Below, piece by piece: positions 1 through 64,000 of a stretch of DNA of 64,000 nt (positions are counted from its first letter, which is position 1; every line of letters begins with the position of its first letter). This DNA comes from Candidatus Omnitrophota bacterium (GTDB lineage: Bacteria > Omnitrophota > Gorgyraeia > Velamenicoccales > JABMQK01). The notes beneath the pieces are model-generated. The model worked only from the letters and a program-made list of their open reading frames with translations, was not told the origin of the DNA and did not search any database. The stretch lies in assembly GCA_028711115.1 (NCBI GenBank), contig JAQTSV010000001.1, positions 6,032 to 70,031 on the forward strand, read 5' to 3'. The translations under genes were made by a program, and so were the position numbers.

Positions 1-3000
1 GCTTATTAAGAGTGAGCTAATTTCATCTCTGTTTGTCAGCGCCATATTCTCTAATTGCTGTATCTGTGCATTGATGTATTCAAATATGGCTTTTGTTCTT
101 TCGTCGCGGAGCCCGTTCTCTGTATTGAATAAAGTTATGCCTGCGCCAACAGAACCTTTTACCAAATCCAAATCTCCGCCTCTGCCTTCTCTTAACTGCG
201 CCATCAAACCTGTCTGCAATTCTATATTGCCAACGCCCGATATAATTCTTTCCACAAAGTTTCGCTGCATTCTATTGTTTAGTCTATTTTCTGAGCCAGC
301 CAACACATCTCTATCAATGCTTGCGCTATAATATGCGGCGCCTAAAATTTCTCTCAACTCTTCCATGCTGTTTGTCGCTAAATCATCTATGGCTATGGGA
401 ATAGTTTTTGTCCCTGTAACTTGCTGATAATTTTCTCTTGCTGTCTGCAGCGCCTGTTGTGCGTCCTGCCAATTAGAGAGCAATTCATTAGGAATATTTG
501 CATAGCGCGGTTCATAAGTATTATATGTAAGGCCTTGTGCCTGCCAAATATCTTTTAATTCCTGCGGTATTTCTCCGCCTTCGAATAACCTTACTCTTAC
601 TGTAGCAGCCAATAAGTCTAAGTAAGCCAGCTTGATCTCTTGTTCTTTTTCTAATTTTGCGCGTTCCAATGTGAGCAGGGCGTTAAAATAATTAAATATG
701 ACGTCATCCATCTCTTTAGATTCTTTGCCGTCTTTGGCGAAAACACCGCTCAGTGTATTCCAGGCCTCGCCGGGCGTGGCTGTGATAGAAGCGACTAATC
801 CGCCTAAGAATCCTCTGTTATTTGCATCACTGTGCTGCAGAAACGCCGACACATTAAAATGATTTTCCTGAAGTTTCTTTAATAATACCTTCCAGCCTTT
901 TTCATCTAATTTAGCCAATCTTTCTTCAAATGCCTTTAATGCTCTATCGACTTCTGGATGCTGAGCGCGATATTCTTTTTCGAATTCTCCGTTATTTAAA
1001 ATCGCCAGCGCGTCTTGTAATGTTGCGGCTTGAGGGCTTGCGTCTCGTTCTCGTTCGCTCATTATATCCACAAGCTGTTGTCTTAAACGCTCGTATGCGT
1101 CTAATTGTGCTCTTTCGTCCTGTATCTTTCTCTGGGCTTTATTTTCCTTATCTAAGTTGGTGTATAATCCTAATCTTAAAGGATTGACTGCTCTGCCGCC
1201 AAACCTGACTTCAAAATGCAAGTGCGCCTCGGTTAGGGCTGCGTTGCCTGTCCTTCCGCTCTTGGCGATTATTTCACCTTTGGTGACTTTTTTGCCTTCC
1301 ACAACTCCTTCTGCGGCATTTGACAAGTGCGCATAAACAGTTACTATGCCGTTACCATGATCAATCTTTACTGTAAAACCATATCCATCTAAATTGCCCA
1401 CAAATGAAACTGTTCCTTCTGCTGCGGCGTAGACATCCGTGCCTTCGCTGGCTCTGATATCAATACCTTCGTGGAAATTCTCCAGCTTGCTTCCCGCCGG
1501 GCGCTGCCTGAATCCGTATCTGGCAATTATGTTATTCTCTATGTCGCTGCCTGAAATCGGGAATATGGCGTCTAAATCATTCCAAGATTGTGAATAATTT
1601 CCGCTGACCGCAACTTCTTCTGACTGCTGGGTATTCCAATTAGCATCTGTCTTTGCCTGTAGCACACCATATAAATAATTGGCTGTATTTTCGTTCCATT
1701 CGCCTGTTATAGGCAGCCCATTTTCTTTTTGGAACCGCTGGATAAGCGCTTTGGTATTTTCTAAATATGCGATTAAGCTGTTGTCTTTGTTTGCGTCGTA
1801 ACCTTGGTTATCTATTACTTTATAACCTAATATATCCAAAAATTTTCTATAGAATACCGCCATTTCTTTTTCGGCAAGTTTCTCTTCGACTTTCTTTGCT
1901 GTCTGCTCATTCCATCTGCCTGTAACATCTATACCTAAATTCTTTTGCAGCTCGCTGATTATGTCTCTCATCTTGCCAGTAAACACATTATCTAATTGTG
2001 GATAACCAAAGTTTTCTCTTGCCTGAGCAACGCCAAGGACTATTAACAAGTTATAAATTCTGGAAACACGAGAATCAACGTCGCCTATGCCTAAATCTAT
2101 TGCATCCAAGCCGTACATTGTGGACCTGGCCGAGCTTACGGATAATTCGCGCTCCTTTTGTTCCTGTATTTTATATTTAGCCACTAATTCGGCTAATTTC
2201 TTTTCTCTTTCGCCTTCGCTATACTTGCTTTGCCTTATATCTTCTATTGCTCTCCTTATCTCAGTTAATTCTTTACGGATAGCTTCCTGCTCATCTGATA
2301 ATTTCTTGCGCGCTTCTTGTGTTTGGTCTTTCTCTTTATTATCTTTACCCTGGAACTCATTATCTAACCCCTGCAGGACATCTCGGTTATTGCTTAATAA
2401 TTCATTCAATGCCTCTATGACAACTTGTATGCCCACTTCCTTGCTCTTCAAATATCCCAGATGGGCATTAATTCTGTCTACTTCGAATGCGGAAAATTCC
2501 TGTGAATATTTTTCTAAAGTATTTATAAGTATATCAACATCAACCTGATAGTCATAATCTTTGGCAGCGGAAACGATATTTAATACGCTAATTACATATT
2601 CCAAATAATCGCTAAGATCTCTTGCCTGTTCAATCTTATTCAATAACTCCTTCGTAGGTAAACCCTGACCTTCCCTTATGCGCGAAATAAGCTCTGAAAG
2701 AGTTAAGTCTCTCAACTGTTTATTCCTATCTTCTGCGACAGCCCGGGAAATTGCGTATTTAATGCCTTCTAATTCTACCTTATCTTTCACTGTTTCTTCA
2801 GCTTTGCCTTGCGCAATCTTTAACTGTAAAACTAAAATGTGTAATATCTGTTCTTTTGTCTTCTTGCCTATTTCGATGCCGTTGTTATCGCCTTCGGGAA
2901 TATTAAATGCCCTTGTTAAAATAAGCAGCGCGTCCCGGATTTCCTTATCGCTGAATAACTCAACACCGGATAAATCCATACCGCCCTGAATCATCCTTAT

Positions 3001-6000
3001 AAACTGCTGCATCTTATCCTGCGATTGCTCTAATACGCCGATGCTTCTTAATGCCGCGACAAGATATTCTCTTTCGACTTCCGGCTGCTTAATTCTCTCT
3101 ATAAGATATTCGGACTGCATATTCCTTAGCTGGGTTCTTGCCTGGGAAATTTCTGCGTTTAATTTATTTACTTTATCTAGTTTTTGTTTTAACGCTTCGC
3201 TATCCTGCGGATTAACAACAGTCTTGTTTAATTGCGTTAATTCTTTCTCCTTATCGCTAATAAACTTCTTCTTTTCTGCTATTTGCCTGCTGGCATCATC
3301 TGCTGGCTCGTTTTGCTGTGGCTCTGAAACATCCAATGTTTCTCTGTTGCTGCGGTTATTATTAACCATCTCTCTAACTTTGCTTTCTAAGTTGCTAACA
3401 TCGGTGTTTGCTTTATTTTTATCTGCTAGATAGCCTTTTAATTTAACCTCCAGCTCATGAATTCTCTGTTTTTCTTCCGGCGTAACATCAACTTTTGTTA
3501 TTAATCTTATGTATTCTTCTGTCTCCGGAATATGATTTATGGCAGCTTTATTTATTTCTATTCTTGCCTTGGCAATAACTATCTTCTCATTAACCAATTC
3601 TAATAATTCCTTGATTAATTCCTTTATTTCTGCGGATGTAGGTTCTGCTGAGGTGGCGGTATAGTTATGTCTCTTTCTAAAAGCATCAAGTCCTTTTTTC
3701 ATATCTTTGTCTTGCGGCTTAGCGTCGCCTAATGCGCGCAACATAGTCAGTATTTCACCTACGTTCAGCTGCGGATTGGTTTCATTCTGCAATTTCTCTA
3801 ACCGCGCTTTTTCTTTATCCAATTCTTTAGAAATACGTTCTTGTTCTGCAATGCCTAACTCTGCCTTCAGGCGTTCAATCTGCATTTCCATATCCAATAT
3901 CTTTGCATCAGCTTTACCAGATGTGGTTTCTTCTGCCTGCGCAGACTGAAGATCAAATTCAATAACCTTCTTCATTCTCTTAATCCTTGCTTCCTCTAAA
4001 GTGATACCTTCGTGCTGCGCCGACTGGATGTCTCTTATATCGCCTTCGCCGCCAAGCAAACTATAAATCCCCTGGCTGAATATTCCCTGGCTGGCAACTG
4101 GATTCATGCCTGTGGCCAATCCGTATAATCCTTCAAAAGAACCGATAACTTCATTACCAATTCCTATGATAGAACCTTGTACGGCTGTATCGGCAGCTCC
4201 CTGCAGCGTATTCTTGCCGCCTTCGAATGCGTGGGCGATGTTACTTATGGGCTCAAAAAATTGGCCGACTTCAGGAATTTCCACAAGATAATCTGCGCTG
4301 TTTGTAATGGCGCTGATTTCCGTTCCGATTATATACATTCCGCCGAAGCTCCTCCATGACTGGCCGGCAAAGTGCAAATAAATCTTTAAATAAATATTTT
4401 TTGTGAATAATTTTATCTTCGCATAATTTCCTAAAATAAATGCCAAGCCTGCAATTACAGGTATGGCTAAAACTATGATTCCCAACACAGGAGAAATAAC
4501 CCAGGCCTTTGCAGCTAATAATGGCAGGGCGAATGTGGCTAAATTGGCGAATGTAATAATCATCGGCTTTGTCTTATATGCAAACCTTGCCTTTCTTTGC
4601 GCGTCCTTTGATTTCATCTTAATTACAATCGGCTCATCTTTATTTTCATTTAATTCATTGAGTTCCTCTAATAATTTAGTGCGTATAGCCTTAATTAATG
4701 CCGGCTTAAACCTGGACTTGATTAAACCCAGCTCGTATAAATTCTTTATTGTATCCAATACTTTCTGTTTTTCTGCCGCGTCTTTATATTCCCTGGTAAG
4801 GGCTATGTAGATATCCGTTAGCTTCATACTGAAGCCGCCTACCATTTGTTTGGCCATAGCATATTTGGCAGGAATGCCGATTACCATATAACCTAAAACA
4901 ATAAGCAGCACTCTTAAAATTTGCCCTTGTGTATGCTGTATGCCTAAATTGCTTAATAAAGTTAAATTCTCCTGGCTTAAATGCATCCAGGCAATCAAAG
5001 ATTCTTTTACGTAAAATCCTAATACGCTGCCTAATATACCGGCAAACCCTACGCCTATTGCCGCGATTAAGATTCTTGCAAAATACAATCCGATGTAACC
5101 CGATAAGACTGGGTTATTGATGATAAATTTTTCTCTTCCTGCGCCCCTTATCTTAACTCCTGACTTTACGAGCTGATCATAAGCCTCCGCTTCGTCTTTT
5201 ATCTTTTGATAAAGTGTTGCATTGAGAAGATTATGGTCGTATGGCAACGCGGCTTTTGCCTTGGTGTATTCTACGGCGATGTCGCCTGCCTTGGTATTTG
5301 CCTCCTGCCTGTCCATAAAGAAGTTCCAGAATACTGAAACTAGATATCCGCCGAACACGCTCATAAATAATCCCAGGATTATAGCTGTAAATGTTATGTT
5401 TATCGCAGGAACAGTCACTATCACGAAGGCAGATATGGCCATCCAGATGTAGGTCTCGTAGGAAGCCAAAACTTTCCTAGGTTTAAAATAATCAATTATA
5501 GAATGCCTGTTCTGATTTCTTAAATCTCTGCGTATTCTGCCAAAAGCCCAGTATTCGGCAGGCGTGAAATTGGGTTTAAAGCCTAATCTTTTCTTAAGAC
5601 TATTGGTTATATAGGCGACTTTACCTTTTGCCAGCCTTCTTACGCTCACTACATTGTGGAATAATGACCAGGCAATAATTAAACCAACAAAAGAGTATAT
5701 TGCTGTATATACAAGTGGCACTAATAATGGCGAAATTCCCCAGCCCGCAACATTCAAAGCAGGAATCATTGTAAATAAATATGTAGAAATAATGACGAGT
5801 GTCAATAAGAATGCCACAACATAGCCGGAAGATAATATTGTGCCGAGTTTGGTATTCTTTATGGAAGGAGCGTTCTTTATGGCGGGAATCTTGGAAACTA
5901 ACTTTAATATCAATGTAGCTAAAGTCGAAATTGCAGCCAAGAGTATTGCCGGATGTTCACTGAATAACGCAATTAACAATTCCATAACCAAAGCTGGGGT

Positions 6001-9000
6001 TAAATTACTAGTAAGAGGAAGTAATACTAAAATAATTACGAAAAAGATTCGTAGCGCTAATTTATGAGAAGATAAAACTGAAGATTTAGGCGTAGTCTTT
6101 GTTGAATCTGTTGTATTGTCATCGGATATCGGGCTGCTGGAAATTCCTGTCTTTTCGGCTGACAGGCCTGCCTCCTTCACCGCCCTTGTCTGACTGACAT
6201 TGCCAATGCCGGCAATTTGGCTCAAATCTTGTTTAGTCATATTAAACGCAGCAATCGGGCTGGAGGATTCTCTCTCAATGCGTTCTTCTTGCATAACTAA
6301 TCTTACCGTGTGTATCTGGCCTAATTCTAAATTTGCTTTAGCCAATCTGTCATTTATTCCCAATAGATCAAATGAAACCTCAATGACTTGAGCAATAATT
6401 CCTGTGGCGATATCGAAAACAAATGTTTCATGTCTTTTTAATAATTTTAATTCTCTCGCCCTTTCTCGCATAATCATACCAGCCGTGATCACGTTAGGAT
6501 TCAATTCAAGGCTAAACTTTCTGATTACTTCTTCAATATGCCTTAATTCTAACAGACCGCTTAAAGGAGTTGTCCAGCCTCTTACTTTATCATTCAATGG
6601 CAAGCCTTTTGACTGCTCAAAAGCTTCTCCGCACTTTGCAATGAGGGCACGGTCACTTAATTCTCCACCGATCAATTCAGCAAGTGCTGTTTCAAATGCT
6701 GGTATTGGTGAACCATCCGGCATCCTTACAATAGTATCGCTATAGTCAGCAACAGCAAGTGCCCTGGGGCTCAAATGCTTTGTTTGAGGATGTGCGTTTT
6801 GGAGTTGGCTGCGGACTAACTGTTCGCTAAATGCATCTCCTTCTACATTAACTAAGAGCTGATTTTCAAACCATTTCACCATCCTGTTATCGCCTAAAAC
6901 CCATGTTCCAGGCGCATATGCTTTTGACCCTACAGTAGCAAGAGGATTATTCGTTTCTATTATTTCTCCTGTGAATATAAACCGTTTTTGTATCGGGCTA
7001 GAGGAAATTCCAACCCCATCCAGAGACCCAGCAACAGCGGGGGTGGTGCTGTTTCTCTGCCAAGCCTCTGGATTGGTTTGTATACCTATCTCTACTTCCT
7101 TCCTGCCACGGTAGGATGAGATAGGTGACGAAGAAATTCTATATCCGGATAATATAGCTTTAAACACAAGCCACACAATCGCCTTGTTGACATCATCATA
7201 TTCATTTATACGATTAAGCCATTGTATTGCCTCATCTGATGTTTTTGTAAATACCACTATTGTTTGCGGAGTATCTTTAGAATCTAAACTACGGATAATT
7301 TCATTGTTTACAAAATCATAAACTTCAAAATTTAAATTGCGGTATCTTTGTAATTCTTCGATATAAGCGCGGCGGCTGGCTTCTCTTAATGTGTAGAATT
7401 CATTGGTGGCTTCCATAGGAACAAATATTATGGTGCGTCTTTTTGCCTGGAACATATCGGACACTATCTGCCTGAATGTCTGATAGTGGCATACGCCAAA
7501 AGCGCCGCCTGTGACAACGAAAATATCGCCGGCTTCTAACATTGTTACCTGGGCCTGGCCTTCCACTAAACCGGCCTGTGAATGATAGGCAAATGTTCCT
7601 TTTCTTGTTTCATCTTGGCGCGGATAATTTGTGCCTGCGCTTATGGAATTAAGGGCAATCCTTCTGTCAATTATTTCGCTGTAATATAACGGGTCTATAC
7701 CTTCAGCCATTTTCTCATGAATCTTTGATTCGGTATTGCCGACATGGGTAATTGCGAGCGTGGATTCAGGATTTGATCCAGCCACCAAGAACTCAATAAT
7801 GCGGTTTATGAACTGCGCATTCATACTTACTAAATCCAGAGGGCTGCTGGAGGGGGTATTGCCAACAGCCAATTTCTCTGGATAAGTTTGCTCCTCTGCA
7901 CCTGCCACGGTAGGCGAGGAGCTGGTTTGTTCATTATTTATAATTCTATATCTGATCGGGGACGAAGCCCGGGATGTTCTTTTTAATTCACGTTGCAATG
8001 GTTGATCTTTCTTGCTTAAATATGCCAATCTATTCATTATCTCCATAGCTGATATTCGACCTTGAGTCACTACTTCTAAATTGGCAACTTCCTCGTCTAC
8101 TCCGGTAAGCGCTGCGCTAAGCAGGAATCCGTTTACAAAATTTAGTTTTCTCTGCAAGTTCCACCTTCTCCATAATGTATCAGCTGCCTCTATTACCTGT
8201 TTCTTCATATTTGATGGGCTGGAGCTGGTTCTTGTCTCTTTCACATCCATAGTGCTGCTGGAGGGGGTATTGCCAGCAGCACTTGGATTTTTATATGTTG
8301 CTCTGAAAGCACCTGCCACGGTAGGCCTCAAAGCAACCTGTGAATAAAATCTATCTGTTAAATTATTATTATTGATAATTACGGGTGAGGATATTGACGT
8401 GTCTATATTTGTCTGACGACCTGGCTCCTGTTTCAGGATGGGCGATGAGCCAGCCGCCATAATCGGAGTTGGCGCCAATCCTGTGCGAAGTGTCTGGGCT
8501 AAAGAAGCAATTACAGGGCTGTGATTTATGTTAAACTGCTCATCTATTGTCAAAACTCTTTCGCTTAAAGACGTAACGGAATTTACAGTAATCGGCGAAG
8601 AAGATCTTCCTCTGCCTGTGAATCCCGTGCTTCTGGCATTTCTTCTATTATTCCTGCCAGACATTTTGATAACAACTTTGGATGCTACTCTAATAATTCC
8701 TAAAACAACTTTCACTATACCTATAATAGAAACCAGCGTGATAACTGCCAAGTGCGTTACTGCACCTTGCCTTTTCTCAAAGTTTCCATGTATTGCCCTT
8801 TGCACAAATTTTGTTTCTCCCAAAACTTTTGCCGTTAACTTTGCCCTGAAAATTTCCAAGCGGCTCAAGCCTGAATATAGTCTGTATCTTATATGACCGT
8901 CGCCAGGGATTTTTAACCTTATTTCCCGCTTGCGCGCATAAAGCCTGTAAGCAGAATACAATCCTAAGATAACAAGTGCTCCCGCTGCAAAGAACTCAGC

Positions 9001-12000
9001 TATCCTCTCGCCTATTGTCATCATCATTCTATGCCTTGCCTGACGTTCTGCCTGTTGTATTGTTTCCTGCGATTGTGTATATTCACTATGAGACTTTTCT
9101 ATTTCTCTTTTTACCAATTCAGAAATTAGTTCGCCGTTTAACAAATATCCTCTTTCTTGTAAATGCGCGGTGAGTTCATTTAATTTTTCATTCCTGTAAG
9201 CATATTGTTCCGGATTATTTCTTATATTCAATGCCTCCTGGGCAAGCAGCCTGTATGTGTCTGGTGAAACATTCTGATCAAAGATAGGTAATACCCAATC
9301 GCTTGCACCATAACCATAGAGGTATTTCTCGACATAACCTTCGCTTAGGAAGAAAGCCAATAAAGAAGCCAGTTTATAGTCAAAAACCTGGCTTTCACGC
9401 GGATTGTCGTGTTCAATAAGCCTGAAATAAACTCTCTTTCTGCCTACGATTTCTAATCTGGAATTACGTTCCGTTAAAAGCTCATAACGCAACTTATCTT
9501 GTTCTGCATTGACAATACCTTTATATAATGCCAGAAACTCCAGACGTTTCCTCATATAGTTAATAGGCTCGGCGAGCCTCTTTCCTTTTTCAGTCTTGAT
9601 ATTCTTGGTCCATTCTATGTTTCCGTTGAATCTCGCAATCGCCCTGTCCACATTTGTGGTGCCGCAGTTGTACGCGGCGATAGTGGCCAAAGCCACGTCA
9701 AATCCATTGCCGTGCAGGCTGGCATAATCCAAAGTCTTGTCGGTTAACTGAGAACCAACCAAGACTTTCCTGCTATACCTGTCCCAGAGATACCACAAAT
9801 AGCTGTAGCCGATTCTCTGGTTATATAATTTATCGGTTTCGATTCTGCCGGTTCTTCTTTCTTGTTTCTTTGCCTTTTTGGTACCGGCAATGTATTCCTG
9901 GAGAGCGGCTTTTTTCTGTTTATTATCCAGTGTATGGTTATTATAAATCATTTCTACAATATCTCTGCCGATATTATCCCTGAATACCTTCATTCTTTGT
10001 ATATCTCTCGGGATCATTGCTATTGCTTCTGCGAAACTGGCCGGGCTAAATCCTGTATTGGGATTGGCCCTTACAAGCCCTTCGGGAATATTCTCCAACA
10101 TCTTTTCTATTGCTGCTTTTTCTTCAGCACCTGCCTTTAACCAAGCCGCAGCCAAGACATAATAGAGATTTACTCCCACAAGATTTTTGTCATCAATTAT
10201 CCTGCTATTTATTCTTCTCATCGCCTTTTGTTTATTGCCCGTATTATTGTACAATTTTATTAAATCTGCGATAACCTGATTACCTATATATCCTCTATCT
10301 GTCTCTTCTTCGCCCGCAAGCGAACCTACCCTTAATAATATGTCAAACAACATATTCACCATATGGTCTACAGCGTAATGCGGTACAACCTGGGTTGTCC
10401 CCAGGGCGCCTCTATAGGAAGTCACGACCAAAATCCTTCCCCATTTATCCAGCTGGAATTGCCTGAAGGCGGATTCGATATAATTCATCGACTCGGCCAA
10501 GTGCATAAATTCTTGTGATGCACCTGTTGCCGCCACAAATCTCTCTAATTCTTTGTATGTCAGGGTCTTGGTCCATTCTTGGATATCAGAAGGAACTGCG
10601 GAGAAGGATATCTTGGATATCTGCCGGTCTAATAATTCGTCCAATTTCTTTGCATCCTGTTCGTGCTCGCCGATTAATAATCTGATGTATAATTTACCTT
10701 CTCTTTCTTCAAAATCGACGAATTCAGCCAAACCATTTTCAGTTAAAACGCTTATTAATGTATCGTAATTTTGGGATCCTATAAATTGTTTCTCATCCGT
10801 AAATCCACGCACCTCTGCGCGCAAATCTGTGGGGTTCTCAAAGAATGTCGGCTGCGATGGCTGAGGCATAGTTGCCTTATGCTCAATTTGCCTACAGCTA
10901 TTCAAAGCCATAGCCAAAACTATAACTAATAATAAACTCCTGACCAACGGTGTCTTTCTAAACACCTCTAACGGCGAGGAAGCAGTCGCGCCTTCAAATC
11001 TTGCGCGATTGTCTCGGATGTATTGTAAAGAAGGTGCGACATACGGATGACTGATTTCTTGTTCCGGCATACGCTTTAACATCTCATCTAATAATTTCAA
11101 ACTAATCTTAATAACATCCAAGCGTTCATTTTCTTTCATCAATAACTCTAAATCCCTAATCATTCCAGCCCTGAAACTATCAAGTTCTTTTCCTTTTGTG
11201 AGCTCCTCAAGATATGACTCTCTGCCAAATGCCTCTAACACAGCCAAGGCAACATCCATTCTTGTTACTGTGAACTCTAATTCTGGGTATTGAGCCTCTA
11301 CTCCGTTGCTGGCTTCTCTACAGCCCTCTCCGGCTCCGATCAAACCAACCAGGAGCGCTGTAATAAAAATATCAAGATTAAATGGCTCGACGTTTCCAAA
11401 ATCAATAATTACTGCCTCATCTGTTGACTCGTTTGTTAATATGTTCATCGGCGTAGGATCTAAAATGAATTCTGACCCTTGCAGTTCTTTTACAATGGAA
11501 GCATAAACCTTAACCGCGTGGTAAAATAGTTTTAACCATCGTTCTTTTCTATCTTTAAGTTCTTCTCCTGCTCGAGGCTGCATTAACTTATCTAATCTGG
11601 GGAACTTTATATAGGCCTCTGTCCACATACCCTCCTGCCCTTTTTCTCTTTCTATAATCAAGGAGGCAGACCTAAGGGCTGTGGGCCGAGATGAAAGTAT
11701 CATATGCCTAAGGACTTCTCTGTTTAAACTTGACCACTTCCAATCCTGCCTTCTTACCACGCTATGTCTTATTGGCTTTACTACAAATTTGTATGTGGTG
11801 ATTTTTCCATTGATAAGAGCATCGACTTCCACCAAGAATACTGTCTTAAAAGCACCTTCATCTAAAAATCTTATCCTGGAACTAACCATTTGTTCCAATG
11901 TTAACCTGACATTATGTTCAATGAAGATAGTCTTTCTGGCCAGGGCATTTTCAGCCATATGTCTCAATATATATCTCCTTGCCCGCATGTAATCTTCTTT

Positions 12001-15000
12001 GTAGGCTTCGAAACTCATTGCATCATTACCATAGAAATTGTTATATCTTTCTCTTAACTCATTTTCTAATATTTCGCCTGATGGTTCACATTCTTCAGTC
12101 CCTGGCCTAATAAATTTAATTCCCAAACCTCTTCGCATTAACTCTCTAATACTAAATCTTTCCGGGAATAAAATATCTAGTTTTTCTTGTATGGCATTTA
12201 AAGCGTCATTGGCACGTTCTACAATTGAATTAGCCTGTTCATTAGTGAGCTTACCTCTCTCTTTAAATAAATTTCTATAATAAACCAATTCGGCAAGCAC
12301 GCCTCTGGCCATAAGGAAATCAGTATTGGTTGTAAATTCCATATCTCCCAATTGTTTAATTAAACCAAGCGTATCTTCACCTGCTAGTAAATTAAAGGAT
12401 ATGCGCCGTCTCAATTCCAATGCAATATCCGCTACTGTTAATTCTCTTATCGGGCTGGAGGCGGAACCGAATATCTGTACTCCTCTATCTAATAAAGTAT
12501 AAGGTAAGGCCATAATTATCTTTGTATCGCTAAGATTTGCTGCAGTTAAAGAAGCGGCAAACGCCTCTAATGTATCTCTTCTTTCTTTAGGTTCGGCCTT
12601 CCAGTTAGCAGCAATAATAGAATTTCTTCCTTGAGTAAGAGTTATCGGCGCAGGACCTATTACTTCAGCGATTTTGGCAATACTGGTAAATGACTCGGCC
12701 TTGAGACTTGCGCCTCCAATTAAGGCACCATCAATATTGGATTGGGATAATAGCTCTTGGGCATTGGTAGGATTAACGCTGCCACCATAGAGTATTTTTA
12801 ATTCTAAAGATAATACTCTGCTGTAGCTCCTTCTTATAAAATTACGGATTGCGTAGCTTATTTCTTCAGCTTGCTGAGGATTTGCTGTCAGACCAGTGTT
12901 TATTGCCCAAATAGGTTCATAGGCAATAGCTGTTAAGTAATTTAAGGCCTCTGGTCTAATGCCCCTTAAATTCTGTTCAAGTTGAGTTAAGACATAATCT
13001 AAATGTCTCCTTTCTTCTCTGACAGCTAGGGGTTCTCCACAGCAGAGTATTATCTCAAGGCCGTCGGGGGTAAGTACGGCCATTAGTTTTTCATTAATTA
13101 ATTTATCTGAATCGCCTTCTTGTATGCGTTCGACAACGGGTTTACCTTCTGGGCTACGTAAGACTGCTTTACCTGTATCATCCTTTTTATAAATAGGTAC
13201 ACCAGCCCTTGTTTCGCTATGACCAAGGAGTGAACCAAAGACACGTATTTCTCTTAAAAGTGCTAGATTTATCTTTCCTGTATGAGCACCCACTTCAAGG
13301 CTAAAGTCCTGAGCATAGATTGTTACCGGGCTGGAGGCGGAATAAATCTGTGTAATCTGCGGTATTAAATCTGCGTAATCTGCGGTTGCAGAGACAAAAA
13401 CACCCCTGACGTTCAGATTGTCCTTGTAATCTGCGAGGGTTCTTATATTATTTTTGGTTACAGGGCTAGAAAATACGAATTCCGAGAGCCTGTTTGAGGT
13501 TGCACTCGGGGACCTTGAGATTCCGTGGCTTTTTAACACAACAGAATTTCTGTCTGACTCTTTTATCGGGCTAGAGCCAGATGTCCGAACCTGATTTTCT
13601 AATCCAGTTAAGCCTTGTCTTAGGGCTTGTGCACTACCAGCCGCCATTACGGGCAGACTCATAATGCTTAACCCTAAAGCCCTTGGCCTTATACCTATAT
13701 TTGCTGCTCTGACGTTAGCTTGCGCTAAACTTATAAGGTATACACCTTGAGCATCCCCAATGCTGACAACTATTAAATTGCCTGCATTTTGGCCTAAGTT
13801 CTTTCCAAGAGAGAACTTAGAAGACCCAACCAAATTATAGCCGTAAACATACCTAGCTGTAGTGGAGTTCTCTAATCCTAGAGCACACTTGTAAGCAGAG
13901 AGACTTACAAGCGGCGAACTCACACCAGGGCTGCGTGCGCCATGATCGTTGCCAAGGTTAGTCCTTGACATACGATCTGGAGTAAGTTCACCTATTTGCC
14001 TTGCAAAAGGATCAGAAAGGGCAATAGGTGAGGAGATACTAAGAACTGCGGGTTGAAGCGCAGGAATATTGCTTATCACAAAACTATTCGTATTCTGTGT
14101 TGGCAAAGGCAATTGCACTGGAGATGATGTGGATATAGGCACAGCAGGAACTCTTGAAACAGGTGTCTGCTGAGATTCTGCTGTATTTTGTATCGGCGAA
14201 ACTGGAGCCAATAAATTATTCTGTATGTCTCTTAAATTTTCCAAGCCGGTAGCCAGCCTATTGGCCAAAGGCGAAGACGCTGGCTTGGTTACTTGTTTTT
14301 CAATTGCCATTTCCGGCATTGGCAGTTTAATTTCAGGAATTCTCCTTGTGCTTGCGCTGCCAACACCCAAAGGAGAACTCATTCTATTAAAGGCATTGCC
14401 TGTGCCTATACCGCCGCCAATACCAACATTGTTTGAGCCAAAACCTCTGCTGCCTGCAGCAAAACCTGTTCCGGCACCAGGCGCACCAGCATTATATCCG
14501 GCTATATTTCTGTTACCTATATTAGTTAAGGTTTGCGACTTAAGCGGCGAAGAAGCTGCATCTTGGAATCCTGCTAAATCGAAGAACAACTTGTTCTCTG
14601 TTGTGACTAAATCAATAGGCTGTTCATCTCTATCAACAGATAACTCCCAATCCAATTTTCTTATTATGCCTTTTAATTCATCAAATGTGCCAATGACATT
14701 CTGTAAATTGTCATTATCTAAACCTCGTCTTCCCCCCGCTAACAAACTTAAATAACCATAAATAGAACCAAATCCACGATTAGCGATATCAACGTTTACC
14801 CAACGACCTCCATAAGTCAAAGCATTCCACAACGGATAGATTTTTTCGTAGTTTGGTAATTCTTGGACAGGTATGAGATTAGTCTGCAGCTGCATATCTT
14901 TTGCTAATTGTACTGCGCCTTTAAAGGACTGTGCGCCTCTCATGCGAGAATGCAGTAAAAGCCCTAAAGGCCGCATTACTTCAATATCATATCTGTTATA

Positions 15001-18000
15001 AATTCTCTTAATCTCTGCGAGTTTGGTTTTATTAAGAGTTTTTAAATCCGTAACCTGCAAAGGCCCGATAATCGTTTCTGTCTTTTCCACAAAAGGCCTG
15101 ATGAATTTATCAACAAATTCCCTCGCCATACCTCTGAGATTTCTGGCTTCTGCTCCGCTTATGGTCTTGGAAAGTTTATAACCTTCCGGCAGCTCTAACG
15201 GCGATGAAACAGCAACCTGTGATATTCGCTGGCTAATCCAATCCAAATCAACATCAATCAACTGATGAGATTTGGCATTCTGGGCTAATTGTATAGAATC
15301 CTGTTGAGCCAACCAGCTATCGAATATACTGATTATGCTGCTTACGTGGTCAAAGGCGCCTATAACATTACTCAAATATTTTTCTGCAAGTTTTGGATTA
15401 CTTTTCATCGTTTGTAAAAATAAAGCAATAAGACCAAAACCCCTGTTCATAATATCTATTGTGTCATATTCCGGCTGTCCGTTGGTTAACGTATTTATAA
15501 CCACCGGCGCGACTCTAGCATACTCTTCAAAGCCTGTGCCTGCTATAGCGCCATACGTCATCTGCATGCGAATTTCATCCAGAGGATCAATTACATTGCG
15601 GCGATAGTTATCGTAAATCTCGGCAATCTTATCTATATCTGGATTAGTGAAATCCATGGAACGTAAAGGTGCAATTACTAATCTGAGAGTCTCTGCTAAA
15701 TAAGGCCTTAATACTCTACCAATAAATTGTTTGGTTAAATATTTGAAATCTACGGCTTGCGGGCCGGTGATAGGAGCTTCTAGCCCAGTGGTAGGATCTT
15801 TTACTCTCTCATAACCCAGAGGCAGTACTGTTGGCAATATTGGAGATGAGGCTGTCAAAGAAGTTGTAGCTGACTGCATTGCAGGCGGCGCGCGGGTTGG
15901 AGTTATGAACATTTGTTTCATTGCACTGACACTCATTTCCTGTATCTTAACTTCTCCGATTTGCGTAAGCGGCGAACTGGCTGCTTCAGGTGCTACCGGC
16001 ACCCAAGCATTCATCGTCACATCTTCTATATTCATTCTTAACTCTTTTACATAATATTTATAAGCTGCTAATGCCCTATGCGAACCATCTAATAAAATTT
16101 GTATATGAGTCCCTGGTAATATATCCATCACTATCCTGTGATTTTTATCTCCTTTTCTTAACAACTCGACATATTCATCAACCAACGCGATTCTTCTGCC
16201 TCTGTCTGCGATACTCTTAAGCATCGGGTTAGCATCAAAAATATCTTTTAAAGACACTGCAACTTGTACCCAGTCATAATTTTTTAACCTATCAAACGTT
16301 CCATCAACACCGAATAAATCCTCGTGCTCTTTTATAATACCGTAAACCTCATCCCAATTCTTTCCTACTGGTGAAGATGCTGCGGGTTGCATAGACATTT
16401 GCTGCAACTGTTGCGCGATTGGTGAAGAAATTTCCGGCTGCCTGTATGTATTTATAACCAATTCGTGTACGGCTTCGCCTGTCTTGGGAGAATTACCAAG
16501 ATAACGCGGTGAATATGTTGCATTGGTTAATTCACTATGCAGCCTTTCAATTGTCTGAATAGTAACTGGGCTGGAGCTGGGGCCAATTATATGTATTTCT
16601 GAAGCAACATTAGCATTAACCAATGCCTGAATATCTGCTGCTCTTACGTCTTGATTAGGCGTAATCGTCAACACTCTGCCGTCGTAGGAAATAACTTTCG
16701 TATTCCTGAGAACTTCTGCAGCCGAATTCATTTGCTCAATCACCGGCGAAGAAGATTCTGGTGCCAACGCGGCTATTCTTTCTTTCGCCTGAATAAGTTT
16801 GCCTGCCGAATAGATATCCAACATCTCTGATAAAGGAACTCTGGCCAGAGCCAATGCTTCACCTCTACCCTGCCATGCCGCTGTCTGCGTTGATATCGCA
16901 GATATCGGGCTGGATGAAATATTAAATTGTGGCTGCGATAATTCCGGAGCAGCTGACGCAGCTATCGGAGAAGAGACAACATTAGCCGTCTGTTGATTTA
17001 TAGGCGAAGAAACGCCCAAGAAACTATTTAGATGAGGCGTCATTGTGGTATCGACTTTATAATGAGTACCGCGTATAGCATCGACCAACTGCTGAGACGC
17101 CATTGTCTTAACGCTATCGAAATTGACTCCTGTTAAACCTTGTAAGCGCTCATCAAGATCTTTTGTAGAATTTATTTTTGCGTTTACCATAAACTGAGCT
17201 GCCAAGTAGGTATTCAAAATATTTCTTTCGTCCTGCGAAAAACCGCCTGATAAACCGCTTGTCGTTGGGCTGGTGCTTAAAATAACCTCTAAAATATCGT
17301 GCGCGAAATTAAACTGGCTGGTTCTTGCGTCACGCATTGACTCTGGGCTAACTATTAATCTATATCCTCTGCTTGAATTCCTAGGATCAATTGGCTCAAT
17401 CAATGTACTAACACCTCTCTTAATATCTGCTGGGCTGGCAATTAATATTTCTTTTATGATATCCTCTTTGGCAAAGCGTGAAATTTCAACACCTTTATCT
17501 TTGGCAAACTTCGCAACCTGCGGCCAGATGCCTTTTATATTCTTGGTTATCTTTTTAATCAGAGTGGGCTGTTGTTTGCTAATAGCTGCCCTGATAAGAT
17601 CATTGTCATGATCGGATGCCGGTTCATCCGTATAATCAATCCTGCCGCCGTTTGTCCATTGCACAAAGTCGGCTATTTCTGAGATAAGGTCTTCTGGGGA
17701 CATGGCATTAATTTCCTGAGCAAGGCTTAAGAAAGTATCGCTTTCGTTGTTGAGCGTGCGCTCTCCGAGGTTCTGTATACGAAGACTACCTGGGTCAAAC
17801 TTTATCCTCTGCGGATGAGCCACTGCAAATTTAGTTGTTTCACGTAAACTGAAATACTGTGTGAGCATTTCATTTATGTTCCACTCTGAACGTTTAAGAC
17901 TAAGAAGCGCAAGAGGCGTATCCAGAGAGCTGGATATTGCACTTAACAAAGCTTTGTATTCTGCTTCTGTTACGCTCCCGCTTAATTTTGAAGTATCGCT

Positions 18001-21000
18001 TCCTATATATTCTGTGGCTAAGTGGATAAATTCGTGGGCGCCGTGTCCTATATTGTATTCGCCATCCAAATTGGGTGTGATGGAGAGCTTCCCATTGCCA
18101 AATTCCCTAAATGAGAAGTTCCAACCAGCATCGACATGTATTCCATCCGCTTGAACTTGTGCTCCTGTTTTGGCACCTGTCTCATTTGTTAAGCTGTATA
18201 ATCCTGCAACTATAAGCTGGGCATTAGATCCCGCTATATTTACACCAAACATTCTCTGTATTGTTTCTCTGCCTCTTTGCCCTAGGTTGTCTATTTTATA
18301 TCGCATAATTGGCTTCATGGCTTCGATTACGCTCTCTGGGGTACGAAGCTGCAATCCTTTGAGATCAGTTAATGACTTTTGATAAGCATCTATTACAGCC
18401 TGCCACTGGTCTACGCTCTTACCTAAAAATGTTCCTGGTGCTCTATCTTTATAACTGATGAACGTACCGTCTTTTGCACGGAAACCTTGTTCTTTTGCCC
18501 TCTGTTGTGCCCTCATCAATTTGCTCACCATAGAATCTGCATATCGAATTGCCTGTCCGCGGCTAAATACATGTACGCCTTCCGCTCCGCCGTAAGGGCT
18601 TAAGATTTCCTGGAATATTTCGCTAATCTGAGGGCCGACAATAGGTCCGAACATCGCGTTAAGAGGAATGAAATTCAAGCCTATCTGGATTAACTGTTCT
18701 GTAACAGTTTCTTCCACAGTGCCTGTTACCAGTAAATTTGTCAGACGCTCGGCGCCTATAATTCCTGCTGTCGCAGACCTTGGCGAAGTCTTAAATAAAG
18801 CCCTGGCGCCAAAAGTCTTTTCCATTCCCTGGCCCAATGCCTGGAATTTCAAACCAACATTCTTAATATTACCTATATCCTTAATATTGGAGAATACCGG
18901 CTCAGCAATCGGCTGCAATAAAGCCAAGGCAGCTGAGAAGTAAACATTGGTCATATCTAATTTACCCCAGGCAGAACTTACTGTCTTAGGCATTTCGTCC
19001 CATGAAGAAATTTTTGCCAGACCTGTCTTTTCATCCACGCCGAATAAACCTGCGGAATAGGCGCGACCTACAACCTTTGCTGCCAATGCCAATTTTTCCA
19101 TAAAACTTGCGCCTTGCCACAAGGATTTTCCGTCTTTATCATAAAGGAGGTCTTGATATTTTCTGGCGCTTCCCGGAATAATTTCTCCGGTCTGAGGATT
19201 AACCTCGTCTTGCCGCCAGAAAGCTCCCAGTGTGTAATTCCACAAAGACTTTTCTAAATCAGTGTAAGCAGCAGGGCTTATATATTCCCTTGTTAAGAAC
19301 GATGTGCCTTCAATAACGCCCTGCAGAGGAGCGATGACTGTCAGCAAATTCACAACTGTGCCTCTTAAGGCAAAATCCCAAACTGCTGCTTTGTAAATTG
19401 CAAGGCTGTATCCTGCGACGTTACCGGAGAATTTATTCAATACAGAAGACTTTTGTTTTTCTACTAAAGATTTATATACGGGTGAATCTTTTATTGTCTT
19501 AAAATCTACGCCGGCTTTTCTCTGTTGTGCCACATATCTATCTGCCTTCCATCCAGGAATGCCACCTATTGCAGACATAGCTAAATTTACCCAGCCTACA
19601 ATATTTAACGCCCAACCCGCTATGTTTACAGACTTACCTACATCTAAGCCACCGATTGCCACTCCGTTAAGCCCGAATCTACCACTGGAATTACCCCAAT
19701 CGCGCAATAAACTGCCGGCGTCAATCATCACCATTGATGCCGCAAAAGGATGTTCTATTCCGAATTTCTGGACTTCTGCCAAACTGACACTGCCTAATCT
19801 GTTAATCAAACTGAATGCGCCGAATCCTGCTGTGATAACGCCGCCCCATTTAAGTAAAGTGCTGGCATTTGTGCCTTTTAATTTATCCAATGTTCCTATT
19901 TTATAAGCTGCGTAACCGCCAGCCAGCATACCTACAGGGACTAAACCTGCTTGCGGTTTAATAACGCCTTGTTTATATAGGGAAGTTAAACCTAATAATC
20001 CTAATGCGATAGCACCAACTCCACCCCACTGCAATAATTCACCGATAGGAGTTTGGTCTAATTTTCCTGTATGGCCAAATATATTAACCAATGCCCCGCC
20101 GCCAACCAACTTCATAGACACACTATACCTTGCCAGCATTTTTTGTATCTGGAACATATCCATTGTCTGGCCAGGCTTAACCGATTTTGTCAAATCTAAC
20201 TTAAAGAAACTCTCGATAATATCTTTAAACGTTGCACCGTTTGTCCAATAATCTCTCGCGCCCATTTTAATTCCGCCCGAAAATCCCTCCGCCTCATGCA
20301 GCGTTCCATCTTTGTATACCTGCATAGAAGTCTTGGCGACTTTGGTTATCGCCAATATACTTGCACCCAATAATAGAGCAGCCACCAAATCACTTGTTTC
20401 GCCAACGCGTTCGTATACATATCTGCCGTTGCTGCCAATAACTGGTTCGCCATTATCCATTTTCTTTGCATAAACATCATGTTTTCTGAATAGGTATGGC
20501 CTAGTGGCATCTGCTAAATCAAACTGCTTTTTCTTAGGATCTAGCCTTGTCTCTGCCCAACCGATAAGCGGATCAAAGGTCATCTTTTTAATTCCATAGA
20601 ACAGTGCAGTTGTAGAGACTAAATCTAAACCTGTGAGTGTAGCTTTTGCGCCAAGTTTTACCAGAGAGGGTAGATTCCTAAGGCCGAACGCGCCAATTAA
20701 TCCGCCCACCATGATGTCGGTCCATATGTCATCACCCCTCTTAAGCCCGATGGCCAAACCTGAAGCCGCGCCTATTGTGCTGTATATCGCAGTATATTTC
20801 ATTTCTTGTCCAAACTTCTGCCAACCTTTTAACTGACCAGATTTCTTACCAAAAGCCCAATCTGCTTTCTTTGCAAGCCAGTTATTAGATGTTATCCCTT
20901 TTGTACCGTATGCCTGTAATGATTTATACCAAACAGCGTGGCTTGCTATTTTAGTGCCTAAGCTTAAGCCAATGCCAAAAATAACTAAGCCTGTATCAGC

Positions 21001-24000
21001 GAGAATGTTCTCAAAAATGCCAGGGTCATCGCTGCGTGTTGCTAAATAAAACATTCCTGCACCAGTGCCCATTAAGCCAACAGGTATTGCTATCTTACCT
21101 AAAGTTCCTTGTCTGGCTACCGCCTTATATAATTGTATATTTCTTGAGCCAGCCCATTTGCCTAAGCGTGTATTGGCTGCCAACTTAAAACTATTGAATA
21201 TAAAACTAAGCCCAATGGCGCCGCGTGCAACACTATCCATGCCATAGGCAAGTGATGTAATCTGTTTCTGAATCTCATCCAATCCGCCCTGGTTGCCGCC
21301 CATAACAATAGGAATCATGATATTAAAAGCTGTATTTGCCACGACTAAATTTGCAGCGCTATTATGCACCTTGTTCATAAATGGGGATCTACCAGATGCT
21401 CTTGCCTTAAATCCAGCCATCGCGCCAAAAAGGCTTCCCAATAACATTCCGTATTCTGTAGCGCCGGCTTCGGGGACTTGTCCTGCATTAACACCTTTGA
21501 GCAATTCTTTTGCCTGTTTTGCAAATGCGAATAATTCACCCACTGTTTGAGGCAGATTGGTTAATGCTCTTACAGTATAACTTCCGCTGGCAGCCTGCGT
21601 GAATGCACTGGCATATGAGAATAAGAATGCACCTACTCCTGCCCTTAAGCCGCCGACATTGCTTGTAAGATACCTTCCAACCTCAAATGCCTCTGCCATC
21701 CTGATATCATCAATATCTCTGGCCCAGCTATTATTATCTAAAAGACCAAAGATATTCCTTAAATTGCCGGCTGCAGCAATTATATTTCTTCCGGGATTAA
21801 GCAAAATACCTGCAATTCCTTTTGCGCTGCCAAGATTACCAAACAGAGAACCAGTAATCTGAACATTGCCATTCCCATCTCTCTTTACTGTAGTCAAATT
21901 ATAATCTATGTCTGCTAAAACAGTAGAAGCCAGCATAGAATAGAATGGATGTTTCACTACTGAAAATCCTGTCCAGCGTGCGCCTGCGCCCATGCCAAAA
22001 CCTGTAAGCACATTGCCGAAACTAAAACCATTAATCAAAATATTAGCACCTACGCCTATGCCACCCCAAATTGCGGTGTATTTTGTATGATAAATTAACC
22101 TACTCAAAAATGACGTTGCGGGGACATTTACACCTAACGCTTTACCTGCAATTGTTGGCCCAAATACCAAGGCATTGCGTGCAATTCCAGCGATTAACGC
22201 GCCTGTGGTGGAAGCATTTACATATCCTGAAGTAGTTCTTTCGTTACTTGGTGTGGAAAGGTGATAATAAATTGTATTTGCTGCTGCGCCTGCGCCAGCC
22301 CAACCTAAAGTATATTTTGCATGTTGCAGTGCCTGGCTTAACACTGAGGAGCCGTCGACAACTTCTTTACCTAATAATTTAGCAAGGAATTTGCCTCCGC
22401 TTTTTGGTGTTATGCTGCCGCTTACAAATCCAAAAGCAAAAGCAGTAAATGCTGTGCCAACTGAAAAATCAATCTTATCAGATACTGCAGCAGCTATGCT
22501 ATACACACCTGCGCTTATACCGCCCCTGAGGAAGCGGGCAAGCAATATTTGCGTTATTTCTGCCTTAGCTAACTGTCCTAATAATAACTTTCCAGAAATA
22601 GTTATAAGCTTACCGCCAACCCAAACATCGAGTGCGCTTAAAGCTCCCTTAAAAACTATCTCGCCGCCAGAAACTGTATAGTATTGTTCAAAATTTGTGC
22701 CTAATCTATTAGTCCATAAATTTTTTACGTCAGAAGCACCGTTTTTTACCCAGTTTTTATATGAATCTATGCCCACTAAACCTGCTGCCTGGGCAAAAAG
22801 ATGATGTTCTAAAATACCGATATTGAGGAAAGTCCCTCCTATATTTTTACCGAACCAATAACCGACTGCCGAATACCAGTGAGCGCTATTTCTATGAACC
22901 TTTCCCTCCAGGTCCGTAGTTGCAATTCCCGGTATCAGATTACTGATATATCCAGACCTGGTTACTATTTCCTTTACGCCGTGTTTATTTTCTAAAACTA
23001 ATTCTCCGAATTCGCTGATAGCGGAGATTTTGATATCAGGGTTGCTTAATGCTTTATTCAAATTATCTATTGTTGATGTATCGATTCCTTCTCGTGGAAT
23101 AGCCCCTCTGGACAACAATCCTTCTTCTTTAATCTGGTCTTTGTATTTTGCAGCCACGGCGCCTTGCTCGTCAAACACAGAGCCTTTGTCATCAAACATT
23201 AACTTATTGCCTTCTGCCCTGAGCCTGAATTTTTCTACTACCGGTATTTCGCCGTTATAAACATTTGTCCTTGTGCCTACGAGCTGCTGTCCTTCGGGAA
23301 TAGTCAATTGTGCATTAATTAAGTTAACAGTTACAAAGCCATTTAACGGGAAGTCCATCTTGAGTTTGCCATTATTGTATAAAACCATGTCATTGGTAAG
23401 AGAGAAAACATCGGCGATAGTTGCATCATCGCTAAAAGGAGAACCTCCGGGCCTGCCTTCCCGGCCTTGGCCTTGCTGCTCGGAGAAATATTCTTTAAAT
23501 GTGTTGATCGGTGAAGGATTGATAATACCTTGGCCTTCTCCATTTACATTTGCCATAAAATAGCTTGAAGAGAGCCAAGTCTGATTACGAAAATCTGTGG
23601 TGGATAAAGAAACCTTGAAATCTTTTGGTTCTTTGATAATCTTTGCGTTCTCTATCGGCTGTTGAGTAATATGAGATGTAACTTCTAACCTGCCTACAGT
23701 ATCACCGGGCAATAAGTATTCTCCGTTAAATAGCTGCCCTATATAATTCTTGGGCGAGAGAACATAGGAATTATAATCCTGGGTCAGTGTTCCTTCGCCT
23801 TCGAATTTAAATTCCGTATTATTTTTTACGCCTATAAATTGATATGCCTTATTTGACCAAATCCCGTATTGGCCGGTATAGCCATATTTTCCGATGCCTG
23901 TGATTGTGGGTGCGTTGGCATAGGCATGGCTTTTGCTTACATCGATAAAACCTGTGTTATCGGATACGTAAGCCCTGCCGCCAGCATCAATAAGGTATGC

Positions 24001-27000
24001 CCCCTGGAAAATGCCGGAGAATTCTTCATTGTCTCCGCTCAATTTCAGAGGCTTTCCAGATTCATTAGAATAACTAAGAGGCGTTCCGGCTCCTATTAAA
24101 CCAAGGTGTTCTAAAGTAACCTTGTGCTCTTCCTGCCATTCCTTTCCCGGTCCTCCTAAAATCGTAACCAAACTCGCTACGCCCGGCATACCCCAAGCAG
24201 AAGTAGCTGCATTGCTAAGAGGAGACAAAGCGAGAGCTTCTCTATATATATTGGCTCTGCCTTTATTTACAATTTGATTATCTTCTACATTGAGACCATA
24301 ATAAGCGATCTGTGTTCTGTCTTTGTTGTCCTTCCATACTGATTCGGAATTACCTTGCAGTGTTTCAATACCGCCTCTGCCCGAAGATGTTCCGCCTGCG
24401 TTTATCGGTATTTCTACAGGATATTTATTTCCTTGAGAGAAATCTGGATTTGCAAAAGAGAATATTAATCTATTCGCTTCTGCACTATAGAAACTCTTCT
24501 CAGGGGCAAAATCAAACGTGGAGATAATTTCATGGCCTGCCTGATTTACACCAGCAATGCCATAGAGTTTAGAAACTCTTATGGATGCCGAGGATTGTGC
24601 ATTACCTATATTATAAGTATGTTGGTTGAGCTTAATATCCTGGACATACTCTGCAGCATAAGGCGCTCCTCTCTCTACGCTTGCATAAGAGGCGTCAAAA
24701 ATAACATTGGGGGCATAATACACTCCTGCCTGGCCGCCTGTTTCTTTCTTTACGCTTGTATATACACCAAAGGGATAAGAAAATTCTCCGTTTACTAAAG
24801 CAACGTCTCTGCCATTAACAGGATGAATATCAATTTCTGCACCGGGAGCATAATCCCTTAGTCCTTCTCCCAATCCCGTATCAAACCAGACTTCATCTTT
24901 TGTTATATACTTATTGGGAATATTGAATAAGTCTTCGCCTAAACCTAAAAATCTTAACACAGTCTGGTTGACAGAATATTCGTTGAGTATGGGTGTTTGT
25001 ATATTTGTCTTTTGTGTGGCGTGTTCTCCGAATTCGCCGATCTCTACAGTAACTCCTTGTTCTTGTCTGGGTTTCGTATTTGCACTCTGCGACGCAGCTG
25101 AACCTGTGTTTCCAGAAATAGCAAATCCTAACCAACCGAAGTAATTATTCATTTCCGGAGAACCGACAATATATGGATTGCTGCCTTTGGTAACAAGTTT
25201 TACATTATCATACCTGGCTAACAGCTGTTCGCCGGATTTAAATACCTGTTTTCCGCGGTTGCCGTCTACTGTGAAATCTATGCTTAAATTAGAATCAAAA
25301 TCTGTGATGCCTGCACTTTTAGCAAGCTTTCTTCCCCAATTCAGTATTGCATTTCTTAAGCCATCATCTAATGACGCTCCATTTACTATCTCATTCCTGG
25401 CTCTTTTTATCTCTTGCGGTATCTTGAATTCATCTCCAAACCTATTTAATGCGTCTTGCTCTGAAAGAATTAAGACTGATTTAACAAATTCATAGGCCTT
25501 GGCGAAATTATCTACGATGAGTTCGTTATTGCGATAAATATAATCCTTGCTTATACCTTTGTTAGCAGCTGTTACCATTCCTTTGTTATTAATAATGTTG
25601 AAATCCTGGGGATGGTCTCTCTGCAAAACAAATGATAAAACTTTGCTGGGATTTGTATTTTCAACATTGACTTTCCAGATGCGCGATAATATTCCGAGAT
25701 TATCTACGGCGAAATGTTCGGTGAAAAATTCGTTAGGCACACCTCTTCCTTGCGGCGCAATTAACATTCTTGTGCCAACGGAGACATCATCGACCAAGAA
25801 TCCCTGATTCAAGTGCAAGGCGTTATTGTCTTGTAATTTTATCTTTCCCCATTCCTCTTTAGAGAAAACTTCGTTTGTAGCACTAGGATTATTATTTAAA
25901 AGGTTACCTATTGTAGTGGGAGAAAGCACTGCATCGTCAAAAACTGTTTTACCTGTACTGGTGTCCAGTTTTATAACTTCATTTAAAAGGGATATGTCTG
26001 CCGGGGATACTCCTCTATCTTTCTTTGCAAAAATATCCAGTTCACTTGAGCCTGTTTCGCCATACTGCATTCTCTCGGTAGGGACATTTGTTACCAGGGC
26101 GTAGTCGGGTTTTATTTTCTTCTGTCCGTCAAAATCTAATTCTTTCCCGCCTTTACTATAGGCAACTATTCCTCGCTGATTGGCAATCCCTGCTCCTGAC
26201 GGCGTAGGTGCGCCTTGAGATCCCAGAGGGAATAAAGATTGTGTCTCCCAGAGCCCGACTCCATCTGCCATTACCTTATAAGTATTGTATTCTGTATTGC
26301 CAAGCGTCCTGGAAGATATGCCTTTTACTTTTCCTAAACTTAAGTCCGCAATTCCTTCTTTAATGCCGTTTGCGCCGTTTACTGCCGAACCCATCACTCC
26401 CGTATATACATCGGAAGTATTTTCAACATTGGCAGGAATATATAATTGAATATCTCCGATGGTGTTAATTCCAAACCGTCCTTCTATACCCTGGCTGGCG
26501 ATGAGCCGGGAGACTATCTCTCCTTCATTGTCATAACCCCAGCTTATCTTGCGATAAGTCTCATCTTCTCTGCCTGTAAATTTACCTTTGCCGACTAGGC
26601 CCCAGCCTTCAACGCCGCCGGGATTGGCCCTGCCAAAAATAATTTCAGCGCCTTGTTCCAAACCATTCAGATAGAGCATATCGATACTGTTTGTCTTGGA
26701 GTGCTGGAATGTATCTGTTCCTGGTGTTACAAAAATGGCTTTGTTGTCGATATTTTCTTTGGCGGTGAAACGAGAGAACCATCCGTAATTTTCTATGAAA
26801 CTCTGGCCTGCTAAAATAAATTCTAAGTTTCCTTCAGCTCTGAATACATTGCCTGCGTCATAAAGACCAAGGTTCGTGGTAGAAAGATATCCTGAACCCT
26901 GCATAGGATTGGAAGCAGCAGGAGCTGTGCCTTCGGATGAACCTGCCGCGACTGTTCCTTGTTTATGGTCAAGGGAAACTGATTGAGAATCAAAAATTTC

Positions 27001-30000
27001 AGGTTTCAGGGAGGCGATTGTAGAAGAGATATAGTGCGTGCCTTGTGCTGTAGTAGCTATGGTAAATGATGGCCTTGTGCCTCTGTCAATCCTTTCGGTA
27101 ATATCTTTTCCTTTAAAATCCTGGCGGATATACGCGCCTTGCAAAGGAGCATAACCTAATGGACCAACTTCATAATGTAGCCTATCTCCCCTATCTGTAA
27201 CTTTGGCGCTAACAGCATATCCCCGGACATCTATGCCTGTTGCTGTGAAATAATTACCATTATCTATATTAAGCAACTCATTAAAGAAATTATCTAATTT
27301 ATTATCTTTCTTTAAATCAGCGTATGTCCTTCCTTTGTCTAATCCGTATTTGCTTAACAGGCCGACTATAGCCTGGTTACCTTTACCTATATTAGTTAAT
27401 GTGGCGAGGTCTTCTACTTTTAATTTTATTCCATCTGAAGTAAGAATTAATTCTAAAGGACTATTAACATCCACATTTACATCCGCCACTGTCAGTGTTC
27501 TCGTACCTTCATTGGTGCCTGCGGATGTTGCAATAACATCAGAAGCCAGTCTCGCATCTCTTATGCCGACCGGGGAATTGGTTTCATTGAATGCAATGCC
27601 GCCCAGATCGTTGCCAAGTTTAGACCATGTTTCTGCACCAACTACTCCGTCTGCCTTCAGGCCATTGGCTTTCTGAAAATCTATTACAGCCTGCCTGGAC
27701 ATCGGCCCAAACCTACCGTCAATCTCGCCATTATAATAACCGGCATTCTTTAAGGCGGTCTGTATCTGTTTGGCGGTCGGCTGCATAACAACATTAAATC
27801 CTTCTATCAAATTACCGCTATTGTTTATACCCAGAGGAATCAATCTTGACTCAGGCGTATATTGAATTGCCGCCATTTCAAATTGATTATCATTATTATT
27901 TGCTAAATAGAGTCTGTAATTTCCTTCCCAGTTAAGAACTCCTTCTTGACGCTTTGCGTTAAACCTTGCTGTGGCACCTGCGGTGTTTGTAGGACGATTA
28001 TTAATTATGGCGATGCTGTCTCCTGACTCTAATTCAATTACAGGAGCATCTTGCCCTACTAATTTATAATGAGTGTCTCCGGCATAAAGTAAATTTGAAG
28101 GAGGCCTGCTGGTCTGCATTGTCTGGCCAGCCGCATTTGTTGCCCGTGCTCTTCCTTCAGGAGTGGTATCTATCACTTCTCTTGCGGCATCTGCATTGGC
28201 TATCCTATTTGTAATCTGCCATCCGCCTAAATTGCCTGGGGTGCTGTCTGCCCAGCCATTTAAAGAAGTACTGAGATCACTATTTATCAAAAGTCCCGGC
28301 TCAAAAGGCTTTAATCCTGATTCCTTATTTCTCTCATTAATTGCTTCTAAGGTTTGTCCTTGAGGCGGAATGGAAGAAACTTTAGTTACCTCTAGCGACG
28401 GAACTGTTAATTCCTCAGCGGAATCAACATTACCGGATTCAAGTACTAAGATCTTTCTGGTGCTGGGAGTGATAATTACAGCTTGCAAACCTTCGGCATT
28501 TTCTCCCACTGCCTGTCTTTTATCAGAAGTTGTTACTGTAAATGCGCCTAATCGCTGTCCTGCCTGCGTCTTAAAGTAATCCAGCTGTTGAATAATTTGT
28601 CCAACCTTGCCAATGGAATTACGCATTACCTGCGGAGTTATGCTTATAATCTTTCCCTCATCATCTCTCTGAATCTGTAAATCTACTTTATTAAGGTATA
28701 CATCTCCTGAAAAACCATCTCCTGTTGATCCCTGGACTAGATACAGAGGCTGATAGCTGTGGCCTTGGTTATCGCCAGTAAAAAGCTGAATCACAGTAGA
28801 ATCGTAAGAACCAATACCTGTTCCACCGAGAATGTTCGCATATGCGTTTATGGGTTCGCGGAAAGCCAAAGGAAAATCTTCTACAGTGAGATTCTTACCC
28901 TGTCCTATTCTGCCCGGTTCTATCCTGCTATAGAGTGATTCTAAATCAAGATCTTTGAGGTCGTCTTTTTTGCCGAATATTCTTACGTCTGTATTAGACA
29001 CTACTCTTGGTTCTGGACTTGTATTATATGTTTTTTCAACCTCTCTTATCTTCTCGCTTTCTGACTTTTCATAAACCTGGGGTTTATTCGTCCTATAATT
29101 TAGAGTCGTTACAAAAGGACTGTTGTCTAAAGAAGGCGAGATAAAAGCCATGCCTCTTTTATTCAACCATTCTTCATATTGGTATTTAGCAATATTAACT
29201 TCGTTGACTTCAGCAAAATGCGTGGTGGCTACATATGATCCACTATCGTCCCATGTGCCTTGTTCTGGATTATATACTGAAACTATATTCTGGGCTCCGC
29301 CTAAGTTTCTTCTGGATTTAACTACGATATCTTCCCGAGTAGCTACGACCTTTCGTTCTTTCTCTGTTGCTATGGCTGCTGTGGCTGTGCTGCCGGGATA
29401 TGCTGCTGATTTCAGTGTTTGTTCTATTTGTCTCTGCGTAATCTGTTCTGTATTATGCTGTGCAGTTTCAACATCTATATCATTGCCATTGACCAGCCAT
29501 GACTGCATAGTTCTGGCTCTTGCTGCATTAGAGCCTGAAGCAGGAGAGGTAACTGTAAAACCAAAAATATCTATGCTTTCAATATTATTCACGTGGCCTG
29601 TAGCTGTAGCTTTTGTGGTTTTCTTATCCAATAGTTCTATGACTTGGCCAGTGCTCTGGACATTAAGAACACCCGGGGCATAAAGCGCACGCTGATTATC
29701 GGGTGACACAACTTGAGGAGCGTTTTGTGGAAGATTCTCTTGGCTTGTTTTCTCAGTCTGCTTAAAATCCGTCTTGACCATTAATTGCGATACGGCTTCC
29801 TGAGGAATCATATTCTGCGCCCCGCCATTTTCGAAATCCAACAGGTAAGAAACTGTGCTGCCCTGATTTATCTGCCATACATTATCTTTACCTTCAACTT
29901 TGGATATGCGAGCTAAATTCCAAGCCGGCTGAAGCGGAATGCCTGATGCCGCAGCGCCACTATTATTATAAAGGTAGCTTAATGCCTGACTAAAACTGAA

Positions 30001-32991: not shown

Positions 32992-32998
32992 GTTTTAT

Positions 32999-33889
32999 TT
33001 ACCTTAATCCTCCCAAGCCTCCGGTAGTGACAAATTGCAATAATACCGGTCCTCCCACAATTACGGCCACCACAGGCAGAATAAAGAATATCAAAGGTAT
33101 GAGCATCTTCATGGGTGCCTGCAGGGCTATCCTTTCCGCGCGTCTGAAAAACCTCTCGCGTACATCGTCTGAAAGGACGCTCAATGCCTGGGCAATAGGA
33201 ATACCCATTCTGTCGGCCTGAATGAGCGTGCGGCAAAATGCTGTGACATCAGGAAGGCTTAAGCGTTTTGCCATATCCGCAAGTGCGTCCCTGCGAGACT
33301 TTCCTACTTTTATTTCGTGTAATACCAAACTAAGCTCCTCTGTAAATGCATTAGCAAAAGATTTATCTACAATCCATCTGGCTGCGGCAATGAAATCCAG
33401 GCCTGCATCCACGCACAACGATAATAAATCCACCGTATCCGGAAGCGTCCGGATTATTTTTGACCTTCTATCCTGTACTTTAAAATTCAGCCAAATGTCC
33501 GGTGCGATAAAACCCACTATAGGCAGTATTATTAATGGCGCCACATCGCCGCTTCTTATGAACAGAAAAGTCAAAAACAAAAAGAAGAATGCCAATAATT
33601 CTTTTATGGCCAGGAAGTGCTCCGGCATCATAAATAACCTGGCTGCAAACATTTTCTCTTCCATTTTATTTCTCTTAAAAAATTTATTAACCAGCATATA
33701 GTTAACCGGCACGAAGAAATCCAGCATCGTGCCAAAGAAAGATTTTTTATTCTTGGTGCTGTATGCGTCCACCTTCAGTCTCCGTTGAATTGCCGTCTTT
33801 AATTCATAGGAGGTAAGCATTACAATCAAAACATTTGCCAGCAGTACGATTATCGCTATAAATAGAATTATCTGTGCAATTATCTCCAT
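32999..33889 (-). CDS. tadC: Tad pilus assembly inner-membrane platform protein TadC (T2SS-F family)
   Basis: 296-aa ORF. LPDTVDLLSLCVDAGLDF..LHEIKVGKSRRDALADMAKRL..FCRTLIQADRMGIPIAQAL..FILPVVAVIVGGPVLL is a typical TadC/GspF-type domain with flanking TM helices. Confidence 0.85.
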   Translation of the reverse strand: MEIIAQIILFIAIIVLLANVLIVMLTSYELKTAIQRRLKVDAYSTKNKKSFFGTMLDFFVPVNYMLVNKFFKRNKMEEKMFAARLFMMPEHFLAIKELLAFFFLFLTFLFIRSGDVAPLIILPIVGFIAPDIWLNFKVQDRRSKIIRTLPDTVDLLSLCVDAGLDFIAAARWIVDKSFANAFTEELSLVLHEIKVGKSRRDALADMAKRLSLPDVTAFCRTLIQADRMGIPIAQALSVLSDDVRERFFRRAERIALQAPMKMLIPLIFFILPVVAVIVGGPVLLQFVTTGGLGGLR

Positions 33890-33897
33890 ATCCTCTC

Positions 33898-34782
33898 CTA
33901 TAAATTCACCCTGCCGAACATCCTGATTAAAAATACGCCTACGATTTCCGAAATCACCGCGTACAGCAAAAGCCCCCTGCCCATAGGATTCGACAGCATA
34001 ATATCAAAGTAGTGCGGGTTAAAAGAATAAACCATTATCGTAAACACAATGGGCAAAAGTGACATAACCACGCCCTGAATCTTTCCCTGCATGCTCAGTG
34101 TCTTGACATTATCCGAGAGTTTAAGTTTTGCCCTGATAGTATTAATCAGGGTGCCGAACAATTGCGTAATATCGCCGCCGGTTTCTCTGGCCACCAGTAT
34201 CGCAGTGGTAAGTAAATTCAATTCTTCCGAAGGCATACGTTTGTTTAATCTGTCAAAAGATTCTTCCAAAGACATACCCATTTTATTCTCTCTTAAGATA
34301 ATGCCGAACTCCTGGCTGATGGGCGCAGGCAATTCCTCGACAAGCGCTTCAATCGCCTGCAGCAAGCTCAATCCTCCCTTAAGGCAGCTGGAAAGTATCA
34401 TCAGCCCGTCGCTAATCTGGGCATGAAATTTTTGCTTCCGGCCGACTATCATTCTCTTAAAAACAATACTAGGGATAAGAAAACCGATGGCCAGACCCAG
34501 CAATGCGCCGATGACATAGCTACCGAACACTCTCCCGAAAAATACGGCAGATACCAATGTGCAAATTGTGGGAGAAAGGGTATTAAACAGAACCAGTTTT
34601 TTGGCATCGATAAACAGCATCATCTCTTTTAAATTCATCTTCTGCTCTTCAATTTTGCGTGAGCGCCAACCAGAAAAAACCTTGAGCGCCACAGATGTAA
34701 ATTGCACGCCCTGGCTGGCAAGAACATAAATCGCACCTGCGATCAAGATGAAAACTACAAATTTTAAAATATCTGATGCCAT
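33898..34782 (-). CDS. tadB: Tad pilus assembly inner-membrane platform protein TadB (T2SS-F family)
   Basis: 294-aa ORF. LSSCLKGGLSLLQAIEALVEELPAPISQEFGIILRENKMGMSLEESFDRLNKRMPSEELNLLTTAILVARETGGDI, with TM helices at both ends. Confidence 0.85.
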   Translation of the reverse strand: MASDILKFVVFILIAGAIYVLASQGVQFTSVALKVFSGWRSRKIEEQKMNLKEMMLFIDAKKLVLFNTLSPTICTLVSAVFFGRVFGSYVIGALLGLAIGFLIPSIVFKRMIVGRKQKFHAQISDGLMILSSCLKGGLSLLQAIEALVEELPAPISQEFGIILRENKMGMSLEESFDRLNKRMPSEELNLLTTAILVARETGGDITQLFGTLINTIRAKLKLSDNVKTLSMQGKIQGVVMSLLPIVFTIMVYSFNPHYFDIMLSNPMGRGLLLYAVISEIVGVFLIRMFGRVNL

Positions 34783-34783
34783 C

Positions 34784-35017
34784 TTAGTTCTCCGTTACCG
34801 TTGTGACAGATGGTTCGTATTGTCTGCCCTGGCCGAATGTATCAGCTGTACTACGGAAGCTGCCGCATATCGCACGCCTTAAATAAAACTGCATAGCCAT
34901 GAGCGCTGCCACTATTATGGCGATAAGCACAACATACTCCAAAGTAGAGGCTGCTGTTTTTCTGCTCAAGCCAAAGGTTTTAAAATTCGTTTTAGTTCTA
35001 CAGTTTATTTTTTTCAT
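34784..35017 (-). CDS. flp: Flp-type pilin paralogue
   Basis: 77 aa. The leader is followed by AASTLEYVVLIAIIVAALMAMQFYLRR (Flp x-x-x-x-E-Y plus hydrophobic helix). There are 1-nt gaps to both neighbouring genes. Confidence 0.75.
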   Translation of the reverse strand: MKKINCRTKTNFKTFGLSRKTAASTLEYVVLIAIIVAALMAMQFYLRRAICGSFRSTADTFGQGRQYEPSVTTVTEN

Positions 35018-35018
35018 C

Positions 35019-37517
35019 TTAATTCCCCGGAACTAATCTTACACTATTTGGATTTTGATCAAAAGCTGCATGCGCTGTTCTTTCTATAACGCCTGTCTTC
35101 CATAAACCCAAAACACCAACCTGTTTCTCGCTGGGGTCTGTACGTCTTACCCTTACCCAAGTAGTGCTTCCATCGTCATTATAGTTTTCCAGCTGGAAAC
35201 AAGTTTTATAAGATAAATCTCCCCAGCCACTGCTCTGCCTGAATGAACGTATAGAGGGGATTTTAAAATTTGCTGGTAGCTGGATCTGTACGCTGTGTTG
35301 TCCACGGCTATCAACCCAGGTGTAAGACACAGGATTTATCCCGCCAAATTCTTGAGAAACATTTAGATTGGCATATGCTTGATCAATATCATTATATAAA
35401 GTTTGTATATCCACCTTAAAAGCCTCTAGTCTATCTATCATATAGTGGATTTCTGCCTCCGCAACTGCAAATTCATCTTCCATGTCCGCATCTATTGAGG
35501 TTTTACAGGGCGCATTAATAATTCCTTCTGCACCATAAGTACAATCCGGAAGATTATTTCTAATGCTCTGAATCACATACAGCCAACTGTATAATCCCTC
35601 TTGGAATCCTGTATCTGGGACACCGTCTAAAATCATATCGAAGAGCGCATAATAAGGGCCTTCGCTGGCTGGCGCGGTTTGGGCTGGATCATAAAACCAG
35701 TCCATCCAAAAACCCCACGAAGAAGCAATGGCCTCGAGGTCCTGCTGCTGGATAGCGTCTACTGTCCGCGTAAATTCTTTAAAAGTATCCATAGTATAAT
35801 CTACCTCGTCATAACCAAAATCCGGCATGGGACTGCAACTTTCGTCTTCACAATTTTCGTTACTATTAACCCAGTTATTCCATTGTTCCAAAGTTGGCCC
35901 TGGCTGCCAGAAAGAAACATCTATTCCGTGATTTTCTAATGTACTGAACAATTCTACAATCGGACCTGGATTAGCAGCGCAATCCAATTCCCCGCGATTA
36001 AGAAAGGCCATGGCATCATTCTTTAAAAATGTGTTGAACACAGGCATAGCCCCATTGTTGTCCTGATCCCAAAATCTCTTAATCCCTTCAAATATGGTGC
36101 CCAAGGATTGTTTAAGCTCGAATATCCTTCTGTCCCACCAAAATTGAAAGCGAGGAACGCTTTCCTGCGTATCGCCGTCACCGTCAGAATCACAGGGGTC
36201 GCCGCCCGTTACTGGCCCACTGCCACAATCAACAACTAAATCAGAAGGTGTCATATTGGGGTCATCTACAAGCTGTGACAATGCGGTTAAAAATGTGCCT
36301 TCTCTGTATGCATCTCTGTCCCCGAGGCTGTTTATAGAATTTACAAAAGAGCTAATGGCTTTACTCAAATCATTTTGCATCTTCTGAAGATCGCGATAGG
36401 AACCATAACCCGAAGCAGCCATATTCAGGGCTTCTCCTACTGTCAACGCTCCTTTTGAACCTGTTAACAATACCTCTCCTCCTATACTTGATATGGCGTT
36501 TGATACTGAACTAAGTCCCATCAAATCTAAACCCTGCCCTGGCAGGCTAGCTACCCAGCCTATTGCTGAATCAACGGCGTGGACAGCTGCTTGTATTCCG
36601 CCCCAAATCTGAGTACCTAGACCCGGCGTGGATGCGGGTGCTGCTGGTACTGCTGCTGGTGCTGCTGCTGGTGCTGCTGGGGCTCCGCCGCCCGCTGTTC
36701 CCCCAGCTGCGCCGCCTGCTGCTGCTGTGGTTATTGTGGCGCCTCCTGTTGCTGTTACTGTTGCTGTTACTCCTGCCGATGTGGCTACTGTTGCGGTTGC
36801 TCCTGCTGGCAATGCTATTGTTGCTGTGGTACCTGCTGCTACCGTCATTGTTGATGTGGTCCCTGCTGCTGTGGTTATTGTTACTGTTACATCTCCTCCC
36901 GCCGCTGCCACTGATACTGTTGATGCTGTATCTGCTGCTGCTGTTACTGTTGCGGTTCCTCCTCCTTCTACCGTTGCCATTGCTGGTGCAGCAGGGATAG
37001 CTACTCCTGCTGCTGCGCCAATAGCTGCGCCAATACAAGCGCCCATTAAAACAGTATTCCAAAAAGCTTTACTGCCGGCTATGGTCATACCCTGAATGGC
37101 TGCGCCGGTGGCAGCACCTATGGCCCCGGCTAAAGCACCGATAGCCACCAAAGCTAAAGGGGTTCCTATTCCTAAAGTTAATATCGATACGACTACAGCT
37201 GCAATCGCGAACAGCGCTGCTAATACCACCGCCACCCAACCCTGCTGATAACACTTCTTGGTCTGGTTGCCCAGCGACTCATATAGCTGGCGTGACCGAG
37301 TACTTAGCTGAGAAGCAAGCTGAAGCACAGATGCGTCTGCCACATTAGTAATAGCCGTTGTCTTAACTGCCACTTCACCAATATTTACAGTAATCAGTAT
37401 AAGCACCAATACAATCACCATTATTAAAATAAGCAGTGTAGCAATCTGGCCGCTTACACCTCTGCCAGTTTGAGAAAATATATTTACAAGGCCGACACTG
37501 CGTCTGTGCAACATCAT
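35019..37517 (-). CDS. TadG-like large pseudopilin/pilus-associated protein with TM-rich and Ala/Thr/Gly/Val low-complexity regions
   Basis: ORF 35019..37724. The likely start is Met70 (37517), downstream of the stop of the preceding gene. GVSGQIATLLILIMVIVLVLILITVNIGEVAVKTTAITNVADASVLQLAS matches the TadE/G-like N-terminus. A large globular C-terminal part follows. Confidence 0.65.
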   Translation of the reverse strand: MMLHRRSVGLVNIFSQTGRGVSGQIATLLILIMVIVLVLILITVNIGEVAVKTTAITNVADASVLQLASQLSTRSRQLYESLGNQTKKCYQQGWVAVVLAALFAIAAVVVSILTLGIGTPLALVAIGALAGAIGAATGAAIQGMTIAGSKAFWNTVLMGACIGAAIGAAAGVAIPAAPAMATVEGGGTATVTAAADTASTVSVAAAGGDVTVTITTAAGTTSTMTVAAGTTATIALPAGATATVATSAGVTATVTATGGATITTAAAGGAAGGTAGGGAPAAPAAAPAAVPAAPASTPGLGTQIWGGIQAAVHAVDSAIGWVASLPGQGLDLMGLSSVSNAISSIGGEVLLTGSKGALTVGEALNMAASGYGSYRDLQKMQNDLSKAISSFVNSINSLGDRDAYREGTFLTALSQLVDDPNMTPSDLVVDCGSGPVTGGDPCDSDGDGDTQESVPRFQFWWDRRIFELKQSLGTIFEGIKRFWDQDNNGAMPVFNTFLKNDAMAFLNRGELDCAANPGPIVELFSTLENHGIDVSFWQPGPTLEQWNNWVNSNENCEDESCSPMPDFGYDEVDYTMDTFKEFTRTVDAIQQQDLEAIASSWGFWMDWFYDPAQTAPASEGPYYALFDMILDGVPDTGFQEGLYSWLYVIQSIRNNLPDCTYGAEGIINAPCKTSIDADMEDEFAVAEAEIHYMIDRLEAFKVDIQTLYNDIDQAYANLNVSQEFGGINPVSYTWVDSRGQHSVQIQLPANFKIPSIRSFRQSSGWGDLSYKTCFQLENYNDDGSTTWVRVRRTDPSEKQVGVLGLWKTGVIERTAHAAFDQNPNSVRLVPGN

Positions 37518-37560
37518 CTGCAAAAATCTGCGAATATTTTTTGCAATAATTCTGCCAGAC

Positions 37561-37830
37561 TTAGTGAGATTCGCCAAAGATATCAAGTTTCGGATAATTT
37601 GATTCATTGATATACACCCCCTCGTTACCTGCAGCAATACTGCCGGCTGCAACTCTTGTTGATTCGTAATCTTCCTGGCGATGTGCCAGTCTTTCTGTAA
37701 ACCATATGAACATATATATAGCACCGGATAATAATACCGTCAGGCAAATAAATGCCAGGGTTATCTCCAGAGTTGCCTGAGCCCTTTTTGATTTATGCTG
37801 CCTGTCTGTTTTTACTGACCTGTCTGCCAT
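37561..37830 (-). CDS. TadE-like pseudopilin
   Basis: 89 aa. KRAQATLEITLAFICLTVLLSGAIYMFIWF is a TadE-type N-terminal helix. Confidence 0.6.
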   Translation of the reverse strand: MADRSVKTDRQHKSKRAQATLEITLAFICLTVLLSGAIYMFIWFTERLAHRQEDYESTRVAAGSIAAGNEGVYINESNYPKLDIFGESH

Positions 37831-38948
37831 GTCTTACTTCCTTGTTCTGACCTTGTGGTTGAATATTCTTCAGTCCGCACACTTGCCGCTGGCTGCGCAA
37901 TACCAGTCGTCTGATCCAAATGATCATTATATAAAATCGCCCTGGTTGTGGTCGTATTCCAATAAATATCGTCGGTGGTTGCAATGCCTGAGGCGCCTTC
38001 TGTCTTTCTCATCTCTAAATCTGTATTTACCTGTTGAGTATATTCGGGCTGAATGCCCATAGCCTGCACAGGCCTGCCTGAACCAGGAAAAGCGAATAGT
38101 TGCTCTATATGAGGAAAACTCCAGGTATCATTCTGTTCATAAAGACCGGCGTAACCATTGTGGTATCCTCCCGGCAGAGAAAATGGGGCGCCGTTGTGAT
38201 ACAAATCATAAAGATACCAAGGGACAAGCACTTCTTTAGCGCAAACTGAACTACAAGGAGTTGTATCGCCGGGTTTCTTTCCTCTCTCGCATTCCTGTGT
38301 GCAAAAATCCTGGTCCACAATCAAACGCGCCTGTCTTATGGCGTTATTATAATCCACTATCTCTCCTTCACAATAATCTACAACTGTTATAGTTCTGTTG
38401 CTACCCTGACAACCATCACCACTACACCATCCCCTGACATTGCCATATATTAAACCATATTTATCTCTTAAATATCTGTATTCATCTCCATTTTCCGGAA
38501 TATGTATATACTCGTCTCTTAATCCTGCTGTGGCTAAGGCGCGTTCCTGAGTGACTACCTGACCGTTTACTTTTCCCTGAAATTGCATAACCAGCTTGGG
38601 CAGACCATCGTAATCAGCTGCTGTGGCGTCTGCATTAGAGTCACGGGTGACGCTGGCTGATGCCATAAACGGGCTTACCTGGCCTACGCCAAACGGACTG
38701 GAAGGATCAGGAATGTGCCTGTCTTTGACAAGCACATATGTAGCTGAACCGTATGGCTGGCCACCGTTATCATTCTTAAAAGCCAGCTCCTGCGCTTTAC
38801 GAAATGCCTCCATCTGAGCCTGTTGCTGGAAATTGTATCTTAAACCGTATGCAACCAGAACGCCCAAAAGGAGCAGAATTAATGAACCGAAAATAGACAG
38901 CTCAAGCAGCGCCTGACCATTTTTAGTTTTTATATTTTTTATCATCAT
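37812..38948 (-). CDS. Large TadE-like protein with a Cys-rich extracellular domain
   Basis: 378 aa. KNGQALLELSIFGSLILLLLGVLVAYGL is a TadE-like N-terminus. A Cys cluster follows: WCSGDGCQGS..DYCEGE..DFCTQECERGKKPGDTTPCSSVCAKE. Confidence 0.6.
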   Translation of the reverse strand: MMIKNIKTKNGQALLELSIFGSLILLLLGVLVAYGLRYNFQQQAQMEAFRKAQELAFKNDNGGQPYGSATYVLVKDRHIPDPSSPFGVGQVSPFMASASVTRDSNADATAADYDGLPKLVMQFQGKVNGQVVTQERALATAGLRDEYIHIPENGDEYRYLRDKYGLIYGNVRGWCSGDGCQGSNRTITVVDYCEGEIVDYNNAIRQARLIVDQDFCTQECERGKKPGDTTPCSSVCAKEVLVPWYLYDLYHNGAPFSLPGGYHNGYAGLYEQNDTWSFPHIEQLFAFPGSGRPVQAMGIQPEYTQQVNTDLEMRKTEGASGIATTDDIYWNTTTTRAILYNDHLDQTTGIAQPAASVRTEEYSTTRSEQGSKTWQTGQ

Positions 38949-39355
38949 TAAAAAGCCCCTACTGTTTCTGTGCCGGTTCTTGATTGTTCATCCATATTTG
39001 TGGTGACTATGGTTGTGGCATTGACTCTATTAGCTGTTCTGTCTACATCGACAAGAGAAGTGCTGGTAATATCGCTACTGGTTGTAATTGTAAAATCAGA
39101 TTCTGTCGCGCCTGGCTCATACTGGCTGCCGATACTGTCAGCTGACTCGCGTATTTTTCCCTGAATACCGCGCTTAAGATAACTCTGCATTGCAATTAAA
39201 GCCACAATGATAACCACAATCACAAAAGCATATTCAATTACAGACGACTGACCAATTATGTTTTTAAAAAGATTTTTTAAAGATTTAAAATGAGGACAAT
39301 TTTTATCGCCCTGTTTTATATTCATATTACCGATTGTTTTATTCTGTTTGTTCAT
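38948..39355 (-). CDS. flp: Flp-type pilin paralogue (long, 135 aa from Met9)
   Basis: GQSSVIEYAFVIVVIIVALIAMQSYLKRGIQGKIRESADSIGSQYEP. The ATG at 39355 lies 2 nt after the upstream stop; the track start at 39379 would overlap the upstream gene. Confidence 0.7.
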   Translation of the reverse strand: MNKQNKTIGNMNIKQGDKNCPHFKSLKNLFKNIIGQSSVIEYAFVIVVIIVALIAMQSYLKRGIQGKIRESADSIGSQYEPGATESDFTITTSSDITSTSLVDVDRTANRVNATTIVTTNMDEQSRTGTETVGAF

Positions 39356-39357
39356 AA

Positions 39358-39732
39358 TTATAACTCGTGGTCCTGCCACGAAGTACTCACTCCTGTGTTA
39401 TCAGAATCCTGATTAAATGTGGATGTCACTTTGGAACTGTCGCCCGCGCCTTCCTCTTGAATTCTCATGCTTGCCTGCGACGTAGAACGCATCGCGATAT
39501 TCTGCGACATTGCTCTCTCCGCATTTGTCTCCATATATTCCTGGTTGCCTAATTGATCGGCGCTGTATTTAATCACTGACTGAATTCCCCGTTTCATATA
39601 AATTTGCATGGCAAGTAGGGCCGCAGACACTACAGCTATTAACAGTGCGTATTCTGCAATGCTTTGGCCCATTGTCTTTTTTGAGTCCTTAGTTTTGAGT
39701 TTTAAGTTTATCTTTATCATTCCTCTTGCCAT
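39358..39732 (-). CDS. flp: Flp-type pilin paralogue (124 aa)
   Basis: TMGQSIAEYALLIAVVSAALLAMQIYMKRGIQSVIKYSADQLGNQ. Confidence 0.75.
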   Translation of the reverse strand: MARGMIKINLKLKTKDSKKTMGQSIAEYALLIAVVSAALLAMQIYMKRGIQSVIKYSADQLGNQEYMETNAERAMSQNIAMRSTSQASMRIQEEGAGDSSKVTSTFNQDSDNTGVSTSWQDHEL

Positions 39733-39786
39733 TTCTGCCCTGTTATTTATGACTTATATAATATAGGCAGAAAATTCATTGCCCTC

Positions 39787-40113
39787 CTAATTTGTAGTAT
39801 TGTACTCATCTTCAAAGTTACCCATAGTTTCTGAACCTGTGCGCTGCTGCCAGGAATCCTCATACTTTGTAGTTGTCGTCCAGGCGTCCTGTGCTTCAGT
39901 TGTGTTTGAAAACGACTCGGTCCTATAATTGTATGTGGTATGGTCTGGAGAAAACTGATCTCCGATCTGATCCGCGGAATCCCTCATCCTACCCTGTATA
40001 CCGCGTTTCAAATATGCCTGTATAGCAATAAGGGCCATAATTACCACCACCACGAGTATTGCATACTCCAAGGTGCTTTGGCCTCTCTTTTTTGTCCTTA
40101 ATAAACGCATCAT
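39787..40113 (-). CDS. flp: Flp-type pilin paralogue (108 aa)
   Basis: MMRLLRTKKRGQSTLEYAILVVVVIMALIAIQAYLKRGIQGRMRDSADQIGDQFSP. Confidence 0.8.
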   Translation of the reverse strand: MMRLLRTKKRGQSTLEYAILVVVVIMALIAIQAYLKRGIQGRMRDSADQIGDQFSPDHTTYNYRTESFSNTTEAQDAWTTTTKYEDSWQQRTGSETMGNFEDEYNTTN

Positions 40114-40152
40114 TTATTCACCCCCTAACTTAAGTAGTTAGTTTTAGTTTGA

Positions 40153-40506
40153 CTAATCATTACCCTCTGACCAGTTGCCATATGTAATTTGACCTGTCCT
40201 GGCTGTATATTCATTTGTGATATCCCGCGTAATTTGACCACCCTTTTCCATGGCCTCAGATCTATCTGACCTGGATGCTGTGGACATGTTGGACTCCATA
40301 TAATATGGCTCATACTGAGATTGGGTAAATATGCCTTCACCTGTCTCATTGCCAATTGTCATACTATAATCCATTGCATCCTTTATGCGCGCCTGCATGC
40401 CACGACGCACATAAATCTGCATGGCTATGGCTGCCGCCACGATAACGCCGATTAATATTGCGTACTCTGCTGTATTTTGAGCTCTTTTATTTAGAAATCG
40501 TATCAT
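40153..40506 (-). CDS. flp: Flp-type pilin paralogue (117 aa)
   Basis: MIRFLNKRAQNTAEYAILIGVIVAAAIAMQIYVRRGMQARIKDAMD. Confidence 0.8.
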   Translation of the reverse strand: MIRFLNKRAQNTAEYAILIGVIVAAAIAMQIYVRRGMQARIKDAMDYSMTIGNETGEGIFTQSQYEPYYMESNMSTASRSDRSEAMEKGGQITRDITNEYTARTGQITYGNWSEGND

Positions 40507-40544
40507 CTTATGTCACCCCCATTTCACAATTATATAAATTTAAT

Positions 40545-40745
40545 TTAATTAGTGAAACCAAAACCTACCTTATTGCCGAAATAATCTGCGCCTCTCTCAA
40601 TGCTTGCTCCTGCCTGGTTGTAAGTCCTATTTACTGCCGGCTTAATAATGCTAACGGCTGCAAAAATAATTGCTGCTGCAATTGCTGTAAAAACGATAAC
40701 GTATTCGACGGTGCTTTGTCCGCGTCTGCCTCTCACTTTCTCCAT
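40545..40745 (-). CDS. flp: Flp-type pilin paralogue (66 aa)
   Basis: MEKVRGRRGQSTVEYVIVFTAIAAAIIFAAVSIIKPAVNRTY. Confidence 0.8.
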   Translation of the reverse strand: MEKVRGRRGQSTVEYVIVFTAIAAAIIFAAVSIIKPAVNRTYNQAGASIERGADYFGNKVGFGFTN

Positions 40746-40804
40746 CCTCCTTCACCCCCTTCCTGTTCTTTATTTTTTATAAAGAATGAATAAATCCGAT
40801 ACGG

Positions 40805-41041
40805 CTACCAGCTATAGGCATTGGCTACAAAATCCTCTGCCACGTGATTTATCGCCACCGATGTACTTTCAAATAACCTGTTTACAGACGGCCTTATAAA
40901 CGTAGTGGCCGCAAAAATTATCACCATTACTATCACAGAAAACATCACCACATACTCTATAATCATCTGGCCTTTATCCCTAGTGATTAGAGCCATCGTA
41001 TTAAACCATATACTCAAGATTGTTTTATTTAGCGTATTCAT
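40805..41041 (-). CDS. flp: Flp-type pilin paralogue (78 aa from the ATG at 41041)
   Basis: DKGQMIIEYVVMFSVIVMVIIFAATTFIRPSVNRLF. The ATG at 41041 lies 1 nt after the stop of the upstream unlisted flp gene. The start is uncertain (an alternative is Met16 of this ORF). Confidence 0.7.
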   Translation of the reverse strand: MNTLNKTILSIWFNTMALITRDKGQMIIEYVVMFSVIVMVIIFAATTFIRPSVNRLFESTSVAINHVAEDFVANAYSW

Positions 41042-41042
41042 T

Positions 41043-41213
41043 TTAGTTTGTCTCATTAATCTCTGCATTAACTTGGCCCTCTACAGTCTTAAGGTTGGCC
41101 TGAATCGCCCTTCTCACATAGAGAGACATAGCTATAAGCGCTGCGCTTACCACCGCGACCAAAACCGCATATTCCATTATGGACTGACCTCTTTTTCTGA
41201 AAAAATTAGCCAT
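41043..41213 (-). CDS. flp: Flp-type pilin, 56 aa (below the ORF-track length cut-off, so not listed)
   Basis: Hand translation gives MANFFRKRGQSIMEYAVLVAVVSAALIAMSLYVRRAIQANLKTVEGQVNAEINETN*. The ATG at 41213 is 2 nt after the upstream stop (41216-41218), and the TAA is at 41045-41043. Confidence 0.8.
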   Translation of the reverse strand: MANFFRKRGQSIMEYAVLVAVVSAALIAMSLYVRRAIQANLKTVEGQVNAEINETN

Positions 41214-41215
41214 GG

Positions 41216-41494
41216 TCAATTGCTCCCTGGGTTAACTATTCTCTGGATTGCCGCATCGCGCATATTGCCCAAGCTTCTCCGCACACTTGGGAAAAATGCA
41301 GAAATACTAATCACTGTCAAAGCAGCCACAATAGTAAACAGAATAAAATATTCTATGATAACCTGGCCTGCGTTTTGTCTTAAAGATTTTGTTAAGGAAT
41401 GAAAAGGTGAGGATCTATGTAAGATAATATATATACTTCTTAAACACTTTTTAAAACTTATTCTTAATTCTGGAGTTATAAAGTTCATTTTCAT
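41216..41494 (-). CDS. flp: Flp-type pilin paralogue with an unusually long leader (start uncertain)
   Basis: ..LRQNAGQVIIEYFILFTIVAALTVISISAFFPSVRRSLGNM. It is tightly coupled to the next flp gene. Confidence 0.6.
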   Translation of the reverse strand: MKMNFITPELRISFKKCLRSIYIILHRSSPFHSLTKSLRQNAGQVIIEYFILFTIVAALTVISISAFFPSVRRSLGNMRDAAIQRIVNPGSN

Positions 41495-41667
41495 CTTTTT
41501 TTTGTGAGCAATAAAAAAACCGAGTTGTCTATTTCCTTATCGGATTTCGGCAGCCCGGCCATACAAACTCTACAACTACAGACTTCTGTTTTGTACCCGT
41601 GGCTTTGCTTTCCAACATATTTTGATTACTTTGGATTGCCCTTTCGTTTCCGACCCTTTGCACTACA

Positions 41668-41697
41668 AATATAACATATATATAATATATATGTCAA
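41668..41697 (-). promoter_or_regulatory. Candidate sigma70-type promoter for the flp array
   Basis: On the minus strand: TTGACA (41697-41692), an 18-nt spacer, then TATATT (41673-41668). It sits in a 320-bp AT-rich intergenic region ~170 nt upstream of the first flp ORF. Many -10-like hexamers occur here. Confidence 0.35.
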
Positions 41698-41813
41698 GGG
41701 TAAAAATTAAATTTTAGCAAGCGCTTTCTTCAATAAACACATAAGGTTACGAAATATTGGTAAAAATTAGTTGTGAGGCGCAAATTCTATTATAATCTAG
41801 CGAGGAAATAACC

Positions 41814-43358
41814 CTATCCCGAAAAGCAAAATAATTTACCCTGGCTGTCTTTTATCCCTGCTTCATTGAGCCGATGGCAAATATATTGTATGTCCGTATC
41901 TTTACATAACTTATTGTCAATAATGAGTTTATGTGATATAAAATCCCTGCTCTTTTTGATTACGGCCTTCTGCTTTAAAAAGGTTTCTTTTATTCTAAGT
42001 TCATTCCAGCTGCGGCACTCGTCGGAGAGGAACCTCTGCTGAAAATTATGAAACATAATTTTACCCAGCATTTCCAGGATTGCATCTAATGAGCTCGACG
42101 AGCTTTGCTCATTGGAAAGATCTGAATTAAAAAAATATGTGCTTTTTAATTCCTGTCCTTTTATCTTTTTTGTAAAGTCTTTATGGCGTTCTTCCGGAGC
42201 AAACCAATGGTATAACCATTTGTACGACAAATAGTTATGGATAATATCCCGGGGAATATTGGTAAGGATCCCTATCCTTGCCGCTGCCAAAGGACTATTT
42301 TTTAAGATAATTGCTGTTAGCTTAACTTCTTGTGGCACAAGATGTTGCGGTATATTTATTTCTTCAATTTGGTAGTAATATTCTAGGCCAACCTCCGGCC
42401 AAATAAACTTTTGTTTTGCAGGTTTCCTTTCAAACTCTGACATCATCTCTGACTGCCAGGGCCAGAATCCCATAAGAAAAAGAATCTTGTCCGAACCGGA
42501 AATCGGCTTATAATCTACGATCTCATTCTGCATGTTAATAAGCTCAATTTGTTTTATTCTCTTTGAAGTTTCCTGCGCCTCAAAGGCCAGGATAAAATTC
42601 AACACCTCCGACGAGAGAATGCTGGTTTCCTGTATATTGAAAATAGAAAATACGGTTTTATTATCAATAAACTCTTTTACATAACTACTTGCATTGTAAT
42701 ATGTTGTGATAAACTCTCTGTTTATCGTAGGTGTGTGCCAAAGGGCTTGTGAGCTTGCGTCTATGAAAAAACTACTGTCATCTCTGAGGTGAAATCTGAA
42801 ACCAGAAATAGGCGCGAGGCGCTGTTTAAGTTCTATAACTACTCCATTTGCAAAGAGTTGCGAATTTTGCATCACATTCAAAATCTGTCTGTATACTGCC
42901 TTGGCAGGCCTTTTACCCACCAATTGCCACACATTTGTATTGTCGTAACTATCTGCAGTAATTATATTTGTATCATATATCATCTTAAAAAAAATAAGTG
43001 CCTGAAGCACATTTTCCACATCCTCCAGGAAAGTTTTTGAAATCAGCGGCGAGATATTCAATAAAACCCTGGCTGCTGTTTTAGAAATATTCAGACGGTG
43101 ATCAACTGCCCGCAGCATAGAAAAACCACCATTTTCTATCTCTCCTTCTGTGGCTATGGGATGCTTAGATTTCCGGCCCACCGGGCTGGTTAATTCTTCT
43201 TTTATTAATATATTATTTACGGAAGACTTAGATAGGGCAATCCCGAATTTTTTGCTGGTGATTAAAGCCAGATTTCTGCAGCTAATATCAGGATCTTTCT
43301 GCTTATTGCTGATGATAAATCGGGTTACTTCTGGTTTAAGCTTATATATATTAGGCAT
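41814..43358 (-). CDS. Hypothetical 514-aa protein with a possible N-terminal HTH
   Basis: A long ORF flanked by AT-rich intergenic regions. The N-terminus PEVTRFIISNKQKDPDISCRNLALITSKKFGIALSKSSVNNILIKE looks HTH-like. I recognise no other motif. Confidence 0.6.
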   Translation of the reverse strand: MPNIYKLKPEVTRFIISNKQKDPDISCRNLALITSKKFGIALSKSSVNNILIKEELTSPVGRKSKHPIATEGEIENGGFSMLRAVDHRLNISKTAARVLLNISPLISKTFLEDVENVLQALIFFKMIYDTNIITADSYDNTNVWQLVGKRPAKAVYRQILNVMQNSQLFANGVVIELKQRLAPISGFRFHLRDDSSFFIDASSQALWHTPTINREFITTYYNASSYVKEFIDNKTVFSIFNIQETSILSSEVLNFILAFEAQETSKRIKQIELINMQNEIVDYKPISGSDKILFLMGFWPWQSEMMSEFERKPAKQKFIWPEVGLEYYYQIEEINIPQHLVPQEVKLTAIILKNSPLAAARIGILTNIPRDIIHNYLSYKWLYHWFAPEERHKDFTKKIKGQELKSTYFFNSDLSNEQSSSSSLDAILEMLGKIMFHNFQQRFLSDECRSWNELRIKETFLKQKAVIKKSRDFISHKLIIDNKLCKDTDIQYICHRLNEAGIKDSQGKLFCFSG

Positions 43359-43520
43359 AATCTATATTGGACATTTCTCCTATATAATATTAACATATTA
43401 AACAGTTTATGTCAATATGAAATGTAAAATGGACAATTATTATGGGTTGATAGTTGGTAAATTGGCTGGAATATCAGAAAATTGTAGCGATTTTACTTAT
43501 TATTTTTAATATAAATGTAA

Positions 43521-43877
43521 CTATGTTTCTGCTATTTCTATTGTATCTTTTAAAGCGGTGTTTGTCCTGGCTAAAGTGCCTGCGGGTAGTTCTATAACAA
43601 GGTGCCCCCTGAACCACGAACCCTGGAGTCTAAGCGGCGGCAAAAACACAGCCATGGCTACAACTTTACCGCTCTTATCCAGAAATGCCACATCTATACT
43701 AAAGCGCATAAAAAATGTGTGGATTGAATTGCAGGGCTTGATTACCAGGCCTTCTCCCGCAGCCAAGTTGTCTCTGCCTAAAAGGCCTCTGAGGCGTTTC
43801 AAAAACGTCTCTGCCATTTCTGCCTTGTCTGCCAGGATTGTATTTTTAGTCCTGTTTATAATTCTGACATTGCCCAT
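43521..43877 (-). CDS. DUF192-family small protein
   Basis: 118 aa. GLVIKPCNSIHTFFMRFSIDVAFLDKSGKVV..VIELPAG is the typical DUF192 (COG1430) pattern. Confidence 0.65.
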   Translation of the reverse strand: MGNVRIINRTKNTILADKAEMAETFLKRLRGLLGRDNLAAGEGLVIKPCNSIHTFFMRFSIDVAFLDKSGKVVAMAVFLPPLRLQGSWFRGHLVIELPAGTLARTNTALKDTIEIAET

Positions 43878-44039
43878 TATTTCAGAGTTTCTTACTTTCC
43901 TTAATCAGGCTTTGAATAAATAATAAGTCGGCGATTTGTTAATAACAATTTTATTATAATAGAAGAAACAAAGATGTCAACTCATTCGTATGCCAACCAA
44001 TCAATGCCGAGATTTGTCCGCTACGGAAGGGTGGAAATT

Positions 44040-44717
44040 TTATTTTCCATTCTTTAATTTCTCGGGATGGTGCCTTACGACTTCTGCCTGGACCATATAG
44101 ATTACATCCTCTGCGATATTTGTAGCATGATCACATATGCGCTCTAAAAAACGAGCTATTAACAACAACTGAACAGCTCTTGGCGCAGTAGTTCCATCTT
44201 TAACCATGTAATCTTCGATAAGCTCTTTTTGTATTTCATTGCGGAGCTGATCTGCTTCGGAATCGGATGATAAGACTTTTTTAGCTAAGACAATATCGCC
44301 TTTGACAAATGCATCTATGGACATCTTTACCATATTCTGCACAACAGCTGTTAACTTGGGTATGTCGACCAAAGGCTTTAAAAGTGGTTTGTCTACTACT
44401 TCAAGCGTACGTTGTGCTATATCTACGGCTATGTCCGCTATTCTTTCCAATTCGGCATTTATCTTCATACCGGTTGTAATAAAACGCAGGTCGCCAGCCA
44501 TAGGCTGATAGAGCGCTATTAAATCAATGCACTTTTCATCTACAACTAATTCCAATTTATCAATGTTGGAATCATTTTCTATAACGCTCCTGGCCATTTC
44601 CTTATCGCGATTCTTCAGCGCTTCCACAGATTTAAAGATGGCCTCTTCTGCTAAAGCACCCATCCTTAAGATATCTTTATTCAATTCTTTCAGTTCTTGA
44701 TCAACATGCCTTTCCAT
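44040..44717 (-). CDS. phoU: Phosphate-signalling regulator PhoU
   Basis: 225 aa with two PhoU repeats (..ELERIADIAVDIAQ.., ..FLERICDHATNIAEDVIY..), directly downstream of pstB. Confidence 0.9.
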   Translation of the reverse strand: MERHVDQELKELNKDILRMGALAEEAIFKSVEALKNRDKEMARSVIENDSNIDKLELVVDEKCIDLIALYQPMAGDLRFITTGMKINAELERIADIAVDIAQRTLEVVDKPLLKPLVDIPKLTAVVQNMVKMSIDAFVKGDIVLAKKVLSSDSEADQLRNEIQKELIEDYMVKDGTTAPRAVQLLLIARFLERICDHATNIAEDVIYMVQAEVVRHHPEKLKNGK

Positions 44718-44789
44718 ATTTAACCTTCTTTCTTTTTTTGTGTTTATTATACCCGGCCATATCGGATTGGCCGGCGTGTCATTTCTCTT

Positions 44790-45551
44790 CTATCCGAATC
44801 TTCCGGTAATGTAAGCCTCTGTTTTGGGATCTTTGGGCTTGGTGAAAATATCCTGCGTCTTGCCAAATTCTATTAGCTCACCCATTAAAAAGAATGCCGT
44901 ATAATCAGAAACCCTTGCTGCCTGTTGCATATTGTGCGTAACGATTACAATAGTGTATTCTTTTTTTAACTCCGTAATGAGTTCTTCTATTTTTGCGGTT
45001 GATATGGGGTCAAGGCTTGCGCATGGTTCATCAAACAAAATCACTTTAGACTCAACCGCAAGGCTTCTGGCAATGCATAATCTCTGCTGCTGGCCGCCGG
45101 AAAGCTTAAGTGCGCTATCACAAAGCCTGTCTTTTACTTCCAGCCACAACGCTGCTTTCTTCAACGACCACTCAACTTTTTCTTCGATAAACGATCTATC
45201 TTTAATCCCGTTTACCTTAAGGCCGTAGCTGATATTATCAAAAATGCTTTTGGGAAAAGGATTTGGTTTCTGAAAGACCATCCCCACCTGCCTTCTAATT
45301 TCAACGGCATCAACAAAAGGGTCAAAAATGTCCATGCCGTCGAGATATATCTTACCACTAAGTGCAGTATTAGGCACCAGTTCATTCATGCGGTTTAATA
45401 ACCTGATGAATGTTGACTTGCCGCATCCTGAAGGACCGATTATTGCCGTAACCTGATTCTTATAGATATCGAGATTTATATTTTTTAACGCTTGGGTCTT
45501 TCCGTAAAAGAAATCCACATTTTCTGACTTGATTTTTATTCCGCTATCCAT
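44790..45551 (-). CDS. pstB: Phosphate ABC transporter ATP-binding protein PstB
   Basis: Walker [10 protein letters not shown], signature [16 protein letters not shown], Walker B ILFDEP; PstB-typical ends. Confidence 0.93.
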
Positions 45552-46392
45552 AAATGCCTCTCTGTCTTTGTCGTATAAAAATAGCTATTCCTGAAATCGC
45601 CAGCACCATAAATAAAAGTATAAGGCTGCATCCGTAGGCGATTGCCGTCTGTTGATCGGGATGGGTGCCTTCGGTCATTAGCGCATAGATATGATACGGC
45701 AGCGCCATCACTTCGGAAAAAACTGATTTAGGATATCCGCGGGTATAAAAAGCTGCTGCCGTAAAAAGAATCGGCGCGGTCTCACCAGCAACTCTACCTA
45801 TGCTTAAGATAACACCAGTTAAAATCCCGGGCAGTGCCGTAGGCAAAACTATATTCTTTATTGTTTCCCATCTGGTTGCGCCAAGGGAAAACGACGCTTC
45901 TCTTATCGACTGGGGAACCGCCAATAATGCTTCCTGCGCGGAAGAAATTATTAAAGGAAGGGTTAAAATACCTAAGGTTAGGCTTCCTGAAAGTATTGAT
46001 ACGCCGAAGCCAAAGAATTTGACAAAAACCGCCAAACCAAAAAGTCCGAATACCACCGAAGGCACTCCTGCCAAATTATTAATACTTATTCTGATAAGAT
46101 TAACTATAAAACCTTTGGGAGAATATTCGCATAAATAAATCGCGCAGGCTATCCCTAAAGGCAAAGCAAAAAGTATCGCGCCTAAAGTCAAATAGAATGT
46201 GCCTACAATAGCTGGAGCAACCCCGCCCTGCGTCATACCTAATCTTGGCCCCTGGGTTAAAAATTCCCAAGAGATAACCTTAAAACCTCTTACGCTGATA
46301 AAATATATAATTGAGCCTAAAAAAAACAGGGTTGTAAGTATGCAAAGGAATAACGCAAAAAAACCCAAATTTTGAATAATATTTTTTTTCAT
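45544..46392 (-). CDS. pstA: Phosphate ABC transporter permease PstA
   Basis: 282-aa polytopic permease with EAA-like loop [17 protein letters not shown], in the pstSCAB order. Confidence 0.88.
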
Positions 46393-47264
46393 CCGCTTAA
46401 TCCTAATTTTATCCTGAAACGCCTGCTAATTATTTCAGCGATAATATTAAAAACAAATGTGGTCAGAAATAAAATAAGCGCAATGGCGAATAAGGCATGG
46501 TAATGCAAACCTCCCATGGGCGCTTCTCCCATTTCCGCAGCAATTGCTGCTGTCATGGGCCGCACCGGCTCTAAAAACGAATGCGGAATCACAGCTGCCC
46601 CTCCGGCAACCATCAAAACCGTCATGGTTTCACCTATGGCACGGCTCATACCTAAAATTATAGCCGTTGAGATTCCCGAGCCTGCTGCCGGTATTACCAC
46701 CTGTGTCAGAGTCTGCCACCTGTTTGCCCCTACAGCAAAGGACGCCTCGCGGAATGATTTCGGAACATAATTAAGCGCATCATCAGCAAAACTGCAGACC
46801 GTAGGTATTGCCATCACTCCTAAAACTAAACTTGCATTCAAAGCAGTCAAGCCAGTAGGAAGATGGAATAAAATCTGTAGTAACGGCGTAAGTATCACCA
46901 TTCCGAAGAAACCATACACTACAGAAGGAATGCTCGCCAATAGTTCGATTAAAGGTTTAAGTATTGCCCTTTGCTTATATCCGGCCAGCTCATGCAGATA
47001 AAGTGCGCTTCCCACGCCTAAAGGCACACAGACAAGTATTGCACCAAATGTTACCCATATAGAAGCCAATATCAAAGGTAAAATTCCAAACTCAGGAGTT
47101 GAGTAGGTAGGATACCAGGCCTTTCCTAAAATAAATTCCAATAGCTTAACTTTCTGAAAAATAGGCAGTGCCTCTTTAAAAAGAACGATTACAATACCTA
47201 TTAAAAATATCAAAGAAGTAAATGCCAAAACCGTAAAAATCCATTTATATAATTTTTCTTTCAT
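46389..47264 (-). CDS. pstC: Phosphate ABC transporter permease PstC
   Basis: 291-aa polytopic permease with SFREASFAVGANRWQTL; 4-nt overlap with pstA. Confidence 0.88.
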   Translation of the reverse strand: MKEKLYKWIFTVLAFTSLIFLIGIVIVLFKEALPIFQKVKLLEFILGKAWYPTYSTPEFGILPLILASIWVTFGAILVCVPLGVGSALYLHELAGYKQRAILKPLIELLASIPSVVYGFFGMVILTPLLQILFHLPTGLTALNASLVLGVMAIPTVCSFADDALNYVPKSFREASFAVGANRWQTLTQVVIPAAGSGISTAIILGMSRAIGETMTVLMVAGGAAVIPHSFLEPVRPMTAAIAAEMGEAPMGGLHYHALFAIALILFLTTFVFNIIAEIISRRFRIKLGLSG

Positions 47265-47311
47265 ATCATTTTTCTGTTACGCCCAGCGCTTATCGGAATT
47301 GCGTGGGTGTT

Positions 47312-47360
47312 GCGCATTCTGCGCTAAAGGAGACCGCGGCAGAGCCTTGCCCTGCCACGG
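47312..47360 (-). promoter_or_regulatory. Intercistronic stem-loops between pstS and pstC
   Basis: GCGCA-TTC-TGCGC (47312-47324) and CCGCGGCAG-N9-CTGCCACGG (47334-47360, one mismatch). No U-tract, so more likely an mRNA-stability or attenuation element than a full terminator. Confidence 0.35.
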
Positions 47361-47390
47361 TTTGAGGGTAATGGGTAAACGCTTTATTTT

Positions 47391-48203
47391 TTACCTTAAC
47401 CCTACAAATCCTTCTTCTTCAACTAATTTCTGGCCTTCCGGGCTCAAGATATAATCGATAAACTGCTTAGCCAAACCTTTCGGCACTCCATTGGTATACA
47501 TGAATAAGGGTCTGCCGATAGAGTACGTGCCGGTAAGCACAGTTTCTTTGGACGCCTTTACACCGTCAACATCAACTGCTTTAACTGAAGATGAGACATA
47601 ACCCAATCCAACGTAACCGATTGCTCCAGGTGTCCTGGAGACAGTTGAGGCTACTGCCTGATTAGAAGCCTGCAATAAGGCGTCGGGGCGCACCTTTTCT
47701 CCCTTCAATACCAATTCTCCGAATGCTTCAAAGGTTCCACTTGAACTATCGCGTGAGATAACCACAATCTTCTCATCAGAACCACCAACATCTTTCCAAT
47801 TGGAAATCTTTCCCGTAAAAATGTCCTTGATTTGCTTTTTGGTCATTGCCCTGATATTATTTGAAGGATTCACGATAACGCAAATTCCGTCCATTGCAAT
47901 TACATTTGCTTTTGCATCTACGCCATTACCAGCAGCTTTCTCATATTCCGTATCCTTCATTGCGCGAGAAGCATCAGCAATATTACAGTTTTTATCAATT
48001 AAAGAAGCAATGCCCACTCCTGAGCCGCCGCCGCGGACTGATATATCGGCTCCGGGGTTACTATTCATGAATACCTCGGCTGCCTTCTGTGCAATTGGCA
48101 ACACTGTAGTTGATCCTTCCACTACAATTTTTTCCGCATAACAGGGAATCTCCAGGCCAAGTATCACTACCGCTAGAATCAATGCTTTGCTTAAAACTTT
48201 CAT
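47391..48203 (-). CDS. pstS: Phosphate-binding protein PstS
   Basis: The ATG at 48203 is preceded by AAGGAGGATAAAGAA. It gives MKVLSKALILAVVILGLEIPCYA (signal peptide), then GSTTVLPIAQ..SVRGGGSGVG..ISRDSSSGT, which are PstS/PBP motifs. The track start at 48290 is an upstream extension. Confidence 0.9.
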   Translation of the reverse strand: MKVLSKALILAVVILGLEIPCYAEKIVVEGSTTVLPIAQKAAEVFMNSNPGADISVRGGGSGVGIASLIDKNCNIADASRAMKDTEYEKAAGNGVDAKANVIAMDGICVIVNPSNNIRAMTKKQIKDIFTGKISNWKDVGGSDEKIVVISRDSSSGTFEAFGELVLKGEKVRPDALLQASNQAVASTVSRTPGAIGYVGLGYVSSSVKAVDVDGVKASKETVLTGTYSIGRPLFMYTNGVPKGLAKQFIDYILSPEGQKLVEEEGFVGLR

Positions 48204-48271
48204 TTCTTTATCCTCCTTGTGTACAGACACAACACCGGTACAATTCCAATTAGCGCCGGGTGTCATTTTTG

Positions 48272-49597
48272 TTAGAATTTCACATTCCAATCCACCTGAA
48301 TCACCGATGCCGGCTTAGACTGTTGTGAGCCAAAATTACCTTTTAGCTGCCAACCATAATAATAATCCAATCCTAACCACGTATTTTTACCCAGACCCCA
48401 ATCAAACATCAATTCGTGCGATCTCATGCCGGTTTTTCCGCCGTAACGGTCGGAATCAGGTAAAATATCGAGAATTGCATCTCTTCCCAACATGGCATAA
48501 TTGTATCTAACCTGCCAATCTGCCCATTTCTCAATCTTCTCGGCGCCGAATTTTAGACCCACCATATAACCGGTGTTGTCCTGTTTCACCGACGACGAAA
48601 CATTATCCACAAATTCCCCAAACAGCGCCAGATATGGAAGGCTTAGACCCAATTTCTTGAATGGTTCCTTAATTGTCAACTCAACTGCAGGGATAATATT
48701 CTGATAACCATAAAGTAGTTTGCCTGAAGTACTGCTGGTGGTATTAGAATTCGTCCCAGTCGTACCATCTAAAGTCAAATCTTTAACATTGGCAGCATCA
48801 TAATAGGAGACGGCCGTTTTTAAAGAAACTGTATCTGTGAACTGGCTAGTAATACCGGCCTGCATAATGCCCATAATTGGGTCTTCGCCTTCATCGCTGT
48901 ACTCGTCAATAATGAAAATCCCCGGAGTCAGAAATAAGTCAATCTTTGAGTTGAGTTTCTTGGTAAGTTTGACTGCTGCTCCTTCTGGATTTATATCAGT
49001 ATCCCAAATCAAATCCCCCGGTTCCCAAAGCGGATTTTTGAATTTTCCTCCTATAATCGTAGCCCAAGAAACAGGAGAATACTGGACAAATGCATAGTCC
49101 AGCGTAACTGGATGTTTGGAAAAACCGTTCCCCAGGCTCTGGTTTGTAGAGCGTGCCTGGTCTTTATCTATAGTGCTGGCATCATCTTTACCGGTTGCCA
49201 AGCCAACACCAACCAGAATCTTATCGTTTACCTTTGATTCAAGGCCGAGTCTTAAACGTATACGAGCCTGGTTTCTGTTATTTGTCGTAGTTGTTCCTGA
49301 GCCGCTTGCCAGTGTTTTTGCATGATCCAATTGATAACGCAGCCTGAAATCACCTTTTAATTTGGTATTCTGTACCCAACTAGGCAAAGAAGAGTAGGTA
49401 CCTTTGGCAATTTCTTTTTTAACCTGTTCTTTTGTTTCTGTACCGATTTGCTGTGCTTCACCGGGAGTTAAAATACCTTTCTCAACTAGTTTCTGGAGCA
49501 AAATGTCTACTTCTCCTGCGCAAGATAAACGCGGCCCTGTTGCGAAACTAAAACTAATAAATCCGACTAATAAAATTGCTAATACAAGCTTCTTCAT
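48272..49597 (-). CDS. Outer-membrane porin, putative phosphate-selective (start ambiguous)
   Basis: The ATG at 49597 is preceded by AAAGGAGGAAAGAAAA. It gives MKKLVLAILLVGFISFSFA (signal peptide) and then a beta-strand-rich sequence ending ..VIQVDWNVKF (aromatic C-terminus). It is adjacent to pstS. The in-frame upstream extension to the GTG at 49804 also has a good SD (GGAGGTGGAGT). Confidence 0.7.
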   Translation of the reverse strand: MKKLVLAILLVGFISFSFATGPRLSCAGEVDILLQKLVEKGILTPGEAQQIGTETKEQVKKEIAKGTYSSLPSWVQNTKLKGDFRLRYQLDHAKTLASGSGTTTTNNRNQARIRLRLGLESKVNDKILVGVGLATGKDDASTIDKDQARSTNQSLGNGFSKHPVTLDYAFVQYSPVSWATIIGGKFKNPLWEPGDLIWDTDINPEGAAVKLTKKLNSKIDLFLTPGIFIIDEYSDEGEDPIMGIMQAGITSQFTDTVSLKTAVSYYDAANVKDLTLDGTTGTNSNTTSSTSGKLLYGYQNIIPAVELTIKEPFKKLGLSLPYLALFGEFVDNVSSSVKQDNTGYMVGLKFGAEKIEKWADWQVRYNYAMLGRDAILDILPDSDRYGGKTGMRSHELMFDWGLGKNTWLGLDYYYGWQLKGNFGSQQSKPASVIQVDWNVKF

Positions 49598-49800
49598 TTT
49601 TCTTTCCTCCTTTTCTAATGGAATGCTATAGAATTTACTAATTCGGCATGCATTTGTTTTTATTCTTTCATTTACACCTCCTTCATCGGACTTGGTTTCA
49701 AAAATCTGGCTGTAATAATCAATAATCCTTTCTGCTTCCTGGTCAGCCATTCTGTTGAAAAAGTTTTTTATTGAATTGATTATTTTCTTGAAGACTTTTT

Positions 49801-50001
49801 TCACACTCCACCTCCTACAAGCTCACAATCTTTCTCTTTGATATCGATATATTCGTGTCTAATATTAAAGCTAAATAACGGACAAAGCTCATAAAGAGCC
49901 AAGCAGCAATTTTCTCTTTCAAAAACCGAAGGAACCATTAAACCATCGTTAAAACGGTTGCATGTTGCGTATTTGCTTTTTGAACTCAAACAAGGACACA
50001 T
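49801..50001 (-). CDS. Small Cys-rich hypothetical protein (66 aa)
   Basis: The ATG at 50001 is preceded by AAAAAAGGAGAATAAAGCA (strong SD). It has 7 Cys (MCPC..C..CC..C..C). The stop overlaps the GTG at 49804 (GTGTGA), which suggests translational coupling. Confidence 0.45.
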   Translation of the reverse strand: MCPCLSSKSKYATCNRFNDGLMVPSVFERENCCLALYELCPLFSFNIRHEYIDIKEKDCELVGGGV

Positions 50002-50213
50002 TGCTTTATTCTCCTTTTTTGTATGTTTGTGTATCGAATTTATTCAAACTGCTGACAGAAATCATCCATGATCTTTAATTCGTCATGGATGACTCTATTC
50101 AGGTAATCCATTATCTTTCTTGCGAAGTTTTCTATAATTTTCGGCATAATATTTTATTCTTTTCTTTCCACGTTAAGCCTACAATAAGAATGTTACGAAA
50201 TCCTTAAAGGGAA

Positions 50214-50230
50214 GTGAACTTTTTGTGAAC
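50214..50230 (-). promoter_or_regulatory. Pho-box-like direct repeat upstream of the porin-pstSCAB-phoU cluster
   Basis: The minus strand reads TTCACA-AAAAG-TTCAC(T). These are two hexamers at an 11-bp period, as for OmpR/PhoB-family binding sites (compare the Bacillus PhoP TT[ATC]ACA repeats). Confidence 0.4.
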
Positions 50231-50269
50231 TCTTTTCCCGCCTCTTGCGGGATCCCGGATCTATTAAAA

Positions 50270-50977
50270 TTATACGTGCGGGAATGGTTCAAATTTATAC
50301 CCTTCCCCTTTTATTGTTTTGATGAATTGTGGATCTTCGGGGTCTTTTTCTATCTTTTCTCTGAGGTGGCTTATGTGTACATCGACATTGCCGTACTCAA
50401 CGATATTGTCCTGGCCCCAAACCGCATCCAGGATTTCACTGTGGCTTAAAATCCTGCCCGGATTATTAACAAAAAACTCTAAGATGCCTTTTTCTTTTTC
50501 CGTAAGGAGCATTTCCTGGTTGTTGCGTTTCACCAATGAGCCTTCCAAATCAATCTCCGAAGAACCAGCTCTGATTCTTTTGGCTGTATTGGATCTGGAT
50601 TCAATCCTGACCAGGACACGCTTAATTCTCACTACCAGCTCTCTTGGACTAAAGGGTTTAGTGATATAATCATCTATTCCCAGGTAAAAGCCTTTGAGTT
50701 TATCGTCGACCTCGGAAAGAGCGCTGAGCATAATAATAGGTATATGTCTTGTGCGTGTATTTTGCTTTAAGCGCCGGCATACTTCCCAACCGTCAATTCT
50801 TGGCAGCATGATATCGAGAATAATTAAGGAGGGCTTTTCGTTCTCGCAGATTTCCAGCGCTTCAATACCGCTTTTTGCGGAAATAACATCATAACCGGCT
50901 ATCGACAGATTAAAGGCAAGCAGCTTCACCAGTTCCTTTTCATCGTCGACGACTAAAATCTTTTTTTTTGCGATCAT
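50270..50977 (-). CDS. OmpR/PhoB-family response regulator (second copy)
   Basis: From Met13: MIAKKKILVVDDEKELVKLL..LIILDIMLPRIDGWEV..DDYITKPFSPRELV, plus a winged-helix C-terminus ..IKTIKGEGYKF. Confidence 0.88.
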   Translation of the reverse strand: MIAKKKILVVDDEKELVKLLAFNLSIAGYDVISAKSGIEALEICENEKPSLIILDIMLPRIDGWEVCRRLKQNTRTRHIPIIMLSALSEVDDKLKGFYLGIDDYITKPFSPRELVVRIKRVLVRIESRSNTAKRIRAGSSEIDLEGSLVKRNNQEMLLTEKEKGILEFFVNNPGRILSHSEILDAVWGQDNIVEYGNVDVHISHLREKIEKDPEDPQFIKTIKGEGYKFEPFPHV

Positions 50978-51042
50978 ATACTCTCCTTTTTCATCTTCAA
51001 AGAAAGTATACAAACCTAAGGTTACAATATCATTAAGACAGT

Positions 51043-51065
51043 GTGACTTTTTTGTGAATTGTTAC
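51043..51065 (-). promoter_or_regulatory. Pho-box-like repeats upstream of the second response regulator
   Basis: The minus strand reads GTAACA-A-TTCACA-AAAAAG-TCACAC, ~70 nt upstream of the ATG at 50977. It is the same TTCACA half-site as at 50214-50230. Confidence 0.35.
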
Positions 51066-51102
51066 AGGATAACTTTTGGGGAAAAAGGACTGCGAAAGGC
51101 TG

Positions 51103-52875
51103 TTAAGCCAGAGGAATGGTAAAACTAAAAGTGGAGCCAAGTCCTAGTTCTGATTTTACCCAGACTTGGCCGCCATGGGCGGATACAATGTGTTTAACAA
51201 TGGATAAACCAAGCCCTGTGCCGCCAAGCTCGCGGGAGCGGGCTTTGTCTACACGGTAGAATCGTTCAAATATTCGCGGAATGTCTTTTTCTGAAATGCC
51301 AATTCCGGTATCTGAAATGTCAATTTGTAAAGCATCACCTACCACCTTGGCAGAAATGGTTGCAGAACCTCCTTCGGATGAATATTTTATGGCATTATCT
51401 AAAAGATTAATCATAACTTGTGAAAATCTTGTTTCATCAGCCTTAATTTTTGGTAAACCCTGGGCGAGATTAATTTTCAGCGCGATTGATTTTGCCCTGG
51501 CTTGATTTTCGATAACAGTTACTGCACGCTTAATTACCGAAACAGTATCAAGCGAGACAAGGCTCATCTTCATCTTACCGGATTCTATCTTGGATAAATC
51601 CAAAAGGTCATTGATTAAATTAGCAAGGCGGTTTGAGTCCTGATAAATAATGCTTATAAATTCTTTGGCGTTATCTTTGTCTTTCAGCGCGCCCTCTAGA
51701 AGCGTTTCCGCATAGCCTTTTATGCTGGATATGGGAGTACGCAACTCATGGGAAACATTGGCGACAAAATCCTGCCTTATCTGCTCAAGCCGTCTTAATT
51801 GAGTAATATCATGGAAGACTAATATCGCGCCTTCAAGCCTGTTATTGCGCATAATCGGCACGCCGTTTACTCTGAGAATCTTTTCTTCTGGTATATTGAC
51901 AGTGATTTCTTCAGTTGCAAGATGCTGTTTTCCTTTAAGAATTCTATCCACCATTTCTCCTACTGCGGTGTTTCTGATAACTTCAAGCGGCTTTTTCCCT
52001 TCGGGATTAGTATCAACGAAGAATATTTTCCTTAGGGAAGGATTCATGAGGATAATTTTTTCCTTGTCATCGGTCACTATTACTCCCTCAAACATGCTTG
52101 ACAGAACAAGATCTAGTTTTGCCCGTTCGGAATTGATCTTTTCTATCTTGTCTTTTATCTCCTCGGACATTAAATTTAAAGATTGCGCAAGTTCACCAAT
52201 CTCATCCCTTGAGCGAATGGAGGCCTTCTTGGAAAAATCTCCTTGCGCCATGGCTTTAGCAATAGTTGACATCTCGCTAAGTGGCCGCGATACAAACACG
52301 GAAACCAAAAAGGTTAAGCCTAAACTCAATAGCAGGATGCCAATAATACTTATTCCCACTACCCTGTGCATTCTTGCTTCAAGTAGCCCTATATCATGCA
52401 GTGGCACTGAGAATCTTAACACCCCTTTATCATTTCCCTTCCCAAAAGGAATAGCCATATAAAGCATATCTGTTTTAATAGTGTAACTGAAACGCCTACT
52501 TACTCCGAAACCTTTTACAAGGGCATCTTTGACTTCTAATCTACCTGCATGATTCTCAACAGCAAGTAACTGCTCTCTTGTTAAATCTGCATCACCCAGC
52601 ACCTTTCCGTCAAGAGCGATAATGGTCACGCGCAGCCCAAGAGCATTACCTATATTCAGCGCAAGCTCCTGAAAGTCCATGAGTCCTGTTTTATCTTTCA
52701 GATGATTTTCTAACAGGTTTTTGCCGAGGAGAAGCTCGTGTTTAATATTGTTCTCGAGGTTATTTTCAACGTAGGATTTAAGGTGGGAATCCAGATAAAA
52801 ATATCCAGCTGAAATGGCAAGAATAACTACAAAACAAAAAATAAAGGTAAGTTTCCAGTGAAGTTTAATCTTCAT
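51103..52875 (-). CDS. phoR: Sensor histidine kinase, PhoR-like (TM-HAMP-PAS-HisKA-HATPase)
   Basis: The ATG at 52875 (MKIKLHWKLTFIFCFVVILAI) overlaps the phoB stop by 11 nt. The H-box is FVANVSHELRTPISSIKGYAETL; N, G1 and G2 boxes are DNAIKYS, DTGIGI and GGTGLGLSIVKH. The track start at 52995 is an upstream extension into phoB. Confidence 0.85.
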   Translation of the reverse strand: MKIKLHWKLTFIFCFVVILAISAGYFYLDSHLKSYVENNLENNIKHELLLGKNLLENHLKDKTGLMDFQELALNIGNALGLRVTIIALDGKVLGDADLTREQLLAVENHAGRLEVKDALVKGFGVSRRFSYTIKTDMLYMAIPFGKGNDKGVLRFSVPLHDIGLLEARMHRVVGISIIGILLLSLGLTFLVSVFVSRPLSEMSTIAKAMAQGDFSKKASIRSRDEIGELAQSLNLMSEEIKDKIEKINSERAKLDLVLSSMFEGVIVTDDKEKIILMNPSLRKIFFVDTNPEGKKPLEVIRNTAVGEMVDRILKGKQHLATEEITVNIPEEKILRVNGVPIMRNNRLEGAILVFHDITQLRRLEQIRQDFVANVSHELRTPISSIKGYAETLLEGALKDKDNAKEFISIIYQDSNRLANLINDLLDLSKIESGKMKMSLVSLDTVSVIKRAVTVIENQARAKSIALKINLAQGLPKIKADETRFSQVMINLLDNAIKYSSEGGSATISAKVVGDALQIDISDTGIGISEKDIPRIFERFYRVDKARSRELGGTGLGLSIVKHIVSAHGGQVWVKSELGLGSTFSFTIPLA

Positions 52876-53560
52876 CTTCTTCTTTAAATCTATAGCCCAA
52901 ACCACGCACTGTCTCGATTTGATCTCCCATCTTACCAAGTTTCTCCCTAAGGCGTTTGATGTGGGTGTCAACTGTCCGGGTAAATACATCTGCATTCATA
53001 TCCCAAACATCTGAAAGCAGCCGCTCTCGTGATTGGATACGCCCGTTTCTTTCAATCAGTGTGACTAAAAGTTTGAATTCTATAGGCGTAAGTTCAACTT
53101 CTTTATTATTTACTGTAACCTGGTGCTTCGGCACATTTATAACGAGGTTTCCTCTTTCAATAATATCTTTTGAAGATTCTTCCTGTTTGCCTCTTTTTAA
53201 AATTGCTTTTATACGCAGAACCAATTCCCTTGGGCTGAAAGGTTTTACTACGTAATCATCAGCGCCAAGCTCTAAACCAACAATTCTATCTACTTCTTCG
53301 CCTTTAGCGGTCAGCATTATGATAGGAATATTTTTAAGCTTGGGGTCCTGCTTAATCAAACGGCAAACTTCAAATCCATCCGTCTTAGGAAGCATGATAT
53401 CCAATATAATTAAGTCCGCGCCTTGTTTGGTTAAAATACGCAGCGCTTCTTCTCCGTCGTCCACAGCCGTACAATCATAACCGGCTTTCTCTGCATTGTA
53501 TTTTACAAGCTTTGATATGTGTTTATCGTCTTCGATTATAAGTATTTGTTCTTTTGGCAT
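52865..53560 (-). CDS. phoB: OmpR/PhoB-family response regulator, PhoB-like
   Basis: MPKEQILIIEDDKHISKLV..LIILDIMLPKTDGFEV..DDYVVKPFSPRELV, plus a winged helix ..IETVRGLGYRF. It is paired with the PhoR-like kinase. Confidence 0.88.
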   Translation of the reverse strand: MPKEQILIIEDDKHISKLVKYNAEKAGYDCTAVDDGEEALRILTKQGADLIILDIMLPKTDGFEVCRLIKQDPKLKNIPIIMLTAKGEEVDRIVGLELGADDYVVKPFSPRELVLRIKAILKRGKQEESSKDIIERGNLVINVPKHQVTVNNKEVELTPIEFKLLVTLIERNGRIQSRERLLSDVWDMNADVFTRTVDTHIKRLREKLGKMGDQIETVRGLGYRFKEEDED

Positions 53561-53791
53561 TTATACCTCACTTAACACGCCTATTTTACCACCTTCTGAA
53601 AAAATCTCAACATAATACAGGTCCTCCATAGGCGGCATTTCATATTGCAGCTGAATAAAAACGATTATGGCCACGTTTTGATCATAGCCGTTAAACTTTT
53701 CAGATACTCTAGGAGAAATATATTGCTGAGGCGGTAAAAATAAAAGCCTGGAGCGCTTATCAGGGCTTGAAGATTTCGCGGGGTAGCTCAA
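53561..53791 (-). CDS. Possible small ORF between cpaF and phoB (doubtful)
   Basis: 76-aa ORF whose stop abuts the phoB ATG and whose 5' end overlaps the cpaF 3' end by 32 nt. No recognisable motif. Confidence 0.2.
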   Translation of the reverse strand: MSYPAKSSSPDKRSRLLFLPPQQYISPRVSEKFNGYDQNVAIIVFIQLQYEMPPMEDLYYVEIFSEGGKIGVLSEV

Positions 53792-55925
53792 CGCCTCTGG
53801 TGACTATATCATCATAAAAGGTAGGAATTATTCCTGTGGCCTGAAAATGCCCGATTACTTTATTGTTATTATTCCTGTCAATACCGGTCTGCTTAAAAAC
53901 AAAGAGGTCTTTTAGGTTAATATGCGTGTCATCCAGCATACCTACGACTTCGCTTATCTGGATAACCTTGCGCGTGCCGTCAGGTAAACGTGCGGTATGC
54001 ACAATCAAATCCACTGCCGAGGCAATCATCTCGCGGATTGCCCTCAAAGGAAGCTCAACCCCGCTCATTAAAATCATGGAATCCAGCCGGGTTAACACAT
54101 CCTGGGTAGAATTGGCATGCACAGTGGTCATAGAACCGTCGTGGCCTGTATTCATTGCCTGCAACATATCCAAGACTTCGCCGCCGCGGCACTCGCCTAC
54201 GATAATTCTGTCGGGCCGCATCCTCAGGGTATTTCTGAATAAATCCCTGACCGTAATGGCGCCTTTACCTTCTATGTTGTGCGGACGGGACTCCAGTCTT
54301 ATCCAGTGCTCCTGTGTAAGCCTGAGTTCTGCGGCGTCTTCAATGGTAATAATACGCTCTGTGCTGGGCACAAACTCCGAAAGAATATTTAAAAATGTGG
54401 TTTTACCTGAACCGGTTCCTCCGGAGACAATCAGGTTTATCCTGGATATAACACAGGCCTTCAGGAACTCCGCCATATTACCATCGAGACTTCCGAAGCG
54501 GCTAATCAAGTCCGCAATGGTATAGTGCTCCCGGGAGAATTTTCTGATAGTAAGCACCGGGCCTGATAGGGCCAAAGGAGGAATAATAGCGTTGACACGC
54601 GAACCGTCAGGAAGCCGGGAATCCACCATGGGCACAGATTCATCCAAACGCCTTCCCAAAGGAGCAATAATCCTTTCAATAATAATACGCACCTGGTCAT
54701 TAGAGATGAATTTCTTTGTGGTCATTTCTAACCTGCCGTGCCGCTCTATATATACCTGGTCCTTGCCATTAACCATTATGTCCGTTATATCGTTATCCTT
54801 TAGGAAATCTTCCAATGGGCCTAAGGCCAGGGCCTCGTCGCAAATTTCTTTTACAATGCGCTCCCTTACTTCAAAAGATGATAAAAACGCACCTGTTTCT
54901 TCTGATAATAAATTAGTCACAATCTTGTCTGCCTTCTCCCTTAATTCCTTGGCCTTCTGTGAATTGGTGATAATCTCCAGATCTAAGCGCTTGAGATCCA
55001 GCTCTTCGATTAATCTCTGATGGATATGCCGTTTTAACTTGATAACCTCGTCTTCCTCGGTAAGTACATCCATCTTTTTTTCCAATTCCGTAAGGCCCAT
55101 AGTATCCCAGAATGTCCCGGCGCCGGGCATCTTCTCTTTGGATTGTGCCCGCATCTGTTTTAACTCCTGGTGCTCAATATAAATGTCATTTCTCTTGATT
55201 AATACCTGGGCTAATTTTTTTATGGACTGGCTTACTCTGCAGGCAGGGCTGTCAATTACCACAGGAATGCCTCTGTTTAGGGCCAGGCCCACTATCTTTC
55301 CTTCGCTGGGTATGTGCGCCAGGACTTCATAAGGCAGAGCCAGACTTATCTCCTGCATAGAGAGCGCGGACTTACTTTCCGAACGGTTCAAGACCAGCTT
55401 GACCATATTCAAAGGAAAGTGCAACGACTGCAATACATCCAGTCCCCAGCGTGTCTCATAGACAGAGATAATATCCGGAGTGACCACAAACAAAATAAGG
55501 TTGGAACAGTTAAAGGCAGCGATTAGGCTGTCTGTAAAGGCCTTGCCGCCATCCAGGATAATAAAATCGTATTGCTCTATAAGCATGTTCATCACCATAT
55601 CCACGCGCTCAATTATAATGTGCGATGCCTGCTTGGGGCGGGTAACTGCCGGCAGGAAATCTATGCCTGCGGAAGGAACCAAAGTGATATAATTCTTAAT
55701 ATTGCCTAATTCCTTAATCTTGTCTATAATCGCGGAGATGTCGTACATAGAATACTGCGCTGTGACATCTATCATGCGCGACATATCCTGCGCGGCCTGC
55801 AAATCAAAATCCACAAGAATGACTTTTTTGCCTTCCTGTGCCAAAGACACGGCCAGGTTTACAGCCATAAAAGTCTTTCCTACGCCGCCCTTGGTGCTAA
55901 ACAGAGAAATCAGGTTTGCCTTCAT
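53760..55925 (-). CDS. cpaF: Fusion protein: N-terminal ParA/MinD-type (CpaE/TadZ-like) domain plus C-terminal CpaF/TadA secretion ATPase
   Basis: The N-terminus has the deviant Walker A LFSTKGGVGKTFMAVNLA..VILVDFDLQ. The C-terminus has VDSRLPDGSRVNAIIPPLA..SGGTGSGKTTFLN..IITIEDAAEL..RMRPDRIIVGECRGGE..AMNTGHDGSMTTVHAN. Confidence 0.88.
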   Translation of the reverse strand: MKANLISLFSTKGGVGKTFMAVNLAVSLAQEGKKVILVDFDLQAAQDMSRMIDVTAQYSMYDISAIIDKIKELGNIKNYITLVPSAGIDFLPAVTRPKQASHIIIERVDMVMNMLIEQYDFIILDGGKAFTDSLIAAFNCSNLILFVVTPDIISVYETRWGLDVLQSLHFPLNMVKLVLNRSESKSALSMQEISLALPYEVLAHIPSEGKIVGLALNRGIPVVIDSPACRVSQSIKKLAQVLIKRNDIYIEHQELKQMRAQSKEKMPGAGTFWDTMGLTELEKKMDVLTEEDEVIKLKRHIHQRLIEELDLKRLDLEIITNSQKAKELREKADKIVTNLLSEETGAFLSSFEVRERIVKEICDEALALGPLEDFLKDNDITDIMVNGKDQVYIERHGRLEMTTKKFISNDQVRIIIERIIAPLGRRLDESVPMVDSRLPDGSRVNAIIPPLALSGPVLTIRKFSREHYTIADLISRFGSLDGNMAEFLKACVISRINLIVSGGTGSGKTTFLNILSEFVPSTERIITIEDAAELRLTQEHWIRLESRPHNIEGKGAITVRDLFRNTLRMRPDRIIVGECRGGEVLDMLQAMNTGHDGSMTTVHANSTQDVLTRLDSMILMSGVELPLRAIREMIASAVDLIVHTARLPDGTRKVIQISEVVGMLDDTHINLKDLFVFKQTGIDRNNNNKVIGHFQATGIIPTFYDDIVTRGVELPREIFKP

Positions 55926-55968
55926 CTACAACCTCGCTAAGATATGTTTTTAACTACAGTTATCCGGT

Positions 55969-57624
55969 TTAATTATCTGCCTTGAAAACCAAAGGAATAT
56001 CAATCCACAGTTCCTTGAGCTTCAACTGCGACGGAAAAGCAGGAAACGGAGAAAGTTTTTTTACATTGTGTTCTGCCGTATCGTCTAAAGACTGATTTCC
56101 TGATGACTGCATAATAACCACGCCTAGGAGTTTTCCGTCGGGCAACAGGTGCAGGCTTAATTTTACCGTCCCTCCGATCCCTTTATTTTTTAGTTCCTGC
56201 GGATAATTTATATTGGAATTTATGATATTTTGTATTAATGTCGAGTAAACAAAAACCGGGTCATCATCGGCTATGGGCCGCGCCTCTATTGGCTCGACAT
56301 CCTGCCTTTTGGATAAATTCTGCGTGAGCGCCGGCACCTTAACTACGGCTTCAGAACTGGCCGGTATTTCATTCAAAGACTTGTTTCTTAGAATCGTAGG
56401 AGAGAGAGTGATAACTATTTCCGTATCCTCCTGGCTCAAATCCTTGCTGCGGAAAAACAGACCCATCAGAGGTATGCGCGCCAAGAATGGAACCTGCGTC
56501 CTATTGTCGGCCCTTGCTGATTTTATCAATCCTGCCAAAAATACTGTCTGGCCGCTTAATAAAGACAGTTCTGTCTGCACGCTTCTCTCTGTAAGACCAG
56601 GCGTGGAAACACCAGAGTTAAGCGTTATTGCATTGGAAGTATCAATATCTGTAATCTTGACTTCTAGATTCACCGATATCTCATCATTTTCTTTAACTAC
56701 AGGTTTTACATTTAAGCTTATGCCGTACTCCTTCATTTCTATATTGTAACCCGTGGAGACGCCGCCTGTGCCACTTGTAGTTGTGCTGCTGGTAATAATG
56801 GGCCTTTCGCCGCCTACTAATAATTTTGCCTCTTTACCGCTTAGGCAGACGAGTTTAGGCCGGGAAAGTGTACGCGCCCTATTGTCCTGCTTAAGCAAAT
56901 TTAATGTAGCGGCCAACTCATCTGCTCTCCAGGATTTTAGGATGTGCAGCGTACGCGCAGGGTTGAGCAACCCGCTGGGAAAACCGCTGGTATTGGGTTC
57001 GTTAAAAGCGATACTGGTATTCCAGGTAAACCCCAGATTATCCAGGTCTGTCTTAGCAATCTCTAAGACTTCCACGTCTATCTCTACAGTAGGAATGTCA
57101 TCTTTATATTCCACCAGATTGACTATTTTATCTTTTACCAATTCTAATTTGCTTTCTAAAGAATCTTTCTGGGAAGCAGGGACTTCTCCCAAGATAAAAA
57201 TTTTTCTTTCTTTATCGCCGATTTGCGTAGCCAGCCTGTCGAAACCGGCAGCCTTCAATAAAACATCCACCCTTTCCTTTATTTTATCTAGATCTTCCTT
57301 GAATATTTTTACGGCGTATATGTGTTGGCCGTAATTATCCACGACGGTAAGCTGGGTTTCGCCTTCGGCTAATCCCGACAGCAAAAGTTCCTTTTCGCCT
57401 GCGCTTGCCACATCGAGTAAGTTGGGATTACCAATTTTAACCTGTTTGGGATTGCTGACGCTTAAGGTTTGTGTCTCTCCGATAATAACTTTAATCTCAT
57501 CGGAATAATCTGCAGCTTCTGCCTTGATATCCGCGAAAAAAAGACAAAACAAGATAAAACAAGCCACGCCAGAAATAAGAGTCTTTATCTGCTTTGCGCT
57601 ATTATTGGTATGTTTGATTTTCAT
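55969..57624 (-). CDS. cpaC: Tad secretin CpaC/RcpA with a C-terminal TonB-C-like domain
   Basis: Signal peptide, then N-domains. The secretin core is RTLSRPKLVCLSGKEAKLLVGGE..GISLNVKPVV..TELSLLSGQTVFLAGLI..VPFLARIPLMGLFFRS. The last ~90 aa (55969-56240) read YPQELKNKGIGGTVKLSLHLLPDGKLLGVVIMQSSGNQSLDDTAEHNVKKLSPFP, a TonB C-terminal pattern. Confidence 0.85.
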   Translation of the reverse strand: MKIKHTNNSAKQIKTLISGVACFILFCLFFADIKAEAADYSDEIKVIIGETQTLSVSNPKQVKIGNPNLLDVASAGEKELLLSGLAEGETQLTVVDNYGQHIYAVKIFKEDLDKIKERVDVLLKAAGFDRLATQIGDKERKIFILGEVPASQKDSLESKLELVKDKIVNLVEYKDDIPTVEIDVEVLEIAKTDLDNLGFTWNTSIAFNEPNTSGFPSGLLNPARTLHILKSWRADELAATLNLLKQDNRARTLSRPKLVCLSGKEAKLLVGGERPIITSSTTTSGTGGVSTGYNIEMKEYGISLNVKPVVKENDEISVNLEVKITDIDTSNAITLNSGVSTPGLTERSVQTELSLLSGQTVFLAGLIKSARADNRTQVPFLARIPLMGLFFRSKDLSQEDTEIVITLSPTILRNKSLNEIPASSEAVVKVPALTQNLSKRQDVEPIEARPIADDDPVFVYSTLIQNIINSNINYPQELKNKGIGGTVKLSLHLLPDGKLLGVVIMQSSGNQSLDDTAEHNVKKLSPFPAFPSQLKLKELWIDIPLVFKADN

Positions 57625-57625
57625 T

Positions 57626-58489
57626 CTATTTTTTGAGTTCTATCTGTTCTTTTTTTGCGCCTTTATAAATCTCTAAAGTAGGGGCTGGCGGAGGCGGTGG
57701 CGCCACAGGCTGCTCCACGACCTGCGGTTCTTCCTTTTTCTTTTCTTGCTGGGGCTGTTGCATAAGTTGCTGACCTAAGTTACTGATGATATACTGCCAA
57801 AGGGCATTGGCCTCAATAGGTGGAACAGATTCGATGGCTGTATCCAGGGGCTGCCTTAAAATAAATCTTAACGCCCCTTGTGTCATAGCATAAGACAGAA
57901 TTGCTGATTCCTGTGGTGTCAGCGCCAAAATAAACACCAAGCTTCCGGAACTATCTCTGTTAACCCCCATTACCAGAATTTTCTGAAACAAGGTAACGCT
58001 GACATTTTCCGTGACAGCTTTGCCGTCGACATTCTGCGTATAAGGAAACCCGCCGATAATATCAATATAATCTCCTGCCTTGACTTCGCCGGCCACAGCC
58101 ATAAGCGGTTCTATTTTAATTGTAAAAGCCCTTTTGCCGGTCGGTAACCGCACAGCCAGGCTGTCTTCGGTTTTACGAATAGTAGTAAGCATAGTAGACA
58201 AAACCTGCCCGTCTTTATGTATGTCTGTCACGGCTATTTTACCAAAAGCCGCATTGGGATTCTGCAGAACGTCTGGCTGCATATACTGGACGGGGAACTT
58301 GACCTGTCTGAGCATATTCGGCTGGATAGTGGCGCCTTTGGGGATATCCTGGCCTGCCACTACGATGGTCGTCTCTTGAAGTTGAATTTTGTATTTCTGT
58401 TTTTCGCGATTTAAATAAGTATTAATCATTACCACTGCCAAAAGAGACATGACCACAGCGATAATGATGCTCAATAACCTTTTATTCAT
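57626..58489 (-). CDS. cpaB: Flp pilus assembly protein CpaB/RcpC
   Basis: An N-terminal TM helix, a SAF-like TTIVVAGQDIPKGATIQPNMLRQVKFP, then RAFTIKIEPLMAVAGEVKAGDYIDIIG and a Pro-rich tail. 1-nt gap to cpaC. Confidence 0.8.
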   Translation of the reverse strand: MNKRLLSIIIAVVMSLLAVVMINTYLNREKQKYKIQLQETTIVVAGQDIPKGATIQPNMLRQVKFPVQYMQPDVLQNPNAAFGKIAVTDIHKDGQVLSTMLTTIRKTEDSLAVRLPTGKRAFTIKIEPLMAVAGEVKAGDYIDIIGGFPYTQNVDGKAVTENVSVTLFQKILVMGVNRDSSGSLVFILALTPQESAILSYAMTQGALRFILRQPLDTAIESVPPIEANALWQYIISNLGQQLMQQPQQEKKKEEPQVVEQPVAPPPPPAPTLEIYKGAKKEQIELKK

Positions 58490-58616
58490 AAATTATAAAC
58501 GTCCGTGCTTACGAATTTATAGATAATTCCCTTGCCGAAATAGAAAATTACTGAAAAATTATCTTGCCTCGCCTATGCAAAAGAACAACAAATTAAATTT
58601 CAGATAAATCCGATGC

Positions 58617-59543
58617 CTACTTCAGCAGTTCTTCTTTTATCTCTACCGTGGAATCTCTCTTGAGTTTATCCACAAGCTCCTGGATGCGCTGTTGCTGCTT
58701 CAGCGGCAATAGGCTATTTTTAACCTGATCCCATACCTCTGTGAGAGGCTTTATCTTAGGAGCCTTGACTTCTTCTACTTTTATTATATAAAATCCCTTC
58801 GGGCCTTTGAATATGCTGCTTATCTGGCCGGCGTCCAAAGCAAATGCCACTTCGTCGAATTTCTTATAATCTTCCCCTAATTGGCCTTTCTTAATAAAGC
58901 CTATGTCTCCGCCCTTATTCTTGCTGTCGCTGACGGATTTATCTCTGGCCAAAGTGGCAAAATCCTGACCCTGTAATATGGCGATATTAATCTCCTTGGC
59001 TGCATCTTCGCTGGGCACTACGATCTCGCGCACATGCCTTTCTTCCGGTTCGGAAAGCTGTTCTTTGTATTGATTATAAAATACCTCTATCTCCTGAGGA
59101 TCGACGGCAATATTCTCTGTGACATCGATAACCAGCTGTCTCACTGCCAAACCCCTTAAATAACCGTCGGCTAAATCCTGGATTTCTTTCCTCACGGGAA
59201 TGCCCCTGGATCTTGCCTCCTGGTATAACAACTCCTGATTAATCATCTCGTCCAATAAACTCTTCTTCATCTCAGGAGTATTTATCTTGATTTCTGGTGA
59301 GAGCGCCTCAAGATTTTTGATATTCTGCTCTAATTCCTCCAAAGTAATCACCTTATCGTTTACCTTGGCCAATACTGTGCCTTGCGGCTTCTGCGCCGGT
59401 GCGGCCGGAGCGGCTTGTGTTGCTGCCTGATGCTTTACGGTTACTGCTGGTGCACTGCTTTTAAAAATTTTTTCAATCTGGTCACAACCCATAATAAAAC
59501 CTGCTGCCAAAATCACGGCCACTAGAAAAATACCTTTTTTCAT
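58617..59543 (-). CDS. Parvulin-type peptidyl-prolyl isomerase lipoprotein (PrsA/SurA-like)
   Basis: The signal is MKKGIFLVAVILAAGFIMGC (lipobox). The PpiC domain is HVREIVV..AKEINIAILQGQDFATLARDKSVSDSKNKGGDIGFIKKGQL..FDEVAFALDAGQISSIFKGPKGFYIIKVEE. Confidence 0.8.
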   Translation of the reverse strand: MKKGIFLVAVILAAGFIMGCDQIEKIFKSSAPAVTVKHQAATQAAPAAPAQKPQGTVLAKVNDKVITLEELEQNIKNLEALSPEIKINTPEMKKSLLDEMINQELLYQEARSRGIPVRKEIQDLADGYLRGLAVRQLVIDVTENIAVDPQEIEVFYNQYKEQLSEPEERHVREIVVPSEDAAKEINIAILQGQDFATLARDKSVSDSKNKGGDIGFIKKGQLGEDYKKFDEVAFALDAGQISSIFKGPKGFYIIKVEEVKAPKIKPLTEVWDQVKNSLLPLKQQQRIQELVDKLKRDSTVEIKEELLK

Positions 59544-59793
59544 TTCTGTCTCCTTTCTCTAAAACCTGTCTTCCTTGCCTATATCTTAAACTAGGCGTGG
59601 TGGCTGATTTTAAAATATCTTTTTATTAACAACCTTATAACACACTTGGACTTATAAATCAAGAAAAATTAATATCGACGGCAATTTTTCAACACTATAT
59701 AAGCAATAAATAATAAAAACTGCGCGCTTAACAATATGGAAATCTGCTTTTTCTTCTGCTAAGATATAGGCGGGATAACCGTTATCATATAAG

Positions 59794-59871
59794 TGGTAGC
59801 CCCAACCGGATTTGAACCGGTGTCTTATGGCTGAGAACCACATGTCCTGGACCAGGCTAGACGATGGGGCC
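59794..59871 (-). tRNA. tRNA-Glu (anticodon CUC), CCA encoded
   Basis: The minus strand folds as a 78-nt cloverleaf: GGCCCCA TC GTCT AGCCTGGTCCA GGAC A TGTGG TTCTCAG CCATA AGAC ACCGG TTCAAAT CCGGT TGGGGCT A CCA. The D arm resembles E. coli tRNA-Glu (GUCU...GGAC), and the T-loop is TTCAAAT. Confidence 0.85.
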
Positions 59872-60062
59872 ACAGATATAAATTTCTTTCGAGGAATTTT
59901 AACAAATTTCTCCCCTCTAAGCAAGGAAAATTATTGACACTGTCATAAAATTAAGTTATCCTTAAATTGAATTGTGCAAACTTTATACAAGCTTCATTAT
60001 TCTTTTATGAACTTTTTATCCCGGCATAATCTAAATCTTTGGCTCAAATAAAACTTTAAACA

Positions 60063-61280
60063 TTGATGACCACAAACACATATATCGGCGTAGGATTCAG
60101 CAGCCACGCCGACCCTTTAGAAGCAGCAAAAATAGCTTCCTCCCAGGCTAAAAAACAGATCCACCAAAAAAAACCCAACCTAATCATAGTTTTTAGCTCA
60201 GTCCACTTCCAAGGCAGAAAACTCTTGGAAGGTATATGTTATATATTTGGCGAAAATACAAACATTTTGGGCTGCACAGGATCCGGCGTAATTACCGAAG
60301 CCGGCGTCTTGAAATACGGCGTGGCAATAATGGCTATAACCTCTACGAAAATAAAATTTGGTATAGGTGCTGTGCCGCAAATAAATAAAGACCATCCCCG
60401 TGAATCCGGAGAACAATTTGCCCGTTCGGCATTAAAAAACCTCGGCGCACATACCAAAGGCATAGGCCTCATATTTTCCGACGGACTTATAGAAAAAGGC
60501 TCAGAGCTCTTGGACGGAGTCAAAGAAATTCTGGGGCGCAGTTTCCCCATAATCGGCGGTTCGGCAGCGGATAACCTGCATTTCTCCAAAACTTACCAAT
60601 ACTATAATAAAGATACCTTGAATAATGCGCTCATCGGTACTATACTTTCAGGTGAAGGTATTTTTGGTTACGGACTAAAACACGGCTGGAGACCTTTAGG
60701 CAGACCCCATATAGTCACACAATCCAGCGGCAATATCATCCAAAAGATCGAAGATGGCCCGGCCATAGAAATTTATAAAGATTATTTTAAAAAGACCCTG
60801 GAGGAGATAAAATCCCTACTCATACAAATAAGCGTCTTGTATCCTCTGGGAATTTATCTCTCCGAAGAAGAAGAGTATTTATTGCGTAATGTCATGCATA
60901 TTAACCCCGACGGAGGAATTGTCTGCCAGGGTGATGTCCACGAAGGCAGCCAAGTAAGAATAATGCTGGGCACAAAAGAAACCGCCCTGGAAGCTGCGCA
61001 GCAGGCAGCCCTGGAGGCAAAAAACCCGTTCAAACACACTCCTGCCCTCGGGGCGATTGTTTTTGAATCTGTATCGCGCATCAATCTGCTCGGCCACAGG
61101 GCAAATGAAGAAATAAATATCGTAAAAAATACCCTGGGAGAGAATATCCCCTTTATCGGTGTGTGCACTTTCGGCGAACAGGCGCCTCTAAAATCCCTGG
61201 AGTATCGCGGCGAATCGCATTTTCATAATGAAGCCATCGCTATTCTAACCATAGGAGAACGCCATGCCCTGGCTGAATGA
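60063..61280 (+). CDS. FIST-domain (FIST_N + FIST_C) sensor protein
   Basis: 405 aa. ..NLIIVFSSVHF..ILGCTGSGVI..GIGLIFSDGL..PIIGGSAADN.. and a C-terminal ..FIGVCTFGEQAP.. follow the FIST N/C pattern. Its end overlaps the kinase start by 17 nt. Confidence 0.7.
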   Translation: MMTTNTYIGVGFSSHADPLEAAKIASSQAKKQIHQKKPNLIIVFSSVHFQGRKLLEGICYIFGENTNILGCTGSGVITEAGVLKYGVAIMAITSTKIKFGIGAVPQINKDHPRESGEQFARSALKNLGAHTKGIGLIFSDGLIEKGSELLDGVKEILGRSFPIIGGSAADNLHFSKTYQYYNKDTLNNALIGTILSGEGIFGYGLKHGWRPLGRPHIVTQSSGNIIQKIEDGPAIEIYKDYFKKTLEEIKSLLIQISVLYPLGIYLSEEEEYLLRNVMHINPDGGIVCQGDVHEGSQVRIMLGTKETALEAAQQAALEAKNPFKHTPALGAIVFESVSRINLLGHRANEEINIVKNTLGENIPFIGVCTFGEQAPLKSLEYRGESHFHNEAIAILTIGERHALAE

Positions 61281-62811
61281 TTTATTGCAACAAAATGCTA
61301 GGTTAGCAGAGGATATCTTTTATGTAATGGAGCCGTTTCTTTTTCTCGTCGTAATAGCACTAGCGGTGTTTGTACTTTTAAAGAATAAACAAATAAAGAA
61401 ACTCCAGAATTCCCTGCGGGACCTGCAAAGGACTTATCAGGATTTGGATAACCAGGCCAAGCTAATCATAAAAACCGACCTGGAACTGCATAAAACCCAG
61501 AGCGAACTGGATAAAAAAATGTCCGGCCTTTATACTCTGCAAAAAATATCCCGCATATTAAGCACCACCCTGGATGAAAATGAGATATTTACAAAAATTA
61601 CGGCAGAACACATAAGCGAACTGGGATTTGATAAGGCCATGGCTTTTATAACGAGCCCGAGACAATCCTCATCGCCGAATATCATCCCAAATATCAAATC
61701 AAAAATTGGCTATAACGACAAAGACATAGAAGAAATATTTAATAATAAACTGACAAAAGAAATTTTTGACCCTGTAATAAATCATAGCCACGTCATCTCA
61801 AGCCTGGACGCAAAAATTCACCCTAAAGAACTAAGCTCGATTGTAAAAATACTTAAGATACACTCTTTTGTCTGTGCGCCCATCTCCACAAAAGAGGGCA
61901 TAATCGGCGCACTTTTTGTAGGCAGCGAATCCATGTTTTCTCCCATAACCCTGGGCGATAAAGAAATTATCTCCATACTGGCTACCCAGATCGGACAATC
62001 CATAGAAAACGCAAAACTGTTTGAAGAGACGTGGCGTTCGCACCAGGAATTAGAGATAAAGGTAAAAGAACGCACCAAAGAATTAAGCCGCGCACTGGAA
62101 GAAATAAATATCGTCACCAAAAGAAAGAGCGATTTTGTCTCGGCCGTCTCCCACGAACTGCGCACTCCGCTGACTTCCATCAAAGGATATGCTTCGTTAT
62201 TGAGCGCTGGGAAATTGGGCGAGATATCCGCGCCTGTCAAGGAAAGGCTGGAAAAAATAAATAAACATTCGGACAACCTCTCTAACCTCATCACCAATCT
62301 CCTGGACATATCCCGCATAGAAGCAGGCAGAATAGAGATGAAAATAGAAGATGTCAATTTACGCGAAATACTGGATACGCTGGCAGATTTATTCGCACCG
62401 CAATTCAAAGAAAAACAGATAGAATTCCGCAGGGATTTACCCGACGGATTAAATACGATACCCGCGGACAGGGGCCAGCTCCAGCGTGTATTCATAAACC
62501 TCGTCAGCAACGCCTTTAAATTTACCCCTGAAAAAGGGAAAATAACCGTACGGGCAAAAAGAATAGATAATTCTGTGCAGATTGATGTGGAAGACACCGG
62601 CGCAGGCATCAAAAAAGAAAACCTGAACAAAATATTTGAAGAGTTCTACCGCGAAGACAATGAAATAAACCAAAATGTAAAAGGCACAGGGCTTGGCCTT
62701 TCTCTGGTAAAATATATAATTGAGGCGCACAAAGGAAAAATTTGGGCAAATAGTGAATTAAACCGGGGCAGTACTTTCAGTTTTATACTGCCTCTTACAA
62801 GGAGCCAATAA
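61264..62811 (+). CDS. Sensor histidine kinase (TM, coiled coil, GAF, HisKA, HATPase)
   Basis: The H-box is FVSAVSHELRTPLTSIKGYASLL. The ATPase boxes are SNAFKFT, DTGAGI and GTGLGLSLVKY. The central region is GAF-like. Confidence 0.88.
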   Translation: MPWLNDLLQQNARLAEDIFYVMEPFLFLVVIALAVFVLLKNKQIKKLQNSLRDLQRTYQDLDNQAKLIIKTDLELHKTQSELDKKMSGLYTLQKISRILSTTLDENEIFTKITAEHISELGFDKAMAFITSPRQSSSPNIIPNIKSKIGYNDKDIEEIFNNKLTKEIFDPVINHSHVISSLDAKIHPKELSSIVKILKIHSFVCAPISTKEGIIGALFVGSESMFSPITLGDKEIISILATQIGQSIENAKLFEETWRSHQELEIKVKERTKELSRALEEINIVTKRKSDFVSAVSHELRTPLTSIKGYASLLSAGKLGEISAPVKERLEKINKHSDNLSNLITNLLDISRIEAGRIEMKIEDVNLREILDTLADLFAPQFKEKQIEFRRDLPDGLNTIPADRGQLQRVFINLVSNAFKFTPEKGKITVRAKRIDNSVQIDVEDTGAGIKKENLNKIFEEFYREDNEINQNVKGTGLGLSLVKYIIEAHKGKIWANSELNRGSTFSFILPLTRSQ

Positions 62812-63561
62812 ATGAAGAAAAAAATCTTAGTGGTAGACGATGAGCAGGATATAAGGGAAATTATCAAAATCACGCTTACCGACGATGGTTTCGAAGTCAT
62901 AGAGGCAGGCGACGGAAGAACCGCCATTGAATTGGCCAAAAAAGAAAAACCGGATTTAATCACCATGGATGTGATTATGCCCAACATCGACGGCCTTACG
63001 GCAGCAAAAATAATCAAAGAAGACCCCGAGACAAAAGACATACCCATAGTCATACTTTCTGTGTTGAGCCAGGATAAAAACAAATACGTACAGGGAATCT
63101 CGGATTATATCTCCAAACCGTTCAGCCCGGAAGAATTAATGTCAAAGATAAAGGGTGCGATTGAAAAATCCGGCCTATCATCGCGTAATCTGAAAAATAT
63201 CCTTGTTGTCGACGATGAACCTGATGTAATCGATATCGTGACAATCTCTCTCAAAGAAAAGGGATTTAATATGATCAGCGCAAATAACGGTCTGGAAGCA
63301 CTGGAAAGGCTGAAAACATTTATGCCCAATCTTATTATCGTAGACATAAATATGCCGCTGATGAATGGTTTTGAATTAATTAAACACTTAAAGAAAGAAC
63401 CACGATTTAATAATGTGCCCATAGTGGTTTTAACCGGAACTTATCTTTCCAAACAGGACAAAGAACACGGCCTGACCCTGGGCGCCAGCAAATATCTCAC
63501 CAAACCATTCACCATAGAAACACTGGTAAAAGATATTGAGGACATGCTATGCCAAAGTTAA
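62812..63561 (+). CDS. Response regulator with two tandem receiver (REC) domains and no output domain
   Basis: REC1 is KKILVVDDEQD..LITMDVIMPNIDG..ISKPFSPEEL. REC2 is KNILVVDDEPD..LIIVDINMPLMNG..LTKPFTIETL. Confidence 0.88.
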   Translation: MKKKILVVDDEQDIREIIKITLTDDGFEVIEAGDGRTAIELAKKEKPDLITMDVIMPNIDGLTAAKIIKEDPETKDIPIVILSVLSQDKNKYVQGISDYISKPFSPEELMSKIKGAIEKSGLSSRNLKNILVVDDEPDVIDIVTISLKEKGFNMISANNGLEALERLKTFMPNLIIVDINMPLMNGFELIKHLKKEPRFNNVPIVVLTGTYLSKQDKEHGLTLGASKYLTKPFTIETLVKDIEDMLCQS

Positions 63562-64000
63562 AGATTTTGGTTGTGGATGATGATCCGGATATCCGTGATG
63601 TGCTGAAAATCACACTCACCGAGGAAGGATATGAAGTGATAGAGGCCCCCGATGGCCAGGAAGGCTTAAAACTTGCCCAGACAAAAAGCCCTGACCTGGT
63701 TATTGTAGACTTCAAGATGCCCAAGCTCGACGGACGCCAGGTCTGCAAAGAACTGAAAAAAGATATCCTCTTAAGCCATATGCCTATAATCATGCTCACC
63801 GGCAAAAGCGATGTTTCCGACAAGGTAGGCGGAATTTATGCCGGGGCAGATGATTATATTGTAAAGCCGTTTGAGCCGCAGGAATTAATCGCCAGAATCA
63901 GTATGACTATCCGCAGGGCCAAGCATGACCTCGAGGCAAATCCTCTTACGCGGCTGCCGGGGAATGTCTCCATCTTAAATGAAATCCAAAAAAGAATCGA
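63549..64000 (+). CDS. Response regulator (REC) with the start of a GGDEF-like output domain; truncated by the right window edge
   Basis: Hand translation from the ATG at 63549 gives MPKLKILVVDDDPDIRDVL..LVIVDFKMPKLDG..DDYIVKPFEPQEL..EANPLTRLPGNVSILNEIQKRI. The xPLTxLPxN segment is the usual beginning of GGDEF domains. The ORF is open to the window end, so it is not in the track. Confidence 0.75.
   Translation, partial: MPKLKILVVDDDPDIRDVLKITLTEEGYEVIEAPDGQEGLKLAQTKSPDLVIVDFKMPKLDGRQVCKELKKDILLSHMPIIMLTGKSDVSDKVGGIYAGADDYIVKPFEPQELIARISMTIRRAKHDLEANPLTRLPGNVSILNEIQKRI

Follow-up and report, generated by a model that had tools for sequence, protein, structure and literature searches.

A Tad/secretion-like locus that precedes the giant genes of Omnitrophota has been published (Kizina 2022, as relayed in Seymour 2023, PMC10066038), and the same locus type is reported before giant genes by West-Roberts 2023 (bioRxiv 10.1101/2023.11.21.568195). 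[quoted passage not shown] Among other described systems, in the Kil Tad pilus of Myxococcus xanthus a major Flp pilin is accompanied by minor pilins that are Flp adapters and by tip complexes of the TadE/F/G-like type, which include a large TadG-like protein (PMC12075869), and the Tad system of Bdellovibrio bacteriovorus has a TadZ-TadA fusion and flp1-4 with no TadV in its tad loci, with PilD processing Flp1 and c-di-GMP-related regulators nearby (bioRxiv 10.64898/2026.07.08.737194). In C. difficile, a c-di-GMP ON riboswitch (Cdi-2-4) upstream of pilA1 controls type IV pili (PMC6366702).

Here we analyzed a 64,000-nucleotide stretch of a contig from an ultra-small Omnitrophota bacterium (JAQTSV010000001.1, the stretch hereafter the window) that carries such a locus. 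The locus of Ca. Velamenicoccus archaeovorus LiM (L010) is directly orthologous to it, and the published order of Rotamase_2 PPIase, RcpC, secretin, ATPase, small class III signal-peptide genes, two GspF/TadBC genes and then the giant gene is the same here, whereas in this genome, unlike in the published locus, tadZA is separated from the pilin array by an inserted pst/pho block. The locus type is already known, and what is new is the dissection of its pilin set: the Kizina/Seymour and West-Roberts descriptions do not contain the orthogroups, two size classes, hairpin extension and riboswitch reported below.

Results

Nine Flp-like pilin genes within a Tad-like locus

Scanning the whole window for [GAS]-x4-5-E-[YFW] followed by 16 mostly hydrophobic residues returned nine minus-strand open reading frames (ORFs) with a G/A-x4(5)-E-Y motif ahead of a hydrophobic helix, plus one spurious plus-strand match, against a mean of 0.33 matches per shuffle expected by chance (30 shuffles). 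Eight of these ORFs stand in tandem at 38948-41494 and the ninth at 34784-35017, just as a sequence-only reading of this DNA had placed them, and the Flp signature that it had assigned to all nine was found in each, save that p8 has G-x5-EY, one residue longer. The short Flp-like prepilins of the tandem run (arrows mark predicted cleavage sites) are p1 (41216..41494; 92 aa, with a 43-aa leader, ...QNAG↓QVIIEY), p2 (41043..41213; 56 aa, mature 47 aa), p3 (40805..41041; 78 aa as called in GenBank, 87 aa from an upstream ATG at 41068) and p4 (40545..40745; 66 aa, served by a strong ribosome-binding site, GGAGG). These are followed by the long pilins p5 (40153..40506; 117 aa, KRA↓QNTAEY), p6 (39787..40113; 108 aa), p7 (39358..39732; 124 aa) and p8 (38948..39355; 135 aa, with a conserved C-terminus TG.E.VGAF), while the ninth Flp-like prepilin, p9 (34784..35017; 77 aa, RKTA↓ASTLEY), lies between a TadG-like gene and tadB. 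At the atypical motif site of p8 its orthologues mostly read GQxxxE[M/T/L]A, and the p1 leader motif SLKKYL(K/R)S is common to related loci. One gene had indeed been missed, though not the 56-aa p2 singled out earlier: GenBank calls p2, and it is p1 that went uncalled in both GenBank and Logan.

Compared with one another, the nine paralogues show 19-38% identity to the first, and the proposed downstream motif AMQ.Y.[KR]RG.Q...SAD..G.Q is present in p5-p9 and partly in p2 but absent from p1, p3 and p4. A check against Flp/Fap-family profiles gave sub-threshold matches: none of the nine window proteins reached a curated Pfam cut-off, the best Flp_Fap match being p2 (22.2 bits, E 1.3e-4; cut-off 32.2) and the best Class_IIIsignal score 16.8 bits (cut-off 23.7), and an NCBIfam search of the nine gave no match. 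What supports the pilin assignment is therefore the motif together with the gene context and with family-level matches in orthologues, which were to Class_IIIsignal, Flp_Fap, DUF4244 and Flp1_like. Among short relatives 28/75 matched Class_IIIsignal and 26/75 Flp_Fap, and in the long class 9/70 and 3/70, respectively.

That these type IV (class III signal peptide, Flp-like) pilin genes sit inside a Tad-like locus was borne out by the machinery genes alongside, all on the minus strand. Downstream of the tandem run are a 378-aa protein (37812..38948; pilin-like N-terminus G↓QALLELSI...; 448 aa in its LiM counterpart) that is a TadE/F-like minor pilin by position and motif only, an 89-aa protein with the pilin-like N-terminal motif A↓QATLEITL... 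(37561..37830), and a large protein (35019..37607; 862 aa in the GenBank call) that we label TadG-like from its position and N-terminal pattern, with a hydrophobic helix at its N-terminus and a low-complexity region rich in Ala, Thr and Gly. The first and last of these had no Pfam match, and the 89-aa protein had no significant family match in Pfam or NCBIfam. Beyond p9 come TadB-like (33898..34782; E 5.6e-18) and TadC-like (32999..33889; E 7.5e-16) platform proteins with T2SSF domains, and then the giant gene (1..32946; 12,939 aa in its GenBank record), which extends past the low end of the window. The gene immediately upstream of the array encodes a conserved 514-aa protein whose N-terminus weakly matches HTH (41814..43358; LiM counterpart 23% identical, E 1e-37), and farther upstream domain matches identify a TadZ(ParA-like)-TadA(T2SSE ATPase) fusion protein (53760..55925), an RcpA/CpaC-type secretin with a C-terminal TonB_C domain (55969..57624) and RcpC/CpaB (57626..58489). 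An A24 prepilin peptidase was not found within the window or the LiM locus.

Type II secretion systems typically have one major and several minor pseudopilins, a pattern that many distinct pilin types followed by larger ones would also fit. It is conceivable, if unlikely, that the small pilins, instead of an extended adhesive pilus, make up a short pseudopilus like that of type II secretion, which pushes or anchors the giant protein, perhaps other cargo, through the secretin: the giant gene is always at the locus end, the TonB_C domain on the secretin is unusual, and West-Roberts et al. interpret the locus as a secretion system that precedes giant genes. However, the machinery carries the hallmarks of Tad, with RcpC/CpaB, TadZ, a pair of TadB/C-type platform proteins and pilins of Flp size in place of GspC/L/M, the many transmembrane helices and SecA-like domains reported for the giant protein point to export by another route, and a protein of 12,939 aa would be implausible as a folded type II substrate.

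Conservation of the array across species

Judged from sequence comparison, the paralogues represent old syntenic orthogroups and are neither recent nor variable copies, and these orthogroups keep their order across about 80 species-level loci, including that of LiM. Composition was counted over 55 complete arrays from other species, in which 3-11 genes (median 7) make up the tandem run. A p2-type gene occurs in 53/55 arrays (as first gene in 32 of these) and a p4-type gene in 47/55, p5 adjoins p6 in 50/55, and nearly all arrays keep the core set of p2, p4, p5 and p6 together in a fixed order, with p3 found in the closer clade only (14/55). Orthologues of p1 are 27-59% identical (48-59% in L003, L004 and L011), p8 has syntenic orthologues in L015, L004 and LiM, and the position of p9 is the same in most close relatives. 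We found 195 homologues of p5, the named ones nearly all from Omnitrophota, and 526 of p6, for which an exhaustive HMMER search gave 4,528 clusters at 50% identity. All nine genes are under purifying selection, with dN/dS of 0.07-0.34 overall (p1, 0.23; p2, 0.08-0.09; p4, 0.07-0.08; p6, 0.07-0.15; p9, 0.16).

These data bear on whether the ORFs could be chance open frames or decaying pseudogenes, the latter, for most copies, named in advance among the outcomes that would overturn the pilin-array proposal. Two gene callers missed p1 and no curated profile cut-off was reached, but nine motif matches against 0.33 expected, orthologues in dozens of species and dN/dS well below 1 all speak against it, and we regard this reading as effectively refuted by the shuffles, dN/dS and conserved gene order. 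Nor did the suggestion of a variable fibre find support: the copies are deeply diverged, no shared DNA repeats were found within the array, invertible or recombination repeats included, and each copy has orthologues in the same order in other species.

A different proposition is that several paralogues serve as alternative major pilins for particular conditions or hosts, so that one machine makes different fibres. The many co-directional pilin genes, a promoter-like site inside the array ahead of p5 (40556-40529), a copy number that differs from 3 to 11 between species and duplications of the p4-p5-p6 block in some loci (e.g., L039, L045, L072, L077) would be compatible with this. We nonetheless consider it improbable, as the fixed-order co-occurrence of p2, p4, p5 and p6 fits complementary roles better, the genes are tightly packed on one strand with some overlapping stops and starts, which suggests co-transcription of the array, and the array lacks repeats for inversion or recombination.

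Two size classes of pilins

Mature lengths are bimodal across related arrays, with short forms of 40-60 aa, which resemble Flp, and long forms of 90-120 aa. The window's four long copies (108-135 aa) are as the sequence-only reading described them, and their extra C-terminal module is both present and conserved. The long forms are without a Pfam model, and this module is predicted to form a beta-hairpin: the AF2 model of p6 has a helix at 14-53 and then a hairpin at 60-75/80-96 (pLDDT 80-86), and that of p5 a confident helix at 6-54 and a low-confidence hairpin at 72-86/92-107. Among solved structures we found no sequence or fold relative.

Such features raise the question of whether p5-p8 are filament subunits at all, or rather membrane-anchored or released small proteins that share the class III signal peptide, for example parts of a cell coat. 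Pilin-profile signal in them is almost nil beyond the N-terminus, there is no structural match, and a beta-hairpin is unlike all-helical Flp pilins. Their genes, however, always lie between short Flp-like and TadE/F/G-like genes within the pilus operon, and, as in pilins, conservation and model confidence are both highest in their N-terminal helix, such that we hold a non-filament role to be very doubtful.

A putative c-di-GMP switch in the leader

Upstream of the array on the minus strand, a sigma-70-like promoter (41668..41697; TTGACA-18-TATATT with a TG extension) is proposed from its consensus match (11/12 positions), with a nearly identical sequence in L004. It is followed by a c-di-GMP-I riboswitch aptamer (RF01051; 41546..41650) that scores marginally in Rfam (36.6 bits vs gathering 35). 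Rfam also detects the element before the first pilin gene in L004, L040, L021, L044, L033 and L073 (39-59 bits) and in L015 (29 bits), and our own model R1 adds L075, L080, L027, L024 and, weakly, L003, bringing its occurrence to about 13/81 loci (the window and about 12 related ones); it is absent from most and was not found in the LiM locus. Aptamer stem P1 shows a compensatory change, CCAA/UUGG in the window vs CCAG/CUGG in L004. A putative expression platform, an intrinsic terminator (41505..41565), uses the 3' strand of aptamer P2 as its 5' arm and is followed by U7, and folding of the window and 11 related loci gave a strong aptamer-overlapping hairpin with a U-run in eight related loci, compared to which the window's own stem is weaker. 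Because the ligand-bound fold should block the overlapping terminator, high c-di-GMP would turn the array on, so that the leader is apparently a c-di-GMP ON-switch.

Discussion

We judge it moderately probable that the array is, with the following mechanism as a whole, the pilin set of an Omnitrophota-type Tad (type IVc) pilus machine. All nine products would start out as prepilins bearing a class III signal peptide, be cleaved probably after the G/A four residues before the conserved Glu by a peptidase whose gene lies elsewhere (possibly PilD of the type IVa pilus, the case reported in Bdellovibrio), and be assembled through the TadZ-TadA, TadB/TadC, RcpC and secretin of the same locus. The bulk of the fibre would be one short canonical-size Flp-type pilin, for which p2 is our best guess, and the other short and four long pilins may act as non-redundant minor, adapter or priming subunits that cooperate with the three larger TadE/F/G-like proteins whose genes come next in the locus. 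Of the earlier idea of a heteropolymeric fibre, what stands is this combination of a major pilin with specialised minor pilins, the most plausible reading but a candidate one. Transcription would be gated by the c-di-GMP-I riboswitch, and the pilus, along with the giant surface protein from the locus end, may serve in attachment to host or prey cells.

Relative to canonical Flp pilins (Pfam PF04964; Aggregatibacter Flp1, Caulobacter PilA), the window's pilins share the G↓xxxxEY motif followed by a hydrophobic helix, the small size of p1-p4 and p9, and genes placed alongside TadA/B/C/Z and RcpA/C. Unlike canonical loci, with one or two flp genes, there are eight or nine here and no tadV gene in the window locus, and unlike canonical Flp proteins, for which 50-80 aa and an all-helical fold are described, four copies have roughly double the usual length and a predicted beta-hairpin end, and no curated profile cut-off is reached. 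The Kil Tad pilus (Herrou et al. 2025) offers a possible analogy in its predatory lifestyle, small Flp "adapters" and large TadG-like protein; it has three small Flp proteins, and its pilin genes are scattered over several clusters, whereas the genes here make up one tandem array with a distinct mid-size class. Bdellovibrio likewise has a TadZ-TadA fusion and several flp genes without TadV, and Omnitrophota TadB/C group phylogenetically with Bdellovibrionales, but its tad genes are dispersed, and the long hairpin class, riboswitch and giant gene are not reported there. Finally, C. difficile pilA1 offers a parallel, in that there, too, the first pilin gene has a c-di-GMP aptamer in its leader, coupled to the terminator-based ON logic that we infer here; that aptamer is class II, whereas the one described here is class I and precedes a Tad-type array in a diderm candidate phylum.

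Nine pilin-like genes in and near a tandem array

Eight close-set small ORFs (p1 to p8) lie on the minus strand at 38948-41494, with a ninth (p9) at 34784-35017, and our alignment of the nine proteins gives them a common layout of a basic leader, G or A, four residues, Glu-Tyr and some 20 hydrophobic residues. Eight of the nine match the prepilin motif G|XXXXE[Y/F] exactly (G or A at -1), with a hydrophobic alpha-1 helix behind it; the sequence-only reading had given G/A-x4-E-Y to every copy, which holds except in p8, where one extra residue leaves five between G and E. Scanning the 64-kb window for this motif returned exactly the nine pilins and one spurious opposite-strand match inside the giant ORF, compared with a mean of 0.33 matches expected by chance (30 shuffles of the window). 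These nine matches, together with pairwise dN/dS that stays within 0.07-0.34 in every one of the nine genes when compared with the three closest loci (ratios that are approximate, as dS is saturated), effectively exclude the explanation that the array consists of spurious ORFs, and on the same ratios we rejected pseudogenes, a possibility that the sequence-only reading had raised.

ORFs and motif thus confirm the array of eight plus a ninth Flp-type ORF, and the lengths claimed for them (56-135 aa) agree with ATG-started ORFs and GenBank calls. The downstream AMQ.Y.KRG.Q...SAD motif, previously ascribed to most copies, is found in p5-p9 and partly in p2 but is absent from p1, p3 and p4 in the alignment. 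The 56-aa p2 had been taken for the missed gene, whereas public gene callers omit p1 (92 aa) instead: p1 (41216-41494, minus strand) is missing from both the GenBank and the Logan gene calls for this contig, an annotation gap which indicates that gene callers overlook array members. Despite this missing annotation, p1 is under purifying selection and its orthologues share a conserved leader motif.

Family-level identity of the pilins

We evaluated the nine proteins against the curated gathering cut-offs of two Pfam families, Flp_Fap (PF04964, 32.2 bits) and Class_IIIsignal (PF04021, 23.7 bits). None of the nine reached the Flp_Fap cut-off, with p2 scoring best (22.2 bits), p8 and p7 giving sub-threshold scores of 14.5 and 12.5 bits, and the other six having no match to this family. 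None of the nine reached the Class_IIIsignal cut-off either, five of them scoring below it with p6 the best at 16.8 bits. p1 had no Pfam match, and an NCBIfam search of all nine returned nothing meaningful. Homologues of p2 were few, with only 16 close relatives, none of which carries a Pfam label, and a tblastn search of p2 against annotated plasmids gave no match.

Relatives were searched at E<=0.01 as 75 short pilin-like proteins from related arrays and 70 long ones. Class_IIIsignal matched 28/75 of the short relatives (best E 1e-8) and Flp_Fap 26/75 (best E 3.4e-6), with DUF4244 (9/75), Flp1_like (2/75) and TadE (1/75) making up the other families; among the long relatives, Class_IIIsignal matched 9/70 and Flp_Fap 3/70. 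Some homologues bear the JGI labels "Flp pilus assembly pilin Flp" or "UPF0333". The earlier Flp-type assignment, for which a Flp/Fap profile search had been proposed, is therefore kept in part: the nine reach no curated cut-off and are not members of the curated Pfam families, but their relatives give family-level matches, and motif and surrounding Tad machinery make placement of the nine predicted proteins in the Flp/class III pilin superfamily well supported.

Conservation, order and selection across related arrays

Scanning GTDB species representatives yielded 80 loci, nearly all labelled Omnitrophota or evidently from mislabelled MAGs, and the array is present in 80/80. Gene order p1-p2(-p2')-p3-p4-p5-p6-p7-p8 ... 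p9 is kept in the closer relatives, including Ca. Velamenicoccus archaeovorus LiM (locus L010). Pilin copy number, which the sequence-only reading had suggested comparing, was evaluated in the 55 related arrays lying wholly within their contigs, where tandem runs comprise 3-11 genes (median 7). Mature lengths in these arrays are bimodal (40-60 and 90-120 aa), and short genes stand ahead of long ones in 52/55. Assigning orthogroups by best BLAST match to the nine window proteins rather than by trees, we found the p2 type in 53/55 arrays, p4 in 47/55, p5 in 52/55 and p6 in 53/55, with p6 directly after p5 in 50/55. Duplicated p4-p5-p6-type blocks occur within the array at six loci (L039, L045, L052, L061, L072 and L077), giving up to 11 tandem genes, so in some lineages block duplication enlarges the array.

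Identity to p1 among the window paralogues is only 19-38%, and we found no DNA repeats or inverted repeats within the array. The lack of repeats led us to reject a recombination or phase-variation cassette, and the low identity, with each paralogue having its own orthologues, led us to reject recent tandem duplication. Of the earlier suggestion of a heteropolymeric or variable fibre, the variable half is rejected given no repeats, diverged paralogues and orthologues in kept order, whereas the heteropolymeric half is plausible, if unproven. The conservation pattern fits a fixed set of complementary subunits rather than redundancy or antigenic variation.

A long pilin class with a predicted beta-hairpin

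Flp pilins have been described as proteins of 50-80 aa that are fully alpha-helical (PMC12075869). This size fits p2, p3, p4 and p9 (56-87 aa), and p1 measures 92 aa owing to a long leader, whereas p5-p8 (108-135 aa; hereafter the long class) fall outside the range. In an AlphaFold2 model built from the family alignment, p6 folds into a helix at 14-53 and then a long beta-hairpin (60-75 / 80-96), with hairpin pLDDT of 80-86 and a whole-model mean of 73.7; the p5 model has the same topology with a confident helix and a low-confidence hairpin (pLDDT 53-61). Set against the size and fully helical fold of Flp pilins, the long class differs from the family in specific respects. Its C-terminal half had no profile match among the 70 long relatives, the p6 family profile picked out only noise-level matches among solved structures (avidin at E 0.003, augmin), and Foldseek of the p6 model against the PDB found nothing at E<=0.001. 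The long class bears a closer likeness to a TadE/F-style minor pilin of very small size, and in p8 orthologues the site mostly reads GQxxxE[M/T/L]A, again nearer the TadE style.

Homologues numbered 526 for p6 and 195 for p5, nearly all named ones being Omnitrophota, with conserved lengths. Exhaustive HMMER searching with the p6 family profile reached 4,528 clusters at 50% identity (E<=1e-3), or 1,665 at E<=1e-10. With a long-class profile, thousands of proteins now called "hypothetical" would acquire a label. More speculatively, and in our judgement doubtful, the p5-p8 type may be an unmodelled, Omnitrophota-specific pilin class of at least 1,665 clusters (50% identity), with a Flp-like helix and a C-terminal beta-hairpin, that builds or coats the filament instead of supplying rare tip subunits, yielding a Tad-derived fibre whose outer layer is beta-sheet; as an alternative, the class would make up a conduit or anchor coupling the machine to the giant protein. 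That the long class has roles away from the filament altogether seems very improbable.

The surrounding Tad locus and giant gene

Region 1-59543 is wholly minus-strand coded. From upstream to downstream it holds a SurA-like PPIase, RcpC, a secretin with TonB_C, a TadZ-TadA fusion, a two-component/pst/phoU block, a DUF192 protein, a 514-aa protein, the eight pilins, 378-, 89- and 862-901-aa proteins, p9, TadB, TadC and the giant gene. The Tad set accompanying the pilins (TadA ATPase, TadB/TadC, RcpA secretin, RcpC and TadZ) scores above Pfam cut-offs throughout. Peptidase_A24 (TadV/CpaA) was found in none of the ORFs scanned in the window and the LiM locus. The 378-, 89- and 862/901-aa proteins between p8 and p9 have pilin-like N-termini, their likeness to TadE/F/G being one of position and motif only; at E<=0.01 the 378-, 89- and 901-aa proteins had no Pfam match, including to TadE (PF07811) and Tad (PF13400).

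The window also has the gene order of Omnitrophota giant-gene loci (PPIase, RcpC, secretin, ATPase, small class III genes, two GspF-type genes, giant gene) and is orthologous to the LiM locus. With this machinery around it, the array probably encodes the pilins of a Tad pilus of Omnitrophota type. An assembly of the type II-like pseudopilus kind, serving the giant protein, is a rival reading, and we consider it unlikely.

The giant gene (1-32946, minus strand), of a type reported for Omnitrophota, begins about 50 nt after tadC as one uninterrupted reading frame of at least 10,998 codons that runs past the window's low end (12,939 aa in GenBank). At 55969-57624 (minus), the RcpA/CpaC-type secretin ends in a C-terminal TonB_C domain (E 2e-14), a fusion unusual for a pilus secretin, and at 53760-55925 (minus) a ParA/MinD-like TadZ domain and the TadA (T2SSE) ATPase share one 721-aa protein (740 aa in LiM). 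Between this fusion and the array, a phosphate block (44040-53560, minus) encodes two OmpR-type regulators, a PAS/HAMP histidine kinase, a porin, pstSCAB and phoU; this insertion is absent from the orthologous LiM locus. Directly upstream of the array, the DUF192 protein (43521-43877, minus) and the 514-aa protein (41814-43358, minus) are both kept at the same LiM position, the latter at 23% identity (E 1e-37). The 514-aa protein has only a weak N-terminal HTH match and is a possible array regulator. Within the 862/901-aa gene, a long low-complexity stretch rich in Ala, Thr, Gly and Val (36570-37100, minus) lifts local GC to 0.48 and gives rise to lengthy spurious ORFs in the alternative frames. 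A tRNA (59797-59871, minus; 55.3 bits) lies upstream of the gene for the PPIase, and the window's only plus-strand genes (60063-63561) encode a FIST-domain protein, a GAF histidine kinase and a double-receiver response regulator.

A putative c-di-GMP riboswitch ahead of the first pilin gene

Between a near-consensus promoter and p1 sits a c-di-GMP-I aptamer (Rfam RF01051, 41546-41650) scoring 36.6 bits against a gathering threshold of 35 (E 0.0016), a small margin. RF01051 also matches just upstream of the first pilin gene at six related loci (L004, L040, L021, L044, L033 and L073; 39-59 bits) and, below threshold, at the same position in L015. Our own covariance model, built from these Rfam hits, adds L075, L080, L027, L024 and, weakly, L003, bringing array-leader riboswitches to about 13 of 81 loci. 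The window score alone is weak, but this recurrence strengthens the call, and covariation is seen in the P1 stem. An nhmmer search with a two-sequence aptamer alignment found no match. The LiM leader held no riboswitch even at a permissive threshold, so the element is lineage-restricted.

At most riboswitch loci, a strong hairpin with a trailing U-run takes its 5' arm from the 3' strand of aptamer stem P2; the window's overlapping terminator is weaker and has the same layout. Since terminator and aptamer overlap, ligand binding should block termination, so we infer a putative ON switch for the array. Further c-di-GMP-I riboswitches lie away from the array start in L021 (3476-3566, minus; 73.8 bits), L073 (16988-17078, plus; a GGC variant, 63.1 bits) and L029 (19381-19464, plus; 36.1 bits by our own model), and such control seems common around these loci.

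Discussion

Omnitrophota are uncultured, ultra-small bacteria thought to be predators or parasites, and the Tad locus with its adjoining giant gene provides the main genomic clues to their attachment to other cells. The locus type and the existence of its small genes are already known: a complete Tad complex was reported in Ca. Velamenicoccus archaeovorus LiM, with giant ORFs phylum-wide (Seymour et al., PMC10066038), a conserved secretion-like locus precedes giant genes (West-Roberts et al., bioRxiv 10.1101/2023.11.21.568195), and pilus/secretion genes flank 13/14 giant genes (2026 preprint). We found no description of the anatomy of the small-gene set in the published accounts that we consulted, and the modest new findings here are a conserved multi-class pilin set, an unmodelled hairpin class and a riboswitch. 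What had been annotated as "many small genes" resolves into distinct pilin types that form a constant set across the phylum, not redundant copies, with half of these genes in the unmodelled helix-plus-hairpin class and, in several lineages, the set standing behind a c-di-GMP riboswitch. These three results offer testable predictions for the major pilin, the tip occupants and the signal triggering piliation; the practical gain is better annotation.

In the Tad pilus that we propose, the fibre body would consist of one major short Flp-type pilin. The p2 type is favoured given its canonical mature size, best Flp profile score, strongest conservation and usual place as first gene, and we regard it as quite improbable that several paralogues instead serve as alternative major pilins. 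The remaining short and long pilins would then act as specialised minor or adapter subunits alongside the three larger TadE/F/G-like proteins.

Such a minor-pilin set resembles that of the Kil pilus in Myxococcus, which has Flp adapters as well as tip complexes (PMC12075869). The TadZ-TadA fusion, several flp genes and no locus-encoded peptidase recall Bdellovibrio, where tad loci occur without TadV and PilD processes Flp1 (bioRxiv 10.64898/2026.07.08.737194). The ON logic proposed for the riboswitch has its parallel in the C. difficile pilA1 riboswitch (PMC6366702).

Follow-up and report, generated by a model that had tools for sequence, protein, structure and literature searches.

A Tad-type secretin with a C-terminal TonB_C domain in Omnitrophota, and its possible role as a built-in anchor

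Each secretion system assembles and anchors its secretin in its own way, and RcpA with TadD is, to our knowledge, the only pair worked out for Tad pili. Omnitrophota are thought to use a Tad system for attachment to hosts or prey, and the machine is adjoined by their giant genes, so that the way its secretin is anchored bears on this lifestyle. In Pseudomonas aeruginosa the C-terminal tail of RcpA is unstructured and recruits the pilotin lipoprotein TadD, and the last four residues of this C-terminal S-domain bind TadD and are essential for secretin assembly (PMC10499894). The 64,000-nucleotide stretch of Candidatus Omnitrophota DNA analysed here, the window, encodes a protein that an earlier note, made from the letters of the sequence, had described as a Tad secretin carrying a C-terminal TonB-C-like domain. 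Is that domain genuine, and what may it do at the place where RcpA has its pilotin-binding tail?

From its N-terminus the gene product has a pil_N domain, then the secretin core, a disordered linker of 42 residues and lastly a TonB_C domain; these four parts and a second periplasmic domain are laid out as follows.

55969..57624, minus strand: Tad-type secretin with C-terminal TonB_C, 551 aa plus stop (open reading frame list, Pfam, NCBIfam)
57307..57501, minus strand: N-terminal pil_N domain, a beta-sandwich, residues 42-106 (PF13629, E 1.7e-9; pLDDT 88-97)
57055..57291, minus strand: second periplasmic alpha/beta domain, residues 112-190 (AlphaFold2 secondary structure, pLDDT >90)
56386..56895, minus strand: Secretin core, outer-membrane beta-barrel and gate, residues 244-413 (PF00263, E 2.7e-41)
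56260..56385, minus strand: flexible linker, polar and unconserved, residues 414-455 (predicted disordered; pLDDT <50 at 419-452)
55981..56259, minus strand: TonB/TolA-type C-terminal domain, residues 456-548 (PF03544, TIGR01352, pLDDT, TM-scores)

The protein is identical to NCBI MDD5004905.1, entered as 'TonB family protein [Candidatus Omnitrophota bacterium]'. Its Secretin match reaches 141 bits over residues 244-413. STN and Secretin_N have no Pfam match in it, the N-domain being of the pil_N type instead of N0/STN. STN (PF07660, 'Secretin and TonB N-terminus') is distinct from TonB_C and occurs in TonB-dependent receptors and at secretin N-termini, not in TonB; it is present in some secretins, P0083 and P0087-P0089 for example, and absent from that of the window. 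The pil_N domain is probably the docking site for the C-terminal hairpin of CpaB, because in P. aeruginosa the RcpC beta-hairpin binds the RcpA N-domain (PMC12307814). Residues 112-190 are without a Pfam match and resemble a ring-building N1 domain in predicted fold pattern only (H112-125, E132-149, H150-166, E167-190 in the AlphaFold2 model). The linker is polar with few prolines (NKSLNEIPASSEAVVKVPALTQNLSKRQDVEPIEARPIADDD), and only three residues separate the end of the TonB_C domain from the stop codon.

With the full protein as query, the Pfam family TonB_C (PF03544) matches residues 471-548 at an E-value of 2.2e-14 and 54.1 bits (gathering cut-off 24.6), and with the C-terminal 120 residues alone the E-value is 1.5e-15. 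TonB_2 of Pfam also matches the secretin (E 6.8e-8), as does the NCBIfam profile tonB_Cterm, TIGR01352 (E 3.7e-15, 56 bits; cut-off 27.1). AlphaFold2, applied to the monomer, gives residues 456-547 a pLDDT above 90 and an alpha-alpha-beta-beta-alpha-beta fold, for which Foldseek searches of the PDB returned the Helicobacter pylori TonB C-terminal domain 5lw8 (TM 0.72, rmsd 2.7 Å over 91 columns), 9dc4_T, a TonB bound to TbpA (0.70), 6sly (0.68) and the TolA C-terminal domain 2x9a_B (0.65). The remainder of the model has secretins as its top Foldseek matches, among them 9wfd, 8jvb and RcpA 8odn, and a profile of the family finds Acidithiobacillus caldus 8jvb at 1.2e-71, RcpA 8odn at 1.8e-53 and TonB 6sly at 5e-12. 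Matches of both kinds, to profiles and to structures, whose absence would by the earlier note have refuted its reading, were found far beyond chance, and the protein is confirmed as a Tad-type (RcpA/CpaC) secretin with a genuine C-terminal TonB_C domain. The description in the earlier note therefore stands on the Secretin, TonB_C and tonB_Cterm matches, and two of the checks it had proposed, a search with Secretin and TonB_C profiles (E 2.7e-41 and 2.2e-14) and a structure prediction for the C-terminus (pLDDT >90; TM 0.65-0.72 to TonB and TolA C-terminal domains), both came out in its favour. With the C-domains of TonB, HasB and TolA (5LW8, 6SLY, 9DC4, 2M2K, 2X9A, 6S3W) the domain shares the fold, at those TM-scores, and a signature made up of a YP motif, SSG, LD and a proline-containing beta3. 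The TolA C-terminal domain family PF06519 scores 20.2 bits, under its cut-off of 25, and there are no tol genes nearby.

Database names such as 'TonB family protein' and 'TonB C-terminal domain-containing protein', given by NCBI and UniRef to this protein and its relatives, would suit a true TonB, or an artefact that joined a secretin gene to an adjacent tonB gene. Either is almost certainly wrong. The N-terminus (MKIKHTNNSAKQIKTLISGVACFILFCLFFADIKAEA...) consists of a signal peptide and then secretin domains, with neither a membrane anchor of the TonB type nor an S-x-H-x-L-x-S (SHLS) pattern, and the linker lacks a proline-rich, periplasm-spanning character. Docking of an SHLS-motif transmembrane helix into ExbB/ExbD is a defining feature of TonB, and TonB and TolA are inner-membrane-anchored force transducers with such a helix and a periplasm-spanning domain II (PMC12204202), whereas the Omnitrophota domain hangs from an outer-membrane channel without any motor-binding part. 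Neither ExbB/ExbD nor TonB-dependent transporters were found among the open reading frames scanned (33-64 kb) or in two related neighbourhoods (L001 and L003), and no TolQ/TolR genes in the scanned frames of the window or related neighbourhoods. As to an artefact, independent assemblies from NCBI, JGI, ENA and Logan agree on one continuous reading frame, which recurs in at least 84 loci and in over 200 protein clusters. The gene does not encode an energy-transducing TonB.

The fusion is conserved across the phylum Omnitrophota and is no assembly artefact. Of 212 family members 210 retain TonB_C, without exception at the very end of the protein with a median of two residues after it, and ten members have two copies. 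All 84 secretin reading frames of the related loci, nearly all of which are labelled Omnitrophota, carry it, so the recurrence in related genomes for which the earlier note had proposed a search is borne out. Both domains are present in every one of the homologues P0002-P0066, down to 33% identity. The best 150 representatives of an exhaustive search (50% identity clusters) all have E-values below 1e-112 and are family members, and most of them cover the TonB_C end of the profile. No earlier description of a secretin-TonB_C fusion, whether sought with Omnitrophota or with RcpA, was found within an incomplete coverage of the literature. Residues conserved at 87% or more in the 210 members are Y460, Y474-P475, G485, G497, S507-S508-G509, D514, F530-P531 and P544, and strand beta3 of TonB_C is the most conserved secondary-structure element of the family (mean 2.81 bits). 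Linker length varies from 20 to 53 aa in 52 homologues and from 14 to 355 aa (median 36) in the 210 members; 31 of these have charged linkers of 180-355 aa, and the long linkers are rich in E, K and R and resemble TolA domain II. The extra parts of the long family members are further TonB_C copies and charged spacers only, with no wall-binding or TPR domains.

The secretin sits in a Tad gene cluster of conserved order, namely lipoprotein PPIase, CpaB, secretin-TonB_C, TadZ::CpaF, DUF192, Flp pilins and TadB/C, followed in the window by a giant gene.

58617..59543, minus strand: lipoprotein parvulin-type PPIase with SurA-like N-domain (Rotamase_2 E 5.2e-17, SurA_N_3)
57626..58489, minus strand: CpaB/RcpC, inner-membrane-anchored periplasmic conduit protein (TIGR03177 E 5.2e-38; RcpC and SAF domains)
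53760..55925, minus strand: fused ParA/MinD-like (TadZ/CpaE-like) protein and CpaF/TadA secretion ATPase, 721 aa (T2SSE E 2e-63)
43521..43877, minus strand: DUF192 protein (PF02643 E 3.9e-19; synteny)
38948..41494, minus strand: about eight Flp-type pilin/pseudopilin genes with G/xxxxEY motif (translations; weak Class_IIIsignal matches)
35019..38948, minus strand: u901, an Ala/Thr/Gly-rich membrane protein, and u378, with a pseudopilin-like N-terminus, both without a Pfam match
32999..34782, minus strand: TadB-like and TadC-like platform proteins, two T2SSF-domain proteins (PF00482 E 5.6e-18, 7.5e-16)
1..32994, minus strand: start of a giant gene immediately downstream of TadC (longest minus-strand open stretch)

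These operon partners, CpaB/RcpC, CpaF/TadA, TadB/C and Flp pilins, are the same as those of RcpA/CpaC, and the secretin shares with the P. aeruginosa protein (PDB 8ODN; PMC10499894) a pil_N-type N-domain and the secretin core (profile E 1.8e-53). The PPIase gene is the conserved first gene of the module and lies directly upstream of cpaB wherever the sequence of the 84 loci allows this to be seen. Its 'GC[D/E]' lipobox is near-invariant among 69 orthologues, and the acidic +2 residue would signal retention in the inner membrane by rules that are those of Escherichia coli and may not be those of Omnitrophota. The CpaB stop codon is 1 nt ahead of the secretin start codon, and CpaB ends, after a Pro/charge-rich linker, in a (V/I)E(I/V)YRG motif that is conserved in about 70 orthologues. 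The TadZ::CpaF fusion, which has AAA_31, CbiA and ParA matches in its N-terminal part and a TadA-family ATPase match at E 1.5e-101, comes after the secretin in related loci as well, and in most of them the DUF192 gene is directly after the ATPase gene. The pilin reading frame at 41043-41219 matches Flp_Fap (E 1.3e-4), while u901 and u378 are conserved cluster proteins with orthologues in many related loci. The giant gene is open for at least 10,998 codons, extends past the edge of the window and has a Peptidase_C39 match near its N-terminus (E 3.3e-7). The earlier note did not mention the remaining Tad genes of the window, those for TadB/C (32999-34782) and for about eight Flp pilins (38948-41494), nor the PPIase directly upstream of CpaB.

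What this cluster appears to lack is the partner of RcpA. Pfam-level annotation of reading frames of at least 100 aa between 33 and 64 kb of the window contains no TadD-like TPR lipoprotein or recognisable pilotin, in agreement with the remark in the earlier note that no separate pilotin or TadD-type protein is to be seen there, and none is present in that of the L001 and L003 neighbourhoods (flanks of about 10 kb). The PPIase is the only lipoprotein found in the cluster, where there is no TPR match. The 1.57-Mb genome may have a gene for a divergent pilotin at another place. In place of the unstructured RcpA tail with its bound TPR lipoprotein TadD, the Omnitrophota secretin, in whose cluster a TadD-like gene was not detected, has a linker and a folded TonB_C domain. 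That the domain might act in cis as a pilotin does in trans is structurally sensible, because it occupies the position of the TadD-binding tail of RcpA (PMC10499894).

We lean, if only slightly, towards the TonB_C domain being a built-in docking or anchoring module that binds a strand of an envelope partner and makes a separate pilotin unnecessary. The canonical TadD-recruiting tail would have been replaced in this lineage by a flexible linker and a TonB/TolA-type domain, and each assembled ring would have 13-14 tethered TonB_C domains hung around the periplasmic rim of its barrel, as the RcpA ring has 13-14 subunits. Each might then capture an exposed strand of the partner by beta-strand addition, the mode of all characterised C-domains of TonB, TolA and HasB, and such a hold would keep the secretin in place, stabilise it and let it resist the pulling forces of the pilus. 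That the domain binds anything, that its ligand would be a protein strand and not peptidoglycan, and that it takes over the function of a pilotin are inferences. By a rough division of the chances for the ligand, somewhat under half falls to a protein strand, about a third to peptidoglycan and small, similar shares to self-association and to anything else. The C-domains of TonB and TolA bind their targets by beta-strand addition (PMC12204202). Conservation of beta3, the strand that pairs with TonB boxes, may be counted for a strand-binding role; it also fits purely structural constraints, since its hydrophobic residues and 'vP' motif are typical of TonB_C generally. The range of linkers, 14-355 aa with the long ones rich in E, K and R, agrees with a domain whose task takes it some way from the barrel, and the occurrence of 14-20 aa in some species and more than 300 aa in others is hard to reconcile with one fixed partner geometry.

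Three candidate strands from the locus itself were set aside. The CpaB tail, whose 'VEIYRG' is the sole conserved strand-like motif found in a neighbouring protein and looked like a candidate TonB box, was rejected as the ligand in favour of the known contact that the beta-hairpin of the homologous RcpC makes with the N-domain of RcpA (PMC12307814). The N-terminal tether of the PPIase has no conserved strand motif ahead of its folded domain, only the 'GC[D/E]' lipobox. At the N-terminus of the mature secretin, 'DEIKVIIGET' has the look of a TonB box, yet in the model it forms the first strand of the folded pil_N domain (pLDDT about 88-95).

OmpA consists of a beta-barrel, a short flexible linker and a small globular periplasmic domain that binds the wall, and the secretin follows the same logic of an outer-membrane barrel with a tethered periplasmic globular domain, although barrel and domain are both from unrelated families. 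This likeness to the OmpA C-domain, and that to the AMIN domains of PilQ, raise the possibility, on balance a doubtful one, that TonB_C binds peptidoglycan directly, fixing the secretin so that it withstands the pull of a retracting pilus as the cell attaches to host or prey. The wall beneath the outer membrane is within reach of linkers of 14 aa and of 355 aa alike, and the Tad field has no wall-interacting component assigned (PMC12307814). Type IVa secretins have an envelope-binding module in cis or on a partner, PilQ-AMIN and the LysM of TsaP/FimV, as a presumed anchor, and the AMIN domains of PilQ, peptidoglycan binders with a proposed role in withstanding retraction, provide a precedent for secretin anchoring (PMC5285504). 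The module is however AMIN or LysM there and TonB_C here, AMIN is N-terminal and TonB_C C-terminal, and peptidoglycan is the proven ligand of PilQ AMIN whereas the ligand of the Omnitrophota domain is putative. No peptidoglycan-binding family (OmpA_C, LysM, AMIN, SPOR) has a Pfam match in the secretin or its domain at E-values up to 1. Literature models do place TonB in association with peptidoglycan, but in the papers covered the binding experiments concern ExbD, MotB and AMIN domains, while for TonB such binding is asserted, and the solved complexes of the TonB_C fold are all with peptides. The general statement in the earlier note that TonB-C domains bind peptidoglycan is accordingly weakly documented in the literature covered, beta-strand addition to a partner peptide being the established mode (PMC12204202).

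The docking module just set beside the wall anchor must also be weighed against self-association, in which neighbouring TonB_C domains would dimerise or oligomerise around the ring and staple its subunits, stabilising the multimer with no external ligand, a part that belongs to the S-domain in the secretins of type II secretion. Fragments of the E. coli TonB C-domain crystallise as strand-exchanged dimers, 13-14 domains per ring would be at high local concentration, and some family members have tandem copies. Such stapling is nonetheless unlikely: the charged linkers of 180-355 aa in 31 members would be unnecessary at the barrel wall, and an odd C13 stoichiometry, as in RcpA, leaves domains unpaired (PMC10499894).

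Coupling to a motor in the reverse sense of Ton or Tol is more improbable still. TonB_C would here take a TonB-box-like strand of a protein in the inner membrane that draws on proton-motive force or is attached to a motor, and the motor would gate or position the secretin; with equally little likelihood, the fusion would be the counterpart in one protein of PocAB-TonB3, which Pseudomonas needs, in a way not yet explained, to assemble its type IVa pili. Production and localisation of the P. aeruginosa pilus depend on those ExbBD-TonB homologues, and TonB3 has been suggested to touch the N0 domain of PilQ (PMC5285504). Both cases link a TonB-type protein to a secretin-dependent pilus, but in P. 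aeruginosa TonB3 stands by itself in the inner membrane, has a motor of its own and makes a contact that is speculative, whereas the Omnitrophota secretin has the C-domain alone, covalently fused. Domain fusions often flag interacting proteins, and the TolA-like charged spacers of some members could span the periplasm. Set against this are the missing ExbB/ExbD and TolQ/TolR genes in the scanned window and related neighbourhoods, a median linker of 36 aa that is too short to cross the periplasm, and a Tad secretin N-domain of the pil_N type (VirB9-like as described for RcpA) rather than N0/STN. Another reading treats the fusion as a 'Rosetta stone', with TonB-type C-domains as genuine secretin partners and TonB_C capturing a strand that belongs to the periplasmic ring of the machine or to a protein which sits in the inner membrane or is linked to a motor. 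We think this improbable as well; if true, it would couple the positioning or gating of the secretin to the rest of the envelope and would help to explain by mechanism why type IVa pili need PocAB-TonB3.

A phylum-wide TonB/TolA-type domain in place of a pilotin-binding tail suggests a different, self-contained solution to secretin anchoring for Tad pili, and a further task for a domain that had been familiar as part of force transducers. Both the spread of the fusion through the phylum and the database name 'TonB family protein' were absent from the earlier note. In at least one survey (10.64898/2026.06.07.730766) such secretins appear to have been counted as 'TonB-domain content', and by this counting, as by the 'TonB family protein' naming, a Tad secretin is hidden and Ton systems are overstated.

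A Tad secretin with a TonB/TolA-type domain in place of the pilotin-binding tail is found widely in one phylum. On the minus strand, the ORF at 55969-57624 exists exactly as described in the earlier note, which from sequence alone had claimed a Tad secretin fused to a TonB-C-like domain, and it encodes 551 aa. Pfam places T2SS-T3SS_pil_N at residues 42-106 (E 1.7e-9), Secretin at 244-413 (E 2.7e-41) and TonB_C at 471-548 (E 2.2e-14, 54 bits against a cut-off of 24.6), and the NCBIfam model tonB_Cterm concurs on the C-terminal domain (E 3.7e-15). An AlphaFold2 model, with a 52-sequence family alignment as input, has a mean pLDDT of 80.5 and an alpha-alpha-beta-beta-alpha-beta fold at residues 456-547 with pLDDT >90; across the linker, residues 419-452, pLDDT is <50, and so it is probably disordered. 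When the model was compared with the PDB by Foldseek, secretins ranked first (including 9wfd, 8jvb and RcpA, 8odn), and the C-terminal domain resembled the H. pylori TonB-CTD 5lw8 (TM 0.72, rmsd 2.7 A), TbpA-bound TonB 9dc4_T (TM 0.70) and the TolA-CTD 2x9a_B (TM 0.65). Against solved structures the family profile matches RcpA at 1.8e-53 and TonB 6sly at 5e-12. With both profile and structure matches to TonB_C in hand, the observation stands: the fusion is real and the domain assignment correct.

The fusion is conserved and is not an artefact. All 65 further homologues from a homologue search, down to 33% identity, have pil_N, Secretin and TonB_C (a few partial sequences excepted for pil_N), and the matches that rank next (28% identity or less) are CpaC and GspD secretins of the ordinary kind, which lack TonB_C. 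When 1.84 billion representatives were searched exhaustively with a profile, each of the best 150 matches had E <1e-112, and most of them align via the TonB_C end of the family profile. Scanning species-representative genomes gave 207 relatives, and in all of the best 80 the match extends to about residue 548-551; nearly all are labelled Omnitrophota, and the few labelled Planctomycetia, Deltaproteobacteria or Patescibacteria have identical synteny. The same fusion, which the earlier note had proposed seeking in related genomes, is present in 210 of 212 family members (one TonB_C copy in 200, two in 10, none in 2), with a linker of 14-355 aa (median 36) and a median of 2 residues from the domain to the C-terminus. 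All 84 secretin ORFs of the fetched loci carry TonB_C, and no other ORF in the approximately 10 kb around them does. P0109, P0117, P0123, P0129, P0170, P0177, P0136 and P0222, family members outside the window, each show one or more of three additions: a second TonB_C domain in tandem, E/K/R-rich spacers of 180-370 aa, or a long charged tail at the C-terminus; such spacers look like TolA domain II.

In P. aeruginosa RcpA has an unstructured C-terminal S-domain, of which the last four residues enter a groove of the TPR lipoprotein TadD, and without this contact the secretin is neither assembled nor localised (PMC10499894). Exactly where RcpA has this TadD-binding tail, Omnitrophota secretins have the linker followed by TonB_C. 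The conserved cluster shows no detectable TPR lipoprotein, in keeping with the earlier remark that a separate pilotin was not seen. The fusion poses a clean, testable question on pilotin-independent secretin anchoring, and may tie in with the so far unexplained relation of TonB3 to type IV pili.

The secretin gene is part of a tight minus-strand module, with the CpaB stop codon 1 nt before the secretin start codon and a gap of 43 nt to the next gene:

58617-59543, minus strand, lipoprotein parvulin PPIase, first gene of the module
57626-58489, minus strand, CpaB/RcpC, second gene
55969-57624, minus strand, secretin, third gene
53760-55925, minus strand, fused ParA/TadZ-like::CpaF ATPase, fourth gene

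All characterised domains of the TonB_C fold attach to their targets by beta-strand addition (PMC12204202), and among the secondary-structure elements of the family conservation is highest in beta3, the strand pairing with TonB boxes. Members with two TonB_C domains or with E/K/R-rich, TolA domain II-like spacers of 180-355 aa point to a module reaching outward from the barrel. Because of these features, the position of TonB_C in place of the TadD-binding tail and the lack of a detectable TPR lipoprotein, it is proposed that a ring of tethered docking domains would localise, stabilise or brace the secretin, taking over in cis the job shared in trans by pilotin and S-domain. Such a ring would be a functional analogue of the peptidoglycan-binding AMIN domains of PilQ (PMC5285504). 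A docking or anchoring role seems a reasonable hypothesis.

As to what the domain binds, a protein strand is given a little under an even chance and is slightly favoured over peptidoglycan, a lesser though still appreciable prospect, because only peptide binding has structural support. Two local candidates for such a strand were set aside. At the C-terminus of CpaB (57626-57770, minus strand) a linker rich in Pro and charged residues, here PPPPPAP, leads into a conserved (V/I)E(I/V)YRG(L/T)xKE motif. This is probably the counterpart of the beta-hairpin with which P. aeruginosa RcpC contacts the N-domain of its secretin; that known contact accounts for it. The PPIase and its orthologues in the related loci are lipoproteins of parvulin type with a SurA-like N-domain. 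Their tether has no conserved strand motif, and the acidic +2 residue of the lipobox, GC[D/E], nearly invariant in 69 orthologues, would by E. coli rules hold the protein in the inner membrane. The PPIase may serve the secretin as its own chaperone.

The family is named in public records for its smaller domain, as 'TonB family protein' or 'TonB C-terminal domain-containing protein' (MDD5004905.1; UniRef100_A0A2G9YLT0), the identical protein being NCBI MDD5004905.1, 'TonB family protein [Candidatus Omnitrophota bacterium]', on a 1.57-Mb contig. Three parts define TonB and TolA: an N-terminal membrane helix with an SHLS motif, which docks into the motor; a domain II that spans the periplasm; and the C-terminal domain (PMC12204202). 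The protein here has the last of these alone. It starts with a signal peptide that leads into secretin domains, its linker is polar and short, and genes for exbBD, tolQR or TonB-dependent transporters are absent near the secretin, so the database name is misleading. The 'TonB-domain' genes flanking giant genes in 10.64898/2026.06.07.730766 are most likely this secretin, since their UniRef match is family member P0053 (Secretin plus TonB_C), and that study appears to have counted such secretins as 'TonB-domain content' beside giant genes.

Tad complexes of Omnitrophota have been described (PMC10066038), as have giant genes with pilus machinery on their flanks (10.1101/2023.11.21.568195; 10.64898/2026.06.07.730766); a TonB domain on the secretin is mentioned in none of the three, and the searchable literature holds no discussion of the fusion. 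A giant ORF directly after TadC (1-32994, minus strand; at least 10,998 codons, running past the start of the window) fits these published genes. It has an N-terminal hydrophobic segment and, in its first 1000 residues, Peptidase_C39 at 187-276 (E 3.3e-7).

In about 80 species the module runs straight into DUF192, which is followed by an unknown protein of 514 aa, 4-8 Flp pilins, two more unknown proteins and TadB/TadC; the same downstream genes are at 32999-43877 in the window. Whereas the ATPase and DUF192 genes are adjacent or nearly so in those loci, here a complete Pho regulon intervenes (44040-53560, minus strand: PhoU, PstBACS, a Porin_5 porin, a PhoR-like kinase and two OmpR-type regulators). 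The 721-aa product of 53760-55925 joins a ParA/MinD-like (TadZ/CpaE-like) ATPase to the CpaF/TadA secretion ATPase, which are separate in canonical Tad systems, and it comes next after the secretin in every related locus with enough sequence to tell. About eight tandem small Flp-type pilin/pseudopilin genes with a G/xxxxEY processing motif lie at 38948-41494 (minus strand), and the ORFs scanned in the window showed no prepilin peptidase (TadV). On the opposite strand, adjoining the Tad module both here (60063-63561, plus strand) and in many related loci (L001, L017, L022 and others), is a signalling cassette of FIST-domain protein, GAF histidine kinase and response regulator, a candidate regulator of the Tad system.
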